DNA from: Bacteroidales bacterium
Lineage (GTDB): Bacteria; Bacteroidota; Bacteroidia; Bacteroidales; WCHB1-69
Length of the DNA stretch: 64,000 nucleotides
Direction of reading: 5' to 3'
NCBI GenBank assembly: GCA_024686335.1
Contig: JAILCI010000012.1
Span: 71,979 to 135,978, forward strand
The translations under genes and the position numbers were made by a program. Each line of letters starts with the position of its first letter. Position 1 is the first letter of the stretch. The notes beneath the pieces are model-generated. The model did no database searches. It had not been told where the DNA came from and was given only the letters and a program-made list of their open reading frames with translations. This document shows positions 1-64,000 of the stretch, piece by piece.

Positions 1-2595
1 GAGCATAACTGTGGTGATGCAAGCTGTGTCACGAACAATGGTATCAATCCTGTTCCGAAGTTCCACAACTCTTCAATTCAGAAGAAAGTTCTCTATAAGG
101 CACAGAATACCGCTCTTACCTCAGCTGCTTCCTTTGCACTTCAGAACTATCGTTGGAACACTCGTTTCAAGATGAACTACACTTGCGAGTCTCCGAAGGC
201 CACGATTACTATCAATACTACTATCCCGCAGCACGATGTGGGTGTTACTGCAATCAATGCACCTGTCACACCGAGCAACACTTACACTGCTAACAACCCT
301 GTTCAAGTTGTTGTCAAGAACTTCGGTTCTCAGGCTGCATCCAACTTCCCGGTTTCATATCAGTTGGCAAACGGCACACCTGTGACCCAAAACTATACTG
401 GCAACTTGGCTGCTGGTGCTACTGCTACCGTGAACTTCACCACAACTTGTGATCTTACATCTGTTTATTATGATACTCCGTTCAAGGCTTATACTGGTCT
501 CTCATCAGATACATATCATAACAACGATACTTTGACCATCATGGTTCGCAAGGAAGATCCATGTATCTCTCGTCCGTTGTCATTAGCAACTGGTGCTGAT
601 ATTTCCAATGTCACTTTCGCCGGTATTAATAATGGTACAGGTACTCCATATACCAACTATACTCCTGCTGGAGACGGTTTGTATACCGATTATACTACTA
701 CCGTTGCTCCTGGTGAGCTCGTGTTGGGTCAGTCTTATCAGATGGCCATCACTCACTCTTTCACCACGACTGCTACGGCTACTGTTTACAAGACTGTCTA
801 CATCGATTACAACCGTAATGGTTCCTTCGAGACAAACGAGCAGGTATTCACTTCTGGTGCTGTGGCTGGAGGTCAGGCCAATGCTACTACCAATACCACG
901 ATCACTGTGCCCACAACGGCTACTTTAGGCCTCACCCGTATGCGCGTTATCTGTGCTGCCGGTAACTATACCAACGCTTGTGGTACATATAACTATGCTG
1001 GTGAAACAGAGGATTACGCTATCTTGATGTCTCCTCCAGTGTCAACCGATATGGGTATTGTTAATTACATTCATCCTGTAGGTACAGTTTGCCAAGATGG
1101 TAGTGCTACCATCCGCATCAGAGTGAGAAACTACGGTTCTCAAGCTCAGACATTGTCTGTAGATAATCCGCTGGCTTTGACCGTTAATGTTACGGGCGCT
1201 GCAACAGGTACGTATACTACCTCATTGACTGAAGGTACATATCAACCTTATGAGGATATTATCATGTCCATCAGCAATGTGAACTTGGGTGCTGCTGGTG
1301 ATTATACTTTGAATGCTACCATTACCTACAATGGTGACCTCTACCTGACGAACAATACGATGGCAGGTACTGCTCATGTTGATGCTGGTGCTTCTGCAAT
1401 CCCGTTCTTGGAGACCTTCGATTCTGGTACTGGCTCAGATGGTGAATACCACTTCACCACTGACTGGACCCTGGATCAGTCTGCTGCTAACTACAAGTGG
1501 GCCGTATATCAAGGTGCCAGCCCGAATGCTAACACTAACGGTGGTCCTGCTAATGACCATACTCAAGATGGTACAGTCTTTGAACAGTTCGGTCGTTATG
1601 CCGCAGTACAAGGTATTAACGGCAGCAACAACTCCACCAAGTGGACCACACTTACATCTAAGTGTCTCAACCTCCACTATCAGAATGGTTATCCTGCTGA
1701 GTTGTCCTTCTATGACTATTTCACCGGTCCGAACACCTCTAACTTCGTTATGACTGTCGAGGTTGGCTCTGGTGACAACTTCATACCTGTTGATACTTTG
1801 ACGAAAGAGGATGGCGAGACTGGTGTATGGTCCAGACACGTCCTTGCTCTCATCGGTTACGATGAGGTGGGCCAAATTCGTTTCAGAATGACTGGTCAAG
1901 TCAATAAGATTGACCCGGCAATTGACGATGTCAATGTAACTCCTGGTCTCCCAGATCTCGCTGTTCAGCAGTTTGTTTATCCGTATGACTTCAATGATGC
2001 TGATCACCAAGGTGAGTGTCTCCAATTCACAGATACCATCCATCCTATCGTTCGTTTCTACAACAACGGTGACTCTCCGATTTCAGAATTCGATGCTATG
2101 TGTGAGATGGCTGTGGGTGTTGTGAAAGACACTATTATAGAGCACGTAATAGCAGAGATTATGCCTGGTGAGAGCTATGACTATGAGTTTGTTGAGGGAT
2201 TCGTAATTCCTGAGAACGTTTACTACTGTCAGTTCGCTGCCTTCTGTATCATCGATTTGGATAAGGATCTTACCAACAACACGAAGCGTGTCATTCCTTG
2301 TACTTCTCTCGATATTGAGTCCTACGAGGCTGAGCAAGGCGTTGTCCTGAATCAGAACATGCCTAACCCGGCAGTGGATCAGACGACCATCGTTTACCTG
2401 TTGCCTGATTTCGGCAAGACAACCCTCCAGGTTTACTCCGCTATGGGTCAGCTGCTCTATACAGATGCTCAGGATGGCGTTTATGGTCAGAACCAATATG
2501 ACATCAAGACTGCCAACTTGGCTGCTGGTGTTTACTACTATACGTTGACTTACAAAGACGTAGTGCTAACCAAGAAGATGGTTATTCAAAAATAA
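1..2595 (+). CDS. T9SS-sorted cell-surface protein, 5'-truncated by the window edge (CARDB-like repeats, GEVED-like and MAM-like segments, C-terminal sorting domain)
   Basis: Frame 1 has no stop from nt 1, so the ATG at 172 is internal and the gene starts upstream. It has repeated 'V.V.N.GS.AA.NF.V' CARDB-like units and a 'YAGETEDYAI' GEVED-like motif. The last ~80 aa (NPAVDQTTIVY..LQVYSAMGQLLY..AAGVYYYTL..KKMVIQK) look like a type-A T9SS C-terminal domain. Confidence 0.75.
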   Translation, partial: EHNCGDASCVTNNGINPVPKFHNSSIQKKVLYKAQNTALTSAASFALQNYRWNTRFKMNYTCESPKATITINTTIPQHDVGVTAINAPVTPSNTYTANNPVQVVVKNFGSQAASNFPVSYQLANGTPVTQNYTGNLAAGATATVNFTTTCDLTSVYYDTPFKAYTGLSSDTYHNNDTLTIMVRKEDPCISRPLSLATGADISNVTFAGINNGTGTPYTNYTPAGDGLYTDYTTTVAPGELVLGQSYQMAITHSFTTTATATVYKTVYIDYNRNGSFETNEQVFTSGAVAGGQANATTNTTITVPTTATLGLTRMRVICAAGNYTNACGTYNYAGETEDYAILMSPPVSTDMGIVNYIHPVGTVCQDGSATIRIRVRNYGSQAQTLSVDNPLALTVNVTGAATGTYTTSLTEGTYQPYEDIIMSISNVNLGAAGDYTLNATITYNGDLYLTNNTMAGTAHVDAGASAIPFLETFDSGTGSDGEYHFTTDWTLDQSAANYKWAVYQGASPNANTNGGPANDHTQDGTVFEQFGRYAAVQGINGSNNSTKWTTLTSKCLNLHYQNGYPAELSFYDYFTGPNTSNFVMTVEVGSGDNFIPVDTLTKEDGETGVWSRHVLALIGYDEVGQIRFRMTGQVNKIDPAIDDVNVTPGLPDLAVQQFVYPYDFNDADHQGECLQFTDTIHPIVRFYNNGDSPISEFDAMCEMAVGVVKDTIIEHVIAEIMPGESYDYEFVEGFVIPENVYYCQFAAFCIIDLDKDLTNNTKRVIPCTSLDIESYEAEQGVVLNQNMPNPAVDQTTIVYLLPDFGKTTLQVYSAMGQLLYTDAQDGVYGQNQYDIKTANLAAGVYYYTLTYKDVVLTKKMVIQK

Positions 2596-2616
2596 TCCGT
2601 CTTTTTAACATTCGTG

Positions 2617-2650
2617 AGACTACCCGGTCTAAAATCGGGTAGTCTTTTTT
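2617..2650 (+). terminator. Rho-independent terminator after the T9SS cargo gene
   Basis: Perfect 10-bp stem agactacccg / cgggtagtct with the 9-nt loop gtctaaaat, followed by a T-run (tttttt). Confidence 0.8.
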
Positions 2651-2665
2651 ATATCTACAACAGAA

Positions 2666-3910
2666 ATGATGATGATTAGAAGATTGACAAGTACGTTTTT
2701 ATGCCTGTTATTGATGGGTTTTGTTCAGGCTCAAGTTTTATCCGATGCGAAGGTGATTCCTGGGGCTTGGCGCAGCGACCGGTATATCGCTTTGCTTGAG
2801 GGCAAGAGAGTAGCTGTTTGTGGAAACCAGACATCTTTGGTGGATACTCTTTTCTTGCGTGAAGATTCTGTATCATCAGACTCTGATGCATCGCTAGAAA
2901 TGCCGCACCTGGTAGATGTTTTATTAGCAAATGGAGTGAATGTCGTTAAGATTTTCTGCCCAGAGCATGGTTTCCGTGGCAATGCTGAAGCTGGCGCACA
3001 TATTGCTTCCGGAGTGGACGCCAAGACCTCCTTGCCCATCGTATCTCTTTACGGAAAAAACAAGAAGCCACTGCCTTCACAGTTAGAAAATGTCGATGTG
3101 ATTGTTTTCGACTTGCAGGACGTCGGTTGTCGTTTCTATACCTATATCTCCACGCTTCACTATGTGATGGAGGCTGCTGCTGAGAACAATGTGGAGGTCA
3201 TTGTCTTGGATCGTCCTAATCCGAATGGTTATTTTGTCGATGGACCTGTTCTCCAGCCTAAGTGGCGTTCTTTCGTGGGAATGCATCCGGTGCCCGTAGT
3301 CTATGGTATGACGATAGGGGAGTATGCTTTTATGATCAATGGTCAAGGTTGGCTTGCAGGAGGGGTGAAGTGTGCATTGACGGTTATCCCTATCGATGGC
3401 TACACACATCAGACACGTTACTCATTGCCTGTTCGTCCGTCACCGAATTTGCCAAATGACGAGTCCATCTATCTTTATCCTTCTCTCTGTTTCTTTGAAG
3501 GAACGAACGTGAGCATTGGGCGCGGTACAGACTATCCGTTCCAGATGTATGGTTCGCCAAGCTTTACCAAAGGTGATTATACTTTTACTCCGCATCCTAT
3601 TAAGGGAGTTTCAGAGAATCCTCCATGCAAGGGGCAGCTCTGCCGCGGCTATTTTCTCCAACCTTATGCTCATGACTCTCTGAATGCATCTAATTGTCTC
3701 TCTTTGGATTATCTGATAAATGCCTATAGAAGTACTCCAGATAAGAGTACATTCTTCACGAATGCCGCCTTCTTCGATAAATTGGCTGGCACAGACCAGT
3801 TGCGCAATCAGATTATCAAAGGATACACCGAAGAACAGATCCGCGCCTCATGGCAGGCTGATCTGGATAGTTTTATGGTGATTAGAGGAAAGTATCTCTT
3901 GTACGAATAA
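2666..3910 (+). CDS. DUF1343 family exo-beta-N-acetylmuramidase (NamZ/YbbC-like)
   Basis: 414-aa ORF with an N-terminal signal peptide. Motifs VAVCGNQTS, PEHGFRG, FDLQDVGCRFYTYISTL, LDRPNPNG and GMHPVP are typical of the DUF1343/NamZ family. Confidence 0.8.
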   Translation: MMMIRRLTSTFLCLLLMGFVQAQVLSDAKVIPGAWRSDRYIALLEGKRVAVCGNQTSLVDTLFLREDSVSSDSDASLEMPHLVDVLLANGVNVVKIFCPEHGFRGNAEAGAHIASGVDAKTSLPIVSLYGKNKKPLPSQLENVDVIVFDLQDVGCRFYTYISTLHYVMEAAAENNVEVIVLDRPNPNGYFVDGPVLQPKWRSFVGMHPVPVVYGMTIGEYAFMINGQGWLAGGVKCALTVIPIDGYTHQTRYSLPVRPSPNLPNDESIYLYPSLCFFEGTNVSIGRGTDYPFQMYGSPSFTKGDYTFTPHPIKGVSENPPCKGQLCRGYFLQPYAHDSLNASNCLSLDYLINAYRSTPDKSTFFTNAAFFDKLAGTDQLRNQIIKGYTEEQIRASWQADLDSFMVIRGKYLLYE

Positions 3911-3916
3911 CGTTAG

Positions 3917-3979
3917 CTGTTTAGTTGTTTAACTGTTTAGTCGAACTTCTTTCAGTTCAACAATTCAACAACTAAACAG
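3917..3979. terminator. Long imperfect palindrome between convergent genes (probable bidirectional terminator)
   Basis: The 13-nt arm ctgtttagttgtt (3917-3929) pairs with aacaactaaacag (3967-3979). The element lies between the stops of the 2666-3910 (+) and 3993-5585 (-) genes. Internal direct repeats of ctgtttag and gttcaaca are present. Confidence 0.5.
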
Positions 3980-3992
3980 TTCAACATAAAAA

Positions 3993-5585
3993 TCACCACA
4001 TCCCATCAAACGTCGTCCAGATATAATCACCGAGTTTCCAAGCGTTTTCTACGGCGGTGTTGCCGCACTCGTTGGTGAAGTTGGTCAGCAAACGGATGGC
4101 CTCTTGTCGTTGACCATTGCGCAGCAGACGTAGGGCTTCAGTTTCCACTCTATAATGTTCTTCGATGAATTTCTTCTCAAGTGGTTGCCATGCTTGGTCG
4201 ATGACCACATGCATGTCGCCCCAGCGTTGGCATGCGATGGTGCCCACACGGTTGAAGGCCCACCAAGCTGCTTCTTTGCTGAAGCCAGTCTCGCGCCCAT
4301 CGGTTTTGTAGGTCGTAGGCAGGTCGGTGACATTGGCATAGATTGGCACATAGATGGAGGAGGCTACATTGTCGAGAGCGAACCAACAGAGGGCTCCCAC
4401 CTCATCGGGCAGGTCGGCACGGCATTGAATGATGGTGCCGTAGACGGTGAAGTGGACTGCGATATTACGCTCACCGAGTTCGTTCCAGCCGCCATTTACC
4501 TTGAAGAGTCTCAGTTCGTCGCCTTTCATGAAAGGGTTAGCCATTGGAGAGATGACCTGTTTGCCATCCTTGTCGGCTACGGTCAAGTTCTTGCGCATGT
4601 CGTAAGGAGTGCCCTCGTAGTAGTCTTTGAAGACACTCATCATTTTCTCAAGTGTCACCAGCGTGTCAGGTTTTACTGAGAAGGGGTAGTTTTCGGAATT
4701 CGGATCCAGATGCAGAGAGGGGGCGAGGAGGTCGAAGACGCGCCACTCGCGGCGACGACAGGCAATCATCGTTCTGCTCTGCGGAGCGTAAGCATAGGCG
4801 AAGCGGAAGGTCTCTTTGCCATCCCACCAGCCGTTCTCCTTGGCGAGACTGTATACATTGTCGGAGGCCATGAAATAGTCCTTGTTTTTCAAGTCTATCT
4901 TGCGGATGGTGGAAGCATTGGCGTTGACAGCCACATGATCATCTGGTACGCGCTGTGCTGCCCATACGGCACCCATCTTGCCCTTACCGGGACCTAAGAT
5001 CTCCAGATGCCACACCTCATTCTTGTCAGCGATGGTCAGACACTCGCCAGCATCAATCCAGCCATACTCTTTCAATAGTTCGCCAGCAGTCTTGATAGCC
5101 TCTCGAGCCGTCTTGCAGCGCTGCAGCAACAGCATGCAGAGACGCTGGCAGTCAATAAGACCACTATCGGACTTCAGCTCTGAACGTCCACCGAAGGTCG
5201 ATTCACCAATTGCCAATTGATATTCGTTGACGCAGGGATAAGCTGTGTTCAAAAATTGGTTGGTGTGTGCCACTTGTGGGATGTCACCTACGGGAATATC
5301 GGCATAACGGTTCATCTTACCTGGCTCGTTAGGGGCCCAGACACGTTTGTAGAGAGTTTGACGCTCGCCCTTTTGATGGTCGGCAGCGGGTTCTACCATG
5401 ATGTTGGTGCGTGAGCGGTGACTGTCATCGGTGTGGGAGGTTATCACGGAACCGTCCGCGGAGGCTTTCTTGCCGATGGTGATACTGGTACACTCCATAC
5501 CCTCGGTCATGGGGTCTACTTGCTGTGCTGAAAGAGTAACTACACTAAAGATGATAACGCTGATTAGGATGATTTTTCGTAACAT
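3993..5585 (-). CDS. C69 family dipeptidase (secreted)
   Basis: 530-aa ORF with a signal peptide, then 'CTSITIGKKASADGSVITSHTDDS' (N-terminal nucleophile Cys context of peptidase C69). Size and overall pattern fit the family. Confidence 0.8.
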   Translation of the reverse strand: MLRKIILISVIIFSVVTLSAQQVDPMTEGMECTSITIGKKASADGSVITSHTDDSHRSRTNIMVEPAADHQKGERQTLYKRVWAPNEPGKMNRYADIPVGDIPQVAHTNQFLNTAYPCVNEYQLAIGESTFGGRSELKSDSGLIDCQRLCMLLLQRCKTAREAIKTAGELLKEYGWIDAGECLTIADKNEVWHLEILGPGKGKMGAVWAAQRVPDDHVAVNANASTIRKIDLKNKDYFMASDNVYSLAKENGWWDGKETFRFAYAYAPQSRTMIACRRREWRVFDLLAPSLHLDPNSENYPFSVKPDTLVTLEKMMSVFKDYYEGTPYDMRKNLTVADKDGKQVISPMANPFMKGDELRLFKVNGGWNELGERNIAVHFTVYGTIIQCRADLPDEVGALCWFALDNVASSIYVPIYANVTDLPTTYKTDGRETGFSKEAAWWAFNRVGTIACQRWGDMHVVIDQAWQPLEKKFIEEHYRVETEALRLLRNGQRQEAIRLLTNFTNECGNTAVENAWKLGDYIWTTFDGMW

Positions 5586-5605
5586 GTCTTATGTTTTATA
5601 AATTA

Positions 5606-8068
5606 TTATTCTAGGTCGTCTTTCTCTGAATCTCCGTCGCCGCTCTTGCCCTTTGATTCGAGTTCCATCTTACCGAAGCGGAAGGTTATGCCAGCCGAGA
5701 TGAATCGGCTGTTGCGCTTGTTTGTAGAGGTGGAGATGAGATACGGGTTGTTATTCTCACTGGTCGTTTTGTTCCAGTTGAATATATCGTTGACGTTCAG
5801 GTGGATAGATATCTTGCGGTCCAGGAAACTGGCGCGGAGGCCCGCGTCTATGGAGTAGCGTGGTTTCGTGGTGCTGAACAGGGTTATGTTTTTGGACTTG
5901 TAGTTGGCGGAAGCGAAGACCTCCAGGACTTTCCACAGTTTGGCCCAGTAGTTGATACGGAAACTGTAGCCGAGGTTGGAAAACTCGCGCGGGTCACTCT
6001 CGTCGCGAAACTGATAAAGCGAGTGGTCGTAGTAGACGTTGCCATAAAAGCGGATGCTCATGAAGGCTTTGAGACGGTAGGTGACGTTCACTTCTGCACC
6101 GGTGTTGATGGACTTGCCAGCGTTGACGGGCATGGAGAAGGTGACAATGCGCCCGTAGAAGTCGCTGTAGGTGACGTCGTTCAGCGTGGAGACCTTGTTG
6201 TTTGAGTTGCGGAAGTAGGCCGTGACACCCACGGATCCAAACTTGCGGAAGAACTTGGTCCATCCTGCTTCTACAACATTGGTAGGTGATACTAACAACG
6301 CTGGATTTCCGGTGGAGTAGCTGTCTTCGCCATAGTTGATGTAGGTGGAGAGTTGCGAGGCTGAAGGCTGGCTGACACGGCGCGTGTAGCTCAACTTCAG
6401 GTTGTGCATGCTCTTGGTTCTGTAACTCAGATGCAGGGAGGGGTAGAGGCTCCAGTAGGTCTTCTGAACATTGTCAGTCGGAGAGTTGAGAATGTCATAC
6501 TTCTGCGCGTTTATCTCGGAGCGGAGGCCTGCCTTGATGGTGAAACCGCCAAACTTATGCTGAATGGTGACGTATTGTCCGCTTCTCAAGCGTTGAGTTC
6601 GGGAGTCTATAAAGCGGATGGAGTCTAAAACGAAAAGATTGTCAGAAAGATATACGAGTGTGTCTTGGCTGTTCGTTGAACCGTTTTTTGAATAGTTGGC
6701 GCTGACGCCAGCTGAGATTTCTCCGTTTTTATGGTAGGGGATGGAATAGTCGATGCTTCCATTAATATTGTAACTGAAACCACGGTTGGTGTCAAGCCGG
6801 ACTCTGTCCATATAGTCCTGCATGAGATAGTCGCGGTTGTAGGAACCGTTTGACCCGTTAGTGTTGAGGCTGAAGCCTACATTTGCGGTGATTTTATGGC
6901 CTTCTTGCTTGAATTTATGCTCGAACCACATTCCGCCATTACCGCCAAGACTATATGATCTGCTGTCTGACAGAGAGTTGTAGTCAAAGAGCTCCTCAAC
7001 AGGAATCATCTCCAGGCGTATGTCATGAAGTTTGCTGTAGTTCCATCTCATGTTGGGGTTGGAACCAATCCAGAAGCCTAGTGAGTTGGAGCTGTCGATG
7101 GTATAGGTGCCGTGGAAGAAAAGGTTGCCGTTGAGTCTGCGTGTGCGGGAGAAACTGGTGTCGGTCTCCACGCTGGCGGTGTCCATGTCGTCGTTAAAAC
7201 GGGTGAGATAGCTGGTCTTGTTATTTCGCGTGCCAGAGTATCCAGTGTTGAGGTATAGGTTGAGGGAGAGCTTTTTGTTGGCCCATACGTATGAGAACCA
7301 AGGGGAGACATTAGGCCGTGAGGAGCCATTGACGCCGAAGCTGAAGAATTCGTTTTTCTTGATAGCGCTGGTAGTGACGATGTTGATGATGCCGCCGTCG
7401 CTGTTGGTGCCGTATTTAGCGGAGGGGTTTGTGATGACCTCAATACGCGAGATGCTGTTTGCGGGCAGCTGTTGGATGAATTCCTTGAGACTCTCTTCTG
7501 TCAGGTTCGAGGGTTTGTCGTTGAGCCAGATCTCTACGGATGAGACGCCTCGCAGGGTGATGTTGCCCTCGATGTCGACCTCCACGCCGGGAGCGTTCTG
7601 CAGAGCATCGGCGGCGGTACCAGTCTGTACCATCGGGTCCTCATCGACATTATATAGAGTCTTTTCGCCCTCCATCATAAAGAGCGGTTTTTCTGTGGTG
7701 ACGCTCACCTCGCCCAGCATGGTGGCGGCCTTGTGAAGCCAGATTGTACCCATTTGGATGTTACGTTCACTACCATTGACGGCCAAGGAAAGGGTAGGGG
7801 TGTCGTAGCCATAGAGGATTACCTTTAGAAAGTAGTTACCTGCGGGGACATCGTCCAGTTGAAAGTGGCCGTTGCTCTCTGTGTAGGTGACGGCGACATT
7901 GCGCATGGAGGTGTCGGTAGTGGTGAGTACAACTGTTGCGTAGAAGATCTTCTGCCCGTTGGTGGTGTCGCAGACGGTTCCTTGTACACGATAGTCCTGG
8001 GCGTATAGTACTTGAATAGAAAGCAAAAAAGTAGCCAGGAGAACGCTCAATCGAAGAAACTTCATCAT
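5606..8068 (-). CDS. TonB-dependent-receptor-like outer-membrane beta-barrel protein with an N-terminal carboxypeptidase-regulatory-like domain
   Basis: The ORF track extends to 8272, but that extension is the antisense of the tRNA-Leu gene. Start MMKFLRLSVLL.. at 8068/8065 gives a signal peptide. A -7 box lies 19-26 nt upstream. Also present are a CarboxypepD_reg-like 'YRVQGTVCD..GNYFLKV', a plug-like segment, and a C-terminal 'GITFRFG' barrel end. Confidence 0.8.
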   Translation of the reverse strand: MMKFLRLSVLLATFLLSIQVLYAQDYRVQGTVCDTTNGQKIFYATVVLTTTDTSMRNVAVTYTESNGHFQLDDVPAGNYFLKVILYGYDTPTLSLAVNGSERNIQMGTIWLHKAATMLGEVSVTTEKPLFMMEGEKTLYNVDEDPMVQTGTAADALQNAPGVEVDIEGNITLRGVSSVEIWLNDKPSNLTEESLKEFIQQLPANSISRIEVITNPSAKYGTNSDGGIINIVTTSAIKKNEFFSFGVNGSSRPNVSPWFSYVWANKKLSLNLYLNTGYSGTRNNKTSYLTRFNDDMDTASVETDTSFSRTRRLNGNLFFHGTYTIDSSNSLGFWIGSNPNMRWNYSKLHDIRLEMIPVEELFDYNSLSDSRSYSLGGNGGMWFEHKFKQEGHKITANVGFSLNTNGSNGSYNRDYLMQDYMDRVRLDTNRGFSYNINGSIDYSIPYHKNGEISAGVSANYSKNGSTNSQDTLVYLSDNLFVLDSIRFIDSRTQRLRSGQYVTIQHKFGGFTIKAGLRSEINAQKYDILNSPTDNVQKTYWSLYPSLHLSYRTKSMHNLKLSYTRRVSQPSASQLSTYINYGEDSYSTGNPALLVSPTNVVEAGWTKFFRKFGSVGVTAYFRNSNNKVSTLNDVTYSDFYGRIVTFSMPVNAGKSINTGAEVNVTYRLKAFMSIRFYGNVYYDHSLYQFRDESDPREFSNLGYSFRINYWAKLWKVLEVFASANYKSKNITLFSTTKPRYSIDAGLRASFLDRKISIHLNVNDIFNWNKTTSENNNPYLISTSTNKRNSRFISAGITFRFGKMELESKGKSGDGDSEKDDLE

Positions 8069-8086
8069 GTTTGAAAATTTAAGGCG

Positions 8087-8094
8087 CAAAGATA
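8087..8094 (-). promoter_or_regulatory. Candidate Bacteroidetes sigma-A -7 box (TAnnTTTG) for the 5606-8068 gene
   Basis: The plus strand reads caaagata, which is tatctttg on the minus strand, 19-26 nt upstream of the ATG at 8068. Confidence 0.5.
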
Positions 8095-8107
8095 TGTATT
8101 TTTTTCC

Positions 8108-8115
8108 TATTTTTG
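8108..8115 (+). promoter_or_regulatory. Candidate -7 box (TAnnTTTG) for tRNA-Leu
   Basis: tatttttg ends 19 nt upstream of the tRNA 5' end at 8134. Confidence 0.5.
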
Positions 8116-8133
8116 CGCCCTCATTTGAGACCT

Positions 8134-8214
8134 GCGGATGTGGCGTAATGGTAGCCGCGCCAGACTTAGGATCTGGTGGCGAGAGCCGTGGGGGTTCGAG
8201 TCCCCCCATCCGCA
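8134..8214 (+). tRNA. tRNA-Leu (anticodon UAG), class II with long variable arm, CCA not encoded
   Basis: Hand fold. Acceptor gcggatg/catccgc (7 bp). D-stem gcg/cgc with GG in the loop. Anticodon stem ccaga/tctgg with loop c-t-TAG-g-a. 13-nt variable arm (ggc-gaga-gcc). T-arm ggggg-ttcgagt-ccccc. Discriminator A. Confidence 0.9.
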
Positions 8215-8225
8215 CTTTTTGACGA

Positions 8226-8255
8226 GGGTTGACGTGCGTGTCAGCTCTTTTTTTT
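8226..8255 (+). terminator. Rho-independent terminator after tRNA-Leu
   Basis: 8-bp stem (gggttgac / gtcagctc, two G-U pairs), 6-nt loop gtgcgt, then a run of 8 T (8248-8255). Confidence 0.6.
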
Positions 8256-8514
8256 AGTGCGTTTTTTAGCATTATTTTATTTTTTTTCTACGTTTTTCTT
8301 CCTTTGTGAGAGACTGTTTTTCAACAGAAGTAGGCTGTTTTTTGAATTGTTGATATTGTTTATAACATGTATTATCGTAAAAATAATAAAAATTAATACA
8401 CTGTATATCAATATTTTACATAATATTTTGTCATAAAAAGTTATGAACAACGCTATTTAATAACTTTATGTTAAATAGGACCAAATTGGGCAGTGAAATG
8501 GTTAAAAAAAGAAG

Positions 8515-8522
8515 TATTTTTG
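8515..8522 (+). promoter_or_regulatory. Candidate -7 box (TAnnTTTG) for the giant surface-protein gene, implying a ~150-nt 5' UTR
   Basis: tatttttg lies within the AT-rich spacer and is the only exact TAnnTTTG I found between the tRNA terminator and the ATG at 8677. Confidence 0.4.
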
Positions 8523-8676
8523 CAACTTAATTGGATATTGTCCGTATAATCTTGCATTTGGAAAGATTGTGTCCCGAGCCGAAGTACAACTTAGAGTGTG
8601 GAAATGTAGAGGCGAGAGTTGTATGAACGATGACGGGTTTTATAGATTGATTGTAATAAAAATTTAAAATAGTACT

Positions 8677-11600
8677 ATGAAAAACGGTTTACAAAAACAG
8701 ATGAATGAGAAGGCGGTTAACCAAGCCTCTCAAAATGTGATGACCCGACTAGTTCTCTCTATAGGTTTAGTTGTGGCCATTTTGTTTGGATTTAATCTGA
8801 GTGCTTTTGCGCAGAAATCTTGCAAAGTCCAGAGTAACAATCGTGTAATCAGCCTTTCCGTGAAGGGGCAGATGCCTTCCGCAGCTCGAGTGACGGCTAC
8901 TCCCGTACAACGCACTGCCCCGCAGGGTAAGCAATTGAAGGGTGCTTACGACATTACTATCCGCAATGGTAACGCTGAGTGGCAGCCACAATCCGAGCAG
9001 CCAGTGATGGTCTCCATAACGGACCCGTCATTCACCGATGGGGAATTGCTCGACGTGTACCATGAAGGAGTTAATGGTAATGAATTCGTGGCTACTGTCT
9101 CCCCGAATAACCACACCGTCACTTTCCCGGCAAAGTCTTTCTCTGTCTATATTGTAACGGAGAGTGGTGATGGCGCTAGACTTGTGGTGAATTTCCACCA
9201 AAATGCCTCTCAAGTGGTGACTATTTATGTAAAACCCGATGATGTTGGTGAGCAGTTTAACACTATTGTATACGATCCTGGTGTGGGAGAACTTGCTTCA
9301 GGCGTACAGTTTAGAGGTTGGACCGAAGACGCTAATTATGATTCGGAAGACATTGCTAGCGGTATGACTATAGACGGTGTGCGTTCCAAAGTTCAAACCG
9401 TAGTGACTCCCCTGACAAGCAATGACACATTACATTTCTATGCCATGCTCTTCAAGTCCTACGTAGTGACTTATCTTGATGATCGTAATGCCACTTTGGG
9501 ATCTCATGATGTGACTTTCCGTGCGGACGCTACCTCTACAGCCCAAGCCTATGTGGTGAATATGGCTTATACACCACAGGATAACAACCACGCCTTTATG
9601 GGTTGGCTGGCTAACCAAGGAGGTACACATATTGCAGGATGGAGTGAAGGCACTGTATATGCGAATGGTTCAAATATTACCATTAGCGATGATGTGGTGT
9701 TCGGCGTGAATGCTCCTGAAGGCCACTGGTTAGTTTTTGACGAGAATGGCAAGGGAGCCACTTATAATGCACCGCAGTTTGTACAAAGTGGAGCGACTAC
9801 ATCTGAACCGACACTTACCATGGTTCGCAATGGCTACACGTTTGGAGGATGGTATACGGGAGCTCCGACTACACAGGGAGGGGATCCTACCGGATCAACG
9901 TTTACTTTTGGTCAGCAATTGTCCGATTATACCACCATTTATGCTAAATGGAATCCTAGAACTACTGCCAACTACTCTATCATTGTCTGGAAAGAGAATG
10001 TGGCCTGTAATGGTTACGATTTTGAAGAATTAATTACGGCCTCGGGTACAGTAGGTGAAACGATTAATGCTGTTTCAGAACAGGGCACAGGTGACAATGC
10101 GTATGCTAGAATTAATGGTACTAATTACACATATACTGGCTTTCATCTTGATCATTTTGACGAAGACGTAACCATTACAACAGAAGGTGACGCACTGTTG
10201 AATGTGTATTATAAGCGTACCGAATATACGTTGACTTTTAGAGGGAATGTTTATACCTATACTGCCACTACTAACAATAGTGGTACTCAGTATGGTACAG
10301 ATGATGGAAATACCTATTTTCGCATATATCTAAATGATGGTATTTGGTATAGAACCCGTAGTGGTTGGGGGGGTATTTTTGGTTATGATTATTCCGATCC
10401 TTACTATGGTACTCGTTACACCCAAACAGGTCCTTCTACTCAGACGGTTAAAACCATTACCGCTAAGTATGAGCAGTATATAGGAGATAACTTCCCGATT
10501 TCCGGCAATGGTGCTTCTTCAGAATGGAGATGGAAACCTGTGACACCTAATGATGCTGGTTATACTAATGTTTTGGTTTTTATCGATGTAATGCCTGCTG
10601 CTAATGTAACGTTCGACGCAGATGAATCAGATGCATCAACAAAATACATGGAATTCTATGTGGAAGCATTGCCGGGACAGACTGCTGATAGAACGTGGGG
10701 CGGAAGAAGTTTTGTTAAATATGGCAATACAATCCCTGCCAAATACAGCTATTTTACCGAAGATGTGGACTTCCCTGAATTGGTTGGCTATACGAAGTTA
10801 GGTTCCGATCCTGCATTTGATGGTGATGGGGAAGCTCATGTTAGTGCTGGAGGTACACTCTATTTGTATTATGATCGCAATGAATATTCCATTCATTTTT
10901 GGGATGGAGCGTATGTGGGAGGTAACTCAGAACAGGGAGATGCGCTCGAAGGATACGCTTCTCAAAATGAACTTGAAACTGTTGGGGGAAACGCTTATGG
11001 TGCAAATGTCGCTTCATACAATAGCCATCAACCCCCTGCAAATAAAATTCCTACAGGATTTATTTTCGAAGGCTGGTATCTTGATGCAACTTGTACAACT
11101 CCTTATACCTTCACAACTATGCCCGCTAGCAATATGCGTGTTTATGCTAAATGGCGTCAGAAACGTTACCGTGTTTTCTTGCATCCCAATGCCGGTACAG
11201 ACCCGACTTTGGACTGGGGTTCAACAACCCAGCAGATGAATTTTGGTATTCCTAATGGTGGTAAGTTGAGCGCTCCTTATGGTCGCCGTACCGGTTATGA
11301 GTTTGTAGGCTGGTTCTCTGACGAGGCTTGCACTAACAGTTTCAATGCTGATGCTTTTGTGCTGAATGATCAAACTGTGCCAGCATCACCAGCTTATAAT
11401 AAGGAAGTTGATATGACAGATCCTATGAATAAGTGGGGTATTATAGACCCGACTCCTGGTACTAATTCAGATGCCCAGCGTCCTTGGGTTCAGCGTAAGT
11501 TGGATCTATACGCCAAGTGGCGTGCTACTGTAGACGGTGCCACAGGTATTCGAGTGGTCTATGACGCTAATGGCGGACTGCCAGAACCGACAGATCCCCA

Positions 11601-14600
11601 TTTCTATCAGGATAACACGTCTGCTGTTGCAGCTGCTGCTCCTGAAGCCCCGTCTTCTACACAGGTGTTCTCCCATTGGGTGGTGCAGAAATGGAACGGT
11701 ACAACTTATGAGAATACTTCAGTCAATGTATTTCCAGGTGCGCAGTTTACTGTGTTAAAGAATGATGCTTTAGCTGAGGTGACAAAGTGGTGCAAACCAG
11801 ATGGAACAGATACAGTCTCCACTTATGATGAGACGCACACGAAAGTGGCAGAAGCCACCTATACCCTCCAGGTCAAGGCAGTCTATGTGCCGATAGAAGA
11901 AGCCACTCCGACATCTATTATTTGGTACAAGAACGATGGCACATGTTCCATTGTTCAAAATAACGAAAACCTGCTAATTAACCAGGAAGTGGATATTCCC
12001 GCAGCTCCCACCCGTTCAGGTTATAAATTCCTCGGATGGTCTAAACAGACAACAGCATGTACTTCCACTCCTCTAACTATTACGGAATCTGACTTCTTGG
12101 ATTATCATGAGGCCGATGAAACACACGAAAATCCGTATTATACCGCCCACAATGGGACAGACGTTGCTACTCAAGTTGCTGCTGATCAGGCTGATCCTTA
12201 CGAATACCTTTACGCCGTCTGGCAGATTGATGGCTATACAGTCCACTTCGACAAGAATGCTACTGGCGCAACTGGTGATATGGCCGACCAGGGATTTAAT
12301 GTTGGTCAGACAGCCACACTGTCTCCTAATGCCTTTACATATCACTGTCATACCTTCGCAGGCTGGGCAACATCAGCTAACGCTACCACAGCAACCTATA
12401 CGAATGAGCAGTCTGTGACTGATCTTACTACTGCAGGCGAGGAGATCACCCTCTATGCAGTGTGGAACGAATCTCCATTACAATTGACGGTCTCCGATGT
12501 TGCCAACCAGACTTGTGAGAATAAGGGTTCCTTCAAGGTGACCGTTACCAATGGCACTGCTGATTACATCTATAAGTTGAATGGTGAAACTGTAGCAACA
12601 TCGAGCGAATCATACTATACATATAGCAATTTGGAAGCTGATCTTACGACAGAACCTGCTACTGCTAAGACCTATACTGTCTATGTTGAGGATACGTACG
12701 GATGTAATGCCACCACCACCCAAGCCATATCGTTGACTCCTAGCGAGATCACTTTAGAAAACTATTCTGCAACCGTTTGTAGCGGTTATGAATTCTCCTA
12801 TACACCTAGTGAGAATGACGATGTTACCTATTCATGGCCTGCTCCATCCGTGACAGGATTGCAAGCCGTAGCTGCTTCTGATGGTTATGAGGAGTCAGTT
12901 CATGGCACATTGACATTGGCTGAAGGTGAAACCTCTGGTACTGCTGAATTTACCGTTACCCCGAAACTGGGTGTATGTACATTGAATACTGTTACAGTCA
13001 CTGTGGCTGTCACTCTGAATGTTCGTCCTGCCGTGACTATCACACTCACCAATCCTGGCACGACATGTGCCGGCACGCAGGCAACTGTTCAGGCTACGGT
13101 AACAGATGCTCTTGCCAACTCTACACTGACTTGGAAGTTGGGAGAGACTGCTCTTGCCACACAAACCATCACTGCAGCAGGAACATCTACGCTTAGCCAA
13201 ACCTTCAATGTCTCATCGACATGTCCTGATAGCCAGACTCTGTTGGTCACCTATACGGATGCCGCTACTGATGCATGCTCCGCTTCTAAATCTACTGAGA
13301 TCAAAGTTGGTGTTCCCGAATGGAATGTTCCCGCAGCTGGTGCTAAAACCGTTGATTGTGTTTCTGCAGTCATGGAGCCGACATCAGCATTGTCTAATAT
13401 AACCGATCTTTGCAACAATTCTATAGCGCCCGTTCTGAAATCAAGAGTAGCAAATCCAGAGACAATCACATGTACAGGTACGGTTGTCTATACCTACACC
13501 TATACGGACTGTGCCGGTACGTCAAAAGAGTGGACTTATACCTATACTGTGAAGGATACTGTCGCTCCTGTATTGACAATTACAAATACTCCTGCCGCTA
13601 CGGCTGCCGGCTCCTGCCAATACAAGATTCCGACGGTTGCTTACACCGTTGAAGATTGCAACGCTGTGACCGTGACCCAGTCTCCGGCCGCTGACGCGTT
13701 GGTGAACCAGACAGATGCCGAGCAGACTATTACCATCACTTTGACCGCCACAGCTTGTGATAAGGTTTCTACTAAAACCACATCGGTGATTATTCCTGCT
13801 AAACCTAAGATTGATGTTGAGATTGCAGAGAATGTTGAGGTTTGTAATGGCAATTATGTTACTCTAGAGCCTACATGTACTCCTGCCACTCCGACTCCAG
13901 CTTGGCAGTGGTCAGAAGGTTCCAACAATCTGGTTACCACTCAAAATTATACGGTTACTCCTACAGAGAGTAAAACTTATAAAGTGAAAGCCACTGCTAC
14001 TGATGACAACGGCTGTAAGATGGCTGACTCAGCGAATGTGACCGTCACATTACTCCCGTTGCCGTCTCCTTCCATCGCAACTGTTGACCCAGTATGTTCA
14101 GGTTCAACCGTAACGCTAACGGGTTCCTTGTCAGAAGCCACCACCGGATCTTATACCTATACATGGAGTGGCCTTTCCGAGACTCCTATTGTGGAGACTG
14201 TGACTACCACAACGCACACTGTTACCGTGACAGCTCCTACTAAATGTGATTCCACGGTCAGCGTAACCCTTATGGTTGCTGATGGAAAGGGCTGTACGGC
14301 ACAAGCTTCTGGTTCATTCAAGACAAAGAAACCGACACCGGTAATTGCTACTGAATTACCTGAATCTACAAATCTTGAATGTAATCCGACCAACATCCCG
14401 TTTGTTCATGTGACCGATTTTACTGTTACGGACGAATGCAATAGCGCTGCAGTTGTTACGTTAGATTCCACTGTTGCGAGACTCTTCGATTTCTCATGTG
14501 CTTATTATAAACGCTATATTGCGAAGTATACTAGTGAATGTGGCGTGGCAGCGGATTCAGTTATGGTCGCTTACGTTTGGGCGGAGACTGAAGGACCTGT

Positions 14601-17600
14601 CATCACTACCACCGTGGCAGATACTATCTTCAAAGGATGTAATTGGGACAAATCTGATACGGTAACTGCTGCTGATTTTACTGTTACGGACGAATGCCAA
14701 CTGAGTCCCCAAGCCACAGTTATTCATGGTGAAGAGACGACTACAGGATGCAAGAAGAGCCAATCTTGGACAGCTTCTTACACGAATCTGTGTGGTCAGT
14801 CTGCTACAAAGGTAATTACCTATATCTGGACTGCTGATGTAACCGCTCCAGTCATCGGTACTATTGCTGATCAGAATGCTACTCCAGTTGGTAGTGGATG
14901 TATGTATAAGTTGCCTGATCTCGAATCTGCAACCTTGACCGCTACTACAGAAAGCTGTTCTGAGTTGACCTTCGTTAGTCAGAAACCTGCAGCTAACACT
15001 CAATATGAGCAAACAGATGTTCAGCAGATAATTGTAGATACCGTAATTGTGAAAGATGGTTGTGACAATAAGGACACTGCGTTGGTGAATATCATCATTC
15101 CTGCTAAACCTACTATTTCCGTTAATATTGTTGACACTGTGGCTGTATGCGCAGGTGGTTCCGTAATCCTTGCTCCTACTGTCCTTCCTACTACCATGAC
15201 AGCGATGTCAGTTCAATGGTCTTTAGGTACAACTCATGTTTCTGATGAGCCGACACTTACCGTTACTCCTACCGACACAGTTACCTATACTGTTACTATG
15301 ACGGCTAAAGATAATAATGGTTGTGAAGCTACTGCATCTAAGGATGTGACTGTTGCTGTGAATCCTGTTATTGAGGCTGTCATCGATGGCCCTGCTGCAA
15401 TATGTGCCGGTGAGACGGCAGAACTCTCTGTTGCTACCGGTGCAGCTTCTTATGCTTGGGCTAAGGATGGTACTGCATTAACTGAGACTAGCAACAAACT
15501 GTCTGTTTCCGCTGCTGGCACCTATACTGTGACAGTGACTGCAGAGGGTGGATGTATTAGTGTTGGTGAGAAGAGTGTAGTGGTCAACCCGACCTATTAT
15601 ACCGAGGAGACAGCCACCACATGTGCGAACGAGCCGTACACATGGACCAACCACAGCGTGACGATTCCGACAGAGGTTGGCACCCACATTGTATGGGATA
15701 GCCTGACGACCGTGTCAGGATGCGACAGCGTATACAAGCTGACTTTGACAGTCAACCCGACCTATTATACCGAGGAGACAGCCACCACATGTGCGAACGA
15801 GCCGTATACATGGACCAACCACAGCGTGACGATTCCGACGGAGGTTGGCACCCACATTGTATGGGATAGCCTGACGACCAAGTTGGGATGCGACAGCGTG
15901 TACAAGCTGACCCTGACTGTCAACCCGACCTATTATACCGAGGAGACAGCCACCACATGTGCAAACGAGCCTTACACATGGACCAACCACAGTGTGACGA
16001 TCCCGACGGAGGTTGGCGTCCACACAGTATGGGACAGCCTGACGACCAAGTTGGGATGCGACAGCGTGTACAAGCTGACCCTGACTGTCAACCCGACCTA
16101 TTATACGGAGGAGACAGCGTCCACATGTGCAAACGAGCCGTACACATGGACCAACCACAGTGTGACGATTCCGACGGAGGTTGGCACCCACATTGTATGG
16201 GATAGCCTGACGACCGTGTCAGGATGCGACAGCGTGTACAAGCTGACCTTGACAGTCAACCCGACCTATTATACCGAGGAGACAGCCACCACATGTGCGA
16301 ACGAGCCGTACACATGGACCAACCACAGTGTGACGATTCCGACGGAGGTTGGCACCCACATTGTATGGGATAGCCTGACGACCGTATCAGGATGCGACAG
16401 CGTATACAAGTTGACTTTGACAGTCAACCCGATTCCGACGATGACTGTGACGAACGCTTCACAGACTATCACGTATGGTAACGCTATAACTCCTGTTGTT
16501 ATCACGAATACTAATTCTACGCTTGCTGTTACCACGATGCCTACAGGCTTTACATATAACTCCAGCACACAGACAATCACAGCTACTATGCCTAATGCCG
16601 GAACTTATACCATCACGGCTACGGCTACCAGCAATATGACACCTAGCTGCGGAGTTGTTGAGAAAGAGATTAAGATTATCGTGAATAAGGCTAGTTTGAC
16701 AATTTCCGTTGATACTGCTAAGAAGTATGACGGTACACCATTTGTTGTCAACTATAATGCTCCTGCAGTTACTGCTACGGGTCTTGTGACTGGCGATTAC
16801 CTCACTGCTGGTACTATGACTACTGCAGAGGGTACAACTCCGAGCTATAAAGTTGGAACATATACCTATCTTTACTCCCCGTCTTCTATGATGATGAGTG
16901 CTGCACCTGTGACAGGTACATTGCTGAGAAATCCTGATTTCAATACTAATAATGGTATTGAAAACTACAATGTTTCATATGCATTGAAATTGGATATCAC
17001 CTTGCGTACTTTGGACATCACTGCTGATGATGCCACCAAGGTTTACGACGGCACTGCCCTGACTAGCAACGGTTACATGATTGATCCTGTCGACGGTCTA
17101 GCAACTGGCGATGCTGCTACTATCGCACATGCCGGCAGCCAGACCTGCGTGGGCACTTCCGAGCACACCATCGGCGCTGTGGTAGTCATGAAGGACGGCA
17201 CCACGGATGTTACCGACCAGTACACCATCGTACGCCATGCCGGTACTCTGGAGGTGACCAATTTCACAGACTTCACCTGTCCTGCTACCGAGACCGTGGT
17301 GCTGAACTTCGGAGAGTGCGACATTGAGTATACACCGACAAGCACGGCAACAGTAGGTGCGGGTATGACACCAAACAGCTATGTTGTTGCCAATGACTTG
17401 GCAAGCCAGAATCCGCTGACATTGGGAGACCATATCATCACCTGGACATTGTCAGACACTTGCGGCAATGTGATGGCTACATGTCCTCAGACTGTGACAA
17501 TCAGTTTACCGCCATGTCCTCCTGCAACGGATGCTGACGGTATTGAATACGAGAGCGTACGTATCGGCTGCGAGTGCTGGACGAAGACCAACCTCAAGTC

Positions 17601-18096
17601 CGAACATTATACCGGTGGTGCTGACATCCCGGATGTGATGACCTACTACTCACCGCTGTACTACAACGACGAGGCAGCCAACCTGGCTACTTATGGTCAC
17701 CTGTACACATGGGAAGCAGCTATCAATGGCGGAACGACCAACAGCTACGGCCACGTGCCGGGTATCTGTCCCGATGGTTGGTATCTGCCGACCAAGGAGC
17801 AGTACGAAGAGCTGAACTCCTACGGTCCTGACGCTTTGCGTGCTGATATTCTCTGGGCTGACGGTGGCGGTACCAACACCACAGGCTTCACCGGTCTGCC
17901 TGGTGGCAAGTACACCGGCGCTTTAGATCGTTACGAAGACATGACTTTGATGGATTACTACTGGGCAACGACCACCGTTGGTGGCACCGTAATGCCGGTA
18001 GAGGTTGAACTCACCGTCAACTGTCTCCGCGTAACTCAGGTGCTCTCCAGCAATCCTAACGGATACAGTATCAGATGTATAAAAGAGAAGGAATAA
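8677..18096 (+). CDS. Giant (3,139 aa) mosaic cell-surface protein: signal peptide, Listeria-Bacteroides (InlB B-type) repeats, Cys-paired Ig/HYR-like modules, 5x56-aa tandem repeat, MBG-like units, C-terminal FISUMP domain
   Basis: Uninterrupted 9,420-nt ORF with signal-like 'LVLSIGLVVAILFGFNLSAFAQK'. At least 5 units have the G(Y/F)xFxGW...(Y)A(K/V)W signature (~9.8-12.5 kb). 'D(T/V)(V/T)APV' HYR-like modules are at ~13.55 and ~14.84 kb. 'KYDGT'/'KVYDGTALT' MBG-like units are at ~16.7 and ~17.04 kb. The last ~190 aa (IGCECWTKTNL..YGHLYTWEAA..CPDGWYLPTKEQYEEL..GFTGLPGG..YYWATT) match the FISUMP pattern. In-frame ATGs at 8701 and 8740 are alternative starts. Confidence 0.9.
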   Translation: MKNGLQKQMNEKAVNQASQNVMTRLVLSIGLVVAILFGFNLSAFAQKSCKVQSNNRVISLSVKGQMPSAARVTATPVQRTAPQGKQLKGAYDITIRNGNAEWQPQSEQPVMVSITDPSFTDGELLDVYHEGVNGNEFVATVSPNNHTVTFPAKSFSVYIVTESGDGARLVVNFHQNASQVVTIYVKPDDVGEQFNTIVYDPGVGELASGVQFRGWTEDANYDSEDIASGMTIDGVRSKVQTVVTPLTSNDTLHFYAMLFKSYVVTYLDDRNATLGSHDVTFRADATSTAQAYVVNMAYTPQDNNHAFMGWLANQGGTHIAGWSEGTVYANGSNITISDDVVFGVNAPEGHWLVFDENGKGATYNAPQFVQSGATTSEPTLTMVRNGYTFGGWYTGAPTTQGGDPTGSTFTFGQQLSDYTTIYAKWNPRTTANYSIIVWKENVACNGYDFEELITASGTVGETINAVSEQGTGDNAYARINGTNYTYTGFHLDHFDEDVTITTEGDALLNVYYKRTEYTLTFRGNVYTYTATTNNSGTQYGTDDGNTYFRIYLNDGIWYRTRSGWGGIFGYDYSDPYYGTRYTQTGPSTQTVKTITAKYEQYIGDNFPISGNGASSEWRWKPVTPNDAGYTNVLVFIDVMPAANVTFDADESDASTKYMEFYVEALPGQTADRTWGGRSFVKYGNTIPAKYSYFTEDVDFPELVGYTKLGSDPAFDGDGEAHVSAGGTLYLYYDRNEYSIHFWDGAYVGGNSEQGDALEGYASQNELETVGGNAYGANVASYNSHQPPANKIPTGFIFEGWYLDATCTTPYTFTTMPASNMRVYAKWRQKRYRVFLHPNAGTDPTLDWGSTTQQMNFGIPNGGKLSAPYGRRTGYEFVGWFSDEACTNSFNADAFVLNDQTVPASPAYNKEVDMTDPMNKWGIIDPTPGTNSDAQRPWVQRKLDLYAKWRATVDGATGIRVVYDANGGLPEPTDPHFYQDNTSAVAAAAPEAPSSTQVFSHWVVQKWNGTTYENTSVNVFPGAQFTVLKNDALAEVTKWCKPDGTDTVSTYDETHTKVAEATYTLQVKAVYVPIEEATPTSIIWYKNDGTCSIVQNNENLLINQEVDIPAAPTRSGYKFLGWSKQTTACTSTPLTITESDFLDYHEADETHENPYYTAHNGTDVATQVAADQADPYEYLYAVWQIDGYTVHFDKNATGATGDMADQGFNVGQTATLSPNAFTYHCHTFAGWATSANATTATYTNEQSVTDLTTAGEEITLYAVWNESPLQLTVSDVANQTCENKGSFKVTVTNGTADYIYKLNGETVATSSESYYTYSNLEADLTTEPATAKTYTVYVEDTYGCNATTTQAISLTPSEITLENYSATVCSGYEFSYTPSENDDVTYSWPAPSVTGLQAVAASDGYEESVHGTLTLAEGETSGTAEFTVTPKLGVCTLNTVTVTVAVTLNVRPAVTITLTNPGTTCAGTQATVQATVTDALANSTLTWKLGETALATQTITAAGTSTLSQTFNVSSTCPDSQTLLVTYTDAATDACSASKSTEIKVGVPEWNVPAAGAKTVDCVSAVMEPTSALSNITDLCNNSIAPVLKSRVANPETITCTGTVVYTYTYTDCAGTSKEWTYTYTVKDTVAPVLTITNTPAATAAGSCQYKIPTVAYTVEDCNAVTVTQSPAADALVNQTDAEQTITITLTATACDKVSTKTTSVIIPAKPKIDVEIAENVEVCNGNYVTLEPTCTPATPTPAWQWSEGSNNLVTTQNYTVTPTESKTYKVKATATDDNGCKMADSANVTVTLLPLPSPSIATVDPVCSGSTVTLTGSLSEATTGSYTYTWSGLSETPIVETVTTTTHTVTVTAPTKCDSTVSVTLMVADGKGCTAQASGSFKTKKPTPVIATELPESTNLECNPTNIPFVHVTDFTVTDECNSAAVVTLDSTVARLFDFSCAYYKRYIAKYTSECGVAADSVMVAYVWAETEGPVITTTVADTIFKGCNWDKSDTVTAADFTVTDECQLSPQATVIHGEETTTGCKKSQSWTASYTNLCGQSATKVITYIWTADVTAPVIGTIADQNATPVGSGCMYKLPDLESATLTATTESCSELTFVSQKPAANTQYEQTDVQQIIVDTVIVKDGCDNKDTALVNIIIPAKPTISVNIVDTVAVCAGGSVILAPTVLPTTMTAMSVQWSLGTTHVSDEPTLTVTPTDTVTYTVTMTAKDNNGCEATASKDVTVAVNPVIEAVIDGPAAICAGETAELSVATGAASYAWAKDGTALTETSNKLSVSAAGTYTVTVTAEGGCISVGEKSVVVNPTYYTEETATTCANEPYTWTNHSVTIPTEVGTHIVWDSLTTVSGCDSVYKLTLTVNPTYYTEETATTCANEPYTWTNHSVTIPTEVGTHIVWDSLTTKLGCDSVYKLTLTVNPTYYTEETATTCANEPYTWTNHSVTIPTEVGVHTVWDSLTTKLGCDSVYKLTLTVNPTYYTEETASTCANEPYTWTNHSVTIPTEVGTHIVWDSLTTVSGCDSVYKLTLTVNPTYYTEETATTCANEPYTWTNHSVTIPTEVGTHIVWDSLTTVSGCDSVYKLTLTVNPIPTMTVTNASQTITYGNAITPVVITNTNSTLAVTTMPTGFTYNSSTQTITATMPNAGTYTITATATSNMTPSCGVVEKEIKIIVNKASLTISVDTAKKYDGTPFVVNYNAPAVTATGLVTGDYLTAGTMTTAEGTTPSYKVGTYTYLYSPSSMMMSAAPVTGTLLRNPDFNTNNGIENYNVSYALKLDITLRTLDITADDATKVYDGTALTSNGYMIDPVDGLATGDAATIAHAGSQTCVGTSEHTIGAVVVMKDGTTDVTDQYTIVRHAGTLEVTNFTDFTCPATETVVLNFGECDIEYTPTSTATVGAGMTPNSYVVANDLASQNPLTLGDHIITWTLSDTCGNVMATCPQTVTISLPPCPPATDADGIEYESVRIGCECWTKTNLKSEHYTGGADIPDVMTYYSPLYYNDEAANLATYGHLYTWEAAINGGTTNSYGHVPGICPDGWYLPTKEQYEELNSYGPDALRADILWADGGGTNTTGFTGLPGGKYTGALDRYEDMTLMDYYWATTTVGGTVMPVEVELTVNCLRVTQVLSSNPNGYSIRCIKEKE
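15586..16425 (+). repeat. Five head-to-tail 168-bp (56-codon) near-identical tandem repeats, in frame within the giant CDS
   Basis: Unit starts 'aacccgacctattatac' occur at 15586, 15754, 15922, 16090 and 16258, a period of exactly 168 nt. The sixth 'aaccc' at 16426 diverges immediately. The unit is NPTYYTEETATTCANEPYTWTNHSVTIPTEVGTHIVWDSLTT(VS/KL)GCDSVYKLTLTV. Confidence 0.95.
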
Positions 18097-18130
18097 TAAT
18101 CCTTACTTTTCATATAATTTTTTAATTGAT

Positions 18131-18163
18131 GGGAGAATGCTGATAGGCATTCTCCCTTTTTTT
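18131..18163 (+). terminator. Rho-independent terminator after the giant gene
   Basis: Perfect 10-bp stem gggagaatgc / gcattctccc, loop tgatag, then 7 T. Confidence 0.85.
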
Positions 18164-18171
18164 AAGCCATA

Positions 18172-18207
18172 ATAAAACAAAACCGCCAAAGGATATGTCT
18201 TTGGCGG
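18172..18207 (-). terminator. Rho-independent terminator for the 18255-18689 gene
   Basis: The minus strand reads ccgccaaag-acatatc-ctttggcgg (9-bp stem), followed by ttttgttttatt. Confidence 0.75.
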
Positions 18208-18254
18208 CGGAATTTTAATGTCTAAATTATATTTTTAAAAGGCTTAAAAAGGGA

Positions 18255-18689
18255 TTACTGAACTGCCACATTGTCGGTCTTATCAAACCACTCAGCGATG
18301 GTTGCTTCGGCCTTTGCGATAATCTCAGGAGTGATCTTGTCGCGAACAGTGCGGATGACTATCACGATTGCCGTAGCTTCATCCATGACTCCTAACAATT
18401 TGAAAACACTTTGCGGTATCAAGTTGATAGGTGAGATAACATAGAAGATGCAACCGTAGATGAGTAGTCTCTGTTTGGTGGTAAGAGAGTCGTCTTTTAA
18501 AACATAGTAGAAGATTAAAAGGGGTTTGGCCGCTATGCGCCCCGCCTTCTTGGCATAGAGCTTGATCTTGTCCCATGTGCTGGTGTACAACTTGCTCCAA
18601 TCGATATTCCTTAGTCGGTCAATCAATTTTTTGGGATCTCTTCCTGTAAGGATGTACACGAAAATTAAAATTAATGTAGCTGTAATCAT
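18255..18689 (-). CDS. Small membrane protein, DUF1232 (YkvA)-like
   Basis: 144-aa ORF with an N-terminal TM. The 'LLIYGCIFYVISPINLIPQSVFKLLGVMDEA' segment resembles the DUF1232 'Y.isP.DliPD..p.lG..DD' core. Its own terminator lies downstream. Confidence 0.55.
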   Translation of the reverse strand: MITATLILIFVYILTGRDPKKLIDRLRNIDWSKLYTSTWDKIKLYAKKAGRIAAKPLLIFYYVLKDDSLTTKQRLLIYGCIFYVISPINLIPQSVFKLLGVMDEATAIVIVIRTVRDKITPEIIAKAEATIAEWFDKTDNVAVQ

Positions 18690-18830
18690 TGGTTTTCTTT
18701 TTTAGTGAACAAAGACATTAGAGTCTTTTTATGACTGATAGTTTAATTTTATTCTTTCTTATGCAATAAATATGCCATTCCGAGACAGGTATCTCTCGTC
18801 CTCTATTCAATCTCCTACAACTAATTTTTG

Positions 18831-18838
18831 TATCTTTG
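18831..18838 (+). promoter_or_regulatory. Candidate -7 box (TAnnTTTG) for the flippase/methyltransferase/GT4 operon
   Basis: tatctttg lies 22 nt upstream of the TTG start at 18860. Confidence 0.5.
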
Positions 18839-18859
18839 CAGCCTTTATGATGAAATATT

Positions 18860-20152
18860 TTGTTTAATAAGATTATAAACACTTTCGGCACTAAGATTGC
18901 GGCAGCTGTCATCAATTTTTTGATTGCGGTCGTCATTTCGCAGACATTGGGTGATGTGGGCAAGGGTGTACAGTCTTTGATGCTGACCACCATCACTTTC
19001 ATCCTCATCTTTTCGGAGATTGTTTGCGGCGAAAGCGTGGTCTTTTTGGCATCTCGCCACTCTTTTTCCAAGATTTTCGCACCCTCTATGATATGGGCAT
19101 TCCTCATCTCTCTGGTGATGGGTGCCGGGGTGATGCTCTTCTCTCCCGATGTGTCGACGGATATCGTCATCCACATCGCCGTTCTCTCCTTTATATCTTC
19201 AGCTAGTGCCATCAATTTTCGATTCCTTGTCGGCAAAGAGGAGATAAAAAAGGCAAACTATAACACACTACTACAGCCAGTCCTTATAATCCTGACGATT
19301 TTGGTCTATTATGTGGCTTTGAAGAAGCAGGATATCTATGGATATATAATTGGTCTGTATTTAGCATACGGTGGATCGTTTTTGCTAGGAGTATGGATGC
19401 TGCGTGATGAATATCGACAGTTGCGTCTGTTCTCTATTTCCGAGTATAAAGAGGTGTTGAAAGACCTTTTCAAATATGGATTTCTCAACCAGACGGGTCA
19501 TTTCGTGCAGTTCTTTAATCTGCGTCTGAACTACTATCTGCTTTATGCTTACATGGACGAGGGTAGGGTAGGCATATACTCCAATGCAGTCTCTTTGGCA
19601 GAGGCAATTTGGGTCATCAGTAACAGTATTGCCTTGGTTCAATATGCACGTATCTCGAATTCTGACGACCGTGCCTATAGCCAGCGTCTGACATTGAATC
19701 TCGGTAAGATATGCCTGCTGGTCTCCGCTTGTGCTGTCGTAGTGTTGGCTTTGTTGCCTTCGCCCGTATATCAGTTCATCTTCGGTCCAGAATTTGGCGA
19801 GATGGCCCCAGTGATTCGTATCCTTGCCCCTGGAGTGTTGCTATATTGCATCTTTCTCATCCTTGGACATTACTATTCTGGCATTGGCCGCTATCAGATG
19901 AATACTTTTGCTTCACTCTGCGGACTTGTCGTGACTTTTGCGTTAGGATTTACGCTGATACCGCGCTTCGATATCCAAGGGGCTGCTCTGACTGCTAGTG
20001 TGGCTTATTCCGTCAATGCGTTGTTTTTACTCGTCTTTTTTATCAGAGAGTCTCATTTTCAATGGAGAGACTTGATTCTGACACGAGGAGAAATTTCAAA
20101 TTATATAAAAGAACTTAAATCACATCTGAGTAGTTCTAAAAGCAATATGTAA
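18860..20152 (+). CDS. Polysaccharide/oligosaccharide flippase (Wzx-like, MOP superfamily)
   Basis: 430-aa polytopic membrane ORF whose N-terminus 'NKIINTFGTKIAAAVINFLIAVVISQTLG..GKG' is typical of polysaccharide biosynthesis proteins. The first codon is TTG. An in-frame stop 9 nt upstream leaves no earlier start. Confidence 0.7.
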   Translation: MFNKIINTFGTKIAAAVINFLIAVVISQTLGDVGKGVQSLMLTTITFILIFSEIVCGESVVFLASRHSFSKIFAPSMIWAFLISLVMGAGVMLFSPDVSTDIVIHIAVLSFISSASAINFRFLVGKEEIKKANYNTLLQPVLIILTILVYYVALKKQDIYGYIIGLYLAYGGSFLLGVWMLRDEYRQLRLFSISEYKEVLKDLFKYGFLNQTGHFVQFFNLRLNYYLLYAYMDEGRVGIYSNAVSLAEAIWVISNSIALVQYARISNSDDRAYSQRLTLNLGKICLLVSACAVVVLALLPSPVYQFIFGPEFGEMAPVIRILAPGVLLYCIFLILGHYYSGIGRYQMNTFASLCGLVVTFALGFTLIPRFDIQGAALTASVAYSVNALFLLVFFIRESHFQWRDLILTRGEISNYIKELKSHLSSSKSNM

Positions 20153-20184
20153 ATAGATTATTTGAGCAATTAATATAGGATTTT

Positions 20185-21003
20185 ATGAAAGTATCCATAA
20201 AAAAAGGTCTGAAAGCATTGGGATTGATATGCAAGCATCCTTATCTGTTGAATGCCGTCATCAATGACGAGGGCGTCCGCAAGGAGGAGGTTATTCGTCG
20301 ATACGGTTTGGAAGCGGGTCTCCCTATGGTGGAGATCCATCAACTCTTCTCGGATTTTGAAGAGACTGTTTCACCTTATGCTTATCTTTCTGGCGCGACG
20401 ATGCCCATTGACATTGCGCTTTTGCGAATGCTCGCGCGTAGACAACAAGTGAGCGACTACTTTGAAATCGGCACATGGCGCGGTGAGAGCGTCGCCAATA
20501 TGGCTGCTGTTGTAGAACGCTGTGTCACATTTAATCTGCCTAAAGAGGAGATTATGAAACTGACTCACGATGAACGCTATGCCGACCTGCATGGCTTCTT
20601 CTCAAATCATCTTGAGAATGTGACCCAACTCTATGGAAATTCGCAGACCTTTGATTTTACATCCTACCATAAATCTTTTGATATGGTCTTTATAGATGGA
20701 GACCATCATTATGAAGCGGTAAAGAAGGATACTGAAACGGCCTTTAAAATGCTCCGTGACGAGAAATCTGTCATCGTGTGGCATGATTACGCACTGGATC
20801 CGGAAACTGTCCGCTGGAATGTTCTTTTGGCGATCCTGGATGGAACACCTGCTGACAAGCGTAAACATCTGTATCATATCTCTAATACTTTGTGTGCAGT
20901 CTATATACCCGAAGACCTGTCCGCAACATCGATGATTCCATACAGCGTGCCGCAGAAGTTTTTCGATATAACAATAAAGAGTCGTTTTTGTGATAAAAAA
21001 TAA
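20185..21003 (+). CDS. Class I SAM-dependent methyltransferase (Methyltransf_24/CmcI-like)
   Basis: 272-aa ORF with 'YFEIGTWRGES' (SAM-binding loop) and 'FDMVFIDGDHHYEAVKKD..VIVWHDY'. Confidence 0.65.
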   Translation: MKVSIKKGLKALGLICKHPYLLNAVINDEGVRKEEVIRRYGLEAGLPMVEIHQLFSDFEETVSPYAYLSGATMPIDIALLRMLARRQQVSDYFEIGTWRGESVANMAAVVERCVTFNLPKEEIMKLTHDERYADLHGFFSNHLENVTQLYGNSQTFDFTSYHKSFDMVFIDGDHHYEAVKKDTETAFKMLRDEKSVIVWHDYALDPETVRWNVLLAILDGTPADKRKHLYHISNTLCAVYIPEDLSATSMIPYSVPQKFFDITIKSRFCDKK

Positions 21004-21009
21004 CCGGAT

Positions 21010-22158
21010 ATGAATGTCTTACACCTTCTGAGTTGGTTTCCGTCGCCGGATGATCCTACATTGGGCAATTTCTGTATTCGTCAGATTGAGTCGCTGCCAG
21101 AGGATTGTCATTCAGTGATTTTGTCTGTGTATGATGATCCTAAGTTGGACCGTGACATGGCAGTTGAGACTATCAAAGAGGAGCGTTATACACATGTTCA
21201 GATACATATCCGTACCCCGAAGATTCCTGTTGAAGGATTGAGAAAGCTTTGGCGCAAATGGCGTATTTATCGAACCTATCAGTACGGCTTAAAGTATGTG
21301 TGTGCGAAATTTTTCACTCCAGATTTTATTCATCTGCACGTGGCATATCCTTTGGGTCGCATTGCTCTCCGTTGGCATAAACGTTTCAAGTTTCCCTATC
21401 TGATGACGGAGCATTGGACGATCTACCAACCTCAGAATGATGCCCTGTTTAAAGGGAAATTACGTCGAAGAGTAGTTAATATCGCCAACAATGCTGAGGT
21501 TATCTTGCCCGTCAGTGATGATTTGCGTCGAAATATGGAGCGTCATGGAGTAAAGAATCGTTTTGAGGTAATCTACAACGTAGTGAATACAGACCGATTC
21601 ACTTTGGCTCCTCTGCAAGTTGATCGTCCTCGCAAGCAAATGTTGCATATCTCAACTTTGCGTGATGAAGCCAAGAATTTTTCCGGTCTTCTGAGAACGT
21701 TAGAACGTTTGAAAGAGATTAGAACTGACTTTCAGTTACATGTTATCCATGACTATCAGGCCCCTGACTTTGAAGAGTATGTCCGTCAACATGGACTATC
21801 CGACTTCGTAGTCTTTCACGGAAGACAAACGCCGCAAGGAGTTGCCGATTTCTTCGCAAAAAGTGACTTTTTCGTGCTGTTTTCGAATTTTGAAAATCTT
21901 CCGTGTGTCATAGTTGAATCCTTCGCATCGGGAGTTCCTGTTTTGTCCACCAATGTGGGTGGCATAGCTGAGATTGTCACTCCTGAGCGTGGTCTTCTGG
22001 TGTCATCAGGAGATGAAAATGCGTTGCTGGAGAAACTGCAATATATGTTGGATCATTTTGCAGAATACGATAGGGAATCTATCCGGCAATATGCCGTGGA
22101 GACTTTCAGTATGAAACAGATTGGGAGTCAGATCTACGAACAATACCGTTCTTTGTAG
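21010..22158 (+). CDS. Glycosyltransferase family 4 (GT-B, group 1)
   Basis: 382-aa ORF with the C-terminal 'FENLPCVIVESFASGVPVLSTNVGGIAEIV' E-x7-E type motif. It lies 6 nt after the methyltransferase. Confidence 0.8.
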   Translation: MNVLHLLSWFPSPDDPTLGNFCIRQIESLPEDCHSVILSVYDDPKLDRDMAVETIKEERYTHVQIHIRTPKIPVEGLRKLWRKWRIYRTYQYGLKYVCAKFFTPDFIHLHVAYPLGRIALRWHKRFKFPYLMTEHWTIYQPQNDALFKGKLRRRVVNIANNAEVILPVSDDLRRNMERHGVKNRFEVIYNVVNTDRFTLAPLQVDRPRKQMLHISTLRDEAKNFSGLLRTLERLKEIRTDFQLHVIHDYQAPDFEEYVRQHGLSDFVVFHGRQTPQGVADFFAKSDFFVLFSNFENLPCVIVESFASGVPVLSTNVGGIAEIVTPERGLLVSSGDENALLEKLQYMLDHFAEYDRESIRQYAVETFSMKQIGSQIYEQYRSL

Positions 22159-22178
22159 GGTCGATGCGTGCATCGACC
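22159..22178. terminator. GC-rich hairpin between convergent GT4 and gldH genes (no U-tract)
   Basis: ggtcgatg-cgtg-catcgacc: an 8-bp perfect stem with a 4-nt loop, immediately after the GT4 stop. No T-run on either strand, so function as an intrinsic terminator is uncertain. Confidence 0.35.
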
Positions 22179-22188
22179 ACGCCGAAAA

Positions 22189-22659
22189 TTATTTAAACTT
22201 CTCTAAAGAGATTCCGAAGTCGCTGACACCATTTACCTTGTCAACTCGCATGCCTTGGGTGACGGAAAAAGTATATTCACCGTTGAATGGGAATCGTATG
22301 TTTTTCTGGAATAGGAACTTGTTGTCTTTGATACGGCCTTGTCCCTTGCCTGTCCATTTTCCATAGGGATCACAAAGTATGAAGCACAAGGTGTCCTGCT
22401 CGGCATGTCCGTCAGGGTATGTGGTGCGCATGAAGACATAGAAGTTCTGCGTTTCAAAGTCTGTGGTATTGCGCAGATGGATGAACATATTATAGTACTG
22501 CATAGAATCCTCGATGTTGACTTTAAAGGTCAGAGGTTCTGTGACATCCCATTTTTCATTAGGGATGCTCTTGATGTCGCTATAATAGACATTGCTGTTG
22601 CAAGCGCTAAAGAGAAATAGCACCATGGCAAAGAGTCCTAATAATATGTTGCGTTTCAT
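22189..22659 (-). CDS. gldH: Gliding-motility-associated lipoprotein GldH family
   Basis: 156-aa ORF with lipobox 'LFSAC'. The pattern 'W....PL.F.V.I.D....Y......LR.....F...N..........DG....D.L.F.L.D..GKWTGKG.G' fits GldH. It sits directly downstream of a PSP1-domain gene. Confidence 0.7.
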   Translation of the reverse strand: MKRNILLGLFAMVLFLFSACNSNVYYSDIKSIPNEKWDVTEPLTFKVNIEDSMQYYNMFIHLRNTTDFETQNFYVFMRTTYPDGHAEQDTLCFILCDPYGKWTGKGQGRIKDNKFLFQKNIRFPFNGEYTFSVTQGMRVDKVNGVSDFGISLEKFK

Positions 22660-22663
22660 AATG

Positions 22664-24094
22664 TTATGCGTCTGTTAGATGCTTAAGTTCATCCATGCTG
22701 TAGTTGTTACCCTCATCGAATTTCTTCTGGTTGACGATGGCAAAGTCCTCCAGTTTTTCCGGGAAGTTGCCCTTCTCATTCATCGCTATTATCTCCTTGA
22801 CTTTGTCAAGCGGAATGGCAAACATGTTGGAGGAGTCATTGGCGTAAGAGTACCATACGATTTTTTTGAAGATGTCAATCTTGTTGTATATGCCTTTTCC
22901 TTTCTTGGTCTTGAGCTGAATGTTGGAGGATGGGAAGTCGCTAAGTTCCTGTTTGTAGGTTTCTTGCTCAAAGTTAAGGCAGCATTTCAGTTTGCCGCAC
23001 ATACCCGCCAGTTTCTGAGGGTTGAGTGAGAGTTGTTGAGTACGAGCAGTGTAGGTAGAGACAGATTGGAAGTTGGAGAGCCAAGAGGCGCAGCAGAGCT
23101 CACGGCCGCAGGAACCGAGACCACCCAGGCGGGCAGCTTCCTGACGTACGCCGATTTGACGCATCTCGATACGGATATGGAAATGTTCAGCCAGAATCTT
23201 GATCAGTTCACGGAAGTCTACACGCTCTTCTGCAGAGTAGTAGAAGATGGCTTTGGTGCCGTCACCTTGGTATTCCACATCGTTAACCTTCATCTTCAGA
23301 TCCAGATCCCAGGCTGTATATCGGGAAGAGAGCATAGTGGCATGCTCTTTATCAACGGTCGCAATCCACTCTTCAATGTCTGCATAGCGTGCTTGACGGT
23401 AAAGCTTCTTGGTCACATCCTCTGCTTTAACCTTTTTGTGTTCCATCTGACGTTTCACCTGAATGCCTAGCATGGAGATGATTCCGATGTCGTGGCCAGT
23501 GGCAGCCTCTACCGCTACGATATCGCCAACATGAAAAACATGGTCTGGAGGTAGCAGGAAGAAGTCTTTGTGGCTGTTTTTGAAACGCACTTCAGCGATC
23601 GGAAACTCCAGGTAATCCATGGAAATGTCCAGCTTTTCTGTCCAGTCGTGGGAAGGCAGTTTGCAAGCATTGTAGTTGTATTGCTTGCAGTGTGCTGATT
23701 CGGGGTCGGGGAGATCGCTCAAGCCACGCGTAAGAAAGATGTTCTGTGCAATTTTCTCAGACTCAGCAGAGAGACCGGTGCGCACGTCCATATCAAGGTA
23801 CTGCTCCCAATCCTCTTCAGGGTTACGGTAGCTGTCCTCTTTGTCAATTATCTTTTCCGGTTTCTTGCTTTTGAATGTTCTTGCAATCTCATCAGCCTCT
23901 TGTTCGTTCAGTTCCGGTTCTTCTATCGTGGAGTCAATTTCAGGAGTCTCATTGGTGTCAGTTGCTACCTCTTCGGTCACAACTTCTTCGGTGTTTTGAA
24001 CTTCCTCCTGAATGGGGAGTTGCTCATTTATCTTTTTATCTTCCTGATTTTTAGTATTTTTATGACGTCTTTTTCTATTATTGTCAGTCTTCAT
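22664..24094 (-). CDS. PSP1 domain protein (RicT/YaaT-like)
   Basis: Contains 'GSCGRELCCASWLSNFQSVSTYTARTQQLSLNPQKLAGMCGKLKCCLNFE', the PSP1 C-terminal Cys motif. The ORF-track start (24214) overlaps the upstream gene, and a TAnnTTTG box sits inside that extension. I therefore prefer MKTDNNRK.. at 24094. Confidence 0.8.
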   Translation of the reverse strand: MKTDNNRKRRHKNTKNQEDKKINEQLPIQEEVQNTEEVVTEEVATDTNETPEIDSTIEEPELNEQEADEIARTFKSKKPEKIIDKEDSYRNPEEDWEQYLDMDVRTGLSAESEKIAQNIFLTRGLSDLPDPESAHCKQYNYNACKLPSHDWTEKLDISMDYLEFPIAEVRFKNSHKDFFLLPPDHVFHVGDIVAVEAATGHDIGIISMLGIQVKRQMEHKKVKAEDVTKKLYRQARYADIEEWIATVDKEHATMLSSRYTAWDLDLKMKVNDVEYQGDGTKAIFYYSAEERVDFRELIKILAEHFHIRIEMRQIGVRQEAARLGGLGSCGRELCCASWLSNFQSVSTYTARTQQLSLNPQKLAGMCGKLKCCLNFEQETYKQELSDFPSSNIQLKTKKGKGIYNKIDIFKKIVWYSYANDSSNMFAIPLDKVKEIIAMNEKGNFPEKLEDFAIVNQKKFDEGNNYSMDELKHLTDA

Positions 24095-24116
24095 TAACGT
24101 ATTATTATAAAGTTGG

Positions 24117-24124
24117 CAAAAATA
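24117..24124 (-). promoter_or_regulatory. Candidate -7 box (TAnnTTTG) for the PSP1-gldH unit
   Basis: The plus strand reads caaaaata, which is tatttttg on minus, 23-30 nt upstream of the ATG at 24094. Confidence 0.5.
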
Positions 24125-24201
24125 CAAAAATATTATGAGATGAAGGGTGTTTTTATGCTCAAAATGTCTACAGTTACCGAGAATGCTATCCGAGTCACTC
24201 G

Positions 24202-26133
24202 TTACCAGTTCCAAGCTACTTGAACTCTTAATTCCGTTTTGTGGGGTTTGTTGATTTGTGTCAGACCGCTGCTTATGATTTTTCTGTCTATGTAGTAGGT
24301 TTGTCCGACTCTAGCCCAGATGGTGAAGAAACGGTATTTAAACCGTAACACAAGATAACCTCTCACGCCTTGGTAGTAATAAGAGCCGATTGTGAATGCA
24401 TAGTAAACGTCATTTTCGTAAGCGTAAAGTCGCTCGTCGTATCGGTCGGTGTCAAAGTATGCGATGCGGGCATTTATTGCGATGCGATCTTTCCAGCATT
24501 TGACTCCAACATCTTGATAGAGAAGTAATCCTTGGTAATGCTCGCTTGGTTGCCTAAGTACGGTTATTCGCCAGGTTATTCCGCTTTTGCAGCTGACGTG
24601 TGCCGATGGTTGATATTGCCATACGAGACGTAGTCGGTGTTGCTGTTGTTCTCGCAGCACATTGTAGTATGGGCTCTCGTTTCCATTGATGGATTTGCCG
24701 CGGAAGGTGTAGGTGAGGTTCAGATGGTTGTTGCGTGTGAGATTGCAGACGAGCGCGACGCCCCCATCGAAAACGCTGACCGGAGCATCGAGACGGTAGG
24801 TGGGAGTCCGAAGGAGATAATAGTCAAAGTAGGTCCTGAGTTCCATTTTTCGGTTGAGGATGTGTTGGACGCTGAGATAGAGGCCTGTTTCTCCACTGTT
24901 TTTACTGTTAGCTCCGAAGGCTTTTCCCAATGGTGCCGAGAATCCTATATCGTAATGACGGAAGATGACGGCAAGTCGTGTGATGGGTGTCAATGCTATG
25001 TTGACACCTTGCATGGCTGCGATTTTGCCGCTATTGGTGACAGAAAATTCTCCGTATAGCAGTGTCTTTTTGATAGTCGTTTGATAGTCTATGCCTGCGG
25101 ATAGGTTTTGGAAAGTGAGGAGGTGGTATTCTGGCGGCCGCAGTGAGGAGGTGTCCCTAAGGAAGAATGAGGCTATGCGGCCGCCGATTCGGAAATGTCG
25201 ATGGACGAAGGCAATGTTTGCACCGGTAGCATAGTTGTTTGTTCCAGCCTGTTGTCCAGCGAAGATGGTGCCCTGTATGGCAGTGTTGCCTATTGTGACG
25301 GCCGTGCCCCGAAGGAAGTCACTTTCGTTAGTAGGAGCCACCGCGCGGATGCCTGTACTGAATCGTCGTAGCTGGCTAATATCCCCACCCCGCCCAGAGA
25401 GCATTGAGTTACCCATCACCAGACCTTGTCCGAAGTTGAGACGATAGTCGCCGATAACAGCTTGTCGCAAAATCCCAAATCCTTTTAGAGCTAGTGATCC
25501 CGAGTAGAAGTCGAAACCATAGCGTTGCTGACCTCGGAAGAACTGCTCTCCAGCGTCTTTCTCACCCGAAATTTTGATGAGAAGTTTATCTTGCGAGTTG
25601 AAGGTGTATCGGAAGCAAAGATGGTCTCGAGAACCATCATAGTGCGTTGGTCTGCTCGTGTCATAGCCCGCCTGCCGTTCCAAAACCCAACTGTCACGCA
25701 CAATCAACGTGTTGCGACATCTTTTGAAGAGATTTTTCCAGAACTCTTTCTTCTTGGGTATGGGTTCAGCAACCACTAGCGGTTCAAGGCGTTCCATATC
25801 TTGTTGGGAGAATCCGGCAATGGCTGCCAACTCATACACACTGACCAATGCTCCAGATTCTTCTATGTACAACTGTAGCTGATAGTACTGATAGTCGCTG
25901 AGACCAAGCCGTTGTACGGCAGCGGAGTAGGATAGAGTGTTTAGATTTAATGGTCCGTCATATTCTTCCAGTTCCTCTAACAATTCTTCAGCGCTGTATT
26001 CTTGTTCCTCACTTGCGGAACTTATCTCTTCTATCGATTCTTCAGCTTGTTGCAGATATAGAAGAGTGTCCACTTGTCCTGCTAAAGCACCCGCAATGAA
26101 TAATATTCCCAATGTCAGAATCCACTTCTTCAT
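24202..26133 (-). CDS. Secreted helix-hairpin-helix (ComEA-like) domain protein with a large putative outer-membrane beta-barrel C-terminal region
   Basis: 643 aa. It has a signal peptide, an acidic linker, and 'LNLNTLSYSAAVQRLGLSDYQYYQLQLYIEESGALVSVYELAAIAGFSQQDMERL' (tandem HhH-like). About 500 aa follow with alternating amphipathic strands, ending '..RVQVAWNW' (aromatic terminal residue). Confidence 0.6.
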   Translation of the reverse strand: MKKWILTLGILFIAGALAGQVDTLLYLQQAEESIEEISSASEEQEYSAEELLEELEEYDGPLNLNTLSYSAAVQRLGLSDYQYYQLQLYIEESGALVSVYELAAIAGFSQQDMERLEPLVVAEPIPKKKEFWKNLFKRCRNTLIVRDSWVLERQAGYDTSRPTHYDGSRDHLCFRYTFNSQDKLLIKISGEKDAGEQFFRGQQRYGFDFYSGSLALKGFGILRQAVIGDYRLNFGQGLVMGNSMLSGRGGDISQLRRFSTGIRAVAPTNESDFLRGTAVTIGNTAIQGTIFAGQQAGTNNYATGANIAFVHRHFRIGGRIASFFLRDTSSLRPPEYHLLTFQNLSAGIDYQTTIKKTLLYGEFSVTNSGKIAAMQGVNIALTPITRLAVIFRHYDIGFSAPLGKAFGANSKNSGETGLYLSVQHILNRKMELRTYFDYYLLRTPTYRLDAPVSVFDGGVALVCNLTRNNHLNLTYTFRGKSINGNESPYYNVLREQQQHRLRLVWQYQPSAHVSCKSGITWRITVLRQPSEHYQGLLLYQDVGVKCWKDRIAINARIAYFDTDRYDERLYAYENDVYYAFTIGSYYYQGVRGYLVLRFKYRFFTIWARVGQTYYIDRKIISSGLTQINKPHKTELRVQVAWNW

Positions 26134-26906
26134 GTCAGTCTATTGCTATAAAATCCATAAATGTCCATAGCGGGAATAATACCCGAGCGATAGTACCAGT
26201 CACCCCTTATCTGGATCTTCAGATTCTTCCAACCCAACATGATACTTAACCCACATCTCTGATTACTGCAGACGAGTCGTAGATAAAGCGGATTGATAGG
26301 AGTATAGTGCACGCTCCCTCCAATCTCGAATCCTTTTGGCAGCCGTTTGTGTACAAATACGTCTAGAAATACTTGTTTACTCGCAGAATATCTCGCCAAC
26401 ACATCAAAGGTCATGGGGATGACCTCGTCTCCAGTCACCCCGTATTTCATTCTGATTGGATTGTACAAAGTGACAGCTAGCAGCAACTTCTTGTTCATCT
26501 GGTAGGCGGCCGAGATGTCAATAGTGAAAGAGTGGGTGCTTTCATAGTTGCGTGCATGTTGCCAGAGATAGCATCCTCGCAGTACAATGCAGACCTTCCG
26601 GCCGAATCTTCTTCCATACCCTAAGCGTAATTCAGCAGTCCCAAAAGCTCTGTATCCAGTGTGTCTCAAGCTCCAGTAAAGTCCATTGCCTTGGAATACA
26701 TGCGAGCCCTCTAAGCATGTCTCGGAGATTTCTTTAGTCAGAAAGTGATTTCGGTAGCAGCTGTGGAGAGCGTGCCCGTCGGGAAAGAGCCAAATGGACG
26801 GGTGCTCATCAACAGTATAGATTTGCCAGGGAACAGTCTCTTGCCCTTGCAGAGTCCCCCAAATCATAAATATGAAAATCCCGAATAATCTCGTTGCCGC
26901 TTTCAT
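26130..26906 (-). CDS. Hypothetical secreted protein (possible small beta-barrel), translationally coupled to the HhH protein
   Basis: 258-aa ORF with signal peptide 'LFGIFIFMIWGTLQGQ' and a 4-nt overlap with the downstream start. I recognised no family. Confidence 0.55.
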   Translation of the reverse strand: MKAATRLFGIFIFMIWGTLQGQETVPWQIYTVDEHPSIWLFPDGHALHSCYRNHFLTKEISETCLEGSHVFQGNGLYWSLRHTGYRAFGTAELRLGYGRRFGRKVCIVLRGCYLWQHARNYESTHSFTIDISAAYQMNKKLLLAVTLYNPIRMKYGVTGDEVIPMTFDVLARYSASKQVFLDVFVHKRLPKGFEIGGSVHYTPINPLYLRLVCSNQRCGLSIMLGWKNLKIQIRGDWYYRSGIIPAMDIYGFYSNRLT

Positions 26907-26928
26907 TTTGTTTTCGTTTTGTCAGCGG

Positions 26929-26936
26929 CAAATATA
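26929..26936 (-). promoter_or_regulatory. Candidate -7 box (TAnnTTTG) for the 26130-26906 / HhH gene pair
   Basis: The plus strand reads caaatata, which is tatatttg on minus, 23-30 nt upstream of the ATG at 26906. Confidence 0.5.
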
Positions 26937-27017
26937 TATCATATTTTACCTAAAGTCAAGTAAAATTTTCAATAATTTTAATTATTTACAATTAATTGTT
27001 AAATAATTGAGGTAAAA

Positions 27018-27728
27018 TTAGTGTAATACTGCGGTAAGAATGTCTACCGAGGAGATGTTTCCGACTTGTTCGTTATGGATTTGAAAATAGTGGATAAGAT
27101 GGTGGAGCAACTCGAGTCGCGCCTGGCGTGAGGAGTTGAGTGTGTCTTCGCTAAGGAGTTGATGCAGGAGTAGACTCTCTTCTTGTGAAAGGGTGTCATT
27201 ATCGTCCCATAGGTAAGACTGAAATCGACCGTTTTGAAGTGAAAAATAGGGATTTTGAGTAGAGTAATTGTCTTCTGGCATGAAGCCCAGCAAAACGCTG
27301 AGACGTATCAGAAACTGCAGCGGGAGGATGTTGAGGACTGTGTTAGGGTCTGTCATCCGTTGAATCTCTTTTTCGATGAAGTGAAAGAGAACGGGGTCTT
27401 CGCCGGCGTCGAAAAGCAGTCTGTAAAGCAGTTCGCAGTAAAACATGCGAATAGTGGTGACGGCTGGGTCGAAGCTGTAGAAGTCGGATTTTTCGCTGAG
27501 GTCTACCTCTTTCAAATATTTAATTTGATTGAGATAGTGGTCGTCATAGGTTATGTTTAGCAATGCTAACGGAGAGAAAAGGGAGGCGCGGATGTTTTTC
27601 TTCTTGGAGAAAGCGTTCTTGACGATGAAAGATTGAGTGCCATGCATCTCCGTGAAAAGCTTCACGATGATGGAGGTGTCGGAGTACTTGGTTGTATGAA
27701 GCACGAAACCGCGGGTGGACACGTACAT
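27018..27728 (-). CDS. recO: DNA repair protein RecO
   Basis: 236 aa. The N-terminal OB-fold 'TRGFVLHTTKYSDTSIIVKLFTEMHGTQSFIVKNA' and the overall length are typical of RecO. Confidence 0.85.
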   Translation of the reverse strand: MYVSTRGFVLHTTKYSDTSIIVKLFTEMHGTQSFIVKNAFSKKKNIRASLFSPLALLNITYDDHYLNQIKYLKEVDLSEKSDFYSFDPAVTTIRMFYCELLYRLLFDAGEDPVLFHFIEKEIQRMTDPNTVLNILPLQFLIRLSVLLGFMPEDNYSTQNPYFSLQNGRFQSYLWDDNDTLSQEESLLLHQLLSEDTLNSSRQARLELLHHLIHYFQIHNEQVGNISSVDILTAVLH

Positions 27729-27742
27729 GGCGCAATGTTTTG

Positions 27743-30106
27743 TTAGTTGATAAACAGAAACTTGCCCACGATCTTCTCTTTTCCATTCTCATCGGAGGCC
27801 ATCACATAATAAACGCCGGTTGCAGGTCTTCTGCCATAGAAATCCTGACAATTCCAGACCAGTTGACCACCGTTGCTGTAGCCTTGCCATATCAGTTTTC
27901 CTAGAGAGTCAGTGATCTTGCAAAGAGATTTCTCTTTCAGTCCTCTGATGGCGACCACGCCAGTGTAATCGTGGCGGACTGGGTTAGGGTAGATGAAGAC
28001 TTCGTCTGCGTAGGACTCAAAGCCGCGAATAGCGTCGCCGCGGTAACTGACAATACCCTTTTCGGTGCCAAAGAACACCTCGCCACTGATGTCGTCAATA
28101 CAGATAGTGTTGATTTGGTTGGAGAAGAGCGGATGGTCCTCAGCAGTAAAATGCTGGAGTTGTGTCTGTCCATCTTCACTCATCAAGAAGACGCCAGCTT
28201 TGGCAGTGCCGATCCATTTACGGTTTGCTCCATCTACTGCTATTGCTGTAATGCTCTCATATTCAAATAATACCGACACATAACCGTCTTGTTCCAGGAG
28301 GATGTTGCGAGGATAGGCTGTTCCTTTGAATATGTTTTGTGGATAGTAGATGACTTTTATGCCTTTGTCGGTGCCGATCCACATCTCGCCGTCCAAGTCT
28401 TCCGCAATGCAGTAGACAGTGGTAGAGTTGACTTCAGCAGCCGTGTTCATGTCTATACGGGCAAAACTGTCGTCTCCGGGGTTATCATAGGTCCCATTTT
28501 CATAGAAAGCGACCAGATTGTAACGGTTAAGAGATGAACCGCGAGGGAAAGTGATCCATTTATAACCACGAGAGTCGACCACAACATCTTTAGCTACCAC
28601 ACCATTGGTAGACGAGACAAGAACTCCTTGGGTGATGTTGAACTGGTGCCATGTGCCATTAGGTTCCATCATCTTCAACATGTAGTCGGCCTGACTGTTG
28701 GTCATCCATAGATTGCCTTTGCTATCGAAGTCAAGACCCGACACGAAGATAAAACCCTCGCTGACATTCTCCAGAATGGAGTTGCCATTATGGTAGTGAG
28801 CTATAGGCTGTTGTTTGTTGCATTTGAAGAGGCCTCCGCCCCATGAGGCAACGTACCATTCGTCTTCGTTGTTGGGGTTAATCTTAATATTGACGATGTC
28901 CGTAACTGTCATGGTGCTGTCATAATGAATAAAGTCGCTGCTGTTGGAATGCCATTTTTGATTGGAATACCAACTGATGGATGGGTAAAGATAGCCTTTG
29001 GCGTAGGTGGAACTGTTGTAGAAACCCGGTGCGGCTGCTACGATTCCATTATGAGAGGTGATCTTTATCACAGCGTCTGAGAAGGGACCGGAGGAGGTGT
29101 AGTAGCGATTGAAGAAAAAGGTGCGGTTACAACGGACTAACCCCAGTTCCTTATCGGCAACCCAAATATCGTCATTATTTAAAACACTTTCTTGTCCTTG
29201 CGGGTAGCCGCCATTTTCGGGATACCATGTGGCGGTGAATACCTCTTGGATGTCGGAATTGAAGACTTGTACTAGATTCCAACCGCAAATGGCCATCTCG
29301 GATCCGTTGCTGTATATGCTGCGCACATCTTCGTATTGCATCGTTGTGGGAGACCAGTTTCCGTTGCTAAGTGCATAAATGGTATCATGTTGTTGTTCGT
29401 TAAACTCGTCGACATTGCGGACGGCGAAAAGAGTGCCGCCAAAGAAACAGAGTTGGCCGAAGTCAGCACCTGCAGTCTCGGGTGCCAACTGCCAGATTCC
29501 GAAGTTTGCAGGGTTGATATAGTCTTTGGAGATTGTGAAGACGCCCACGTCAGTGCTGATGGCATAAAGGTCATCGGTGATGGCAAAATCATGGGCGTTA
29601 TAGAGTGTGCTTCCGACAGAGGTGAACCAAGTGTCTTCGATCAGCAGTTGCTCAATGTTGATTATAACTACGCCAAAAGGATATACAAGGTATGCGCGTC
29701 CATCATCACAATAGATGTTGGAGAGCTGCTTGGAGCTGTTTGTCTGTCTTTCTTTGATGTCTTTGATGTTGAAGAGACGATCTCCTTGTATGAAGTCGAG
29801 GTTGCCATTGTTGTAGCTTACGATGAGCGTTTTGGTGGCAGGGTCGTAGTGTATCTTGTTAATGTCCACATCTGAGAGTCCGTCAACTTTGGTCCAGGAG
29901 CTGGTCGAGGACTCGTCTGCGTTGATGGTGGATTTCTGCAGTAGCATCAGACCGTTGTTGGTTGCAGCGTATATATAGTCGTCGTCAGCCGCCACGGAGT
30001 GGAAACTATGCAGCGGGATATGGGCGCTGAACTTGCCGATGGCCGACTGGCAGTGCAATGCCAGACAGAGCGATAGAAGGCCGATGGTCAGGAACAGTTT
30101 GTTCAT
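27743..30106 (-). CDS. Double beta-propeller protein with T9SS C-terminal domain (PorZ-like)
   Basis: 787 aa with a signal peptide and many Reg_prop-type blades ('WIGTDKGIKVIYY', 'WIGTAKAGVFLMSEDG', 'VFFGTEKGIVSYRGD'). The C-terminal 'FIYPNPV..GVVAIRGL..TGVYYVMASDENGKEKIVGKFLFIN' is a T9SS CTD. Size and architecture match P. gingivalis PorZ. Confidence 0.6.
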   Translation of the reverse strand: MNKLFLTIGLLSLCLALHCQSAIGKFSAHIPLHSFHSVAADDDYIYAATNNGLMLLQKSTINADESSTSSWTKVDGLSDVDINKIHYDPATKTLIVSYNNGNLDFIQGDRLFNIKDIKERQTNSSKQLSNIYCDDGRAYLVYPFGVVIINIEQLLIEDTWFTSVGSTLYNAHDFAITDDLYAISTDVGVFTISKDYINPANFGIWQLAPETAGADFGQLCFFGGTLFAVRNVDEFNEQQHDTIYALSNGNWSPTTMQYEDVRSIYSNGSEMAICGWNLVQVFNSDIQEVFTATWYPENGGYPQGQESVLNNDDIWVADKELGLVRCNRTFFFNRYYTSSGPFSDAVIKITSHNGIVAAAPGFYNSSTYAKGYLYPSISWYSNQKWHSNSSDFIHYDSTMTVTDIVNIKINPNNEDEWYVASWGGGLFKCNKQQPIAHYHNGNSILENVSEGFIFVSGLDFDSKGNLWMTNSQADYMLKMMEPNGTWHQFNITQGVLVSSTNGVVAKDVVVDSRGYKWITFPRGSSLNRYNLVAFYENGTYDNPGDDSFARIDMNTAAEVNSTTVYCIAEDLDGEMWIGTDKGIKVIYYPQNIFKGTAYPRNILLEQDGYVSVLFEYESITAIAVDGANRKWIGTAKAGVFLMSEDGQTQLQHFTAEDHPLFSNQINTICIDDISGEVFFGTEKGIVSYRGDAIRGFESYADEVFIYPNPVRHDYTGVVAIRGLKEKSLCKITDSLGKLIWQGYSNGGQLVWNCQDFYGRRPATGVYYVMASDENGKEKIVGKFLFIN

Positions 30107-31347
30107 ATGTTAGATGTTTTGGTGATAGACTTTTTGAGCATATGGGCAGGGAGTATAGAGGTGAAGAGGTTGATAGCCAAGATTGTGACAAGGATGATAA
30201 GTATGTCGGTGAAATGCATCTGTATAGGGTAGTAAGGGATGGTGTAGTAGCCTTCGCCCCCGCCTAACTTGACGAGATGGAAGGTCTGCTGCAGCCAGCA
30301 GATGATTACTCCAAAAATGGTACCAAGAATTCCTCCGATAAGGGAAACAGCCATACCTTCATAGAGGAAAATACGTTGTATCAGAGATGGGGAAGCGCCC
30401 ATGCTGAACAAGATGGCATTGTCGTGCTGTTTCTCCAGGACGAGCATACCGATGGCTCCGATGATATTGAATGCTGCCACGAAGAGTATGAAAGCGAGTA
30501 TCGTATAGGTGATCAGTTTTTCCGACTTCATGGTCTTGAAGAGCATTTCCTCCTGCTGCCTTTGGTTTTTGACCACATATTTATCTCCGACAATCTCTTC
30601 AATCTGTTTCTGGTTGATTTTAACATCCGCAAAATCTTCTGTGTAGACAGCTACAGAGGTGGCTTGTCCTTGGTATTGCATCAAGTCTCTAGTGAATTGG
30701 ATAGGACAGACAAGATAGGTCTGGTCATGGTCGGTGTTTGTAGAAAAAACGCCGGTTGGGAAGAGAAAATCTGTGTTAAAGGCGCTGGATGGGTCGGCAA
30801 AGTTCTTTTTGTTTCGTTTCGGATAGTAGACCTTCATCATATCGTAACTGCCGAGGTTGATGAGCAGTTTGCCAGCCGCCACGGTGCCGATGTTGGCACA
30901 TGCTTGCTGCCCGTAGTAGGCGCGGGCGTTTCCATCAATGAGAACAGCTGCGTAATTCCGCATGGTCCGAGATCCGGTGTCTACACCAATCAGCTGCAAT
31001 AGCTCCTGCCTATCCTGATATGTGACGAGAGCCAGGTCGCTAACAATCTCGTCCACGTCGGTGACAAGTCGAAGCTGTTTGATCTTCTCTGAAGGAAAGT
31101 CCGCCGTGTCAAAGGACTTGCCCTCTTTCAGAGAAATCATATAGTCGGGATTGTTGTCGTTGAACCATCCGCTGATGATCTCCTCCATACCGTTAAATGC
31201 CGACATCACAATGACCAGAGCCGCAGTGCATATCGTGATGCCCACCATCGACACGATGGAGATGACATTGATGATATTGTGTTTCTTTCGAGACACAATA
31301 TAGCGCTTGGCAATGAAAAAAGCGGTCTTGTGATTGGCGGTTTTCAC
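30103..31347 (-). CDS. FtsX-like ABC transporter permease (LolC/E family)
   Basis: 414 aa. It has 'FFIAKRYIVSRKKHNIINVISIVSMVGI', a large periplasmic loop, and three C-terminal FtsX TMs. It follows rbfA, as in many Bacteroidetes. Confidence 0.8.
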   Translation of the reverse strand: MKTANHKTAFFIAKRYIVSRKKHNIINVISIVSMVGITICTAALVIVMSAFNGMEEIISGWFNDNNPDYMISLKEGKSFDTADFPSEKIKQLRLVTDVDEIVSDLALVTYQDRQELLQLIGVDTGSRTMRNYAAVLIDGNARAYYGQQACANIGTVAAGKLLINLGSYDMMKVYYPKRNKKNFADPSSAFNTDFLFPTGVFSTNTDHDQTYLVCPIQFTRDLMQYQGQATSVAVYTEDFADVKINQKQIEEIVGDKYVVKNQRQQEEMLFKTMKSEKLITYTILAFILFVAAFNIIGAIGMLVLEKQHDNAILFSMGASPSLIQRIFLYEGMAVSLIGGILGTIFGVIICWLQQTFHLVKLGGGEGYYTIPYYPIQMHFTDILIILVTILAINLFTSILPAHMLKKSITKTSNI

Positions 31348-31349
31348 GG

Positions 31350-31685
31350 CTATTTTTTCAATAGTTCGTCGATATGTTCAATATAGTCGAGAGTGTCGTC
31401 GAGGAAAAATTCCAGTTGTGGCACTACGCGGAGCTGGTTGCGTATGCGCTGTCCTAGGCGGAAACGTATGTCTTTGGTGTTGGCACGGATTGCCGCTACG
31501 ATAGCCTCCTTGTCGGGTGCCATATAGACACTCAAGTAAGCTCTCGCAATGGAGAGGTCAGAGGTAATCGTGGTCTTTGTCACCGTAATCATGCAGTTGT
31601 ATAGATTGCGACCATCAGCGATGAAAATGTTCGCCAACTCTTTTTGCAACAGTGCTGCTATCTTATTTTGTCTTGTACTATTCAT
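31350..31685 (-). CDS. rbfA: Ribosome-binding factor A
   Basis: 'MNSTRQNKIAALLQKELANIF...VTKTTITSDLSIARAYLSV' fits RbfA. The ORF-track start (31811) is replaced by the ATG at 31685 because a -7 box lies at 31713-31720 inside the extension. Confidence 0.85.
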   Translation of the reverse strand: MNSTRQNKIAALLQKELANIFIADGRNLYNCMITVTKTTITSDLSIARAYLSVYMAPDKEAIVAAIRANTKDIRFRLGQRIRNQLRVVPQLEFFLDDTLDYIEHIDELLKK

Positions 31686-31712
31686 AATAATTACCCTAAT
31701 ATAAACAGGCTG

Positions 31713-31720
31713 CAAAGATA
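31713..31720 (-). promoter_or_regulatory. Candidate -7 box (TAnnTTTG) for the rbfA operon
   Basis: The plus strand reads caaagata, which is tatctttg on minus, 28-35 nt upstream of the ATG at 31685. Confidence 0.5.
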
Positions 31721-31800
31721 CGCATTTTGTCGGAAATTGTGTGTCGTCATCGCTGTCGCTGTTTTTTTCTTTTTTAATGTGGCATCTTTTGAAAATTATG

Positions 31801-31808
31801 TACATTTG
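31801..31808 (+). promoter_or_regulatory. Candidate -7 box (TAnnTTTG) for the SPFH/prohibitin gene
   Basis: tacatttg lies 38 nt upstream of the ATG at 31846. Confidence 0.5.
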
Positions 31809-31845
31809 CACTCAATTTTTTAACGCTTATTAAATTAATCGAACT

Positions 31846-32646
31846 ATGGATAATGTAAAACGCACACCGAGTAAATTTTTCAGATGGGTCTGGATTGGCA
31901 TCCTTGGTCTATTTGGCATTATTGTTTTTTTTAGTCTTTTCTATACGGTAAAGTCCACGGAACGTGGGGTGCTGTCGACCTTTGGAAAGATTCAGGATAA
32001 AGTTATTAATGATGGACTTCATGTTAAAATACCCTTCATACAAACTGTGCAGAAGGTGAATGTTCAGCAAAAGAAATTTGATGGCACGGAGGACTCCTAT
32101 ACGCGTGATGTGCAGACCTCTGAGGTCTCATATACAATTAACTATGATCTCGTTAGAGATAATGTCAGTAAGTTGATCAAGAATGTGGGCAACGACTACC
32201 ATACGAGAATAGTAGAGCCCTATATCCGTAGTGCCATCAAGAGCAGTTTCGGCAGCTTTAACGCCACCCAGATTGTGGCAAACCGCGACAAGGTGCGTTA
32301 CGAAATCGAAACGAAATTGCGCGCAACCCTTGATAAACGTTATTTCACAAACATTCATTTTCAATTAGTTAATATTGATTTTGACGATCAGTTTGAAACA
32401 GCTATTAAGGAAAAACAGGTTGCCGAGCAGAATGCACTGAAGGCCAAGAATGTTACCATCCAGATTGAAGAGCAGGCCAAACAGACCAAGATAAAAGCTG
32501 AGGCTGAAGCTGAGGCAATTCGTATAAAAGCCCATGCATTGGAGAATAATCCCAAATTGGTTGAGTATGAGGCTGTTCAGAAATGGGATGGCAAACTGCC
32601 GGAGTATACGGGTGGTGGCGCTGTGCCTTTCATTAACATTAAATAA
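31846..32646 (+). CDS. SPFH/band 7 (prohibitin) family membrane protein
   Basis: 266 aa with an N-terminal TM, an SPFH core ('ERGVLSTFGKIQDKVINDGLHVKIPFIQTV'), and a coiled-coil 'AEAEAEAIRIKA' tail. Confidence 0.8.
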   Translation: MDNVKRTPSKFFRWVWIGILGLFGIIVFFSLFYTVKSTERGVLSTFGKIQDKVINDGLHVKIPFIQTVQKVNVQQKKFDGTEDSYTRDVQTSEVSYTINYDLVRDNVSKLIKNVGNDYHTRIVEPYIRSAIKSSFGSFNATQIVANRDKVRYEIETKLRATLDKRYFTNIHFQLVNIDFDDQFETAIKEKQVAEQNALKAKNVTIQIEEQAKQTKIKAEAEAEAIRIKAHALENNPKLVEYEAVQKWDGKLPEYTGGGAVPFINIK

Positions 32647-32693
32647 TTCATTTTAAAAATCTTACACCATTTTCAAAATAAAAATTCTCACTT

Positions 32694-33797
32694 ATGTACA
32701 ATGATGATAAAAGAATAGTAGTCACGATGGATGCCGGCGGTACCTTTTTCCGTTTCGGTGCTATCCAAGGGAATAAACCTATGATGGAGGAGATCACTTT
32801 TCCATCCGAATCCCGTGACCTGGAAAAGTGTCTGAATACGATTGTTAACGGTTTCGGTGCTGTAATGTCCCGCCTGCCGGAGAAACCTGTGGCTATTAGC
32901 TTTGCATTTCCTGGCCCTGCCGATTATCCTAACGGTATCTTCCCGACTCGTCTGACCAACTTCCCTTGTTTCTCTGATGGTGTGGCATTGGGACCATTCC
33001 TTGAGTCAAAATTTAATCTGCCGGTCTACATAAATAATGACGCTGACCTTTTCACTTACGGTGAGGCACTTGCCGGCCTTCTGCCACATGTCAACAGTGT
33101 GTTGAAAGAGCATGGTAGTGCTAAGATCTATCGCAATATGGTTGGTTTTATACTCGGTACAGGTTTCGGCATTGGTATCACAACGAACAATCAGATGTAT
33201 ATTGGCGATAACTGCTGTTCGGAGATTTATTGTTCACCCAATAAGTTAGAGCAAGAGCTGATAGCTGAGGAGGGTGTGTCGGCACGTGCCGTTCTGCATA
33301 ACTATCGTCTTTTTGCCAATGATCCTAAGGCTGCTGAATATACGGATTCTTATATCATCTATCAAATCGCTGATGGTGAGTTGCCTGGCGATCAGTCTGC
33401 TGCATTGAAAGCTTTTGCCCGTTTTGGAGAGGTGGCCGGTAATACCATTGCTAATGCAGTCTGTATGCTTGATGGTATCATCGTGTTGGGCGGAGGTGTT
33501 TCCAAATCGCAAAAGTTCTACATGCCGGCATTATTGCAGGAGATGCGTAGAACACTCTATACCCGTACGGGCATTGATATTCCCCGTGTGCCTTCCTATG
33601 TCTATAATTTGGAAGATGAGATCGAGTTGGCACAATTTATCCATGGTGAGCAACGTGAAATTCCAATTTTTGGAACTGATCGCACCGTTAAATGTGATGT
33701 TCAAAAACGTCTCGGTATCGGTTTATCTAAGCTTGGTACCACACAGGCCACAACTATTGGAGCCTACTGCTTTGCCTTGCACAAACTTGACGAATAA
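32694..33797 (+). CDS. ROK family sugar kinase-like protein
   Basis: 367 aa with 'VVTMDAGGTFFRFG' (ATP-binding phosphate-1), 'INNDADL', and 'IVLGGGVSKS'. Substrate not inferable. Confidence 0.6.
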   Translation: MYNDDKRIVVTMDAGGTFFRFGAIQGNKPMMEEITFPSESRDLEKCLNTIVNGFGAVMSRLPEKPVAISFAFPGPADYPNGIFPTRLTNFPCFSDGVALGPFLESKFNLPVYINNDADLFTYGEALAGLLPHVNSVLKEHGSAKIYRNMVGFILGTGFGIGITTNNQMYIGDNCCSEIYCSPNKLEQELIAEEGVSARAVLHNYRLFANDPKAAEYTDSYIIYQIADGELPGDQSAALKAFARFGEVAGNTIANAVCMLDGIIVLGGGVSKSQKFYMPALLQEMRRTLYTRTGIDIPRVPSYVYNLEDEIELAQFIHGEQREIPIFGTDRTVKCDVQKRLGIGLSKLGTTQATTIGAYCFALHKLDE

Positions 33798-33808
33798 GTT
33801 CAAAAAAA

Positions 33809-35677
33809 ATGAAGGAGAAACCATCCAAAGAAAAAGAGAAACCTGAGATTGTAGATGGTATTGAGGGTAAGATGACCCTAGGGGAGTTGCTCAAGAATAT
33901 ATTTCCATTTATAAAACCCTATAAATGGCTTGTTGCCGCTACGTTGATCTTCACTTTCGTCAGTTCTCTTATGGCGCAGGTCAATGCGGTAGTTCTTGAT
34001 CGTGCAGTGGATGCTATCAATGACTTGCTGCAGAAGGGCAGTTTTCTGTGGAGCGCCGCTGCTAAGATATTGATAACTATCAGTATCATCTTGCTTTCCA
34101 AAGAGGTCATAGCGGCGTTGTTGACCTTCGCCCAACGCTATTTTGGCGAGAAGATGCGTATCATGGTGAGTCGTGATCTATCGCTGAAAGTCATTGATAA
34201 GATTCTCTCTTTTCGGATGGCTTTCTATTCAGCAGATGCCAATGAACCTGGAAAGCTGCAATCACGTATCGATCGTGGTGTCAGCAGCCTCAGCAGCACC
34301 GTCAACAACCTCTTCATTGAAATCTTGCCACTCTTCACTAGCGCTATTCTTGCTCTTGTTCTGATGTTCATGGCAAACGTTTATGTAGGTTTGGTGGCTC
34401 TCTGTATTGTGCCTGTCTATTTCTATATTACATATTTACAGGCTAAGCATCTGAAGGGTTGGCGGCGCGGTATCTTCGGAAGTCACCAGGCTTTAAGCCA
34501 AGGGATTCTTAACATTATCGAGAGTATCACTGTCATCAAGTCTTTCAATCGTGAGGATATTGAATCCAATCGTCAGGCCAATTTGCAGCAGCAGATTACA
34601 GACCAACAGATGACTACACGTCGTTTGAGCTATATTTACAATGGTGTGAAATCATTTGTGGAGCAGATTGGTACCGTGCTTATCATCATCCTTACCGCCT
34701 ATTTGGTTCTGATACATTATCCTGGTATGAGTATCGGTAAGATTATGTATCATGTCTTGCTATTCAATAACGTGAGTGCTCCTATTCGCCAATTGCACCG
34801 TATCTATGACGATCTGAATGATGCACTGATCTACGCTGAGGGATTCTTTGGTATTTTGCATAATGATAAAGAGATAGAAGATCAAGGCCATTATCGTCCG
34901 GAAAAGGTTGAGGGACGTTTTGAGATTTCTGGAGTGGATTTCACATACGGCAATGGTACAAAAGCTCTCTTTGATATTAATATGAACATTGAGCCAGGTA
35001 AGATAAATGCATTCGTCGGGCTGAGTGGGGCCGGAAAGAGTACGCTCGTCAACCTGCTCGACAAGTTCTACGAGCCCGACTGTGGCAGTATCAAACTGGA
35101 TGGGGTTGATTTGCGGGATTGGGATACTCAGTGGCTGCGTGACAATGTGGGTTTGGTTTTGCAGAAAAATCATATCTTTAGTGGTACTATTGAGGAGAAT
35201 ATTAGATATGGTAATCCTAATGCCACCTTTGAAGAGGTGGAGGAGGCTGCCAAAAAGGCATATATCTATGATCAGATTGTACAATTGCCCAATGGTTTCC
35301 AATCTCAAGCTTTACAGTTGAGCGGCGGTCAGCAACAACGTATCGCTATTGCCCGTATGTTCATCAAAAATCCGCCTATTATCTTCTTGGATGAGCCTAC
35401 TGCCAGTTTGGATGCCATCGCTACCGAGCAAATCAAGGCCAGTATTGATGCCATTAAATCGGGTCGTACTGTCATCATCATTTCCCATAATATTGGCCAG
35501 ATTATTGATGCCGATCAAATCTTCGTCTTGCAGAAAGGTCGTCTAGAGCAATATGGTACACCCGACGAGGTCTATCGTCAGGGTGGTATTTACAAAGAAA
35601 TTCTTGACTCTAGCGCTCGCAGCATGAACGTAGATAAGATAGCTCAGACGATAGAAGGGGAATTTGATGGGAAATAA
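33809..35677 (+). CDS. ABC exporter, fused permease/ATPase (MsbA-like)
   Basis: 622 aa with a six-TM N-domain, Walker A 'GLSGAGKST', signature 'LSGGQQQR', and Walker B 'IIFLDEPT'. Confidence 0.85.
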   Translation: MKEKPSKEKEKPEIVDGIEGKMTLGELLKNIFPFIKPYKWLVAATLIFTFVSSLMAQVNAVVLDRAVDAINDLLQKGSFLWSAAAKILITISIILLSKEVIAALLTFAQRYFGEKMRIMVSRDLSLKVIDKILSFRMAFYSADANEPGKLQSRIDRGVSSLSSTVNNLFIEILPLFTSAILALVLMFMANVYVGLVALCIVPVYFYITYLQAKHLKGWRRGIFGSHQALSQGILNIIESITVIKSFNREDIESNRQANLQQQITDQQMTTRRLSYIYNGVKSFVEQIGTVLIIILTAYLVLIHYPGMSIGKIMYHVLLFNNVSAPIRQLHRIYDDLNDALIYAEGFFGILHNDKEIEDQGHYRPEKVEGRFEISGVDFTYGNGTKALFDINMNIEPGKINAFVGLSGAGKSTLVNLLDKFYEPDCGSIKLDGVDLRDWDTQWLRDNVGLVLQKNHIFSGTIEENIRYGNPNATFEEVEEAAKKAYIYDQIVQLPNGFQSQALQLSGGQQQRIAIARMFIKNPPIIFLDEPTASLDAIATEQIKASIDAIKSGRTVIIISHNIGQIIDADQIFVLQKGRLEQYGTPDEVYRQGGIYKEILDSSARSMNVDKIAQTIEGEFDGK

Positions 35678-35726
35678 AGTCTTGTAAACACCTTAAATTA
35701 TTGTTTTTTCATATTATAGAATTGAT

Positions 35727-35734
35727 TATTTTTG
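35727..35734 (+). promoter_or_regulatory. Candidate -7 box (TAnnTTTG) for the CNNM gene
   Basis: tatttttg lies 35 nt upstream of the ATG at 35769. Confidence 0.5.
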
Positions 35735-35768
35735 CACACGTTTTTAAAATAGAATATTAAATAACGAA

Positions 35769-36863
35769 ATGATCGCTTTAATAGCATTTTTTGTTGGCAC
35801 GTTGGTGGTGTCATTTTGCTGTTCTTTGTTGGAGTCTGTATTACTTTCGACGCCTATCTCTTATATATCTATGCGTGAGGAGGAAGGGGATCCAAATGCA
35901 ACGTTGATGATGAAGATGAAGGAGGATACTGACAGACCTCTGGCCGCCATTCTCTCTCTAAATACTATTGCCAATACCGTCGGTGCAGCAGGCGTAGGAC
36001 ATCAGACAACTCTTATTCTAGGCAGTTATTGGTTCGGAATCATGTCTGCCTGTATGACGATCATGATCTTGATTTTTTCTGAGATTATTCCCAAGACCAT
36101 TGGTACTGTTTACTATCGTAAGTTTCTCTGGTTGGCCAAACCTATGAGAGTTTTGATATTCATCCTTTTCCCCATCGTTAAGTTCATGGAACTGTTTAGT
36201 TATTTAATTTCTAGAAAAGAGGATGAACAAGCAGTGGTAAGTCGTGATGAGGTTTCTGCCATGGCTAATATCGGCGAAGAAGAGGGCGTGATTGATCAGT
36301 CTGAAAATAAGGTTATCCAGAATATTATTCAACTTGACAATATCAAGGCTTACGATGTGATGACTCCGCGAGTGGTGGCCGCTGTCGCCTCCGAGAAGGA
36401 GACATTGCAGGATTTCTATAAAGATGAGTCTCTCTCTCCATATTCCCGTATTCCCGTTTATTTAGATTCACCCGACTATATTACTGGTTATGTTCTTCGT
36501 AATGATGTACTTGAGCTTTTAGCTGACGACAAGTTCGATACTCCGTTGAGCGAGATTAAACGTGATATCGTTACGTTCAACGAAGAAACCAGTATTGGAG
36601 ATATATGGGATTCCCTTCAAAGCACCAAGGACCATATCGCTGCCGTCATTGATGACTATGGTAGTTTCCAGGGTGTTATCACATTGGAGGATGTGATAGA
36701 GACTATCTTAGGTCTTGAAATCGTAGATGAAAACGATGAGATCGCTGACATGCAGCAGTATGCCCGTGAACGTTGGGAAAAGTTGAAAAAGGAGCGCATG
36801 AAAGCTGTCTCGACAAAGTCTTTGTCTGACAATAAAGGTAAGAAAAAGTCCTTACCGGAATAA
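35769..36863 (+). CDS. CNNM/DUF21 plus CBS-pair membrane protein (hemolysin/CorC-related)
   Basis: 364 aa with an N-terminal DUF21 membrane domain followed by a CBS pair ('AYDVMTPR', 'IAAVIDDYGSFQGVITLEDVIE'). Confidence 0.75.
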   Translation: MIALIAFFVGTLVVSFCCSLLESVLLSTPISYISMREEEGDPNATLMMKMKEDTDRPLAAILSLNTIANTVGAAGVGHQTTLILGSYWFGIMSACMTIMILIFSEIIPKTIGTVYYRKFLWLAKPMRVLIFILFPIVKFMELFSYLISRKEDEQAVVSRDEVSAMANIGEEEGVIDQSENKVIQNIIQLDNIKAYDVMTPRVVAAVASEKETLQDFYKDESLSPYSRIPVYLDSPDYITGYVLRNDVLELLADDKFDTPLSEIKRDIVTFNEETSIGDIWDSLQSTKDHIAAVIDDYGSFQGVITLEDVIETILGLEIVDENDEIADMQQYARERWEKLKKERMKAVSTKSLSDNKGKKKSLPE

Positions 36864-36877
36864 TTCCTATTAAATTG

Positions 36878-37747
36878 CTATTTAGAGGCTACTGGAGCGG
36901 TGTTTTCAAGTAGCATTTTTCCTGCCAGTGTGAGCATGGGCTCAATGGTAGAGTAGGGGATGACGCAACTAGGCATTCCAGCTGCATAGCCGACAATCTC
37001 ATACTGTTGATATCCGAAGAAGACACCCTTGTCCGTGAAATATGGAGGATACTCCGGTAGAGGAAGGGTCTCCTCTGAACTGACAAGCAGACTTTCTTTG
37101 AAATCTGTCGTATCGTTCTCGAAATAATCCTTCATCAGTTTGTTCTTGACGACTTTTGTGAGATTGCCAAGCTCCTCTTCTTGGAAAATGTCATAGTCGA
37201 TACGACGGCCGTCGGATTTGCGGAAGGTCTGACCGTAGGAGATGTTCCAACCATGGGCCCCGCCGGAGTAGCCCTGGTTACTATAGAGATAAGTTACATA
37301 TTGATCTGTCTCGTAGATCTTCTCAAAAAGAATGTCTGTGTCATATATCGTAGTATTGACTATAGTACTGTCATTGGTGGTCATTTCTTCCGAAAATACG
37401 TTGAGATCTTTGAGCCTTTCTTGAGCATAATGAGTCATCATGGCTTTCCCGTTATCAAGGGTGCCGGTGAAGGAACCACCTAATTGCTCTGACATCCATT
37501 CGCGGATGCTGTTGACTACAAAAAAGTTACCTTCTGTTGGGAATTCAGCCATCACATTGACTTTTGCCATGATGTTATATTGGCGCATTGAGTCTACAAT
37601 CACGATAGAGTCGGTTTGTACTTCACCTCCAGCAATTTGAGCCAAGGATGAGATGTTTGATAACGAGTTGTTCTCAACATGACGTTTGCAGCTGACACCA
37701 CAGATCAGACAAAAGCAAACGAGATAGAATAGAATGTTTTTTTTCAT
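36878..37747 (-). CDS. DUF3298/DUF4163-like lipoprotein
   Basis: The start at 37747 (MKKNILFYLVCFCLICGVSCK, lipobox) avoids overlap with the upstream gene. The 'YSGGAHGW' motif and size fit the DUF3298 (RsiV/PdaC-type) fold. Confidence 0.6.
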   Translation of the reverse strand: MKKNILFYLVCFCLICGVSCKRHVENNSLSNISSLAQIAGGEVQTDSIVIVDSMRQYNIMAKVNVMAEFPTEGNFFVVNSIREWMSEQLGGSFTGTLDNGKAMMTHYAQERLKDLNVFSEEMTTNDSTIVNTTIYDTDILFEKIYETDQYVTYLYSNQGYSGGAHGWNISYGQTFRKSDGRRIDYDIFQEEELGNLTKVVKNKLMKDYFENDTTDFKESLLVSSEETLPLPEYPPYFTDKGVFFGYQQYEIVGYAAGMPSCVIPYSTIEPMLTLAGKMLLENTAPVASK

Positions 37748-37763
37748 AGGATGATGGTTGGTT

Positions 37764-38363
37764 TTATTCGATGAAGGTAGCCTCCTTGCCACATTGAGTC
37801 AGGAAGGCCCTAATACTTTCTTTAGCAATTTCTTTGGATTTTCGACGGTTTTCTGCCGTATTGTATTTCTTCGCAATCTTCTGTTCCACCTTTTTGATGA
37901 GAGGTTTAGCATCGAAATCAACGGCGTTTTCTTCGTTTTCGTTGTCAGACGTGAACCAGCTGCTCAGTGTTGACTGATGAAATTCTATAGCAGGTAGTGT
38001 GACAAAAACCTTATTGGAGCCCTCTACAGGATCTTCGGTGTAGGTGACTTTGTCCAAATCTATAGTGAAGCTAACCTGTTGACGAAGGATTTGAACACAG
38101 TCGTGCTCTTTTTTCAGGATGCCTTTGCCCTCACCTAGAATGCTGCTGCCAATACCGCTGCCCATGAAACTACCTTTAGCATACTCTTCCGTGATAGTGG
38201 AATACAAATAGAGGATGCCTGTGGGGCGTACAGATTCTACAGAGGCGATAGTGGGCTTCAGTGTGATTTCTTCAGGGCGTGAACGGTGGGTGATAACCCA
38301 TATCAAAATGATAATTGAAACCACGAACAGCGCGATTATACCTATTTTCAAATATTTCTTCAT
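37764..38363 (-). CDS. DUF4230-like membrane-anchored protein (paralog 2)
   Basis: 199 aa with an N-terminal TM and the patterns '..SFTIDLDKV..' and '..VFVTLPAIEF..', as in DUF4230. Confidence 0.5.
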   Translation of the reverse strand: MKKYLKIGIIALFVVSIIILIWVITHRSRPEEITLKPTIASVESVRPTGILYLYSTITEEYAKGSFMGSGIGSSILGEGKGILKKEHDCVQILRQQVSFTIDLDKVTYTEDPVEGSNKVFVTLPAIEFHQSTLSSWFTSDNENEENAVDFDAKPLIKKVEQKIAKKYNTAENRRKSKEIAKESIRAFLTQCGKEATFIE

Positions 38364-38365
38364 CG

Positions 38366-39010
38366 TTAACTGTTTTTGGTTACAAACTTAGGAGTCAGAC
38401 CGATAGGCTTAAGCATTGATGTGAAGACAATCTCCGTATTTTGAATTATTTCATCGGCGAAGTTTTCTTTCAGTATCTTATTGTTGTTGACCACATCATT
38501 GAAAGCCATAGTCTTGACTTGTTGCATGGTGGACTCTCCCACTTTTTTACGTTGTCCTGTAGAAAGTGTGACAACCTCTTGGTGGTTGCTCACAGGTTCA
38601 AAGGACTGGTCAATGATTTCCGGGTTGGGTAGCCGAATCAAGACAGTGTCATTCTTCTGCAACTGAATGTCATCCAACCCCATCTTATTCAAGTCAATAC
38701 CATATAAAATCTTGATATCTACTGGGATGACGCAAAGACGAGTGCCAAGCTTCCAGGTGGCTGGGTTAATTGAAACGAACTCAGTGTTAGATTCGTAAAC
38801 ACCTATCTTATGAACAATGATTTCGGTTGAAGCTATCTTACTCTCTTTTTGTAACATAGACAGCAACTCTTTGGGAGTTGGATCTGTTAATGTCTGAAGT
38901 TTCGTTTTTGTTTTTTGAGGAATATGAAAGGCCACAAAGAGTATTAACCCGCTGAACAACAGTAGCAGCAGGTATGGTAAAATGCGTCTGAATGTACTTT
39001 TGGATTCCAT
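38366..39010 (-). CDS. DUF4230-like membrane-anchored protein (paralog 1)
   Basis: 214 aa with an N-terminal TM, 'KILYGIDLNKM', and 'VLIRLPNPEII', matching the DUF4230 signature (aGiDL ... LP.P.i). Confidence 0.55.
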   Translation of the reverse strand: MESKSTFRRILPYLLLLLFSGLILFVAFHIPQKTKTKLQTLTDPTPKELLSMLQKESKIASTEIIVHKIGVYESNTEFVSINPATWKLGTRLCVIPVDIKILYGIDLNKMGLDDIQLQKNDTVLIRLPNPEIIDQSFEPVSNHQEVVTLSTGQRKKVGESTMQQVKTMAFNDVVNNNKILKENFADEIIQNTEIVFTSMLKPIGLTPKFVTKNS

Positions 39011-39547
39011 TTATGCAGTTTTTTTCTTGAAGCGGCGGAACAGGAAACCGCCTAGACAAGATATAAATGCTATGGCTAAAACTGTGATGATGACAGGATA
39101 TAAAGAGGAGGTGGTTACACCTAATCTTTTTGAGTTTTTCTGAGCATATTTCAAACCAGCCTGAACGTTTTGGATGAGAGCGTTGGAAGAGTAGGTGGCA
39201 CCGCTGACAGCATCCACTTTCACCTTGGTAGCATCAGCTACCTTCTTGCCATTCCATGAGTTTAGGATTACAGAAGCGCGTTGGAAGAAACTCGGAGTCT
39301 CTTCATTGGACAAAGCGACCACCTTTTCCACTTTTCCGTTCTTAATGTATATTTCAACGGGTGTTGTGCCATTGAAACCAATTACATCTTTGCAAAGAGG
39401 AGTTGTGTTGATAATCAAAGTGCCTTTGTTATCGTAACGGACAGTGTCGTTCTTAAGCAGGGAATTGTGGGCTGCGTGACTTGTGACAGGAACTGCCAGT
39501 AGAATGGCGAATAAAGGAATTAGGATGCGTTTAAGAAGCTGTTTCAT
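39011..39547 (-). CDS. Extracytoplasmic FMN-binding domain protein with C-terminal TM anchor
   Basis: 178 aa with a signal peptide. The FMN_bind core ends in 'VDAVSGATYSSNALIQNV' (Dxx(S/T)GA(T/S) flavinylation motif). The C-terminal hydrophobic segment is 'LYPVIITVLAIAFISCLGGFLF'. Confidence 0.75.
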   Translation of the reverse strand: MKQLLKRILIPLFAILLAVPVTSHAAHNSLLKNDTVRYDNKGTLIINTTPLCKDVIGFNGTTPVEIYIKNGKVEKVVALSNEETPSFFQRASVILNSWNGKKVADATKVKVDAVSGATYSSNALIQNVQAGLKYAQKNSKRLGVTTSSLYPVIITVLAIAFISCLGGFLFRRFKKKTA

Positions 39548-39607
39548 ATATGTTTTTGTTTGTTAATCAATAAGATATTTGATAAAAGTGAAATGGTTAA
39601 AGCGTGG

Positions 39608-39615
39608 CAAAGATA
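39608..39615 (-). promoter_or_regulatory. Candidate -7 box (TAnnTTTG) upstream of the FMN-binding gene
   Basis: The plus strand reads caaagata, which is tatctttg on minus, ~61-68 nt upstream of the ATG at 39547. Confidence 0.4.
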
Positions 39616-39637
39616 CATAATTTTATGTTTCCCTCCT

Positions 39638-40000
39638 TTAGTGCCTTTCTTCCATCCGGCAGCATGCTGGCAACTTGGCACGTACCTTTGGATTTGCCGG
39701 TACTTCGTCTGCATTGTATCCTAACTTGCTAATCTGCTGACGCAATTTGTTAGGATTGGTTTTCCTCCATTGGTAGGAGATTCGCAACCTGGATGTCTTC
39801 ATGTCATATTCACAGCTTGTCACCCCTTTAAAATAGGGAACGTTAGTCATGAATCGGTCGGCACATTTCTGACAAACGCCATTAGTTTGTATGGTGATGG
39901 TGTCTATACCCATTTCGTGTAAGCCATCAGCTTGTGCATTCAACATGTTGACACTCCAACCAAACAACGCCAAACTTAGTAATAAAACGATTTTTTTCAT
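39638..40000 (-). CDS. Secreted heavy-metal-associated (HMA) domain protein
   Basis: The start at 40000 (MKKIVLLLSLALFGWSVNMLNAQ) gives a signal peptide. It has an HMA-like 'ITIQTNGVCQKCADRF' CxxC motif and a C-terminal 'LPACCRMEERH'. Confidence 0.65.
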   Translation of the reverse strand: MKKIVLLLSLALFGWSVNMLNAQADGLHEMGIDTITIQTNGVCQKCADRFMTNVPYFKGVTSCEYDMKTSRLRISYQWRKTNPNKLRQQISKLGYNADEVPANPKVRAKLPACCRMEERH

Positions 40001-40078
40001 TGTATGTATTTTTTGATAGTTAACGATAAAAAGGTGAAAAAAGTATAAAGGAAATAGACGATCAATTATCACTATTGT

Positions 40079-42445
40079 CTATTGCAAAATGATACGTACA
40101 CCTGCATAACCCATGATACCAGTAATCGGAGCGTAAATCATTGTTGCGTCAAAGAAGTCGCCAAAGGGATCTTCAGCTGCCACAATAGGGTCTTTCTGTT
40201 TGTAGTTGAGCATATTTTCAGCACCCACGTAAATCTCCCATCGGCGGAACTTTTTGGTAATCTGTGCGTTAAGCAACGCATAGGTCTTTGAGTAGTCGGG
40301 ACGTTGATACTCTGTTGGATTAGAGTGGGTGTTCGGCAGGCGCGCAGGACCATTCACGTGCAGTGTGATGTTGAACTTCCACTTGTCGTATTTTGTATTG
40401 TAGCTAATGCTTGCGATGCCTTTGTGTGGACTGCTCATCTCTTTTTGTTGCATTACACCACGCACACCATGTCGTACGTCATTGTAACGGTATGCAAACA
40501 GCAATTCAAAGCGTGGAAGCGGTTTGAGTATCAACTCCACTTGTGCGGCATGTGAGCGAGAACGGTTGCCGGTGCCGTTGAAATCCCCGTTTAAGTTGTA
40601 AACGAAGATACTATGCGGATCTTGATTCAGGTCTATAATGGTCTGAGTTACAAACGTGGTGTAGAAGTAGTCGGCTGATACAGAAGCAGTTCCACCTCGC
40701 ATTCGCCACTGCTTGATAAAACTGATACCCATGTTGTAGGCCTCGTCAGGTTGCCAGTTGTCTACTTTCACTTGAAATCTTCGGTTGGAAGTGAGTAAAG
40801 AAAGGTTCTCAGCAAGCACTGATGGTGTACGATAGCCTTTGCCTGCAGATAATCTTATAGAAAAAGTCGGAGTGGCTTGCCATTTGATGTGCAATCGCGG
40901 AGTCCAGAACAGACGGTTGTACATGATGTTGTAATCCAAACGGAATCCGGGCATCACTACTAACTTGTCGTTTAAAATGTATGCATACTCTGCAAAGATG
41001 CCAGGTACCATTTCGTACATCTCATCTATCCAACGGGCTACACTGTAGGGAGCGAAGTGCTCAATGTCATCGTCATTGGTTAGTAGGTCATACAAATAGT
41101 CGAATTGGAAACTGCCACCAACTGTCATTTTGTGTCTTAATTGTTTTCCGAACTTTCTGGAATATAAGACGTTAAGATAGGCAGAGTGTTGTTTGCCCGT
41201 ATATCGGTTTCTTCCAAATAGTCCGTTCATATAATGTCCTGTGTAGTGTAGTATGGTGCCGACACTTTCATCAGGACCTTCGAGGATGAATCCGTTTTTT
41301 GTGATCACATCCCATTTTTTGTGATCAATGATGATGCCATATGTGTTGTTGCCGAGGGTGTCGACGGAGGGTTTAAATGCCATCTGTCCGCCGAAGCGAT
41401 TGTTCCATACAAAGTTGAGTAAGGTTCTGTTTGAGTATTTGTTGGGGATCCTGATGTCCCAGCGGTTCATGACACTGACTTGCCGATCTCGGGGCGCATC
41501 CATAAAACCATCCTTGTTCATGTCCATTTTGGCGAACTGATCGTTGGCCGAAAGCAGAAACATGGTAGAAACACGCTCTTTTTTATCTACATTAAAACGA
41601 GTATTGAGGTTGATTTCTCCACGTCCCATACTGTTACCATAGAGATTCAAAAAGAGTTGTTCGCGGTTTGTCTCTGGCTTCTTGTACTCAACGTCAATTT
41701 GTCCGCTGATGGCTTCGTAACCGTTTGTAACAGAGGTGACACCCTTGGAGACATGTATGGATTCCATCCAACTGCCAGGAACAAATCCGAGACCGAACTG
41801 TTGAGTTAGCAGCCTTATGTAAGGAACATTTTCAATCATGATTTGGCTATACGTGCCTGCCAATCCTAACATGGAAATTTGCTTGACACCCGTGACGGCA
41901 TCGGTAAAGTCCATGTCAACAGCAATTGTACCCTCGAAACTTTCTGCCAGATTGCAGCAGGCGGCACGACGAAGACCTTCTTGCGTGATGACTGTCGTAA
42001 GAATGGGTTTCGTAGAGACATAAGAACCGTCTCCAGAGACAATGCGAATCTCAGGTAACGATTTGGAACGGTCCAAATTAATAATGACTTCCTTTAACGA
42101 TTTAGGTACGACGATGGTGTCAGAAGGAAGTAAGGGATAGGTGACAAGCAGTGTGTCTGTCTTGGCACGACGGAGTGTAAATTGACCATTAGCGTCAGTG
42201 TAGGTACCAATATCTGTACGTAGCCACTTCACTAAAGCTGCCTCTACGGCGGAGGTATCTTGACCAGAAACCTCCAAAACCTTTCCCCGTAGCTCTTGTG
42301 CATAGGAACTTATTGTTGATAGGAGAAGGACGAGTGTTGTAAGTATAATAATTAGATTGTGAAGATGATGTTCGTGAAATATATGCACATTGCATTCAAC
42401 GCCGTGGACATCATCTTCGAGATGTTCTAAAAGATTATGAAACAT
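40079..42445 (-). CDS. TonB-dependent receptor (CarboxypepD_reg plus plug plus barrel)
   Basis: It has 'ELRGKVLEV..', a plug with 'RRAACCNLAESFEG', and a C-terminal 'GYAGVRIIL' barrel end. I prefer the start at 42445 (or the GTG ~57 nt further in) because a -7 box at 42485-42492 lies inside the ORF-track extension to 42529. Confidence 0.8.
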   Translation of the reverse strand: MFHNLLEHLEDDVHGVECNVHIFHEHHLHNLIIILTTLVLLLSTISSYAQELRGKVLEVSGQDTSAVEAALVKWLRTDIGTYTDANGQFTLRRAKTDTLLVTYPLLPSDTIVVPKSLKEVIINLDRSKSLPEIRIVSGDGSYVSTKPILTTVITQEGLRRAACCNLAESFEGTIAVDMDFTDAVTGVKQISMLGLAGTYSQIMIENVPYIRLLTQQFGLGFVPGSWMESIHVSKGVTSVTNGYEAISGQIDVEYKKPETNREQLFLNLYGNSMGRGEINLNTRFNVDKKERVSTMFLLSANDQFAKMDMNKDGFMDAPRDRQVSVMNRWDIRIPNKYSNRTLLNFVWNNRFGGQMAFKPSVDTLGNNTYGIIIDHKKWDVITKNGFILEGPDESVGTILHYTGHYMNGLFGRNRYTGKQHSAYLNVLYSRKFGKQLRHKMTVGGSFQFDYLYDLLTNDDDIEHFAPYSVARWIDEMYEMVPGIFAEYAYILNDKLVVMPGFRLDYNIMYNRLFWTPRLHIKWQATPTFSIRLSAGKGYRTPSVLAENLSLLTSNRRFQVKVDNWQPDEAYNMGISFIKQWRMRGGTASVSADYFYTTFVTQTIIDLNQDPHSIFVYNLNGDFNGTGNRSRSHAAQVELILKPLPRFELLFAYRYNDVRHGVRGVMQQKEMSSPHKGIASISYNTKYDKWKFNITLHVNGPARLPNTHSNPTEYQRPDYSKTYALLNAQITKKFRRWEIYVGAENMLNYKQKDPIVAAEDPFGDFFDATMIYAPITGIMGYAGVRIILQ

Positions 42446-42484
42446 AGCTATCAGTATTTCTATAAACGCCTTAATTTTCGGCGG

Positions 42485-42492
42485 CAAAATTA
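42485..42492 (-). promoter_or_regulatory. Candidate -7 box (TAnnTTTG) for the TonB receptor / HMA operon
   Basis: The plus strand reads caaaatta, which is taattttg on minus, 40-47 nt upstream of the ATG at 42445. Confidence 0.45.
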
Positions 42493-42581
42493 AGGAAATA
42501 TTTACGCAACCGAGTTGCAAAGTCAACAATCTCTGCTACCCGAGAAAGTTGTCAGGTTTAAGGTTTTAGAATGAGAGTAGT

Positions 42582-43778
42582 CTATTTTTTGGAAAGCTGA
42601 ACTTTGACATCGTTCAGAACATTCATATAGTTGATGAATGCCTGATACGGCGATGAATAAACCTCAAAGTTACGTTTGACGAATCGATGCTCCAACCATT
42701 TGTCACTCATAAAGTTAAAATGGTCTGCACCTTGTAGACGTAACCAAGCCAATTTAGCCTCTTTATTTTTCGATTTTTTATACAAATCTTCCAATTTAAA
42801 GAGTTGTTCAAAGGCTTCTTGTTGCAGATTATTGCCAATCCACTCGTTGGTGTCTTTTTCTTCGCCGGAGCAGGAGATAGGCCAAGGAGCGTGCAGAGTG
42901 GAGACGGGTGTGTCGAGCTTAAGAACTTCCATCGGGGTGATAAACTCGAAGTTTCCATTTTGTACCAGTTTGTCTATCAATGAACTGAAGAAGTCAAAGA
43001 TGCCAGTCTCAGCGGGATAGTGTTCGCCCATGGTCTCGTAATCCCAGAAGAAATTAAAGAGAGGGCCATCGCTTTCGCCCATGGTATGTTGCAGGAACTG
43101 CATATACTTTTCTGCTGTCAGCGGATACTGATCCCAGGACTTGTCTTGGAAGCGGAGCGTGATATCGTCGCAGAGACGGTAAGAACGCAGCAATAAGCGG
43201 AGGTCGGTCTGATAAGGGTTACAGTAGAGGAAGGAAGTGTTCTTCCAACCAAGGATGTGGCGTGCGCCCTCTGTAAGAACTACCTGATAGCCTGCTTCGC
43301 TCAACCATTCGCCAATCTCATCAGAATAGATGATCTCTGTGTTGCAGAAACTCTTGGGCTTGACGCCAAAAGTTTCCTTCAACAACTTCTCTTGCAAACG
43401 AACTTGTTCATGAAATGTGGTTTTGTTGTTTAGCGAAGCAATGCTGTGGGTGAAAGTGTTGCCTGTTATCTCCACACATCCAGTCGCTATCAAGGCCTTG
43501 AAACTGTCTATAACCTCAGGACAATACTGCTTGAAAAGCATGATGGAACTACCAGAAATACTGAAGCTTAGTTTGAACTTCTTGCCATATTTCTCTATCA
43601 GCTCCAACATCATTTTGTTGGCTGGCAGGTAGCAACGCTCAGCAAGACGTTGGGTGAGGTAGTGGTTTTGATAGTCATCATAATAGTCGTGGTTCTCGTT
43701 GATGTCGAAGAACCTATAAGTGCGAAGCCGGAAGGGCTGGCTAATCTGAAAGTGGAAACATATATTTTTCATAATCAT
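42582..43778 (-). CDS. Glycoside hydrolase family 57 (alpha-amylase/branching-type)
   Basis: 398 aa. The N-terminal 'ICFHFQISQPFRLRTYRFFDI' and 'SFSISGSSIMLF' are typical of GH57. It has a 4-nt overlap with the upstream GT4 gene. Confidence 0.75.
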   Translation of the reverse strand: MIMKNICFHFQISQPFRLRTYRFFDINENHDYYDDYQNHYLTQRLAERCYLPANKMMLELIEKYGKKFKLSFSISGSSIMLFKQYCPEVIDSFKALIATGCVEITGNTFTHSIASLNNKTTFHEQVRLQEKLLKETFGVKPKSFCNTEIIYSDEIGEWLSEAGYQVVLTEGARHILGWKNTSFLYCNPYQTDLRLLLRSYRLCDDITLRFQDKSWDQYPLTAEKYMQFLQHTMGESDGPLFNFFWDYETMGEHYPAETGIFDFFSSLIDKLVQNGNFEFITPMEVLKLDTPVSTLHAPWPISCSGEEKDTNEWIGNNLQQEAFEQLFKLEDLYKKSKNKEAKLAWLRLQGADHFNFMSDKWLEHRFVKRNFEVYSSPYQAFINYMNVLNDVKVQLSKK

Positions 43779-45052
43779 GCATATTTTTCATAAATTAATT
43801 TGAGTCTACGAGCCACATCTTCCCATTTGAGGTTGTTTGCCTCTTCCTGACCTTTGACGGAGAGTACATTGTAAAGGGCGGGGTAGTGGAGAATGCCGTG
43901 GATGGCGTCGGCCATGGCGTTGGTGTCCCAGAAATCGACCTTAATGGCATAGTGGAGCACTTCTGACACGCCCGACTGTTTGGAGATGATGACAGGCACC
44001 TTTGATTGCATGGCCTCTAGGGGCGAGATGCCGAAAGGCTCGGATATAGAGGGCATCACATAGACGTCACTCATGCCGAACATTTTGTCAATATCGGTGC
44101 CGCGCAGGAATCCAGTGAAGTGGAATCGGTCAGAGATGCCTAGTTCAGCCACGCGGTCGATGACAGCCTTCATCATGTCGCCGTCGCCAGCCAGCACAAA
44201 GCGTACGTTGGGGTCGCGGTCCAGTACCAATTTGGCGGTCTCTACAAAGTAGATAGGTCCTTTCTGGAAAGTGACGCGTCCCAAGAAGGTGACGATTTTC
44301 TCGTTTACATTCTTAGCAAAGACGTGTTTCTGCGGGTTTGGAACTACTGCATTGTGGAGTGTGTAAACCTTGTCGGCGGGGATGCCATATTTCTCGATGA
44401 CGGTCTGGCGAGTCAGGTTGCTGACAGCGCAGACGGCATCGGCGGCCATCATGCCTTCACGTTCCAAATTGTATACTATGTCGTTACGGTTTTTCTCTCC
44501 GGAGCGATCGTATTCGGTGGCGTGGATATGCACAACTAGAGGCTTTCCACTCACTCTTTTAGCAGCCATACCAGCACGATAGGTCAGCCAGTCGTGCGCA
44601 TGTATGATGTCGAACTCTTCATTACGGGCAATTTCTGCCGCCACCTCTGCATAGCGAGCTACCTCCTGCATCAGATTAGGACCATAGCCGGGAGTGAAGA
44701 CATAACGGCGCTTAGTCCCAGAAGTGTGCTCATTGATTAGTCCACTGTCAATCTGATTCACTACATTATAATAGTCATCGAGACCGACATAAGGAATCAT
44801 ATTGGTGTTGACTTGCAGATAGGATACCTGGTGATCGCTTGTATAGAAACTGGCCATACGGGTGTCCACTTCCACGTCGCTGGCATTGACGACCCGCACA
44901 TATGTCGGATCCTCATCGCCAGAGGCCTTGGGCATAACAAAGGTAACATCTACCCCATTGATAGACAAACCCTTTGTGAGACCGTAGCAGGCAGTTCCTA
45001 AACCTCCAGAGATGTGAGGTGGAAACTCCCATCCAAACATTAAAACTCTCAT
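43775..45052 (-). CDS. GT4-type glycogen (alpha-glucan) synthase
   Basis: 425 aa with 'MRVLMFGWEFPPHISGGLGTACYGL' and 'MPSISEPFGISPLEAM'. It is flanked by GH57 and debranching-enzyme genes. Confidence 0.75.
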   Translation of the reverse strand: MRVLMFGWEFPPHISGGLGTACYGLTKGLSINGVDVTFVMPKASGDEDPTYVRVVNASDVEVDTRMASFYTSDHQVSYLQVNTNMIPYVGLDDYYNVVNQIDSGLINEHTSGTKRRYVFTPGYGPNLMQEVARYAEVAAEIARNEEFDIIHAHDWLTYRAGMAAKRVSGKPLVVHIHATEYDRSGEKNRNDIVYNLEREGMMAADAVCAVSNLTRQTVIEKYGIPADKVYTLHNAVVPNPQKHVFAKNVNEKIVTFLGRVTFQKGPIYFVETAKLVLDRDPNVRFVLAGDGDMMKAVIDRVAELGISDRFHFTGFLRGTDIDKMFGMSDVYVMPSISEPFGISPLEAMQSKVPVIISKQSGVSEVLHYAIKVDFWDTNAMADAIHGILHYPALYNVLSVKGQEEANNLKWEDVARRLKLIYEKYA

Positions 45053-45082
45053 ATTGTTTTGTTTAATTCATTACATTCATTC

Positions 45083-47029
45083 TTATTTATTGGCGTGTTG
45101 TTCAATGCGCCATTTGATGTACAGTAGAGCCGCCACGCTCCATGCTTGCGAAATACAACCATTAGGTTTGAATGGCGGATCGCCGTCTGTGATCTCCGCA
45201 ATAGTGGAGATGCCATAGTTTGTCATGCAACTGTCGAAACGGTATAGGACTTTCTCCATAAATGGGATGCAAGAGTCTTGATAGACAGCGAACATTCCAT
45301 CAGTAAAGGGGAAGAGCAACCACGGCCAGCAGGAGCCTTGATGGTAAGCGGCGTCACGTTCAGCCTGGTTCCCACCGTAGTGACCTTTGTATTCTGGATC
45401 GTCGGGAGAGAGACTGCGGATGCCTTTCTCGGTGAGCAGTTCCTCGCATGTGCGCTTAAGGATAAGTTGACGAATCTTCTCACTGATAGGACAGTAAGGT
45501 AAAGAGGCAGCAATCATCATGTTAGGACGAACCTGGAAGTTCTGATAGTTGCCGTTGACGTAGTCTGCCAAGTAACCGATTTCCTTAGACCAGAAATGAT
45601 CCTTGAAGACTGTCGGGAAGTCTTTGATGAGTTCTTCCCACTCATTGACAAACTCTTTATCTTTAGCTATGTGAGCCATCTCAATACTGAACTTGACGGC
45701 ATTGTACCATAGGGCATTTATCTCCACTTGACAACCGGTACGTGGAGTGACGGGAATGCCGTTCACAATGGCGTCCATCCATGTCAGAGCCATGCCTTCG
45801 CCGCCAGCATATATCAGACCGTTGTCAAGGCGGTGGATATGGTTGAGGGTGCCGTTGCGATAAGCATAGAGAATCTTCTTCATTGTTTCACCATACTCTT
45901 TCCAAATCTTGCGTTGGCTGTTGGTATATTCAGCATAGAGTTGTAGTGTGCGGAAAAACCAAAGGGGTGCATCGACAGAGTTGTATGCGGCAGCATTGCC
46001 ATTGCCGATGTTCGGGAAGAGTCCGTCGTTCATCTCGGAAATCATATTGTCCATGATCTCTTTGCACAGCTTGGGATTGTCAAGTGCAAGTGTTAAGCCA
46101 GGCAGGGCAATGAAGGTGTCGCGACCCCAGCGGCCAAACCACGGATAGCCAGCAATAATTTCAGTATGTCCGTTGCGCTTCACGATAAACTGCTCAGCAG
46201 CATTCTTCAAACAGTTGAAGAATGAGGAGCGTTTGGTGTGAGAACCGCTCTCTTTTTTATAGATGGCAGCCAGTTTGCTAGGATCAGTGGGCTCTGTACC
46301 TATTGTAATATAGAACTCTTTGGATGATACCTTCGCAGTCAGGCGACCTGGCATAAAGAGATCCTCAAGACCATCGTAGCCGCGATTCAATTCCTCTTCG
46401 TATTCAACATCATGATACCATTGTGGACCATGTTCGTAATAGATCGGATCAGAACATTGTACGTAAACTGGTGTGTAGTTGTCATATAGACAGAAACCGA
46501 CACCTTGATCCACTGTCTCAAAGTTGGTGTTTACCGCATCATTACAGTGTGTGAGGCTGTGAATAGAACGGAATGCCAACAATGGGTTGAAGATGAAAGA
46601 AGCACTCTCAAAATCATCCAAAATGGTGTACTTGATGATTAGGCGGTCGTCGTTATTGAGGAACATAAGTTCTTTCGTGAAGTTGAATTTACCCACACGG
46701 TAGAGATATGTAGGGATAGTATCAGCAGTGAAGTGTTGAAGATATTTGTTACCCTTGGGCTCAATGATGCCGCCTTTGTATTGGATTGTTCCGATATGGA
46801 AATCCATGTTATTGATAACGACGGTCTCGTTGAGACTTGAAACCAGCAGATGACGGTCTCCATTCATCTTGTCTTGGGGTACGATGAAGAGACCATGATA
46901 TTTACGGGTGTTGAGGCCTACCAACGTGGTGGTGGCGAAAGAACCCGTCCTGCTGCAGCGCAGAATCTCTCTGGACTTGGAGAAGTGCAGATTTACAAGA
47001 TCGTTTTTGTCAAATTCAATATAACTCAT
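45083..47029 (-). CDS. Glycogen debranching enzyme (GDE N-terminal plus amylo-alpha-1,6-glucosidase domain)
   Basis: 648 aa with 'NTRKYHGLF', 'GYPWFGRWGRDTFIALPGL', and 'CISQAWSVAALL', characteristic of the bacterial/archaeal GDE family. Confidence 0.8.
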   Translation of the reverse strand: MSYIEFDKNDLVNLHFSKSREILRCSRTGSFATTTLVGLNTRKYHGLFIVPQDKMNGDRHLLVSSLNETVVINNMDFHIGTIQYKGGIIEPKGNKYLQHFTADTIPTYLYRVGKFNFTKELMFLNNDDRLIIKYTILDDFESASFIFNPLLAFRSIHSLTHCNDAVNTNFETVDQGVGFCLYDNYTPVYVQCSDPIYYEHGPQWYHDVEYEEELNRGYDGLEDLFMPGRLTAKVSSKEFYITIGTEPTDPSKLAAIYKKESGSHTKRSSFFNCLKNAAEQFIVKRNGHTEIIAGYPWFGRWGRDTFIALPGLTLALDNPKLCKEIMDNMISEMNDGLFPNIGNGNAAAYNSVDAPLWFFRTLQLYAEYTNSQRKIWKEYGETMKKILYAYRNGTLNHIHRLDNGLIYAGGEGMALTWMDAIVNGIPVTPRTGCQVEINALWYNAVKFSIEMAHIAKDKEFVNEWEELIKDFPTVFKDHFWSKEIGYLADYVNGNYQNFQVRPNMMIAASLPYCPISEKIRQLILKRTCEELLTEKGIRSLSPDDPEYKGHYGGNQAERDAAYHQGSCWPWLLFPFTDGMFAVYQDSCIPFMEKVLYRFDSCMTNYGISTIAEITDGDPPFKPNGCISQAWSVAALLYIKWRIEQHANK

Positions 47030-47049
47030 AATAGTCGAAGATTATGTTG

Positions 47050-48057
47050 TCATGAAATTTTTTCAAGAATGGTGACTGCGGTGGCGCGGGCGTCCTGGAT
47101 GGTGTCGTTGACCGACATGGGACGTTTGCAGGCTCCAGCCACGAAAAGACCTTCCTGTGTGGTCAGATTATCGCACAGATGTTCAGAGACGCTCTGGGCG
47201 AAGTTGTATTTTCCAGCTATGCCGGCTGCGTTGGCCAGTTGTGCTGTGCCTTCGGAAGGGCACATGCCGACCATAAGCACGAGCAGGTCGGTGCTCATGT
47301 TTAGCGGGAGACCCATCAGGGTGTCTTCTGCTTTTAGTTGCACACGTTGGTCATAGGTGGAGGCGGCTTCTGAGATACGACCTCTTACGAAGTTGATCCC
47401 GTACTCTTCCTGAGCTGTGCGGTACATCTCCTCAAAGCCTTGACCCCACATGCGGAGGTCCATGTAGAATACGTAAACAGTGGTGTCTGGGAGCATCTTA
47501 CGCACCTCGATAGCTTGCTTGACGGCTGTCACACAACAGACTTTGGAACAGTAGTTGTTGCCCGATTTCTCATCGCGGGAGCCGACACACTGAAGGAAAG
47601 AGATCGTCTTGGGTGTATCTCCCATGTTGTTGGTGATTTTGCCAGTCTTGACCATTTTCTCGAGATCCAGAGAGGTGATGACGCCCGGATAGATGCCATA
47701 CCCCAATTCCTCTTTTTTGTGTGCGTCGAAAACCTCGTAACCAGAGGCCAAGACCACATAGTCAGCGTTGTGGGTGGTGCCAGTTGCGTCTGTCAGTTGC
47801 CAGCCGCTCTGTCCTTTTTGAAGGTTGGTAATATTCATGCCGTAATGCGTGGCGATGCGTGGATTGTTCAGTTTCGCAGCCATCTGGTCAGCCACCTCAT
47901 CAGCGGGAGTGAAGTCTGGAAATAATAATGCTTTGTTGCGAATATTGCACAACGGGGCAGCCTCCTTCTCGTAGAGGTCGATGTCGTGTTGCTTGGATAA
48001 TATAGCAGCGACTTCAATGCCGGCGGCACCCGCTCCAATAATTGCTATTTTTGACAT
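47050..48057 (-). CDS. HdrA-like FAD-dependent oxidoreductase (short form, no ferredoxin domains)
   Basis: 335 aa with 'IAIIGAGAAGIE' (dinucleotide fold), 'FLQCVGSRDEKSGNNYCSKVCC' (HdrA-type Cys cluster), and 'VFYMDLRMWGQGFEEMY'. Confidence 0.7.
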   Translation of the reverse strand: MSKIAIIGAGAAGIEVAAILSKQHDIDLYEKEAAPLCNIRNKALLFPDFTPADEVADQMAAKLNNPRIATHYGMNITNLQKGQSGWQLTDATGTTHNADYVVLASGYEVFDAHKKEELGYGIYPGVITSLDLEKMVKTGKITNNMGDTPKTISFLQCVGSRDEKSGNNYCSKVCCVTAVKQAIEVRKMLPDTTVYVFYMDLRMWGQGFEEMYRTAQEEYGINFVRGRISEAASTYDQRVQLKAEDTLMGLPLNMSTDLLVLMVGMCPSEGTAQLANAAGIAGKYNFAQSVSEHLCDNLTTQEGLFVAGACKRPMSVNDTIQDARATAVTILEKIS

Positions 48058-48083
48058 GTTGTTAGTTTTACTAGTTTTTAAGA

Positions 48084-49139
48084 TTATACTTTGAGTACTG
48101 AAGGTTTGTTCGGCAACGGAAGAATCTTTCCGTTATAGCCTTTGTATTTGTCGTTGGGATTGTATTGTATGCCAATCTTGTTCATTAGGCTCTCAGACTG
48201 TACCTGGTGCAGCTGCAGGCCGAGTTCCCACGGATCGTAGCCAAGAAGCAGTCCGGCCATCTCCTCATAGGTAAGCACAGGGATACCGTAACCATCCTTG
48301 TCGTAGGTCTTGTGCTCCATTTCCGCAATGGTGTATTGCCATTTGTCAAGGAACATGGTGCAGCCCGGACAGTTGCAAACGATGAAGTCGGGCTCGAATG
48401 GTTCCATAGACTCGAATTTTTTGCGTGAGTTGGAAACAGAGTAGCCTCGGTTCTCCTGGACAAGATACTGGCGGAATCCGAATCCGCAGCAGTGTCTTCT
48501 CTCAGGGTAGTCGATAACCTCGCCACCCCAAGACTCAATCATGCCTGCCAACACGTAAGGAAACTCAGCGTTGCCAACGCCGTGTTTGGGGAAGATCTTA
48601 GCATAGTGGCATCCGATATGTTCCACGATGCGAAGCGGTTTGCCGGTGAAACGGTTTACCAGCTGGTATTTCATCTTGGATTTTAGTTCTTCGCGGTATG
48701 CGTATATGATGTCGGATGGGTGTGCGATGTTCTTAGGAATTTCAAAGGTTCGGCCAGTGGCCTTGTATAGTAATTCCCGAGCTTGCTCTAACAGGGCGGG
48801 ATTTTCATTCCATTTTTCTACTATTTCAGTGATGACACCAAAGGAGGTGACGCAGGAAGGTACATAGTTTTCATAGCCCTTTTCAGCCATTAAGGAGAAA
48901 AGACGGGCTACAATTGTCATGGTCGTTTCGAAGGGAACAACGTCGGCGTGATAACCGATACCAGTGCAGGTGTGCTGGTGAGATGAGTCGTAGATATCCA
49001 GACCAAGGTCGTTGCGTAAGATGTTGATGAATGCAGCCTCTGAGCCTGGGAAGAATGTTTGTCTAATGCAGCTTCGTTCGTAAAAGTAGCGGTCTTTTGC
49101 GATGGTTTTCTGATATTCGTTCCAAAAACGTTTTCCCAT
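48084..49139 (-). CDS. HdrB-like CCG-domain iron-sulfur protein
   Basis: 351 aa. The C-terminal CCG domain is 'RRHCCGFGFRQ ... FIVCNCPGC', and the N-terminal half has a degenerate second copy. The gene is adjacent to and co-directional with the HdrA-like gene. Confidence 0.65.
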   Translation of the reverse strand: MGKRFWNEYQKTIAKDRYFYERSCIRQTFFPGSEAAFINILRNDLGLDIYDSSHQHTCTGIGYHADVVPFETTMTIVARLFSLMAEKGYENYVPSCVTSFGVITEIVEKWNENPALLEQARELLYKATGRTFEIPKNIAHPSDIIYAYREELKSKMKYQLVNRFTGKPLRIVEHIGCHYAKIFPKHGVGNAEFPYVLAGMIESWGGEVIDYPERRHCCGFGFRQYLVQENRGYSVSNSRKKFESMEPFEPDFIVCNCPGCTMFLDKWQYTIAEMEHKTYDKDGYGIPVLTYEEMAGLLLGYDPWELGLQLHQVQSESLMNKIGIQYNPNDKYKGYNGKILPLPNKPSVLKV

Positions 49140-49170
49140 AATAAGATTATTTCAATAATAGAATCCGCTG

Positions 49171-49178
49171 CAAACATA
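49171..49178 (-). promoter_or_regulatory. Candidate -7 box (TAnnTTTG) for the hdrB-like/hdrA-like/glycogen gene string
   Basis: The plus strand reads caaacata, which is tatgtttg on minus, 32-39 nt upstream of the ATG at 49139. Confidence 0.5.
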
Positions 49179-49190
49179 CAAAATATTTAT

Positions 49191-49198
49191 TATTTTTG
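49191..49198 (+). promoter_or_regulatory. Candidate -7 box (TAnnTTTG) for the Na/Pi cotransporter gene
   Basis: tatttttg lies 18 nt upstream of the ATG at 49216, divergent from the box at 49171-49178. Confidence 0.5.
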
Positions 49199-49215
49199 CA
49201 CGAATTTTTTTGTAA

Positions 49216-50901
49216 ATGAATATTGCCTTAGTCCTTTCGGCGCTTTTGACACTTACCGCTGGAATCGGTATTTTCCTGGTAGCTTGTCAGATGATGAGTA
49301 CCAATCTGGAATCGGCCTCTTCTAATAAGTTGAAAGCGCTATTTTCTAAGGCTTCCAAAAATAATCTTATAGGGGTTGGTATCGGTACGGTCGGCACTGC
49401 AGCTATCCAGAGTTCCGGTGCTATTACCGTGATGACCATCGGTCTTGTGAACGCTGGCATCATAACCCTAACTCAAGCGGCTACAATCATCTATGGTGCT
49501 AATATCGGTACAACTGTTACGGCTCAGATTGTGGCTTTGGGTATGTTTGGAGGTTCCAGTTCCCTCTCTATGGCTATCATCTTTGCATCTCTTGCTGGTG
49601 TAGGTGCTTTTGTGTCGCTCTTTGCTAAAAAAGAGATGTGGAAGAAGATTGGCGGCATCTTGACAGGTTTCGGTATGCTTTTCGTCGGTCTCGAGATGAT
49701 GAGCGGCTCCATGTCGGATTTTGCCTCCATGGACTCCGTGAAACTCTTCCTTGCCCGTATCCAGAATCCAATCCTTGTCGTGCTGATCGGTATGTTGCTG
49801 ACAGCCATCATTCAGAGCTCTTCAGTCATGACCTCCATCGCACTCGCCATGGTTGTCTCGGGATTGGTTTCCATCGACCAAGGCATTTTCCTAACGATGG
49901 GTTCCAACATCGGTTCTTGCGTGGTTGCCTTAGTTGCAGGTCTTACGAGTGGTCAAAATGCTAAACGTACGGCTCTTATTCACTTGATATTCAATACTGT
50001 AGGCGTTGTTGTTTTTCTTATTCTTGAAGGAATAATCTCACTGCTGACAGGTGTTACGTACGGTTCTGTCGTCGCTAAGATATTTCCAAGTGCTCCACAG
50101 ACTCAATTGGCTATGTTCCACACGTTTTTCAATGTGGTCACAGTCCTTATGTTTCTGCCACTCACTCCACTTGTTGTTAAGACAGTATGCAAGATTATCC
50201 CTGACAGCAAAGAACCCAAGAATCCTGATGCACCGCATCTCTATTTTATAGATCAAAATATGTTGATGACTCCGCCTGTAGCTTTGCAGCAGACCAAGGC
50301 TGAAATCGTCAATATGGCTGATATTGCGATGGAGAATTTTAACAGATCTCTCCAGGTTGTCAGCACGTTGGATTTTAAAGAGGAACGACTATTTATGCGC
50401 CAGGAAGAGGAACTCAATTTTCTCAATGTGGAGATTGTTAATTTTGTTGTGCATCTTGCTGAAACTCAGCAATTAAGTCGTAAAGACCACGTCTATCTTT
50501 CCACAACATTCCGCTCTGTCCGTGATCTGGAACGTATCGGTGACTATGCTGAAAATATCGTAGAGTACGCTGTTAGTCTGCGCGCAATCAATCAGACTTT
50601 CTCTGAAGATGCTTTGGAGGAGATTTCTAACCTTCGTGAACATATTAATTTGTTGTATGAAAAGGTAAAAAAAGCGTATGTCGATGAGGATCCTAAGGCA
50701 TTGGATGAAGCAAATGCCATTGAGGACCAGATTGACAATATTTCTAAACAGATGGAGGATAATCATATAGCGCGCCTTGGAAAAGGCATCTGTTCCGCTG
50801 ATGTGGGTGCTCAGTATCTATCCCTTACCTCAAATGCGGAACGTGTGGCCGACCACCTTATTAACGTGGCCAAGACCATTAACAGCTATAAAGATATGTA
50901 A
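49216..50901 (+). CDS. Na/Pi cotransporter family protein with C-terminal PhoU-like domains
   Basis: 561 aa with duplicated 'GANIGTTVTAQ' / 'GSNIGSCVVAL' motifs, and 'ERIGDYAENI' / 'ERVADHLINV' PhoU-like helices. Confidence 0.85.
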   Translation: MNIALVLSALLTLTAGIGIFLVACQMMSTNLESASSNKLKALFSKASKNNLIGVGIGTVGTAAIQSSGAITVMTIGLVNAGIITLTQAATIIYGANIGTTVTAQIVALGMFGGSSSLSMAIIFASLAGVGAFVSLFAKKEMWKKIGGILTGFGMLFVGLEMMSGSMSDFASMDSVKLFLARIQNPILVVLIGMLLTAIIQSSSVMTSIALAMVVSGLVSIDQGIFLTMGSNIGSCVVALVAGLTSGQNAKRTALIHLIFNTVGVVVFLILEGIISLLTGVTYGSVVAKIFPSAPQTQLAMFHTFFNVVTVLMFLPLTPLVVKTVCKIIPDSKEPKNPDAPHLYFIDQNMLMTPPVALQQTKAEIVNMADIAMENFNRSLQVVSTLDFKEERLFMRQEEELNFLNVEIVNFVVHLAETQQLSRKDHVYLSTTFRSVRDLERIGDYAENIVEYAVSLRAINQTFSEDALEEISNLREHINLLYEKVKKAYVDEDPKALDEANAIEDQIDNISKQMEDNHIARLGKGICSADVGAQYLSLTSNAERVADHLINVAKTINSYKDM

Positions 50902-50922
50902 TTCTATTTTCAGCATTTTTAT

Positions 50923-50930
50923 TATCTTTG
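50923..50930 (+). promoter_or_regulatory. Candidate -7 box (TAnnTTTG) for the S41 peptidase gene
   Basis: tatctttg lies 11 nt upstream of the ATG at 50941. If real, the start is more likely one of the next in-frame ATGs (50950 or 50956, MKMKRK..). Confidence 0.4.
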
Positions 50931-50940
50931 CCGCCTTTAA

Positions 50941-52593
50941 ATGCAAATAATGAAAATGAAGCGTAAATTGCTGATATGGGTATTTTTGGCATTATTCTCA
51001 ATGCCAACTTTCGCTCAAAATGATTTTGACATTGCCAAGAATGTGGATATCTTTGTCTCCATTCTTAAAGAGTTAAATGATAAATATGCCGATGAGATTT
51101 CACCAGGCAAGTTGACCGAGACGGCCATCGATGCAATGTTGGCAAGCCTCGACCCTTATACCGTTTATTATAAGGAATCTCAAATTGAGGATGTCCGTAT
51201 GATGACTACAGGTCAGTATGGTGGAGTGGGTGCGCTCATCCAACAGAAGGGCAGGGATGTTGTCATCTCGGAACCCTATGAAAATACTCCTTCTCAAAAG
51301 GCCGGTCTTCGCGCTGGAGACATTGTCAAGAAGGTAAATGGACAATCTCTTGAAGGCAAGAATTCAGAAGATGTCAGTGCCGCCATGAAGGGTCAACCGG
51401 GCTCTAGCATGACTATTGAGGTTTTTCGTCCAACTGAAAATAAGACATTGACATTCAATATTGTACGAGAGGAAATCAAGATGCCGAACATCCCTTATTC
51501 CGGTATGCTTGGGGATGGTGTAGGCTATATCAAACTAGATCAGTTCACCGATAAGGCTGGTGAGGAGGTGCGTTCAGCATTTCTTCAACTCAAAAAAGAG
51601 GGTATGCGCTATCTTATCCTTGACCTTCGAAATAATGGTGGTGGTCTGCTTCACGAAGCTGTCAACATTATGAATATCTTTGTCGATCAAGGTGTTCAGA
51701 TAGTGGAGACTAAAGGTAAGATTCCCGAGATGCAGCGTGTCCATAAAACCGCTATGCCTGTCACCGATAAGGAAATCCCAGTTGTGGTGCTTGTCAATGA
51801 ACATAGTGCCTCTGCGTCTGAAATTGTTGCTGGCGCTTTCCAAGATCTTGACAGAGGTGTTATTGTGGGCCGGAAAACTTTCGGCAAAGGCTTGGTCCAA
51901 AATGTGTTGCCCCTCGACTTCAATACCTCTATGAAGATTACAATTGCGAAGTATTACATTCCTTCAGGCCGTTGTGTCCAGAATATTGAATATTTCGGAA
52001 AGGATACTACCAATGGTGCTTATCGTATTCCCGACTCATTGGCTGTTGCTTTCAAGACCAAACATGGTCGTACTGTTTACGATAAAGGTGGCGTGGAACC
52101 AGATGTTCTTACTGAAGATACTGTTCTGAGTGATGTGCTTTATGCGCTTGTCATCAACAATCTTATTTTTGATTACGCTAACCAATATCGTGCCACCCAT
52201 CCGACGATAGCCCCTGCTGACCAATTTGAGGTGGATGATGCTATCTATGCAGACTTCTTGAATTTCTTGAAAGGTAAAGATTTCAAGTATGATACCGATA
52301 TGGAGTTGGCTTTAGAGATGTTTAAGAAGGATGCGGAGGAGATCAAGGGATTTGAAAAAATTGAAAATGAATATAATGCTCTCAAGAAAAAACTCGAAGA
52401 GGATAAGTCTCATGATTTGGAGACCTACAAAGATGAAATTAAAGAGTATTTAAGTACTGAGATTGTGGTTAGGTATTATTACCAGACTGGTCGTTATCAA
52501 AACATGTTGGGTTTTGATCCGGAAGTGAAGACCGCAAAAGAGGTATTACTTGACAATGATCGTTATCAAAAAATCTTGTCACCCAAAAATTAA
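50941..52593 (+). CDS. S41 family C-terminal processing peptidase with PDZ domain
   Basis: 550 aa with a signal peptide, PDZ 'PSQKAGLRAGDIVKKVNGQSLEG', 'LDLRNNGGG', and 'VNEHSASASEIVAGA' (catalytic Ser context). Confidence 0.85.
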   Translation: MQIMKMKRKLLIWVFLALFSMPTFAQNDFDIAKNVDIFVSILKELNDKYADEISPGKLTETAIDAMLASLDPYTVYYKESQIEDVRMMTTGQYGGVGALIQQKGRDVVISEPYENTPSQKAGLRAGDIVKKVNGQSLEGKNSEDVSAAMKGQPGSSMTIEVFRPTENKTLTFNIVREEIKMPNIPYSGMLGDGVGYIKLDQFTDKAGEEVRSAFLQLKKEGMRYLILDLRNNGGGLLHEAVNIMNIFVDQGVQIVETKGKIPEMQRVHKTAMPVTDKEIPVVVLVNEHSASASEIVAGAFQDLDRGVIVGRKTFGKGLVQNVLPLDFNTSMKITIAKYYIPSGRCVQNIEYFGKDTTNGAYRIPDSLAVAFKTKHGRTVYDKGGVEPDVLTEDTVLSDVLYALVINNLIFDYANQYRATHPTIAPADQFEVDDAIYADFLNFLKGKDFKYDTDMELALEMFKKDAEEIKGFEKIENEYNALKKKLEEDKSHDLETYKDEIKEYLSTEIVVRYYYQTGRYQNMLGFDPEVKTAKEVLLDNDRYQKILSPKN

Positions 52594-52645
52594 TGTCTTG
52601 AAATCTAGAACCGATATTCATTATAGCATATATGTTTTAGGATTG

Positions 52646-54133
52646 ATGATGGTAGTGATTTCACTGCCATTGTCGCACTTTCTGATGGGCTTGAGTACCT
52701 TTGTCCTCTTTCTGAACTGGGTAGCTGAATGGGATTGGAAGGAGAAATGGCAACGGATCTGTAATCAAAAGGTTGGTTTTGTCTTCGGAGCACTCTATCT
52801 ATTCCTCTTTTTGGGCTTAATTCGTAATCAGAACTGGCCAGATGCTGGTCGTGAACTTTTAGCACAATTGCCTCTTATCTTTATGCCGGTTCTGCTGACA
52901 ACTTCGCGCCCACTGACGCGTAAAGCTACACGGTTTATATTTCATTCTTTCATCTATAGTACCCTATTTTGTTGCCTCTGCTCCTGGATTTTTTGGGCGG
53001 TTAATAACGTCACAGAGATGAGAGATATTTCACTATTTGTTGATCATATCCGTTTTAGCCTTTGTGTAGTCCTCGCTTTTGTATTTAGCAGTTCGTATAT
53101 GATTCATAGTGACCCGTCGAGCAAAGGTAGACTCTATTATGGTTTGACGGCTTTGTTGCTTTTTGTGTATATTATTTTTTCTCATACGCTTACGGGTGTT
53201 GTATGCCTTTTCACAATAGTTATATGTTATGCTGTTTGGAAGTTAATAACATCTCCATGGAAACAGAAACTGCAGAGTGCTATCATTTTGTTTGTTATTT
53301 TTTTCTTTGGTGCGTACTTGGTATGGATGACGGCTACTTTTTTTGTCAACAAAGATAAGACAATCACTGTTACTGAAACTGCATATGGCAATCCGTATAC
53401 CTTTGATGCCAACACTCCTGTTGAAAATGGGCATCGGGTTGGATATTATGTATGTAAGGAGGAAATAGCAAAAGCATGGGCTCTTCGCTCCGATTCCGCC
53501 TTGACTGAAAGTCGAGAGCAAGTCCTGATTCGTTATATGAACTCAAGGGGGCTGCATAAAGATTACGATGCTCTTATGTCTATGTATCATAAGGATATAC
53601 GAAATATAGAGCGCGGTATCCCCAATTATCTGTATCCCAAAACGATTGATTTTCGGAGTACTTTGTATCCAACCTATTTTTCCCTCTCACTCTATCAATG
53701 TTGTGGTTATATTGAGAACTCTTCCATTTTGGAAAGATTAGAACTTTGGAAGGCTTCGTGGATAGTTTACAAACAGAATCCGTTTCTAGGTGTAGGTCTT
53801 GGAGATCACAAAGATGCTCTTGATGCTCAATTAGAGGCCCAGGATTCTCCGATTGCTCACAAAAAGCAAAGAGGCAGCCATAACCAAATGCTCACTTTTG
53901 GTCTGATGGCAGGAGGCTTGATTATACTCTATTTTGTGATGATGATGGTATATCCTTTTGTGAGGATGCGCAATCAGATTTCGTTTGTGTATGTGGCGTT
54001 TGTACTGATAATCTTGATGTCTATGGTGATTGAGGACACGTTGGAAACCCAGACGGGTCGTATGATGTTCTCGTTGCTGATGCCGTTGATACTATTGTAT
54101 TGGCCTTTGAATGTTAAATCTACAGAAGATTAA
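52646..54133 (+). CDS. O-antigen ligase (Wzy_C)-like polytopic membrane protein
   Basis: About 10-12 TMs plus a large loop and 'RGSHNQMLTFGLMAGGLIIL' (Wzy_C-type His motif). The ORF-track start 52550 overlaps the S41 gene by 44 nt. The ATG at 52646 (MMVVISLPL..) is my preferred start but is uncertain. Confidence 0.6.
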   Translation: MMVVISLPLSHFLMGLSTFVLFLNWVAEWDWKEKWQRICNQKVGFVFGALYLFLFLGLIRNQNWPDAGRELLAQLPLIFMPVLLTTSRPLTRKATRFIFHSFIYSTLFCCLCSWIFWAVNNVTEMRDISLFVDHIRFSLCVVLAFVFSSSYMIHSDPSSKGRLYYGLTALLLFVYIIFSHTLTGVVCLFTIVICYAVWKLITSPWKQKLQSAIILFVIFFFGAYLVWMTATFFVNKDKTITVTETAYGNPYTFDANTPVENGHRVGYYVCKEEIAKAWALRSDSALTESREQVLIRYMNSRGLHKDYDALMSMYHKDIRNIERGIPNYLYPKTIDFRSTLYPTYFSLSLYQCCGYIENSSILERLELWKASWIVYKQNPFLGVGLGDHKDALDAQLEAQDSPIAHKKQRGSHNQMLTFGLMAGGLIILYFVMMMVYPFVRMRNQISFVYVAFVLIILMSMVIEDTLETQTGRMMFSLLMPLILLYWPLNVKSTED

Positions 54134-54737
54134 CGTCGCCTTTGCCCTCTCTAATAACGTCTATTTCACCGCTGGTGCAGTCCACCACGGTAGACGGTGT
54201 GTTGTCTCCATAACCGCCGTCAATGACGATATCAACGGTGTTCTCGAAACGTTCGTAGATGAGTTCTGGATCGGTGGTGTATTCTATGATCTCGTCTTCA
54301 TCCTTCACGGAAGTTGAGAGGATGGGATGCCCTAATTGGCGGACAATTTCCAAAATGATGGGGTTGGCAGGAATACGTATACCTATGGTCTTTTTCTTGC
54401 TTTGGAGCAGTTTGGGCACATTGTTGTTTGCTTCCAAAATGAAAGTGAACGGTCCGGGCAACACCTTTTTCATAGTTTTGAAGATGTTGTTCGGAATAGG
54501 TTTGGTGTAGTTGGAGATGTCACTAAGATCAGCACAGATGAAGGTCATGGAGTCTTTCTTCTTGCGGTCTCCCAGAATCTCAGTGATGCGCTCAATGCTC
54601 TTCTGTTTGAAGATGTCGCAGCCCATACCGTAGATGGTGTCGGTCGGATAAATAACGATGCCTCCGTCTTGCAGACAGCTGATAACTTTGTCGATATGAC
54701 GTTGGCTGGGATTCTCAGAGTATATTTTTAAGATCAT
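54120..54737 (-). CDS. tsaC: L-threonylcarbamoyladenylate synthase (YrdC/TsaC type)
   Basis: 205 aa with 'GGIVIYPTDTIYGMGCD', 'KKD..MTFIC', and 'LPGPFTFIL', typical of the YrdC domain. Confidence 0.85.
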   Translation of the reverse strand: MILKIYSENPSQRHIDKVISCLQDGGIVIYPTDTIYGMGCDIFKQKSIERITEILGDRKKKDSMTFICADLSDISNYTKPIPNNIFKTMKKVLPGPFTFILEANNNVPKLLQSKKKTIGIRIPANPIILEIVRQLGHPILSTSVKDEDEIIEYTTDPELIYERFENTVDIVIDGGYGDNTPSTVVDCTSGEIDVIREGKGDVNLL

Positions 54738-54856
54738 AGGCTACACAAAAAAAGGGCAAGCTACTTATATCGCATCGCTACAACCAATGTACCCTTGCTA
54801 CATTCCTGTCCTGGGGGAGTTAAAAGGGAGCAGATCGTACAAGACTTACCCGACCG

Positions 54857-54864
54857 CAAAAATA
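54857..54864 (-). promoter_or_regulatory. Candidate -7 box (TAnnTTTG) ~120 nt upstream of tsaC
   Basis: The plus strand reads caaaaata, which is tatttttg on minus. This implies a ~110-nt leader that contains four GUAGC repeats. Confidence 0.35.
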
Positions 54865-54885
54865 GAAAAAATATTGATAAGTTGT

Positions 54886-56301
54886 CTAGTATCCTAAAAT
54901 TTTCAGCATCGACTTGTAACTCTGCTCTTTAGCAAACAGTTTGGTCGTTACTTCACCCTCTTCATTTACGTCGATGATGATGTGTTTTGGCGCGGGAGTG
55001 AGGCAATGTTGTATTCCACCGTATCCTCCAAGAGCTTCCTGATAGGCACCGGTGTTGAAGAGTCCGATGTATTGTATGTCGTCACTGTCCTCGCCACGAT
55101 AAGAGCATGAGTCAATCTGAGGCAAGAAAACAGCGTTGAGGTTCGCCTCTGAGTTGTAGTAGTCCATGCTGTCACATGTCAAGCCGCCAAGGAATACTCT
55201 CTCGTAAGCTCTATCCCAATGGTTTATGGCCAAGATGATGAACTGCTGGTTGAGAGCCCAAGAGTCAGGTAGGGTGGTCATGAAGGAGCTGTCGATCATA
55301 TTCCACAACTCACGGTCATTCTGACGTTTCTGTTGCAGGATAGAGTAGAGTACAGCGCTGGCCTCTCCAACAGTGTATGAGCCGAATTCTGTAAAGATGT
55401 CTGGTTCCGTAACACCCTCACGCGTGCATATCTGCTTGATCTGCGACACGATTTCTTCCGCCATATATTCATAATCGTAAGAGAAGGAAAGTGAATTTTT
55501 GATGGGGAATCCACCGCCAATGTTCAGAGAATCCAATTCCGGAGCTATTTTCTTGAGGTCGCAATAGAGGTTTACACATTTGGTCAACTCATTCCAATAG
55601 TATGATGTGTCATGAATACCCGTATTGATGAAGAAATGTAACATCTTCAGCTTGAAATTCGGGTTTTTCTTAATCCGCTCAAGGTAAAATGGTATAATAT
55701 CATTGTAACGAATGCCTAATCTTGAGGTGTAGAACTCAAAACGTGGCTCCTCTTCTGAGGCGATTCTGATACCAACGTGGCATGGTTTGGTCACACATTT
55801 TTCAATCAAGTCAAATTCGCGCTTACTATCCAAAACAGGTATTGTATTAACAAAACCTTTGTCCAACATCATCGCAATGTTGTCAATATATGCTTGTTTT
55901 TTACATCCATTACAAATTATAAAGTTTTCCTTATCAAATTGACCTAACTCATTTAAAGTCTCAATCAAATTCAAATCGAAAGCAGATGAAGTCTCCAAGT
56001 GGACATCATTTTTTAATACTTCGGATAAGACGAACTCGAAGTGAGAACTTTTGGTACAATAACAGTAGTGATAGGAACTCTGATAATCTGCTTTTGCGAT
56101 AGCAACATTGAAAAATCGCTTCGCTTTGTGGATGTTTTCCGATATCTTAGGCAGATAGGTGATACGCAGGGGCGTACCATACTGCTTTATAATATCCATA
56201 AGGTGTACATTGTTGAATAACAGTTCGTTATCCTCTACGTTAAACTCCTCTTGCGGGAACTCGTAGGTCTGCTGGATGAGGTCGATGTACTTGGTTTTCA
56301 T
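54886..56301 (-). CDS. Fold-type III PLP-dependent decarboxylase, short arginine-decarboxylase (SpeA-like) type
   Basis: 471 aa with 'YGTPLRITYLPKISENI', 'YCYCTKSSHF', 'LNIGGGFPI', and 'GGLTCDSMDYY..GAYQEALGGYGG', as in the ~465-aa Bacteroidetes arginine decarboxylases. Confidence 0.65.
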   Translation of the reverse strand: MKTKYIDLIQQTYEFPQEEFNVEDNELLFNNVHLMDIIKQYGTPLRITYLPKISENIHKAKRFFNVAIAKADYQSSYHYCYCTKSSHFEFVLSEVLKNDVHLETSSAFDLNLIETLNELGQFDKENFIICNGCKKQAYIDNIAMMLDKGFVNTIPVLDSKREFDLIEKCVTKPCHVGIRIASEEEPRFEFYTSRLGIRYNDIIPFYLERIKKNPNFKLKMLHFFINTGIHDTSYYWNELTKCVNLYCDLKKIAPELDSLNIGGGFPIKNSLSFSYDYEYMAEEIVSQIKQICTREGVTEPDIFTEFGSYTVGEASAVLYSILQQKRQNDRELWNMIDSSFMTTLPDSWALNQQFIILAINHWDRAYERVFLGGLTCDSMDYYNSEANLNAVFLPQIDSCSYRGEDSDDIQYIGLFNTGAYQEALGGYGGIQHCLTPAPKHIIIDVNEEGEVTTKLFAKEQSYKSMLKILGY

Positions 56302-56330
56302 CTCTTTGTGTGATTAATTTAGTGAGGCCG

Positions 56331-56338
56331 CAAATATA
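56331..56338 (-). promoter_or_regulatory. Candidate -7 box (TAnnTTTG) for the decarboxylase gene
   Basis: The plus strand reads caaatata, which is tatatttg on minus, 30-37 nt upstream of the ATG at 56301. Confidence 0.5.
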
Positions 56339-56413
56339 TACAATTATTTATTCGGATAAATAAAAAATTACCTATCCGATTAAGTTGAATTGATTTTTTT
56401 TGAGCAAAGTAAG

Positions 56414-57037
56414 TTAGTTATGATCTCTTCGATTTTCGCATTCGCAGATGTCGGTGAAGAGAATTTCGGTGTCTGGTAGGAGATTTTCCATGGCTTCATA
56501 TTCCCATTTTGTGAGGGGAATCTGTCGTAAGTCTATGGTCTTCAATGTGTTTCTTAATGCTATGATGCTTTCCGGAAGAATATACATGGGATTATCCCAT
56601 GCGTCAATGGTGTGTAAATTCTTCAGTTCGGAGATGGAGTCTGGAAGGATCTCAATCATATTTCTACTTATAATCAACATCTCTAATTCGCTAAGCTGCC
56701 CGATCGCATTGGGCAACCGGACTAATTTATTCCGATCCAGATTCAGAAAACGTAAGTGGGTTAGTTTAGCAATATCCTGGTTGACGATGTTAAGTCTGCA
56801 TCCTTTGACGGTAAGTTCACGCAATTCTGTCAATTTAAATAAATCCGCTGGTAGTGAATCACGTTCAGCTAATTTAGTTAGTTTTAGTCGATAAACCGGT
56901 TCTTTTGATTGTAATGCCTCATCCAGGTTTGTGAATGTCACACCATTGTCGTCAGGTCCATATAATAATTGACCTTTTTGTCCATAAATAATGCAACTTA
57001 TTAATAGTATATATGCCAGTAGGATGAATTTTTTCAT
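56414..57037 (-). CDS. Secreted leucine-rich repeat (LRR) protein
   Basis: Six or seven ~23-aa LRRs ('LTHLRFLNLDRNKLVRLPNAIGQLSELEMLIISRNMIEILPDSISELKNLHTIDAWDN'). The start at 37 (57037, MKKFILLAYILLISC..) is preferred because the -7 box overlaps the ORF-track start at 57058. Confidence 0.8.
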   Translation of the reverse strand: MKKFILLAYILLISCIIYGQKGQLLYGPDDNGVTFTNLDEALQSKEPVYRLKLTKLAERDSLPADLFKLTELRELTVKGCRLNIVNQDIAKLTHLRFLNLDRNKLVRLPNAIGQLSELEMLIISRNMIEILPDSISELKNLHTIDAWDNPMYILPESIIALRNTLKTIDLRQIPLTKWEYEAMENLLPDTEILFTDICECENRRDHN

Positions 57038-57055
57038 TGTGTTTTCTTCAACGCG

Positions 57056-57063
57056 CAAAGATA
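57056..57063 (-). promoter_or_regulatory. Candidate -7 box (TAnnTTTG) for the LRR gene
   Basis: The plus strand reads caaagata, which is tatctttg on minus, 19-26 nt upstream of the ATG at 57037. Confidence 0.5.
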
Positions 57064-57205
57064 CATTTTCTTTCTCATCCCAATGAGCCTATTTTACATC
57101 TCTCTTTTTTCGTTTTTTTCTCTTTTTTGTTGTACATTTTTTCTTATTTGGTCCATTTGACCATTGTTTTTTGTCCCTTCGTATTTTTAGGATACAATTT
57201 AATTC

Positions 57206-57213
57206 TATTTTTG
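57206..57213 (+). promoter_or_regulatory. Candidate -7 box (TAnnTTTG) for the beta-helix lipoprotein gene
   Basis: tatttttg lies 47 nt upstream of the ATG at 57260, in a T-rich 220-nt spacer. Confidence 0.45.
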
Positions 57214-57259
57214 CGTTTTCTTTGTATTATTCTAATATTCACTTTTAATACTAATTATT

Positions 57260-58954
57260 ATGACAACCAGACGTCCCTTTTTCTGGATTCTCGCCATGCT
57301 GATGGGTGTTATCATCTTTGTCAGTTGTGGTCGAGACAATGTGTCTCCTACGGATGGTACATCTGATGTTTCTGATGAGAGCATTGATGATATCACTTTT
57401 ACGACGACAGTGCAAGTTGTTTTTTCCACTTCAGGCGATGCTACGGTGACTGGTGCCGATGACAGCAATTTTGATGTAACTGTCAGTGGCAATGATGTGA
57501 CTATCGCTTATAGCGGTAGCGAATACGTTATGTATCAGTTGTCAGGCAGTACCTCAAACGGTTTCTTCAAAGTCTATAGTAGTGTCCTGAAAGCTGTGCA
57601 GTTGGATGGCGTTAGCATTACAAATCCTAACGGTGCCGCCATCAATATGCAGGGCCCAACATCTTCTCCCAACTCAGGTAGTGCTACTTACATCCAGCTC
57701 AACGGTACCAATACTCTTGCTGATGGATCCTCTTACACGGATACTCCTTCCGATGAAGATGAAAAGGCAGCTATCTTTGGTGAAGGCAAGTTAATCTTCT
57801 GTGGTAGCGGTTCTTTGACAGTCAATGCTACGGGTAAGGCAGGTATCACTTCCGACAACTATGTGCACTTCACGAGTGGTTCTACCATCAATGTCACCTC
57901 GACCGCTGGTCATGGCGTTCGTGGTAAGAACTGTATCGTTGTTGACGGAGGCACTATCAATGTGAACACTTCCGCAAACATGAAGAAAGGCTTCAGCTCC
58001 GATGAATATGTATATATGAATGGCGGCGATGTGACTATTAAGGTTACGGGCAGTGCCGCTTACGATAGTGAAGATGGAGAATATACTGGTACTGCCGGCG
58101 TCAAGTCCGACGGATATTTCACTATAGTTGACGGCAATCTGACCATTACCAACTCTGGCAAAGGTGGTAAGGGTATCAATTGCGACGGTGCAGGTTATTT
58201 CAAAGGTGGTACATTGACGATTAATGTAACGGGCAGCAACTATACATCAGGAGATGACATAGCTTCCAAGGGCATCAAGTGTGACGGTAATATCTCCATT
58301 TCGGGTGGCGATATTTATGTCAGTGCCAGTGCCCATGAAGGTATTGAGTCTAAAGGCACGATCGACATCACTGGCGGCACGGTCTATAGCTACTCTGCAA
58401 GTGATGATGCTATCAATGCTGCCGGAGATTTCACCATTTCTGGTGGTCATGTGTGTGCATACTCTGCCGGTAACGACGGTATGGATGCCAACGGCAACTT
58501 CTATCTTAAGGGCGGTATTGTTTATGCTATAGGCGCAAGTTCTCCCGAGGTGGCTATCGATGCTAACTCAGAAGGCAATTACCAACTCTATGTCCAGGGT
58601 GGTACGCTTGTGGCAATTGGTGGTCTTGAGAATGGTGCATCACTGTCACAAAGCTGTTACTCTGCTTCTTCTTATTCTAGCAACACATGGTATGCCTTAA
58701 CAGTTGGTTCTAACACCTATAGTTTCAAGACTCCTTCTGGAGCAGGTACTCCGCTAGTTGTGTCAGGTTCCTCAACACCTACACTGTTATCTGGCGTGTC
58801 TGTTTCTGGCGGTACCCAATACTTTAACGGTATGTGGAGCGAAGGCGGTTCTGTCAGTGGAGGCTCTTCCGTATCTCTTTCCTCCTATTCAGGCGGCAAT
58901 GGCGGTGGTGGTGGACCCGGTGGCGGTGGTGGACCCGGCGGTGGAGGCTGGTAA
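57260..58954 (+). CDS. Cthe_2159-like carbohydrate-binding beta-helix lipoprotein with Gly/Pro-rich C-terminal tail
   Basis: 564 aa with lipobox 'IIFVSCG'. It has 'VQLDGVSITNPNGAAINMQG', 'DEDEKAAIFGEGKLIFCGSGSLTVNATGKAGITSD', and then many G-x-I/V beta-helix rungs. It ends 'GGNGGGGGPGGGGGPGGGGW'. Confidence 0.65.
   Translation: MTTRRPFFWILAMLMGVIIFVSCGRDNVSPTDGTSDVSDESIDDITFTTTVQVVFSTSGDATVTGADDSNFDVTVSGNDVTIAYSGSEYVMYQLSGSTSNGFFKVYSSVLKAVQLDGVSITNPNGAAINMQGPTSSPNSGSATYIQLNGTNTLADGSSYTDTPSDEDEKAAIFGEGKLIFCGSGSLTVNATGKAGITSDNYVHFTSGSTINVTSTAGHGVRGKNCIVVDGGTINVNTSANMKKGFSSDEYVYMNGGDVTIKVTGSAAYDSEDGEYTGTAGVKSDGYFTIVDGNLTITNSGKGGKGINCDGAGYFKGGTLTINVTGSNYTSGDDIASKGIKCDGNISISGGDIYVSASAHEGIESKGTIDITGGTVYSYSASDDAINAAGDFTISGGHVCAYSAGNDGMDANGNFYLKGGIVYAIGASSPEVAIDANSEGNYQLYVQGGTLVAIGGLENGASLSQSCYSASSYSSNTWYALTVGSNTYSFKTPSGAGTPLVVSGSSTPTLLSGVSVSGGTQYFNGMWSEGGSVSGGSSVSLSSYSGGNGGGGGPGGGGGPGGGGW
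58901..58939 (+). repeat. Short imperfect tandem repeat (21 + 18 nt) encoding the GGGGGPG-GGGGPG tail
   Basis: ggcggtggtggtggacccggt is followed by ggcggtggtggacccggc. Confidence 0.8.
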
Positions 58955-59003
58955 TCACATGATTCTATAACCAATTCTAATTTCTAACCTAATTTATCTC
59001 ACA

Positions 59004-59834
59004 ATGAAAAATAATTGGATTATTATATGTCTCATCTCTTTGATTGTTGGTCTGCCTTTCTGCTCATCCGCACAGACAACTACCTCTCTTGATCCTGAAG
59101 TGGGACTTCGTCTTGGCATTGGTATCGACAAGAAATTGGCGAAAGGTCTTCACCTCTCCTTGGAGGAGGAGATGCGTATGGATAATAACTTCACCGATTT
59201 CAACCGTCTTCAGACAACCCTTGGCTTAGACTATAAAGTGCATAAAAACATTAAGTTAGGACTCTCCTATGCGATGATTAACCCGTATAGCTCTTCCGAC
59301 AAGGCCTTCAAATTCCGTCATCGTCTGATGTTCGATATCACTGGAACATTACACCTGGGCAAATGGAATCTCTCGTTGAAGGAACGTTTCCAATGGACAT
59401 ATAGGGCGGGTGACATTAACGTATATCAGAATCCCCGAAACATGTTGGCTTTGAAGAGTCGAATCATGCTCAAATACAAAGGGTCCAAAGTGGTGAATCC
59501 ATACGTTTATGTGGAGATGCGCAATGTGCTGAATGCTCCTGTGGTTAGCGCCTATTACGATGGTTCCAACTACCTTACAGAGGATGGTTCTACCTCTGGA
59601 GATGCCGGCTGGTTCTTGACAGGTTATAACGGTGGATATATTAACCGTGTCCGTGGTTGTTTAGGCGTAGATATTAACATCAAAAAGCACAATGTGTTGA
59701 ATTTCTACTTCCTGGCCGACTATGTGCATGACAAAGTCATCGATGCCAACTCGGAGGGCACCAAGTTAAAGAGCTACACTATTGAGAATGGATTTGTGGG
59801 TTGGTTAGGTGCTAGTTATACCTTTAAGTTTTAA
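59004..59834 (+). CDS. Predicted outer-membrane beta-barrel protein (DUF2490-like)
   Basis: 276 aa with a signal peptide and alternating amphipathic strands ('LRLGIGIDKKL', 'TTLGLDYKV', 'IKLGLSYAMI'). It ends 'GASYTFKF' (aromatic terminal residue). Confidence 0.5.
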   Translation: MKNNWIIICLISLIVGLPFCSSAQTTTSLDPEVGLRLGIGIDKKLAKGLHLSLEEEMRMDNNFTDFNRLQTTLGLDYKVHKNIKLGLSYAMINPYSSSDKAFKFRHRLMFDITGTLHLGKWNLSLKERFQWTYRAGDINVYQNPRNMLALKSRIMLKYKGSKVVNPYVYVEMRNVLNAPVVSAYYDGSNYLTEDGSTSGDAGWFLTGYNGGYINRVRGCLGVDINIKKHNVLNFYFLADYVHDKVIDANSEGTKLKSYTIENGFVGWLGASYTFKF

Positions 59835-59857
59835 TAATTAATTGAAAACTTATTATG

Positions 59858-59888
59858 AGGCAGAATCCAAAGAGGTTCTGCCTTTTTT
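59858..59888 (+). terminator. Rho-independent terminator after the 59004-59834 gene
   Basis: 8-bp stem aggcagaa / ttctgcct with a 10-nt loop, then tttttt. Confidence 0.7.
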
Positions 59889-59894
59889 GTCTAT

Positions 59895-60836
59895 TTAGCG
59901 CGGCACCAGATTGAGAGAATCCAGGTCATGTGCTAGTTTAGCAGTGAACAGGGTTGTACCAGTGCGGTTTAGATGCGAGGCGTTGTAGAAATAGGCTGTG
60001 TCGTAAGAGAGAGTATCGTAAGTGTAGTCAAGGATAGGAACATTATAAGGGTCGGCTATCTCATGGAACAGTTTATACATGCCCGAAATGTTTTCAATTT
60101 TCTGTGTTGCCCCGATATAGTATGGTGCGATGACGAAAACTACCGGAATGCCCTCGTCGTGACATTCGCTTAGAAATTGTTTCATCTCAGCAATGGCTAA
60201 AGGCTGTTGCCCATAGTGGATAGTGTCAATCTTGGCAAAAGCCTTGCCGTCCCATTGTTTGTCGTAGTCAATAAAACCTTTATATACTTTCTGATCTTCT
60301 CGTTGGTAGAAAGATGATCCTTTGAAGACAGCAAAGATGTCGGGTTTGTATTTGCGATAACGCCAACAGGGAATGAAGGCATCCGCCCAGGTGAAATGGT
60401 CCACCGGTTTAATCTCTTTCCAGAGGTAACAATCCTGCAGATAGGGTACAAACTGGATGCGGTCATAACCGTTACTGGTATCTAAGGAGCCTTGGTACAG
60501 TTCGTACAAGATAAGTTTCGGTTTGTTTTTGTTTTCGTGGCGATAGACATGATACTTAACTACCTGAGACTCAACGGCTCGTCCGTTCATTCCGAGATTG
60601 TAGCTGTTTACGTTCAGAATGCTGTCCAGAATGTAAGGGTTGAATTGTACATACGCCCGGGAACTACCCATAATGAGTACATCACTTTGGATATTTCCAC
60701 TGTATATGTCGTTCCAGTTCGCAAATGGCGAGGATTCCAACTTCTTGAACTGTCGGGTGATGATGATATCAGCCCCGAGTGCCAGTACAAAAAGGATGAG
60801 TACAAATATCGATAGTCGGATGAGAAATTTTTTCAT
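59895..60836 (-). CDS. MBOAT-associated membrane-anchored protein (possible SGNH/DltD-like acyltransfer partner)
   Basis: 313 aa with an N-terminal TM and a 'VLIMGSSRAY' block-I-like motif. It starts 2 nt after the MBOAT stop. The family assignment is weak. Confidence 0.4.
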   Translation of the reverse strand: MKKFLIRLSIFVLILFVLALGADIIITRQFKKLESSPFANWNDIYSGNIQSDVLIMGSSRAYVQFNPYILDSILNVNSYNLGMNGRAVESQVVKYHVYRHENKNKPKLILYELYQGSLDTSNGYDRIQFVPYLQDCYLWKEIKPVDHFTWADAFIPCWRYRKYKPDIFAVFKGSSFYQREDQKVYKGFIDYDKQWDGKAFAKIDTIHYGQQPLAIAEMKQFLSECHDEGIPVVFVIAPYYIGATQKIENISGMYKLFHEIADPYNVPILDYTYDTLSYDTAYFYNASHLNRTGTTLFTAKLAHDLDSLNLVPR

Positions 60837-60838
60837 GA

Positions 60839-62260
60839 TCAGAATTGGAAATAGATGAAAGACTCAGTGCCGTTATAGGAGAGAAACAATAGGATGATGA
60901 TGAGATAGTAGAGTGTGAATTTCAGTGGATGGGATTTAATATTGCGAAGGTCGAGACCATGTTCGCGTGTTCGGTTGAACCATTCGGCAATTAGCATGAT
61001 GAAGATGTAGATACAGAGCGGAGCAAGTCCTTGCGTATAGGCTTGTCCACCATGAGGAATAAGCGTAAGATATTGCCATGCTTGCGAGATGCTGTCGGCA
61101 CGGAAGAAGATCCATCCGATGACTGCAAGAGAAAAGGTGAGTATTATTTGTAAGAATTCTTTGAATGATGGTAGTATGCGGTTTTCAGCGATGGTGGTGG
61201 TATATTTCCGATTTTTGCCTAACAGGATGAGAGGTAGGAAGAGCAGGGCGTGGTAGGTTCCCCAGGCGAGAAATGTCCAGTTGGCGCCATGCCAGAATCC
61301 GCTTAGCAGAAAGATTATGAAGGTGTTGCGTACAATCTTCACCTTGGATACACGGCTACCTCCCAGCGGAATGTAGACATAGTCGCGGAACCATGTTGTC
61401 AGGGAGATATGCCAGCGGCGCCAGAACTCAGCGATGTCGCGGCTGAAATAGGGGTTGTTGAAGTTGCGCATGAGACGTATGCCGAAGAGTTTTGCCGTTC
61501 CGATGGCTATATCGGAGTATCCAGAGAAATCACCATATATTTGGAAAGCAAATAATATTGCCGCGATGGCGAGTGTGATGCCGCTCTGTTCTTGGTATGA
61601 CCCGAAGACGTAATCCACGAAGAGCCCACAGCCATCTGCTACTGCTATTTTCTTAAAAAGTCCCCATAGTATCTGACGTAATCCATCTACTGCTGAGTCA
61701 TAGTTGAAGTGACGAGCTTGTCCGAATTGAGGGAGCAGGTTGGTGGCGCGTTCAATAGGGCCTGCTACAAGTTGGGGGAAGAAACTGACGAAGGCAAAAA
61801 ACTGAATGATGTCGGTTACCGGTACCATCTTTTCCCGGTAGACATCGATGCTATAGCTTAGGGCTTGGAAGGTATAGAAGCTGATTCCGACGGGTAGGAT
61901 GAGGTGGAGTAGGAGACCGTCGGTATTTCCATGCAAAAAAGCACGGGCAAAGGATGTGGCGAAGAAATCATAGTATTTGAAGAGGGCGAGGATGCCGAGA
62001 TTCAGAACGATGTTTGATATGTGAATGACCTTGGAAAGTTGGTGGCCTCGGTATTTTTTTATGAGGAGACCGCTGCCCCAGCTGCAGAAAGAGGTGAGTG
62101 CGATGAGCAGCAGAAAGCGCCAGTCCCAGCAGCCATAGAAGAAGTATGATGCAGCCACAATGAAGAGGTTCTGCGCCTTCAGGTTGCGATTGAACACAAA
62201 CCAGTAGAGCAGAAATACGATAGGAAGGAATATTGCGAATTCCAAGGAGTTGAAAAGCAT
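60839..62260 (-). CDS. MBOAT family O-acyltransferase (AlgI/DltB/PatA-like)
   Basis: 473-aa polytopic protein with 'FWRRWHISLTTWFRDYVYIPLGGSR' and 'SGFWHGANW' (catalytic His context). Confidence 0.85.
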   Translation of the reverse strand: MLFNSLEFAIFLPIVFLLYWFVFNRNLKAQNLFIVAASYFFYGCWDWRFLLLIALTSFCSWGSGLLIKKYRGHQLSKVIHISNIVLNLGILALFKYYDFFATSFARAFLHGNTDGLLLHLILPVGISFYTFQALSYSIDVYREKMVPVTDIIQFFAFVSFFPQLVAGPIERATNLLPQFGQARHFNYDSAVDGLRQILWGLFKKIAVADGCGLFVDYVFGSYQEQSGITLAIAAILFAFQIYGDFSGYSDIAIGTAKLFGIRLMRNFNNPYFSRDIAEFWRRWHISLTTWFRDYVYIPLGGSRVSKVKIVRNTFIIFLLSGFWHGANWTFLAWGTYHALLFLPLILLGKNRKYTTTIAENRILPSFKEFLQIILTFSLAVIGWIFFRADSISQAWQYLTLIPHGGQAYTQGLAPLCIYIFIMLIAEWFNRTREHGLDLRNIKSHPLKFTLYYLIIILLFLSYNGTESFIYFQF

Positions 62261-62281
62261 CTACTTCAGTTTTTGAGCTTG

Positions 62282-62289
62282 CAAAAATA
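62282..62289 (-). promoter_or_regulatory. Candidate -7 box (TAnnTTTG) for the MBOAT operon
   Basis: The plus strand reads caaaaata, which is tatttttg on minus, 22-29 nt upstream of the ATG at 62260. Confidence 0.5.
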
Positions 62290-62420
62290 GCAATAATTTG
62301 TCCTGTTTCTGTTAATAAAAAAAGGAGTTATATACAGGATGGCATAACAAAGATGAGTACAAAGTCAAAAAATGCATTTTAACCTCAACATGATTTACCG
62401 AGGCATCTGCCCATAGAGCA

Positions 62421-62613
62421 CGCGGGCGGACGGGCCGACATGCGGTGCGGACGCGGTGTGAATGGCCGGCCTCCAACAGCGGCGTGCAAAGGCGCTTGCG
62501 TTTACAAAAATGCATGCCTTCCCTGTATTTTCCCATTTGCTACATGCTGCATTTTTGTTCCCGTTTGCCGCCGATGTCAGAGGGCGGACAGAGCGGGCGG
62601 GATTCATGTCGGC
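62421..62613. other. GC-rich nested inverted-repeat element of unknown nature (candidate structured ncRNA or MITE-like remnant)
   Basis: The outer 9-nt IR gccgacatg (62434-62442) / catgtcggc (62605-62613) is preceded on each side by the direct repeat gcgggcgg (62422-62429 and 62593-62600). The inner 10-nt IR is caaaaatgca (62505-62514) / tgcatttttg (62548-62557). A hand count gives ~72% G+C over 62401-62460. Confidence 0.4.
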
Positions 62614-62625
62614 TTGATCTTTTGG

Positions 62626-62651
62626 CAACTTTTCTATCAAGAGAAAAGTTG
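62626..62651. other. Perfect 10-bp hairpin (no U-tract)
   Basis: caacttttct-atcaag-agaaaagttg. Confidence 0.6.
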
Positions 62652-62713
62652 AAGAATTATATTTATAGGAGTTGCCTGCCATGAAGTCCTTGCCTCTCAC
62701 CTCTGTCCCGGGG

Positions 62714-62735
62714 CAAACTGCGTCCTCGCAGTTTG
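62714..62735. other. Perfect 9-bp hairpin (no U-tract)
   Basis: caaactgcg-tcct-cgcagtttg, 14 nt from the rpsS terminator. Confidence 0.6.
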
Positions 62736-62748
62736 AAAATATTAACCT

Positions 62749-62778
62749 AAAAAAATCCCCTCCGGATATGGAGAGGAT
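62749..62778 (-). terminator. Rho-independent terminator ~60 nt downstream of rpsS
   Basis: The minus strand reads atcctctcc-atatcc-ggaggggat (9 bp including one G-U), followed by tttttt. Confidence 0.75.
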
Positions 62779-62837
62779 TTTGGTATGTAGTGTAAGTATA
62801 ATCTTGTGGAAGAAAGCAGTATGAAGGTTCGTATTAA

Positions 62838-63116
62838 TTATTTGGAACCTTTGTCTTTTTGTCCTGCGTGTCCTCTGAATATACGGGTAGGAGCGAACTC
62901 GCCAAGTTTGTGGCCGACCATGTTTTCAGTAACATAGACGGGGATGAACTTGTTGCCATTGTGGACAGCGATGGTAAGGCCTACGAAATCCGGGGAGATC
63001 ATAGAAGAGCGGGACCAAGTCTTGATGGTACCTTTCTTACCAGATGCTTGAGCATCGAGTACGCGTTGTTCCAGTTTATAGTGTATATAGGGACCTTTCT
63101 TTAATGAACGACTCAT
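62838..63116 (-). CDS. rpsS: 30S ribosomal protein S19
   Basis: '[10 protein letters not shown]...[51 protein letters not shown]' is canonical S19. Confidence 0.95.
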
Positions 63117-63134
63117 AGTATTAGGATTTTAAGA

Positions 63135-63959
63135 TTATTTCTTTCTTCTTTCAATGATATACTGATTGGAGTTCTTCTTCGGACGTCTGGTCTTATAACC
63201 CTTAGAAGGCATACCGTTACGAGAACGAGGATGACCACCGGAAGCACGACCTTCACCACCACCCATCGGGTGATCGACAGGGTTCATAACGACACCACGG
63301 TTACGAGGACGTCTGCCTAACCAGCGGCTTCTACCGGCCTTACCGGAAACCTCGAGGCTGTGGTCGACGTTGGAAACGATACCGATGGTAGCCTTGCATG
63401 CGCAGAGGATCATACGGGTTTCGCCAGAGGGCAGTTTGATAACGGCATAACGGCCGTCACGAGACATCAGTTGAGCGTAGGAACCGGCGCTACGGGCGAT
63501 CTTGGCACCCTGACCAGGTCTCATCTCGATGTTATGGATAATGGAGCCGAAGGGGATCTCACCGATAGGAAGGCAGTTGCCCAAATCGGGAGCTACGCCG
63601 GAACCGCTGTTGATCACTTGACCAACCTTGATGCCGTGAGGAGCTACGATGTAGCGTTTCTCGCCGTCTGCATAGAAAAGCAGAGCGATACGGGCAGAAC
63701 GGTTGGGATCGTATTCGATCGTCTTGACCGTTGCGGGAACTCCGTCTTTATCACGTTTGAAATCAATGATACGATACATCTTCTTGTGACCGCCTCCGCG
63801 ATACCGTATCGTCATCTTACCACTGTTGTTTCTTCCGCCTGTCTCATGTCTGGGACTCAACAAACTCTTCTCAGGTCTGTTGGTGGTAATGTCATCAAAT
63901 GCGCTGATTACTTTATAGCGCTGACCCGGCGTTACTGGTTTGTACTTTTTTAATGCCAT
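63135..63959 (-). CDS. rplB: 50S ribosomal protein L2
   Basis: 274 aa with 'GRNN.GK.T.R.RGGGHK', '[14 protein letters not shown]', and 'RSRNG..SKG.KTR', canonical L2. Confidence 0.95.
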
Positions 63960-63964
63960 CTCTC

Positions 63965-64000
63965 TTAAATGTTACTGTAAAAATCAATTTTTTGTTCTTT
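63965..64000 (-). CDS. rplW: 50S ribosomal protein L23, 3'-terminal 11 codons only (gene continues beyond the window)
   Basis: The minus frame reads [11 protein letters not shown]-stop, ending 5 nt before the rplB ATG. The '..IDFYSNI' C-terminus and the position upstream of rplB fit L23. Confidence 0.55.

What the first reader, a model, noticed from the sequence alone, without database searches (positions are those of the whole stretch)
8677..18096. Giant 3,139-aa mosaic surface protein ending in a FISUMP domain, with no recognisable Bacteroidetes anchoring signal
A single uninterrupted 9,420-nt ORF takes up ~15% of the window. By eye it strings together module types that normally occur in different protein classes.
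- An SPI-type signal peptide (..NLSAFA/QK), with no Cys at +1.
- At least five Listeria-Bacteroides / InlB-B-type repeats (G[YF]xFxGW ... YA[KV]W) between ~9.8 and 12.5 kb.
- Thr-rich, Cys-paired Ig/HYR-like modules (12.5-15.6 kb).
- Five near-identical 56-aa units.
- Two MBG-like 'YDGT' units (~16.7 and ~17.04 kb).
- A terminal ~190-aa Fibrobacter-succinogenes-major-paralogous (FISUMP) domain (17.53-18.09 kb: GCECW..NL..YGHLYTW..CPDGWYLPT..EL..GLPGG..YYWATT).

FISUMP domains are usually the body of small lipoproteins, not the tip of a 3,000-aa fibre. The protein ends ..IRCIKEKE with no T9SS C-terminal domain, although two other proteins in this same window (1-2595, 27743-30106) have one. It also has no lipobox. 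How it is exported, retained and oriented is therefore unexplained. It has its own strong terminator, a long AT-rich leader and a flanking tRNA, which is the profile of an accessory adhesin-like gene.
Basis: partly seen in the sequence, partly recalled or inferred. Interest (0 to 1): 0.7.

Follow-up and report, generated by a model that had tools for sequence, protein, structure and literature searches.

The report
Giant adhesin-like protein, lectin-type C-terminus
This gene encodes a real 3,139-residue secreted fibre-like protein of an uncultured herbivore-gut Bacteroidales bacterium. It belongs to a large uncharacterised family, and its last ~285 residues form an exchangeable lectin-like module sitting where relatives carry their cell-surface anchor, so how it leaves the cell is still unknown.

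Summary
- a signal peptidase I (SPI) signal peptide
- five Flg_new repeats
- HYR_4C/PKD/Ig-like modules
- five ~95%-identical 56-aa units
- a C-terminal FISUMP domain
- no type IX secretion (T9SS) C-terminal sorting domain (CTD) and no lipobox, although the genome has a T9SS (PorZ is in the window)

MBG is only borderline.

The architecture is not unusual. At least 53 cluster representatives, 1.8-5.4 kaa long, combine the same ~1,200-aa N-terminal head with a terminal FISUMP. Another 27 relatives carry a T9SS CTD instead, never both. Gram-positive relatives end in membrane or LPXTG-type anchors.

The last ~285 aa (HYR-like + FISUMP) form a discrete cassette. It ends many unrelated SPI-signal proteins in rumen Bacteroidales MAGs. 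Within one genome it can be 88-98% identical at DNA level, from about -850 nt exactly to the stop codon, while the upstream sequence is unrelated.

My reading is a fibrillar adhesin-like protein whose terminal lectin-like cassette is a shared binding or docking module. How it crosses the outer membrane is unresolved, and T9SS is the leading candidate only by elimination. It is a new member of a known kind, with a testable question attached.

The parts
8134..8215 (+). tRNA-Leu (anticodon tag), with its own terminator-like hairpin at 8224-8249. It flanks the gene but is not part of it.
   Evidence: ARAGORN; terminator scan.
8515..8522 (+). Bacteroidetes-type -7 box candidate (TATTTTTG) inside the AT-rich leader 8250-8676 (GC 0.276). 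It would give a ~150-nt 5' UTR.
   Evidence: Pattern match only; leader GC. Function is inferred.
8677..8811 (+). Signal peptide, aa 1-45. It has a long basic n-region, an h-region LVLSIGLVVAILFGF and an AFA|QK signal peptidase I site with Gln at +1. There is no lipobox.
   Evidence: Sequence; lipobox rule negative and A-x-A|Q site found. The closest relatives (P0002-P0023) share the MxN.LQ extension.
8812..12462 (+). Conserved N-terminal head, aa 46-1262. It is an array of beta-grasp (Listeria-Bacteroides / InlB B-repeat) and Ig-like domains. Pfam Flg_new stretches lie at aa 354-424, 777-825, ~1083-1132 and 1187-1262, with a weak one at aa 280-336.
   Evidence: Pfam. 31-70% identical in 118 of 119 relatives, including Gram-positive ones. 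AF2 model of aa 46-800 has pLDDT 85. Foldseek hits are YwfG, SpaC, PitA, poly-ubiquitin/UBL arrays and the InlB B-repeat.
12463..15582 (+). Thr-rich, Cys-paired Ig-like stalk, aa 1263-2302.
- Weak SprB-repeat hit at aa 1273-1303.
- HYR_4C at aa 1550-1625.
- Ig_7 at 1716-1794, K319L-type PKD at 1809-1877, PKD/Ig_7 at ~2142-2226.
- Internal duplication: aa 1605-1831 resembles 2031-2262, and 1888-1968 resembles 1974-2051.
   Evidence: Pfam; self-comparison; similarity to the Ig-like repeats of the grappling-hook protein GhpA (9flp), E 1.3e-29.
15583..16432 (+). Five tandem 56-aa units (NPTYYTEETATTCANEPYTW...GCDSVYKLTLTV), 92-100% identical to each other. No Pfam model matches. GC3 is 0.70.
   Evidence: TRF: period 168, 5.1 copies, 93%; units listed; no family hit. 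Most relatives lack the array.
16687..17262 (+). Two MBG/YDG-like stalk units, aa 2671-2776 and 2777-2862.
   Evidence: Unit 2: MBG_2 E 4.1e-5, 24.5 bits (cutoff 25). Unit 1: MBG E 0.31. Unit-1-type repeats occur 59 times in 31 relatives, but only 7 of the 21 scanned weakly hit YDG, MBG_2 or MBG.
17254..18096 (+). C-terminal cassette, aa 2860-3139. It holds an HYR-like Ig domain (aa ~2867-2942), a Cys/Pro linker and a FISUMP domain (aa 2954-3136) that ends the protein (..GYSIRCIKEKE*).
   Evidence: PF09603 and TIGR02145 above cutoffs; weak HYR hit; AF2 pLDDT 82.5. The cassette recurs at the extreme C-terminus of unrelated proteins. In other genomes it has a sharp DNA boundary from about -850 nt to the stop.
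18131..18156 (+). Intrinsic-terminator-like hairpin (11 pairs, 6 GC, T-run). It faces a convergent one at 18208-18182 that belongs to the DUF1232 gene.
   Evidence: sequence.

Best explanation
**What it is.** This is a chromosomal, monocistronic gene of an uncultured herbivore-gut Bacteroidales bacterium. It encodes a giant modular fibre of the fibrillar-adhesin kind, and it belongs to a large uncharacterised family that NCBI names 'InlB B-repeat-containing protein'.

**Shown**
- An SPI-type signal peptide with Gln at +1.
- A ~1,200-aa head of beta-grasp and Ig-like domains, shared with Gram-positive relatives ending in LPXTG/membrane-type anchors and with T9SS-CTD Bacteroidales relatives.
- A variable, disulphide-rich Ig-like stalk of the type found in the T9SS giant GhpA.
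- A recently amplified array of 56-aa repeats.
- MBG/YDG-like units.
- A discrete ~285-aa terminal cassette (HYR-like Ig + FISUMP).

**Inferred**
- The protein crosses the inner membrane by Sec and is cleaved by signal peptidase I.
- It ends up outside the cell as an extended fibre.
- The FISUMP cassette is a lectin-like binding module. It sits where relatives carry their anchor and is shared almost identically among unrelated paralogues of one genome. I therefore think it more likely docks the fibre to one common partner (the cell's own surface glycan, a scaffold, or a single dominant substrate) than acts as a diversified host-recognition tip.

**Not shown.** The route across the outer membrane is unknown. 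By elimination (size, Sec dependence, T9SS present, stalk type), T9SS is the leading candidate at about 0.4. That would need a signal not yet recognised.
For: **Family and C-terminal alternatives**
- 403 relatives were found. 53 carry FISUMP and 27 carry Por_Secre_tail; none carries both. Gram-positive members end in LPXTG or TM-type tails.

**Fold of head and stalk**
- The head folds as tandem beta-grasp/Ig domains like the adhesins YwfG, SpaC, PitA and InlB.
- The stalk matches GhpA Ig-like repeats at E 1.3e-29. GhpA is a Sec/T9SS fibre with N-terminal hooks at the end opposite its C-terminal sorting domain (bioRxiv 10.1101/2024.01.29.577165).
- Flg_new and MBG are treated as stalk domains of fibrillar adhesins (bioRxiv 10.1101/2021.12.07.471604).

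**FISUMP as an extracellular binding domain**
- FISUMP scores above the curated cutoffs.
- The literature groups FISUMP and DUF1566 with C-type-lectin-like DGR targets and binding domains (PMC5758913, PMC4159848, PMC11162425).
- FISUMP arrays are followed by a bona fide T9SS CTD in P0131 and P0170, and P0144 and P0232 also combine FISUMP domains with such a CTD. The domain therefore does work outside the cell.

**The cassette as a shared module**
- It ends proteins with unrelated N-termini, all with SPI signals.
- 220 stretches were confirmed in GTDB genomes. The best 80 (79 loci) are all herbivore-gut MAGs, 78 of them labelled Bacteroidales/Bacteroidetes and one Oscillospiraceae, with up to 4 loci per MAG.
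- FISUMP identity within a MAG averages 0.62, with several pairs at 0.8-1.0. Between MAGs it averages 0.46. The 300 aa upstream are unrelated, at about 0.2.
- In the closest pairs DNA identity runs from about -850 nt exactly to the stop codon.

**T9SS in this genome**
- PorZ and a Por_Secre_tail cargo are in the window.
Against: - No localisation, binding or secretion data exist for any member.
- The lectin fold of FISUMP is not shown here. Foldseek found no match at E<=1e-3 against PDB or BFVD; the best viral hit is a DUF1566 phage protein at E 6e-3. Sequence and profile searches of PDB found nothing.
- FISUMP is a ~190-aa alpha/beta disulphide domain, unlike the 70-100-aa beta-sandwich CTDs.
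- FISUMP also occurs in tandem arrays and at N-termini. In some proteins it is followed by a true CTD, which argues that FISUMP alone is not a T9SS signal.
- Near-identity within a genome could also come from recent module shuffling, or from MAG assembly or binning errors.
- No conserved neighbouring transporter or anchor gene was found.
Confidence: 0.55

Rival explanations
1. The HYR-FISUMP cassette is itself an unrecognised C-terminal sorting signal (a third CTD type). It would direct these Sec-exported proteins through the T9SS and perhaps attach them to the surface. It would functionally replace the Por_Secre_tail of sister proteins.
For: - It is always at the extreme C-terminus, and is mutually exclusive with Por_Secre_tail among proteins sharing the same head.
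- It is attached to many unrelated SPI-signal passengers, several per genome.
- It has a discrete module boundary and is homogenised within genomes.
- T9SS is present here and in at least some genomes of relatives.
- The stalk domains are those of T9SS giants.
- From my own knowledge, T9SS substrates with non-canonical CTDs exist (F. johnsoniae ChiA).
Against: - The fold and size differ from known CTDs.
- No CTD profile hit even at E<=10.
- P0131 and P0170 carry FISUMP arrays and still need a canonical CTD.
- FISUMP is also internal, tandem or N-terminal in many proteins, and literature reports it in lipoproteins (PMC5758913).
- No PorP/PorE-like partner gene lies downstream.
Confidence: 0.2
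2. FISUMP is the distal, target-recognising tip: a lectin for plant or host glycans, as in N-terminally anchored FISUMP/DUF1566 lipoproteins and DGR targets. The protein is either released into the medium or on vesicles, or is held by its N-terminal part.
For: - FISUMP/DUF1566 domains sit at the exposed C-terminal end of surface lipoproteins such as LdtA, and of Lcl, whose DUF1566-containing CTD binds glycosaminoglycans (PMC5758913, PMC11162425).
- FISUMP has been proposed as a cellulose-binding or cohesin-like module in Fibrobacter (PMC4704652).
- FISUMP domains are passengers on T9SS cargo.
Against: - There is no lipobox or other N-terminal anchor, and the signal has a canonical cleavage site.
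- In LPXTG and CTD relatives the shared head is at the free N-terminal end.
- A recognition tip would be expected to differ between paralogues. Instead it is the most conserved and homogenised part.
- No DGR template copy lies in the window.
Confidence: 0.2
3. The protein is not exported beyond the periplasm. Alternatively the gene is decaying or mis-assembled, for example having lost a downstream CTD.
For: No known outer-membrane sorting signal is present.
Against: - The frame is intact for 9.4 kb with conserved domain boundaries, and more than 50 relatives end at the same ..RC[IV]KE.. position.
- Only 35 nt separate the stop from a strong terminator, leaving no room for a lost CTD.
- The domain repertoire is that of extracellular adhesins.
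Confidence: 0.05

Closest known systems
Gram-positive Listeria-Bacteroides-repeat (Flg_new) / MBG fibrillar adhesins with LPXTG or membrane anchors, e.g. the Denitrobacterium, Butyrivibrio, Oscillospiraceae and Eggerthellaceae proteins P0080, P0089, P0068, P0110
   Same: They share the ~1,200-aa N-terminal head at 31-49% identity, MBG-type stalk units and giant size.
   Different: They end in LPXTG-type anchors or hydrophobic, charged tails. Acidic or Pro-rich spacers follow the signal peptide. They have no FISUMP.
Bacteroidales ~1,800-aa sister proteins with a Por_Secre_tail (T9SS type A CTD), e.g. P0057, P0061, P0074
   Same: Same head (36-51% identity) and the same SPI/Gln signal type.
   Different: They have a short stalk and a canonical T9SS CTD (PF18962, E 2e-11) in place of the long Ig stalk and HYR-FISUMP cassette.
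T9SS giant fibres SprB (F. johnsoniae) and GhpA (Aureispira grappling hook, PDB 9flp etc.)
   Same: Sec signal, thousands of residues of Cys-containing, Thr-rich Ig-like repeats (E 1.3e-29 to GhpA), and an extracellular fibre.
   Different: They carry a C-terminal T9SS sorting domain. GhpA has PorP/PorE-like genes downstream. This protein has neither. Oligomeric state is unknown.
FISUMP (TIGR02145/PF09603) and DUF1566 proteins: Fibrobacter paralogous family, Bacteroides lipoproteins, DGR targets such as Legionella LdtA, and the Lcl C-terminal domain
   Same: A terminal FISUMP domain with conserved Cys residues. Literature links the clade to C-type-lectin-like binding folds.
   Different: No lipobox, no DGR template or reverse transcriptase signal in the window, and the domain is appended to a 3,000-aa fibre. 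No structural match to Lcl or other lectins was obtained here.
Shared C-terminal docking or cell-surface-attachment modules of rumen bacteria (dockerins; Ruminococcus albus CBM37). This is a functional analogy from my own knowledge.
   Same: One module sits at the C-terminus of many unrelated secreted proteins of a genome and is kept similar within that genome.
   Different: There is no sequence or fold relationship. The partner is unknown. The passengers here are repeat-rich adhesin-like proteins rather than enzymes.

Membership tests
FISUMP domain (PF09603 / TIGR02145) | Profile match above the curated cutoff over the whole domain | tested here: met
   PF09603: 83.2 bits (cutoff 33.9), profile positions 1-187 of 187, aa 2961-3136. 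TIGR02145: 72.3 bits (cutoff 41.65).
FISUMP domain (PF09603 / TIGR02145) | Conserved cysteines suggesting extracellular disulphides | tested here: met
   Cys are invariant in 18 aligned cassettes: C88, C108, C172, C257 and C275 of the 280-aa segment.
FISUMP lipoproteins (the usual context according to the literature) | Lipoprotein signal peptide (lipobox with Cys at +1) | tested here: not met
   PROSITE-style lipobox rule negative. The AFA|QK SPI site is found instead. No SignalP or LipoP was available.
Listeria-Bacteroides repeat (PF09479 / TIGR02543) | Repeat profile match above cutoff, in several copies | tested here: met
   PF09479: 83 bits (cutoff 27), 5 stretches. TIGR02543: 30 bits (cutoff 20.95).
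HYR_4C (PF23237) | Profile match above cutoff | tested here: met
   74.5 bits (cutoff 27), aa 1550-1625.
MBG / MBG_2 / YDG stalk domains | Profile match above cutoff | tested here: inconclusive
   Unit 2: MBG_2 24.5 bits against 25. Unit 1: MBG E 0.31. Of 21 homologous units, 4 hit YDG, 2 MBG_2 and 1 MBG, all weakly.
T9SS cargo, type A | C-terminal Por_Secre_tail / TIGR04183 domain | tested here: not met
   No hit in the whole protein or in the last 300 aa at E<=10. Positive controls scored E 1e-9 to 1e-16 in the same call.
T9SS cargo, type B (SprB/GhpA-like) | C-terminal CHU_C / TIGR04131 domain and a PorP/SprF-like gene downstream | tested here: not met
   No CHU_C hit. The downstream gene is a convergent DUF1232 gene, followed by flippase, methyltransferase and GT4 genes.
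T9SS cargo (general) | Sec signal peptide, and T9SS machinery in the same genome | tested here: met
   SPI signal. PorZ N-terminal propeller at 27743-30106 and a Por_Secre_tail cargo at 172-2595.
Diversity-generating retroelement (DGR) target | A template repeat similar to the 3' end of the gene, and a reverse transcriptase nearby | tested here: not met
   No second copy of 17401-18150 anywhere in the 64-kb window; best chance hits are <=33 nt. A DGR elsewhere in the genome cannot be excluded.
C-type-lectin-like fold (as for DUF1566 / Lcl-CTD) | Structural similarity to solved CLec-like domains | tested here: inconclusive
   The AF2 model has pLDDT 82.5, but Foldseek finds no match at E<=1e-3. 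The best viral hit is a DUF1566 phage protein at E 6e-3. The two-domain query may have masked it.

The most novel reading that the evidence does not exclude
The ~285-aa HYR-FISUMP cassette is a previously unrecognised C-terminal sorting, anchoring or docking module of herbivore-gut Bacteroidales. It would be an alternative to the T9SS CTD (and to LPXTG in Gram-positive relatives). It would deliver, or tether, a whole set of otherwise unrelated SPI-exported giant proteins to one genome-specific partner, and it is kept uniform within each genome by recombination.
Probability: 0.25. Interest if true: 0.8.

Novelty: new member of a known kind. Interest (0 to 1): 0.45.

Why it matters
Rumen and hindgut Bacteroidales are major plant-fibre degraders, and most of them are uncultured. 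How their giant surface proteins are exported and held is poorly known outside the T9SS-CTD and lipoprotein routes.

This gene is one example of a populous class: SPI signal, no CTD, terminal FISUMP. That class fits neither route. The cassette's behaviour gives a concrete, testable handle on a possible additional surface-display or docking system:
- a fixed position at the C-terminus
- mutual exclusivity with the CTD
- near-identity among unrelated paralogues of one genome
- a sharp DNA boundary at the stop codon

If the cassette is merely a common glycan-binding module, the gene is an ordinary, if very large, adhesin.

Tried and rejected
**DGR target.** FISUMP and DUF1566 are DGR target classes, but no template-like copy of the 3' end exists in the window.

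**Cryptic CTD or lipobox.** Neither was found.

**Lost downstream CTD.** The stop codon is followed within 35 nt by a terminator.

**Solved-structure relatives**
- Nothing for the cassette by sequence, by profile or by Foldseek.
- Nothing for the head by sequence.

**Synteny and strain-specificity**
- Exact-sequence look-ups of the giant protein and of the DUF1232 neighbour found nothing.
- The metagenome scan with the neighbouring outer-membrane protein gave only relatives at <=53% identity (<=46% over the full length). None has a giant gene or a tRNA-Leu next to it.
- The closest giants sit in different contexts.

**Word-indexed homology search with the cassette alone.** It returned only 8 short fragments and was uninformative.

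**O-glycosylation motif D[ST][AILVMT].** 24 sites against ~17.6 expected, which is not a notable enrichment.

**Sigma-70 promoter scan.** No excess over shuffled sequence.

**Enzymatic domain in the head.** None was seen.
Full report
**1. The observation**

The window holds one uninterrupted ORF, 8677..18096 on the + strand, of 3,139 codons.
- The product is Thr-rich (16.1%) with 65 Cys.
- Gene GC (0.471) is close to the rest of the window (0.447). The leader 8250-8676 is very AT-rich, at GC 0.276.
- A tRNA-Leu lies at 8134-8215.
- A strong terminator-like hairpin follows the stop at 18131-18156. It faces a convergent one at 18208-18182.
- A Bacteroidetes-type -7 box (TATTTTTG) lies at 8515-8522. 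This is a pattern match only.

**2. Domain content**

| Feature | Result |
|---|---|
| Flg_new (Listeria-Bacteroides repeat) | 83 bits, 5 stretches |
| HYR_4C | aa 1550-1625, E 8e-21 |
| PKD | above cutoff |
| Ig_7, K319L-type PKD | below cutoff in the whole-protein scan; K319L-type PKD passes in a tile (30.4 vs 27), Ig_7 does not |
| SprB repeat | weak hit |
| Fib_succ_major / TIGR02145 | aa 2954-3136, 3 residues before the end |
| 56-aa units | 168-nt tandem array, 5.1 copies, 93% identical; no family model |
| MBG-like unit 2 | MBG_2 24.5 bits, cutoff 25 |
| MBG-like unit 1 | E 0.31 |

Related units in homologues hit the YDG, MBG_2 or MBG models only weakly.

The stalk contains an internal duplication: aa 1605-1831 resembles 2031-2262.

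**3. Sorting signals**

- The N-terminus has a 24-residue basic n-region, a 15-residue h-region and the site AFA|QK.
- A PROSITE-style lipobox rule is negative.
- Cys49 is part of a mature motif, QK[ST]C, that in relatives lies 4-30 residues after the cleavage site.
- The N-terminal extension (MKN.LQ...) recurs in the closest relatives (P0002-P0023), which supports the upstream ATG as the true start.
- No Por_Secre_tail or CHU_C match exists in the whole protein, or in the last 300 aa at E<=10. Positive controls in the same call scored E 1e-9 to 1e-16.
- The genome has a T9SS. PorZ is at 27743-30106, and a GEVED/CARDB protein with Por_Secre_tail is at 172-2595.

**4. The family**

A homology search gave 403 proteins. 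Residues ~60-1260 are conserved at 31-70% identity in 118 of the 119 other listed proteins. These include Firmicutes and Actinobacteria proteins that end in LPXTG-type or hydrophobic anchors.

Among the Bacteroidales members:
- 53 representatives (1.8-5.4 kaa) carry FISUMP. In all that I mapped, it ends the protein.
- 27 representatives (~1.8 kaa) carry the T9SS CTD instead.
- None carries both.

All Bacteroidales members have x-[AG]|Q signals.

Identity along the protein is discordant:
- P0014 and P0025 are closest in the head (66-70%) but far in FISUMP (33%).
- P0026, P0027, P0029 and P0034 are closest in FISUMP (69-73%) but only 50-53% in the head.

GC3 also varies along the gene: 0.36-0.38 in the Flg and Ig parts, 0.70 in the 56-aa repeats and 0.62 in FISUMP. 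Nine other genes of the window range from 0.46 to 0.69. The protein is truly mosaic, but the mosaic is a recurrent design rather than an oddity.

**5. Structure**

- Head, aa 46-800: pLDDT 85. It is all-beta with occasional helices. It matches tandem beta-grasp or Ig adhesins (YwfG, SpaC, PitA), poly-ubiquitin/UBL arrays and the InlB B-repeat. There is no enzyme-like domain.
- Stalk: matches the Ig-like repeats of the grappling-hook protein GhpA at E 1.3e-29. GhpA is a Sec/T9SS fibre with a C-terminal sorting domain and PorP/PorE-like partner genes.
- Terminal 280 aa: pLDDT 82.5. It models as an Ig-like domain plus an alpha/beta domain. No significant structural or sequence relative was found in PDB or BFVD. 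The best viral hit is a DUF1566 phage protein at E 6e-3.

The link of FISUMP to C-type-lectin-like binding domains therefore rests on the literature (PMC4159848, PMC5758913, PMC11162425).

**6. The C-terminal cassette**

A full scan of 1.84 billion representatives with the FISUMP domain found 24,379 proteins at E<=1e-3. The ranking favours multi-copy proteins. Of the 148 best representatives that I mapped:
- 126 end in a FISUMP within 25 residues of the C-terminus, typically ..SVRC[LIV][KR][DN]*. Many have 3-12 tandem copies.
- Of 109 with an N-terminal h-region, 86 have an x-[AGS]|Q site and one has a lipobox candidate.
- Several have a canonical T9SS CTD downstream of their FISUMP domains; in P0131 and P0170 it directly follows the array. 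FISUMP can therefore be a passenger on T9SS cargo.

The specific HYR+FISUMP cassette of this protein (42-76% identity) ends proteins with quite different N-terminal parts.

In GTDB genomes:
- 220 stretches were confirmed. The best 80 (79 loci) are all from herbivore-gut MAGs (yak, buffalo, sheep, goat, deer, horse); 78 are labelled Bacteroidales or Bacteroidetes and one Oscillospiraceae. There are up to four loci per MAG.
- 37 complete ORFs have diverse N-termini, mostly with [AG]|Q-type SPI signals, and most stop at or within a few residues of the FISUMP.
- Within a MAG the FISUMP domains are more alike (mean 0.62, several pairs 0.8-1.0) than between MAGs (0.46). The 300 residues upstream are unrelated, at about 0.2.
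- At DNA level, similarity starts about 850-870 nt before the stop and, in the closest pairs, ends exactly at it. For example L040/L043 are 98% identical over 868 nt.

The cassette is thus a discrete, exchangeable module that is homogenised within genomes.

**7. Context and taxon**

- Neighbours of the gene:
  - upstream, divergent: a TonB-dependent-receptor-like outer-membrane protein;
  - downstream, convergent: a DUF1232 gene;
  - then a MurJ-like flippase, a methyltransferase and a GT4 glycosyltransferase.
- Homologue loci have different neighbours and no conserved transporter.
- A housekeeping gene (glycogen debranching enzyme) has best hits of 88%, 85% and <=79%. All named hits are 'Bacteroidales bacterium' MAGs.
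- The best cassette hit in GTDB is 69%.
- The organism is therefore an uncultured Bacteroidales lineage. It is probably from a herbivore gut, and it is not demonstrably Prevotellaceae.
- Strain-specificity could not be tested.

**8. Interpretation**

I read the protein as a fibrillar-adhesin-like fibre exported by Sec/SPI.

Two facts argue against a diversified recognition tip and for a module that binds one common partner. First, the cassette occupies the position of the anchor in LPXTG and CTD relatives. Second, unrelated paralogues of a genome share it almost unchanged. The partner could be self surface glycan, a scaffold or a single substrate. This resembles the logic of dockerins or R. 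albus CBM37 (my own knowledge, not tested).

The outer-membrane step is not explained. T9SS is the only known Bacteroidota route for Sec-dependent fibres of this size, and it is present here. But FISUMP differs in fold from known CTDs, and some FISUMP proteins still carry a CTD.

I give:
- about 0.55 to the adhesin-with-shared-binding-module reading;
- about 0.2 to the cassette being a true sorting signal;
- about 0.2 to a distal lectin tip on a released or otherwise-held protein;
- about 0.05 to non-export or an artefact.

**9. Novelty**

NCBI already names relatives 'InlB B-repeat-containing protein', and JGI names them 'TIGR02145/TIGR02543 family'. The protein is a new member of a known, uncharacterised kind. 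What deserves follow-up is the cassette's behaviour, which I did not find described in the papers searched.

Noticed in passing
window 27743-30106 (-) and 172-2595 (+): 27743-30106 encodes PorZ, with the T9SS attachment-complex N-terminal beta-propeller (E 5e-25). It is a machinery component rather than ordinary cargo. 172-2595 encodes a GEVED + CARDB protein with a Por_Secre_tail (E 1.3e-9). Together they show that the genome has a T9SS.
   Followed up: partly
window 8677-18096, by segment: Third-position GC differs strongly along the gene: Flg block 0.36, Ig stalk 0.38, N-terminus 0.45, 56-aa repeats 0.70, FISUMP 0.62. Nine host genes range from 0.46 to 0.69. This suggests that the head and stalk have a different origin from the 3' modules, possibly transfer from low-GC Firmicutes relatives.
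   Followed up: partly
L040/L043/L047 (MAG CAMVBK01), L042/L046 (OMYJ01), L032/L029 (JAFXTE01): Unrelated genes of one MAG share the last ~850-1,100 nt at 88-98% DNA identity, ending exactly at the stop codon. There is no similarity upstream or downstream. This points to gene conversion or cassette exchange of the C-terminal module.
   Followed up: yes
window 15583-16432; also P0207, P0247, P0223, P0268, L008, L010, L025: The 56-aa unit belongs to a widespread 'C..Y.W....G.Y.....GCDS.V.L.LTV' repeat type for which I found no Pfam or NCBIfam model. It is common in proteins that carry the same C-terminal cassette. Here it is a recent five-fold amplification that most relatives lack.
   Followed up: partly
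P0121-P0133 and many others: Proteins of 1,000-6,000 aa carry 3-12 tandem FISUMP domains, have SPI/Gln signals and end precisely at ..SVRC[LIV][KR][DN]. This is a large class with the same unexplained export problem.
   Followed up: partly
window 18860-22158 (+); L002-L004 25060-32690: Surface-polysaccharide-type genes lie just downstream of the giant gene. Here they are a MurJ-like flippase, a methyltransferase and a GT4 glycosyltransferase. In the P0011 loci they are Bac_transf, a DegT-type aminotransferase and an epimerase. This may be coincidence, but it is relevant if the cassette binds the cell's own glycan.
   Followed up: no
window 8677-8748; P0002-P0023 N-termini: The signal peptide has a conserved ~20-25-residue N-terminal extension (MKN.LQ..K.V.N.A..) before the usual n/h/c regions, i.e. 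an extended signal peptide of unknown significance.
   Followed up: no
window 5606-8272 (-): The mechanical ORF for the TonB-dependent-receptor-like protein (OMP_b-brl_3, Plug, CarboxypepD_reg) runs across the tRNA-Leu gene. Its real start must lie downstream of about 8060, since Pfam domains begin at ORF residue 96.
   Followed up: no
L002-L004 9861-9962 (302-403 in L004): A 33-codon ORF is called immediately upstream of the 4,769-aa homologue P0011 in three independent contigs. No equivalent was examined in the window's leader.
   Followed up: no
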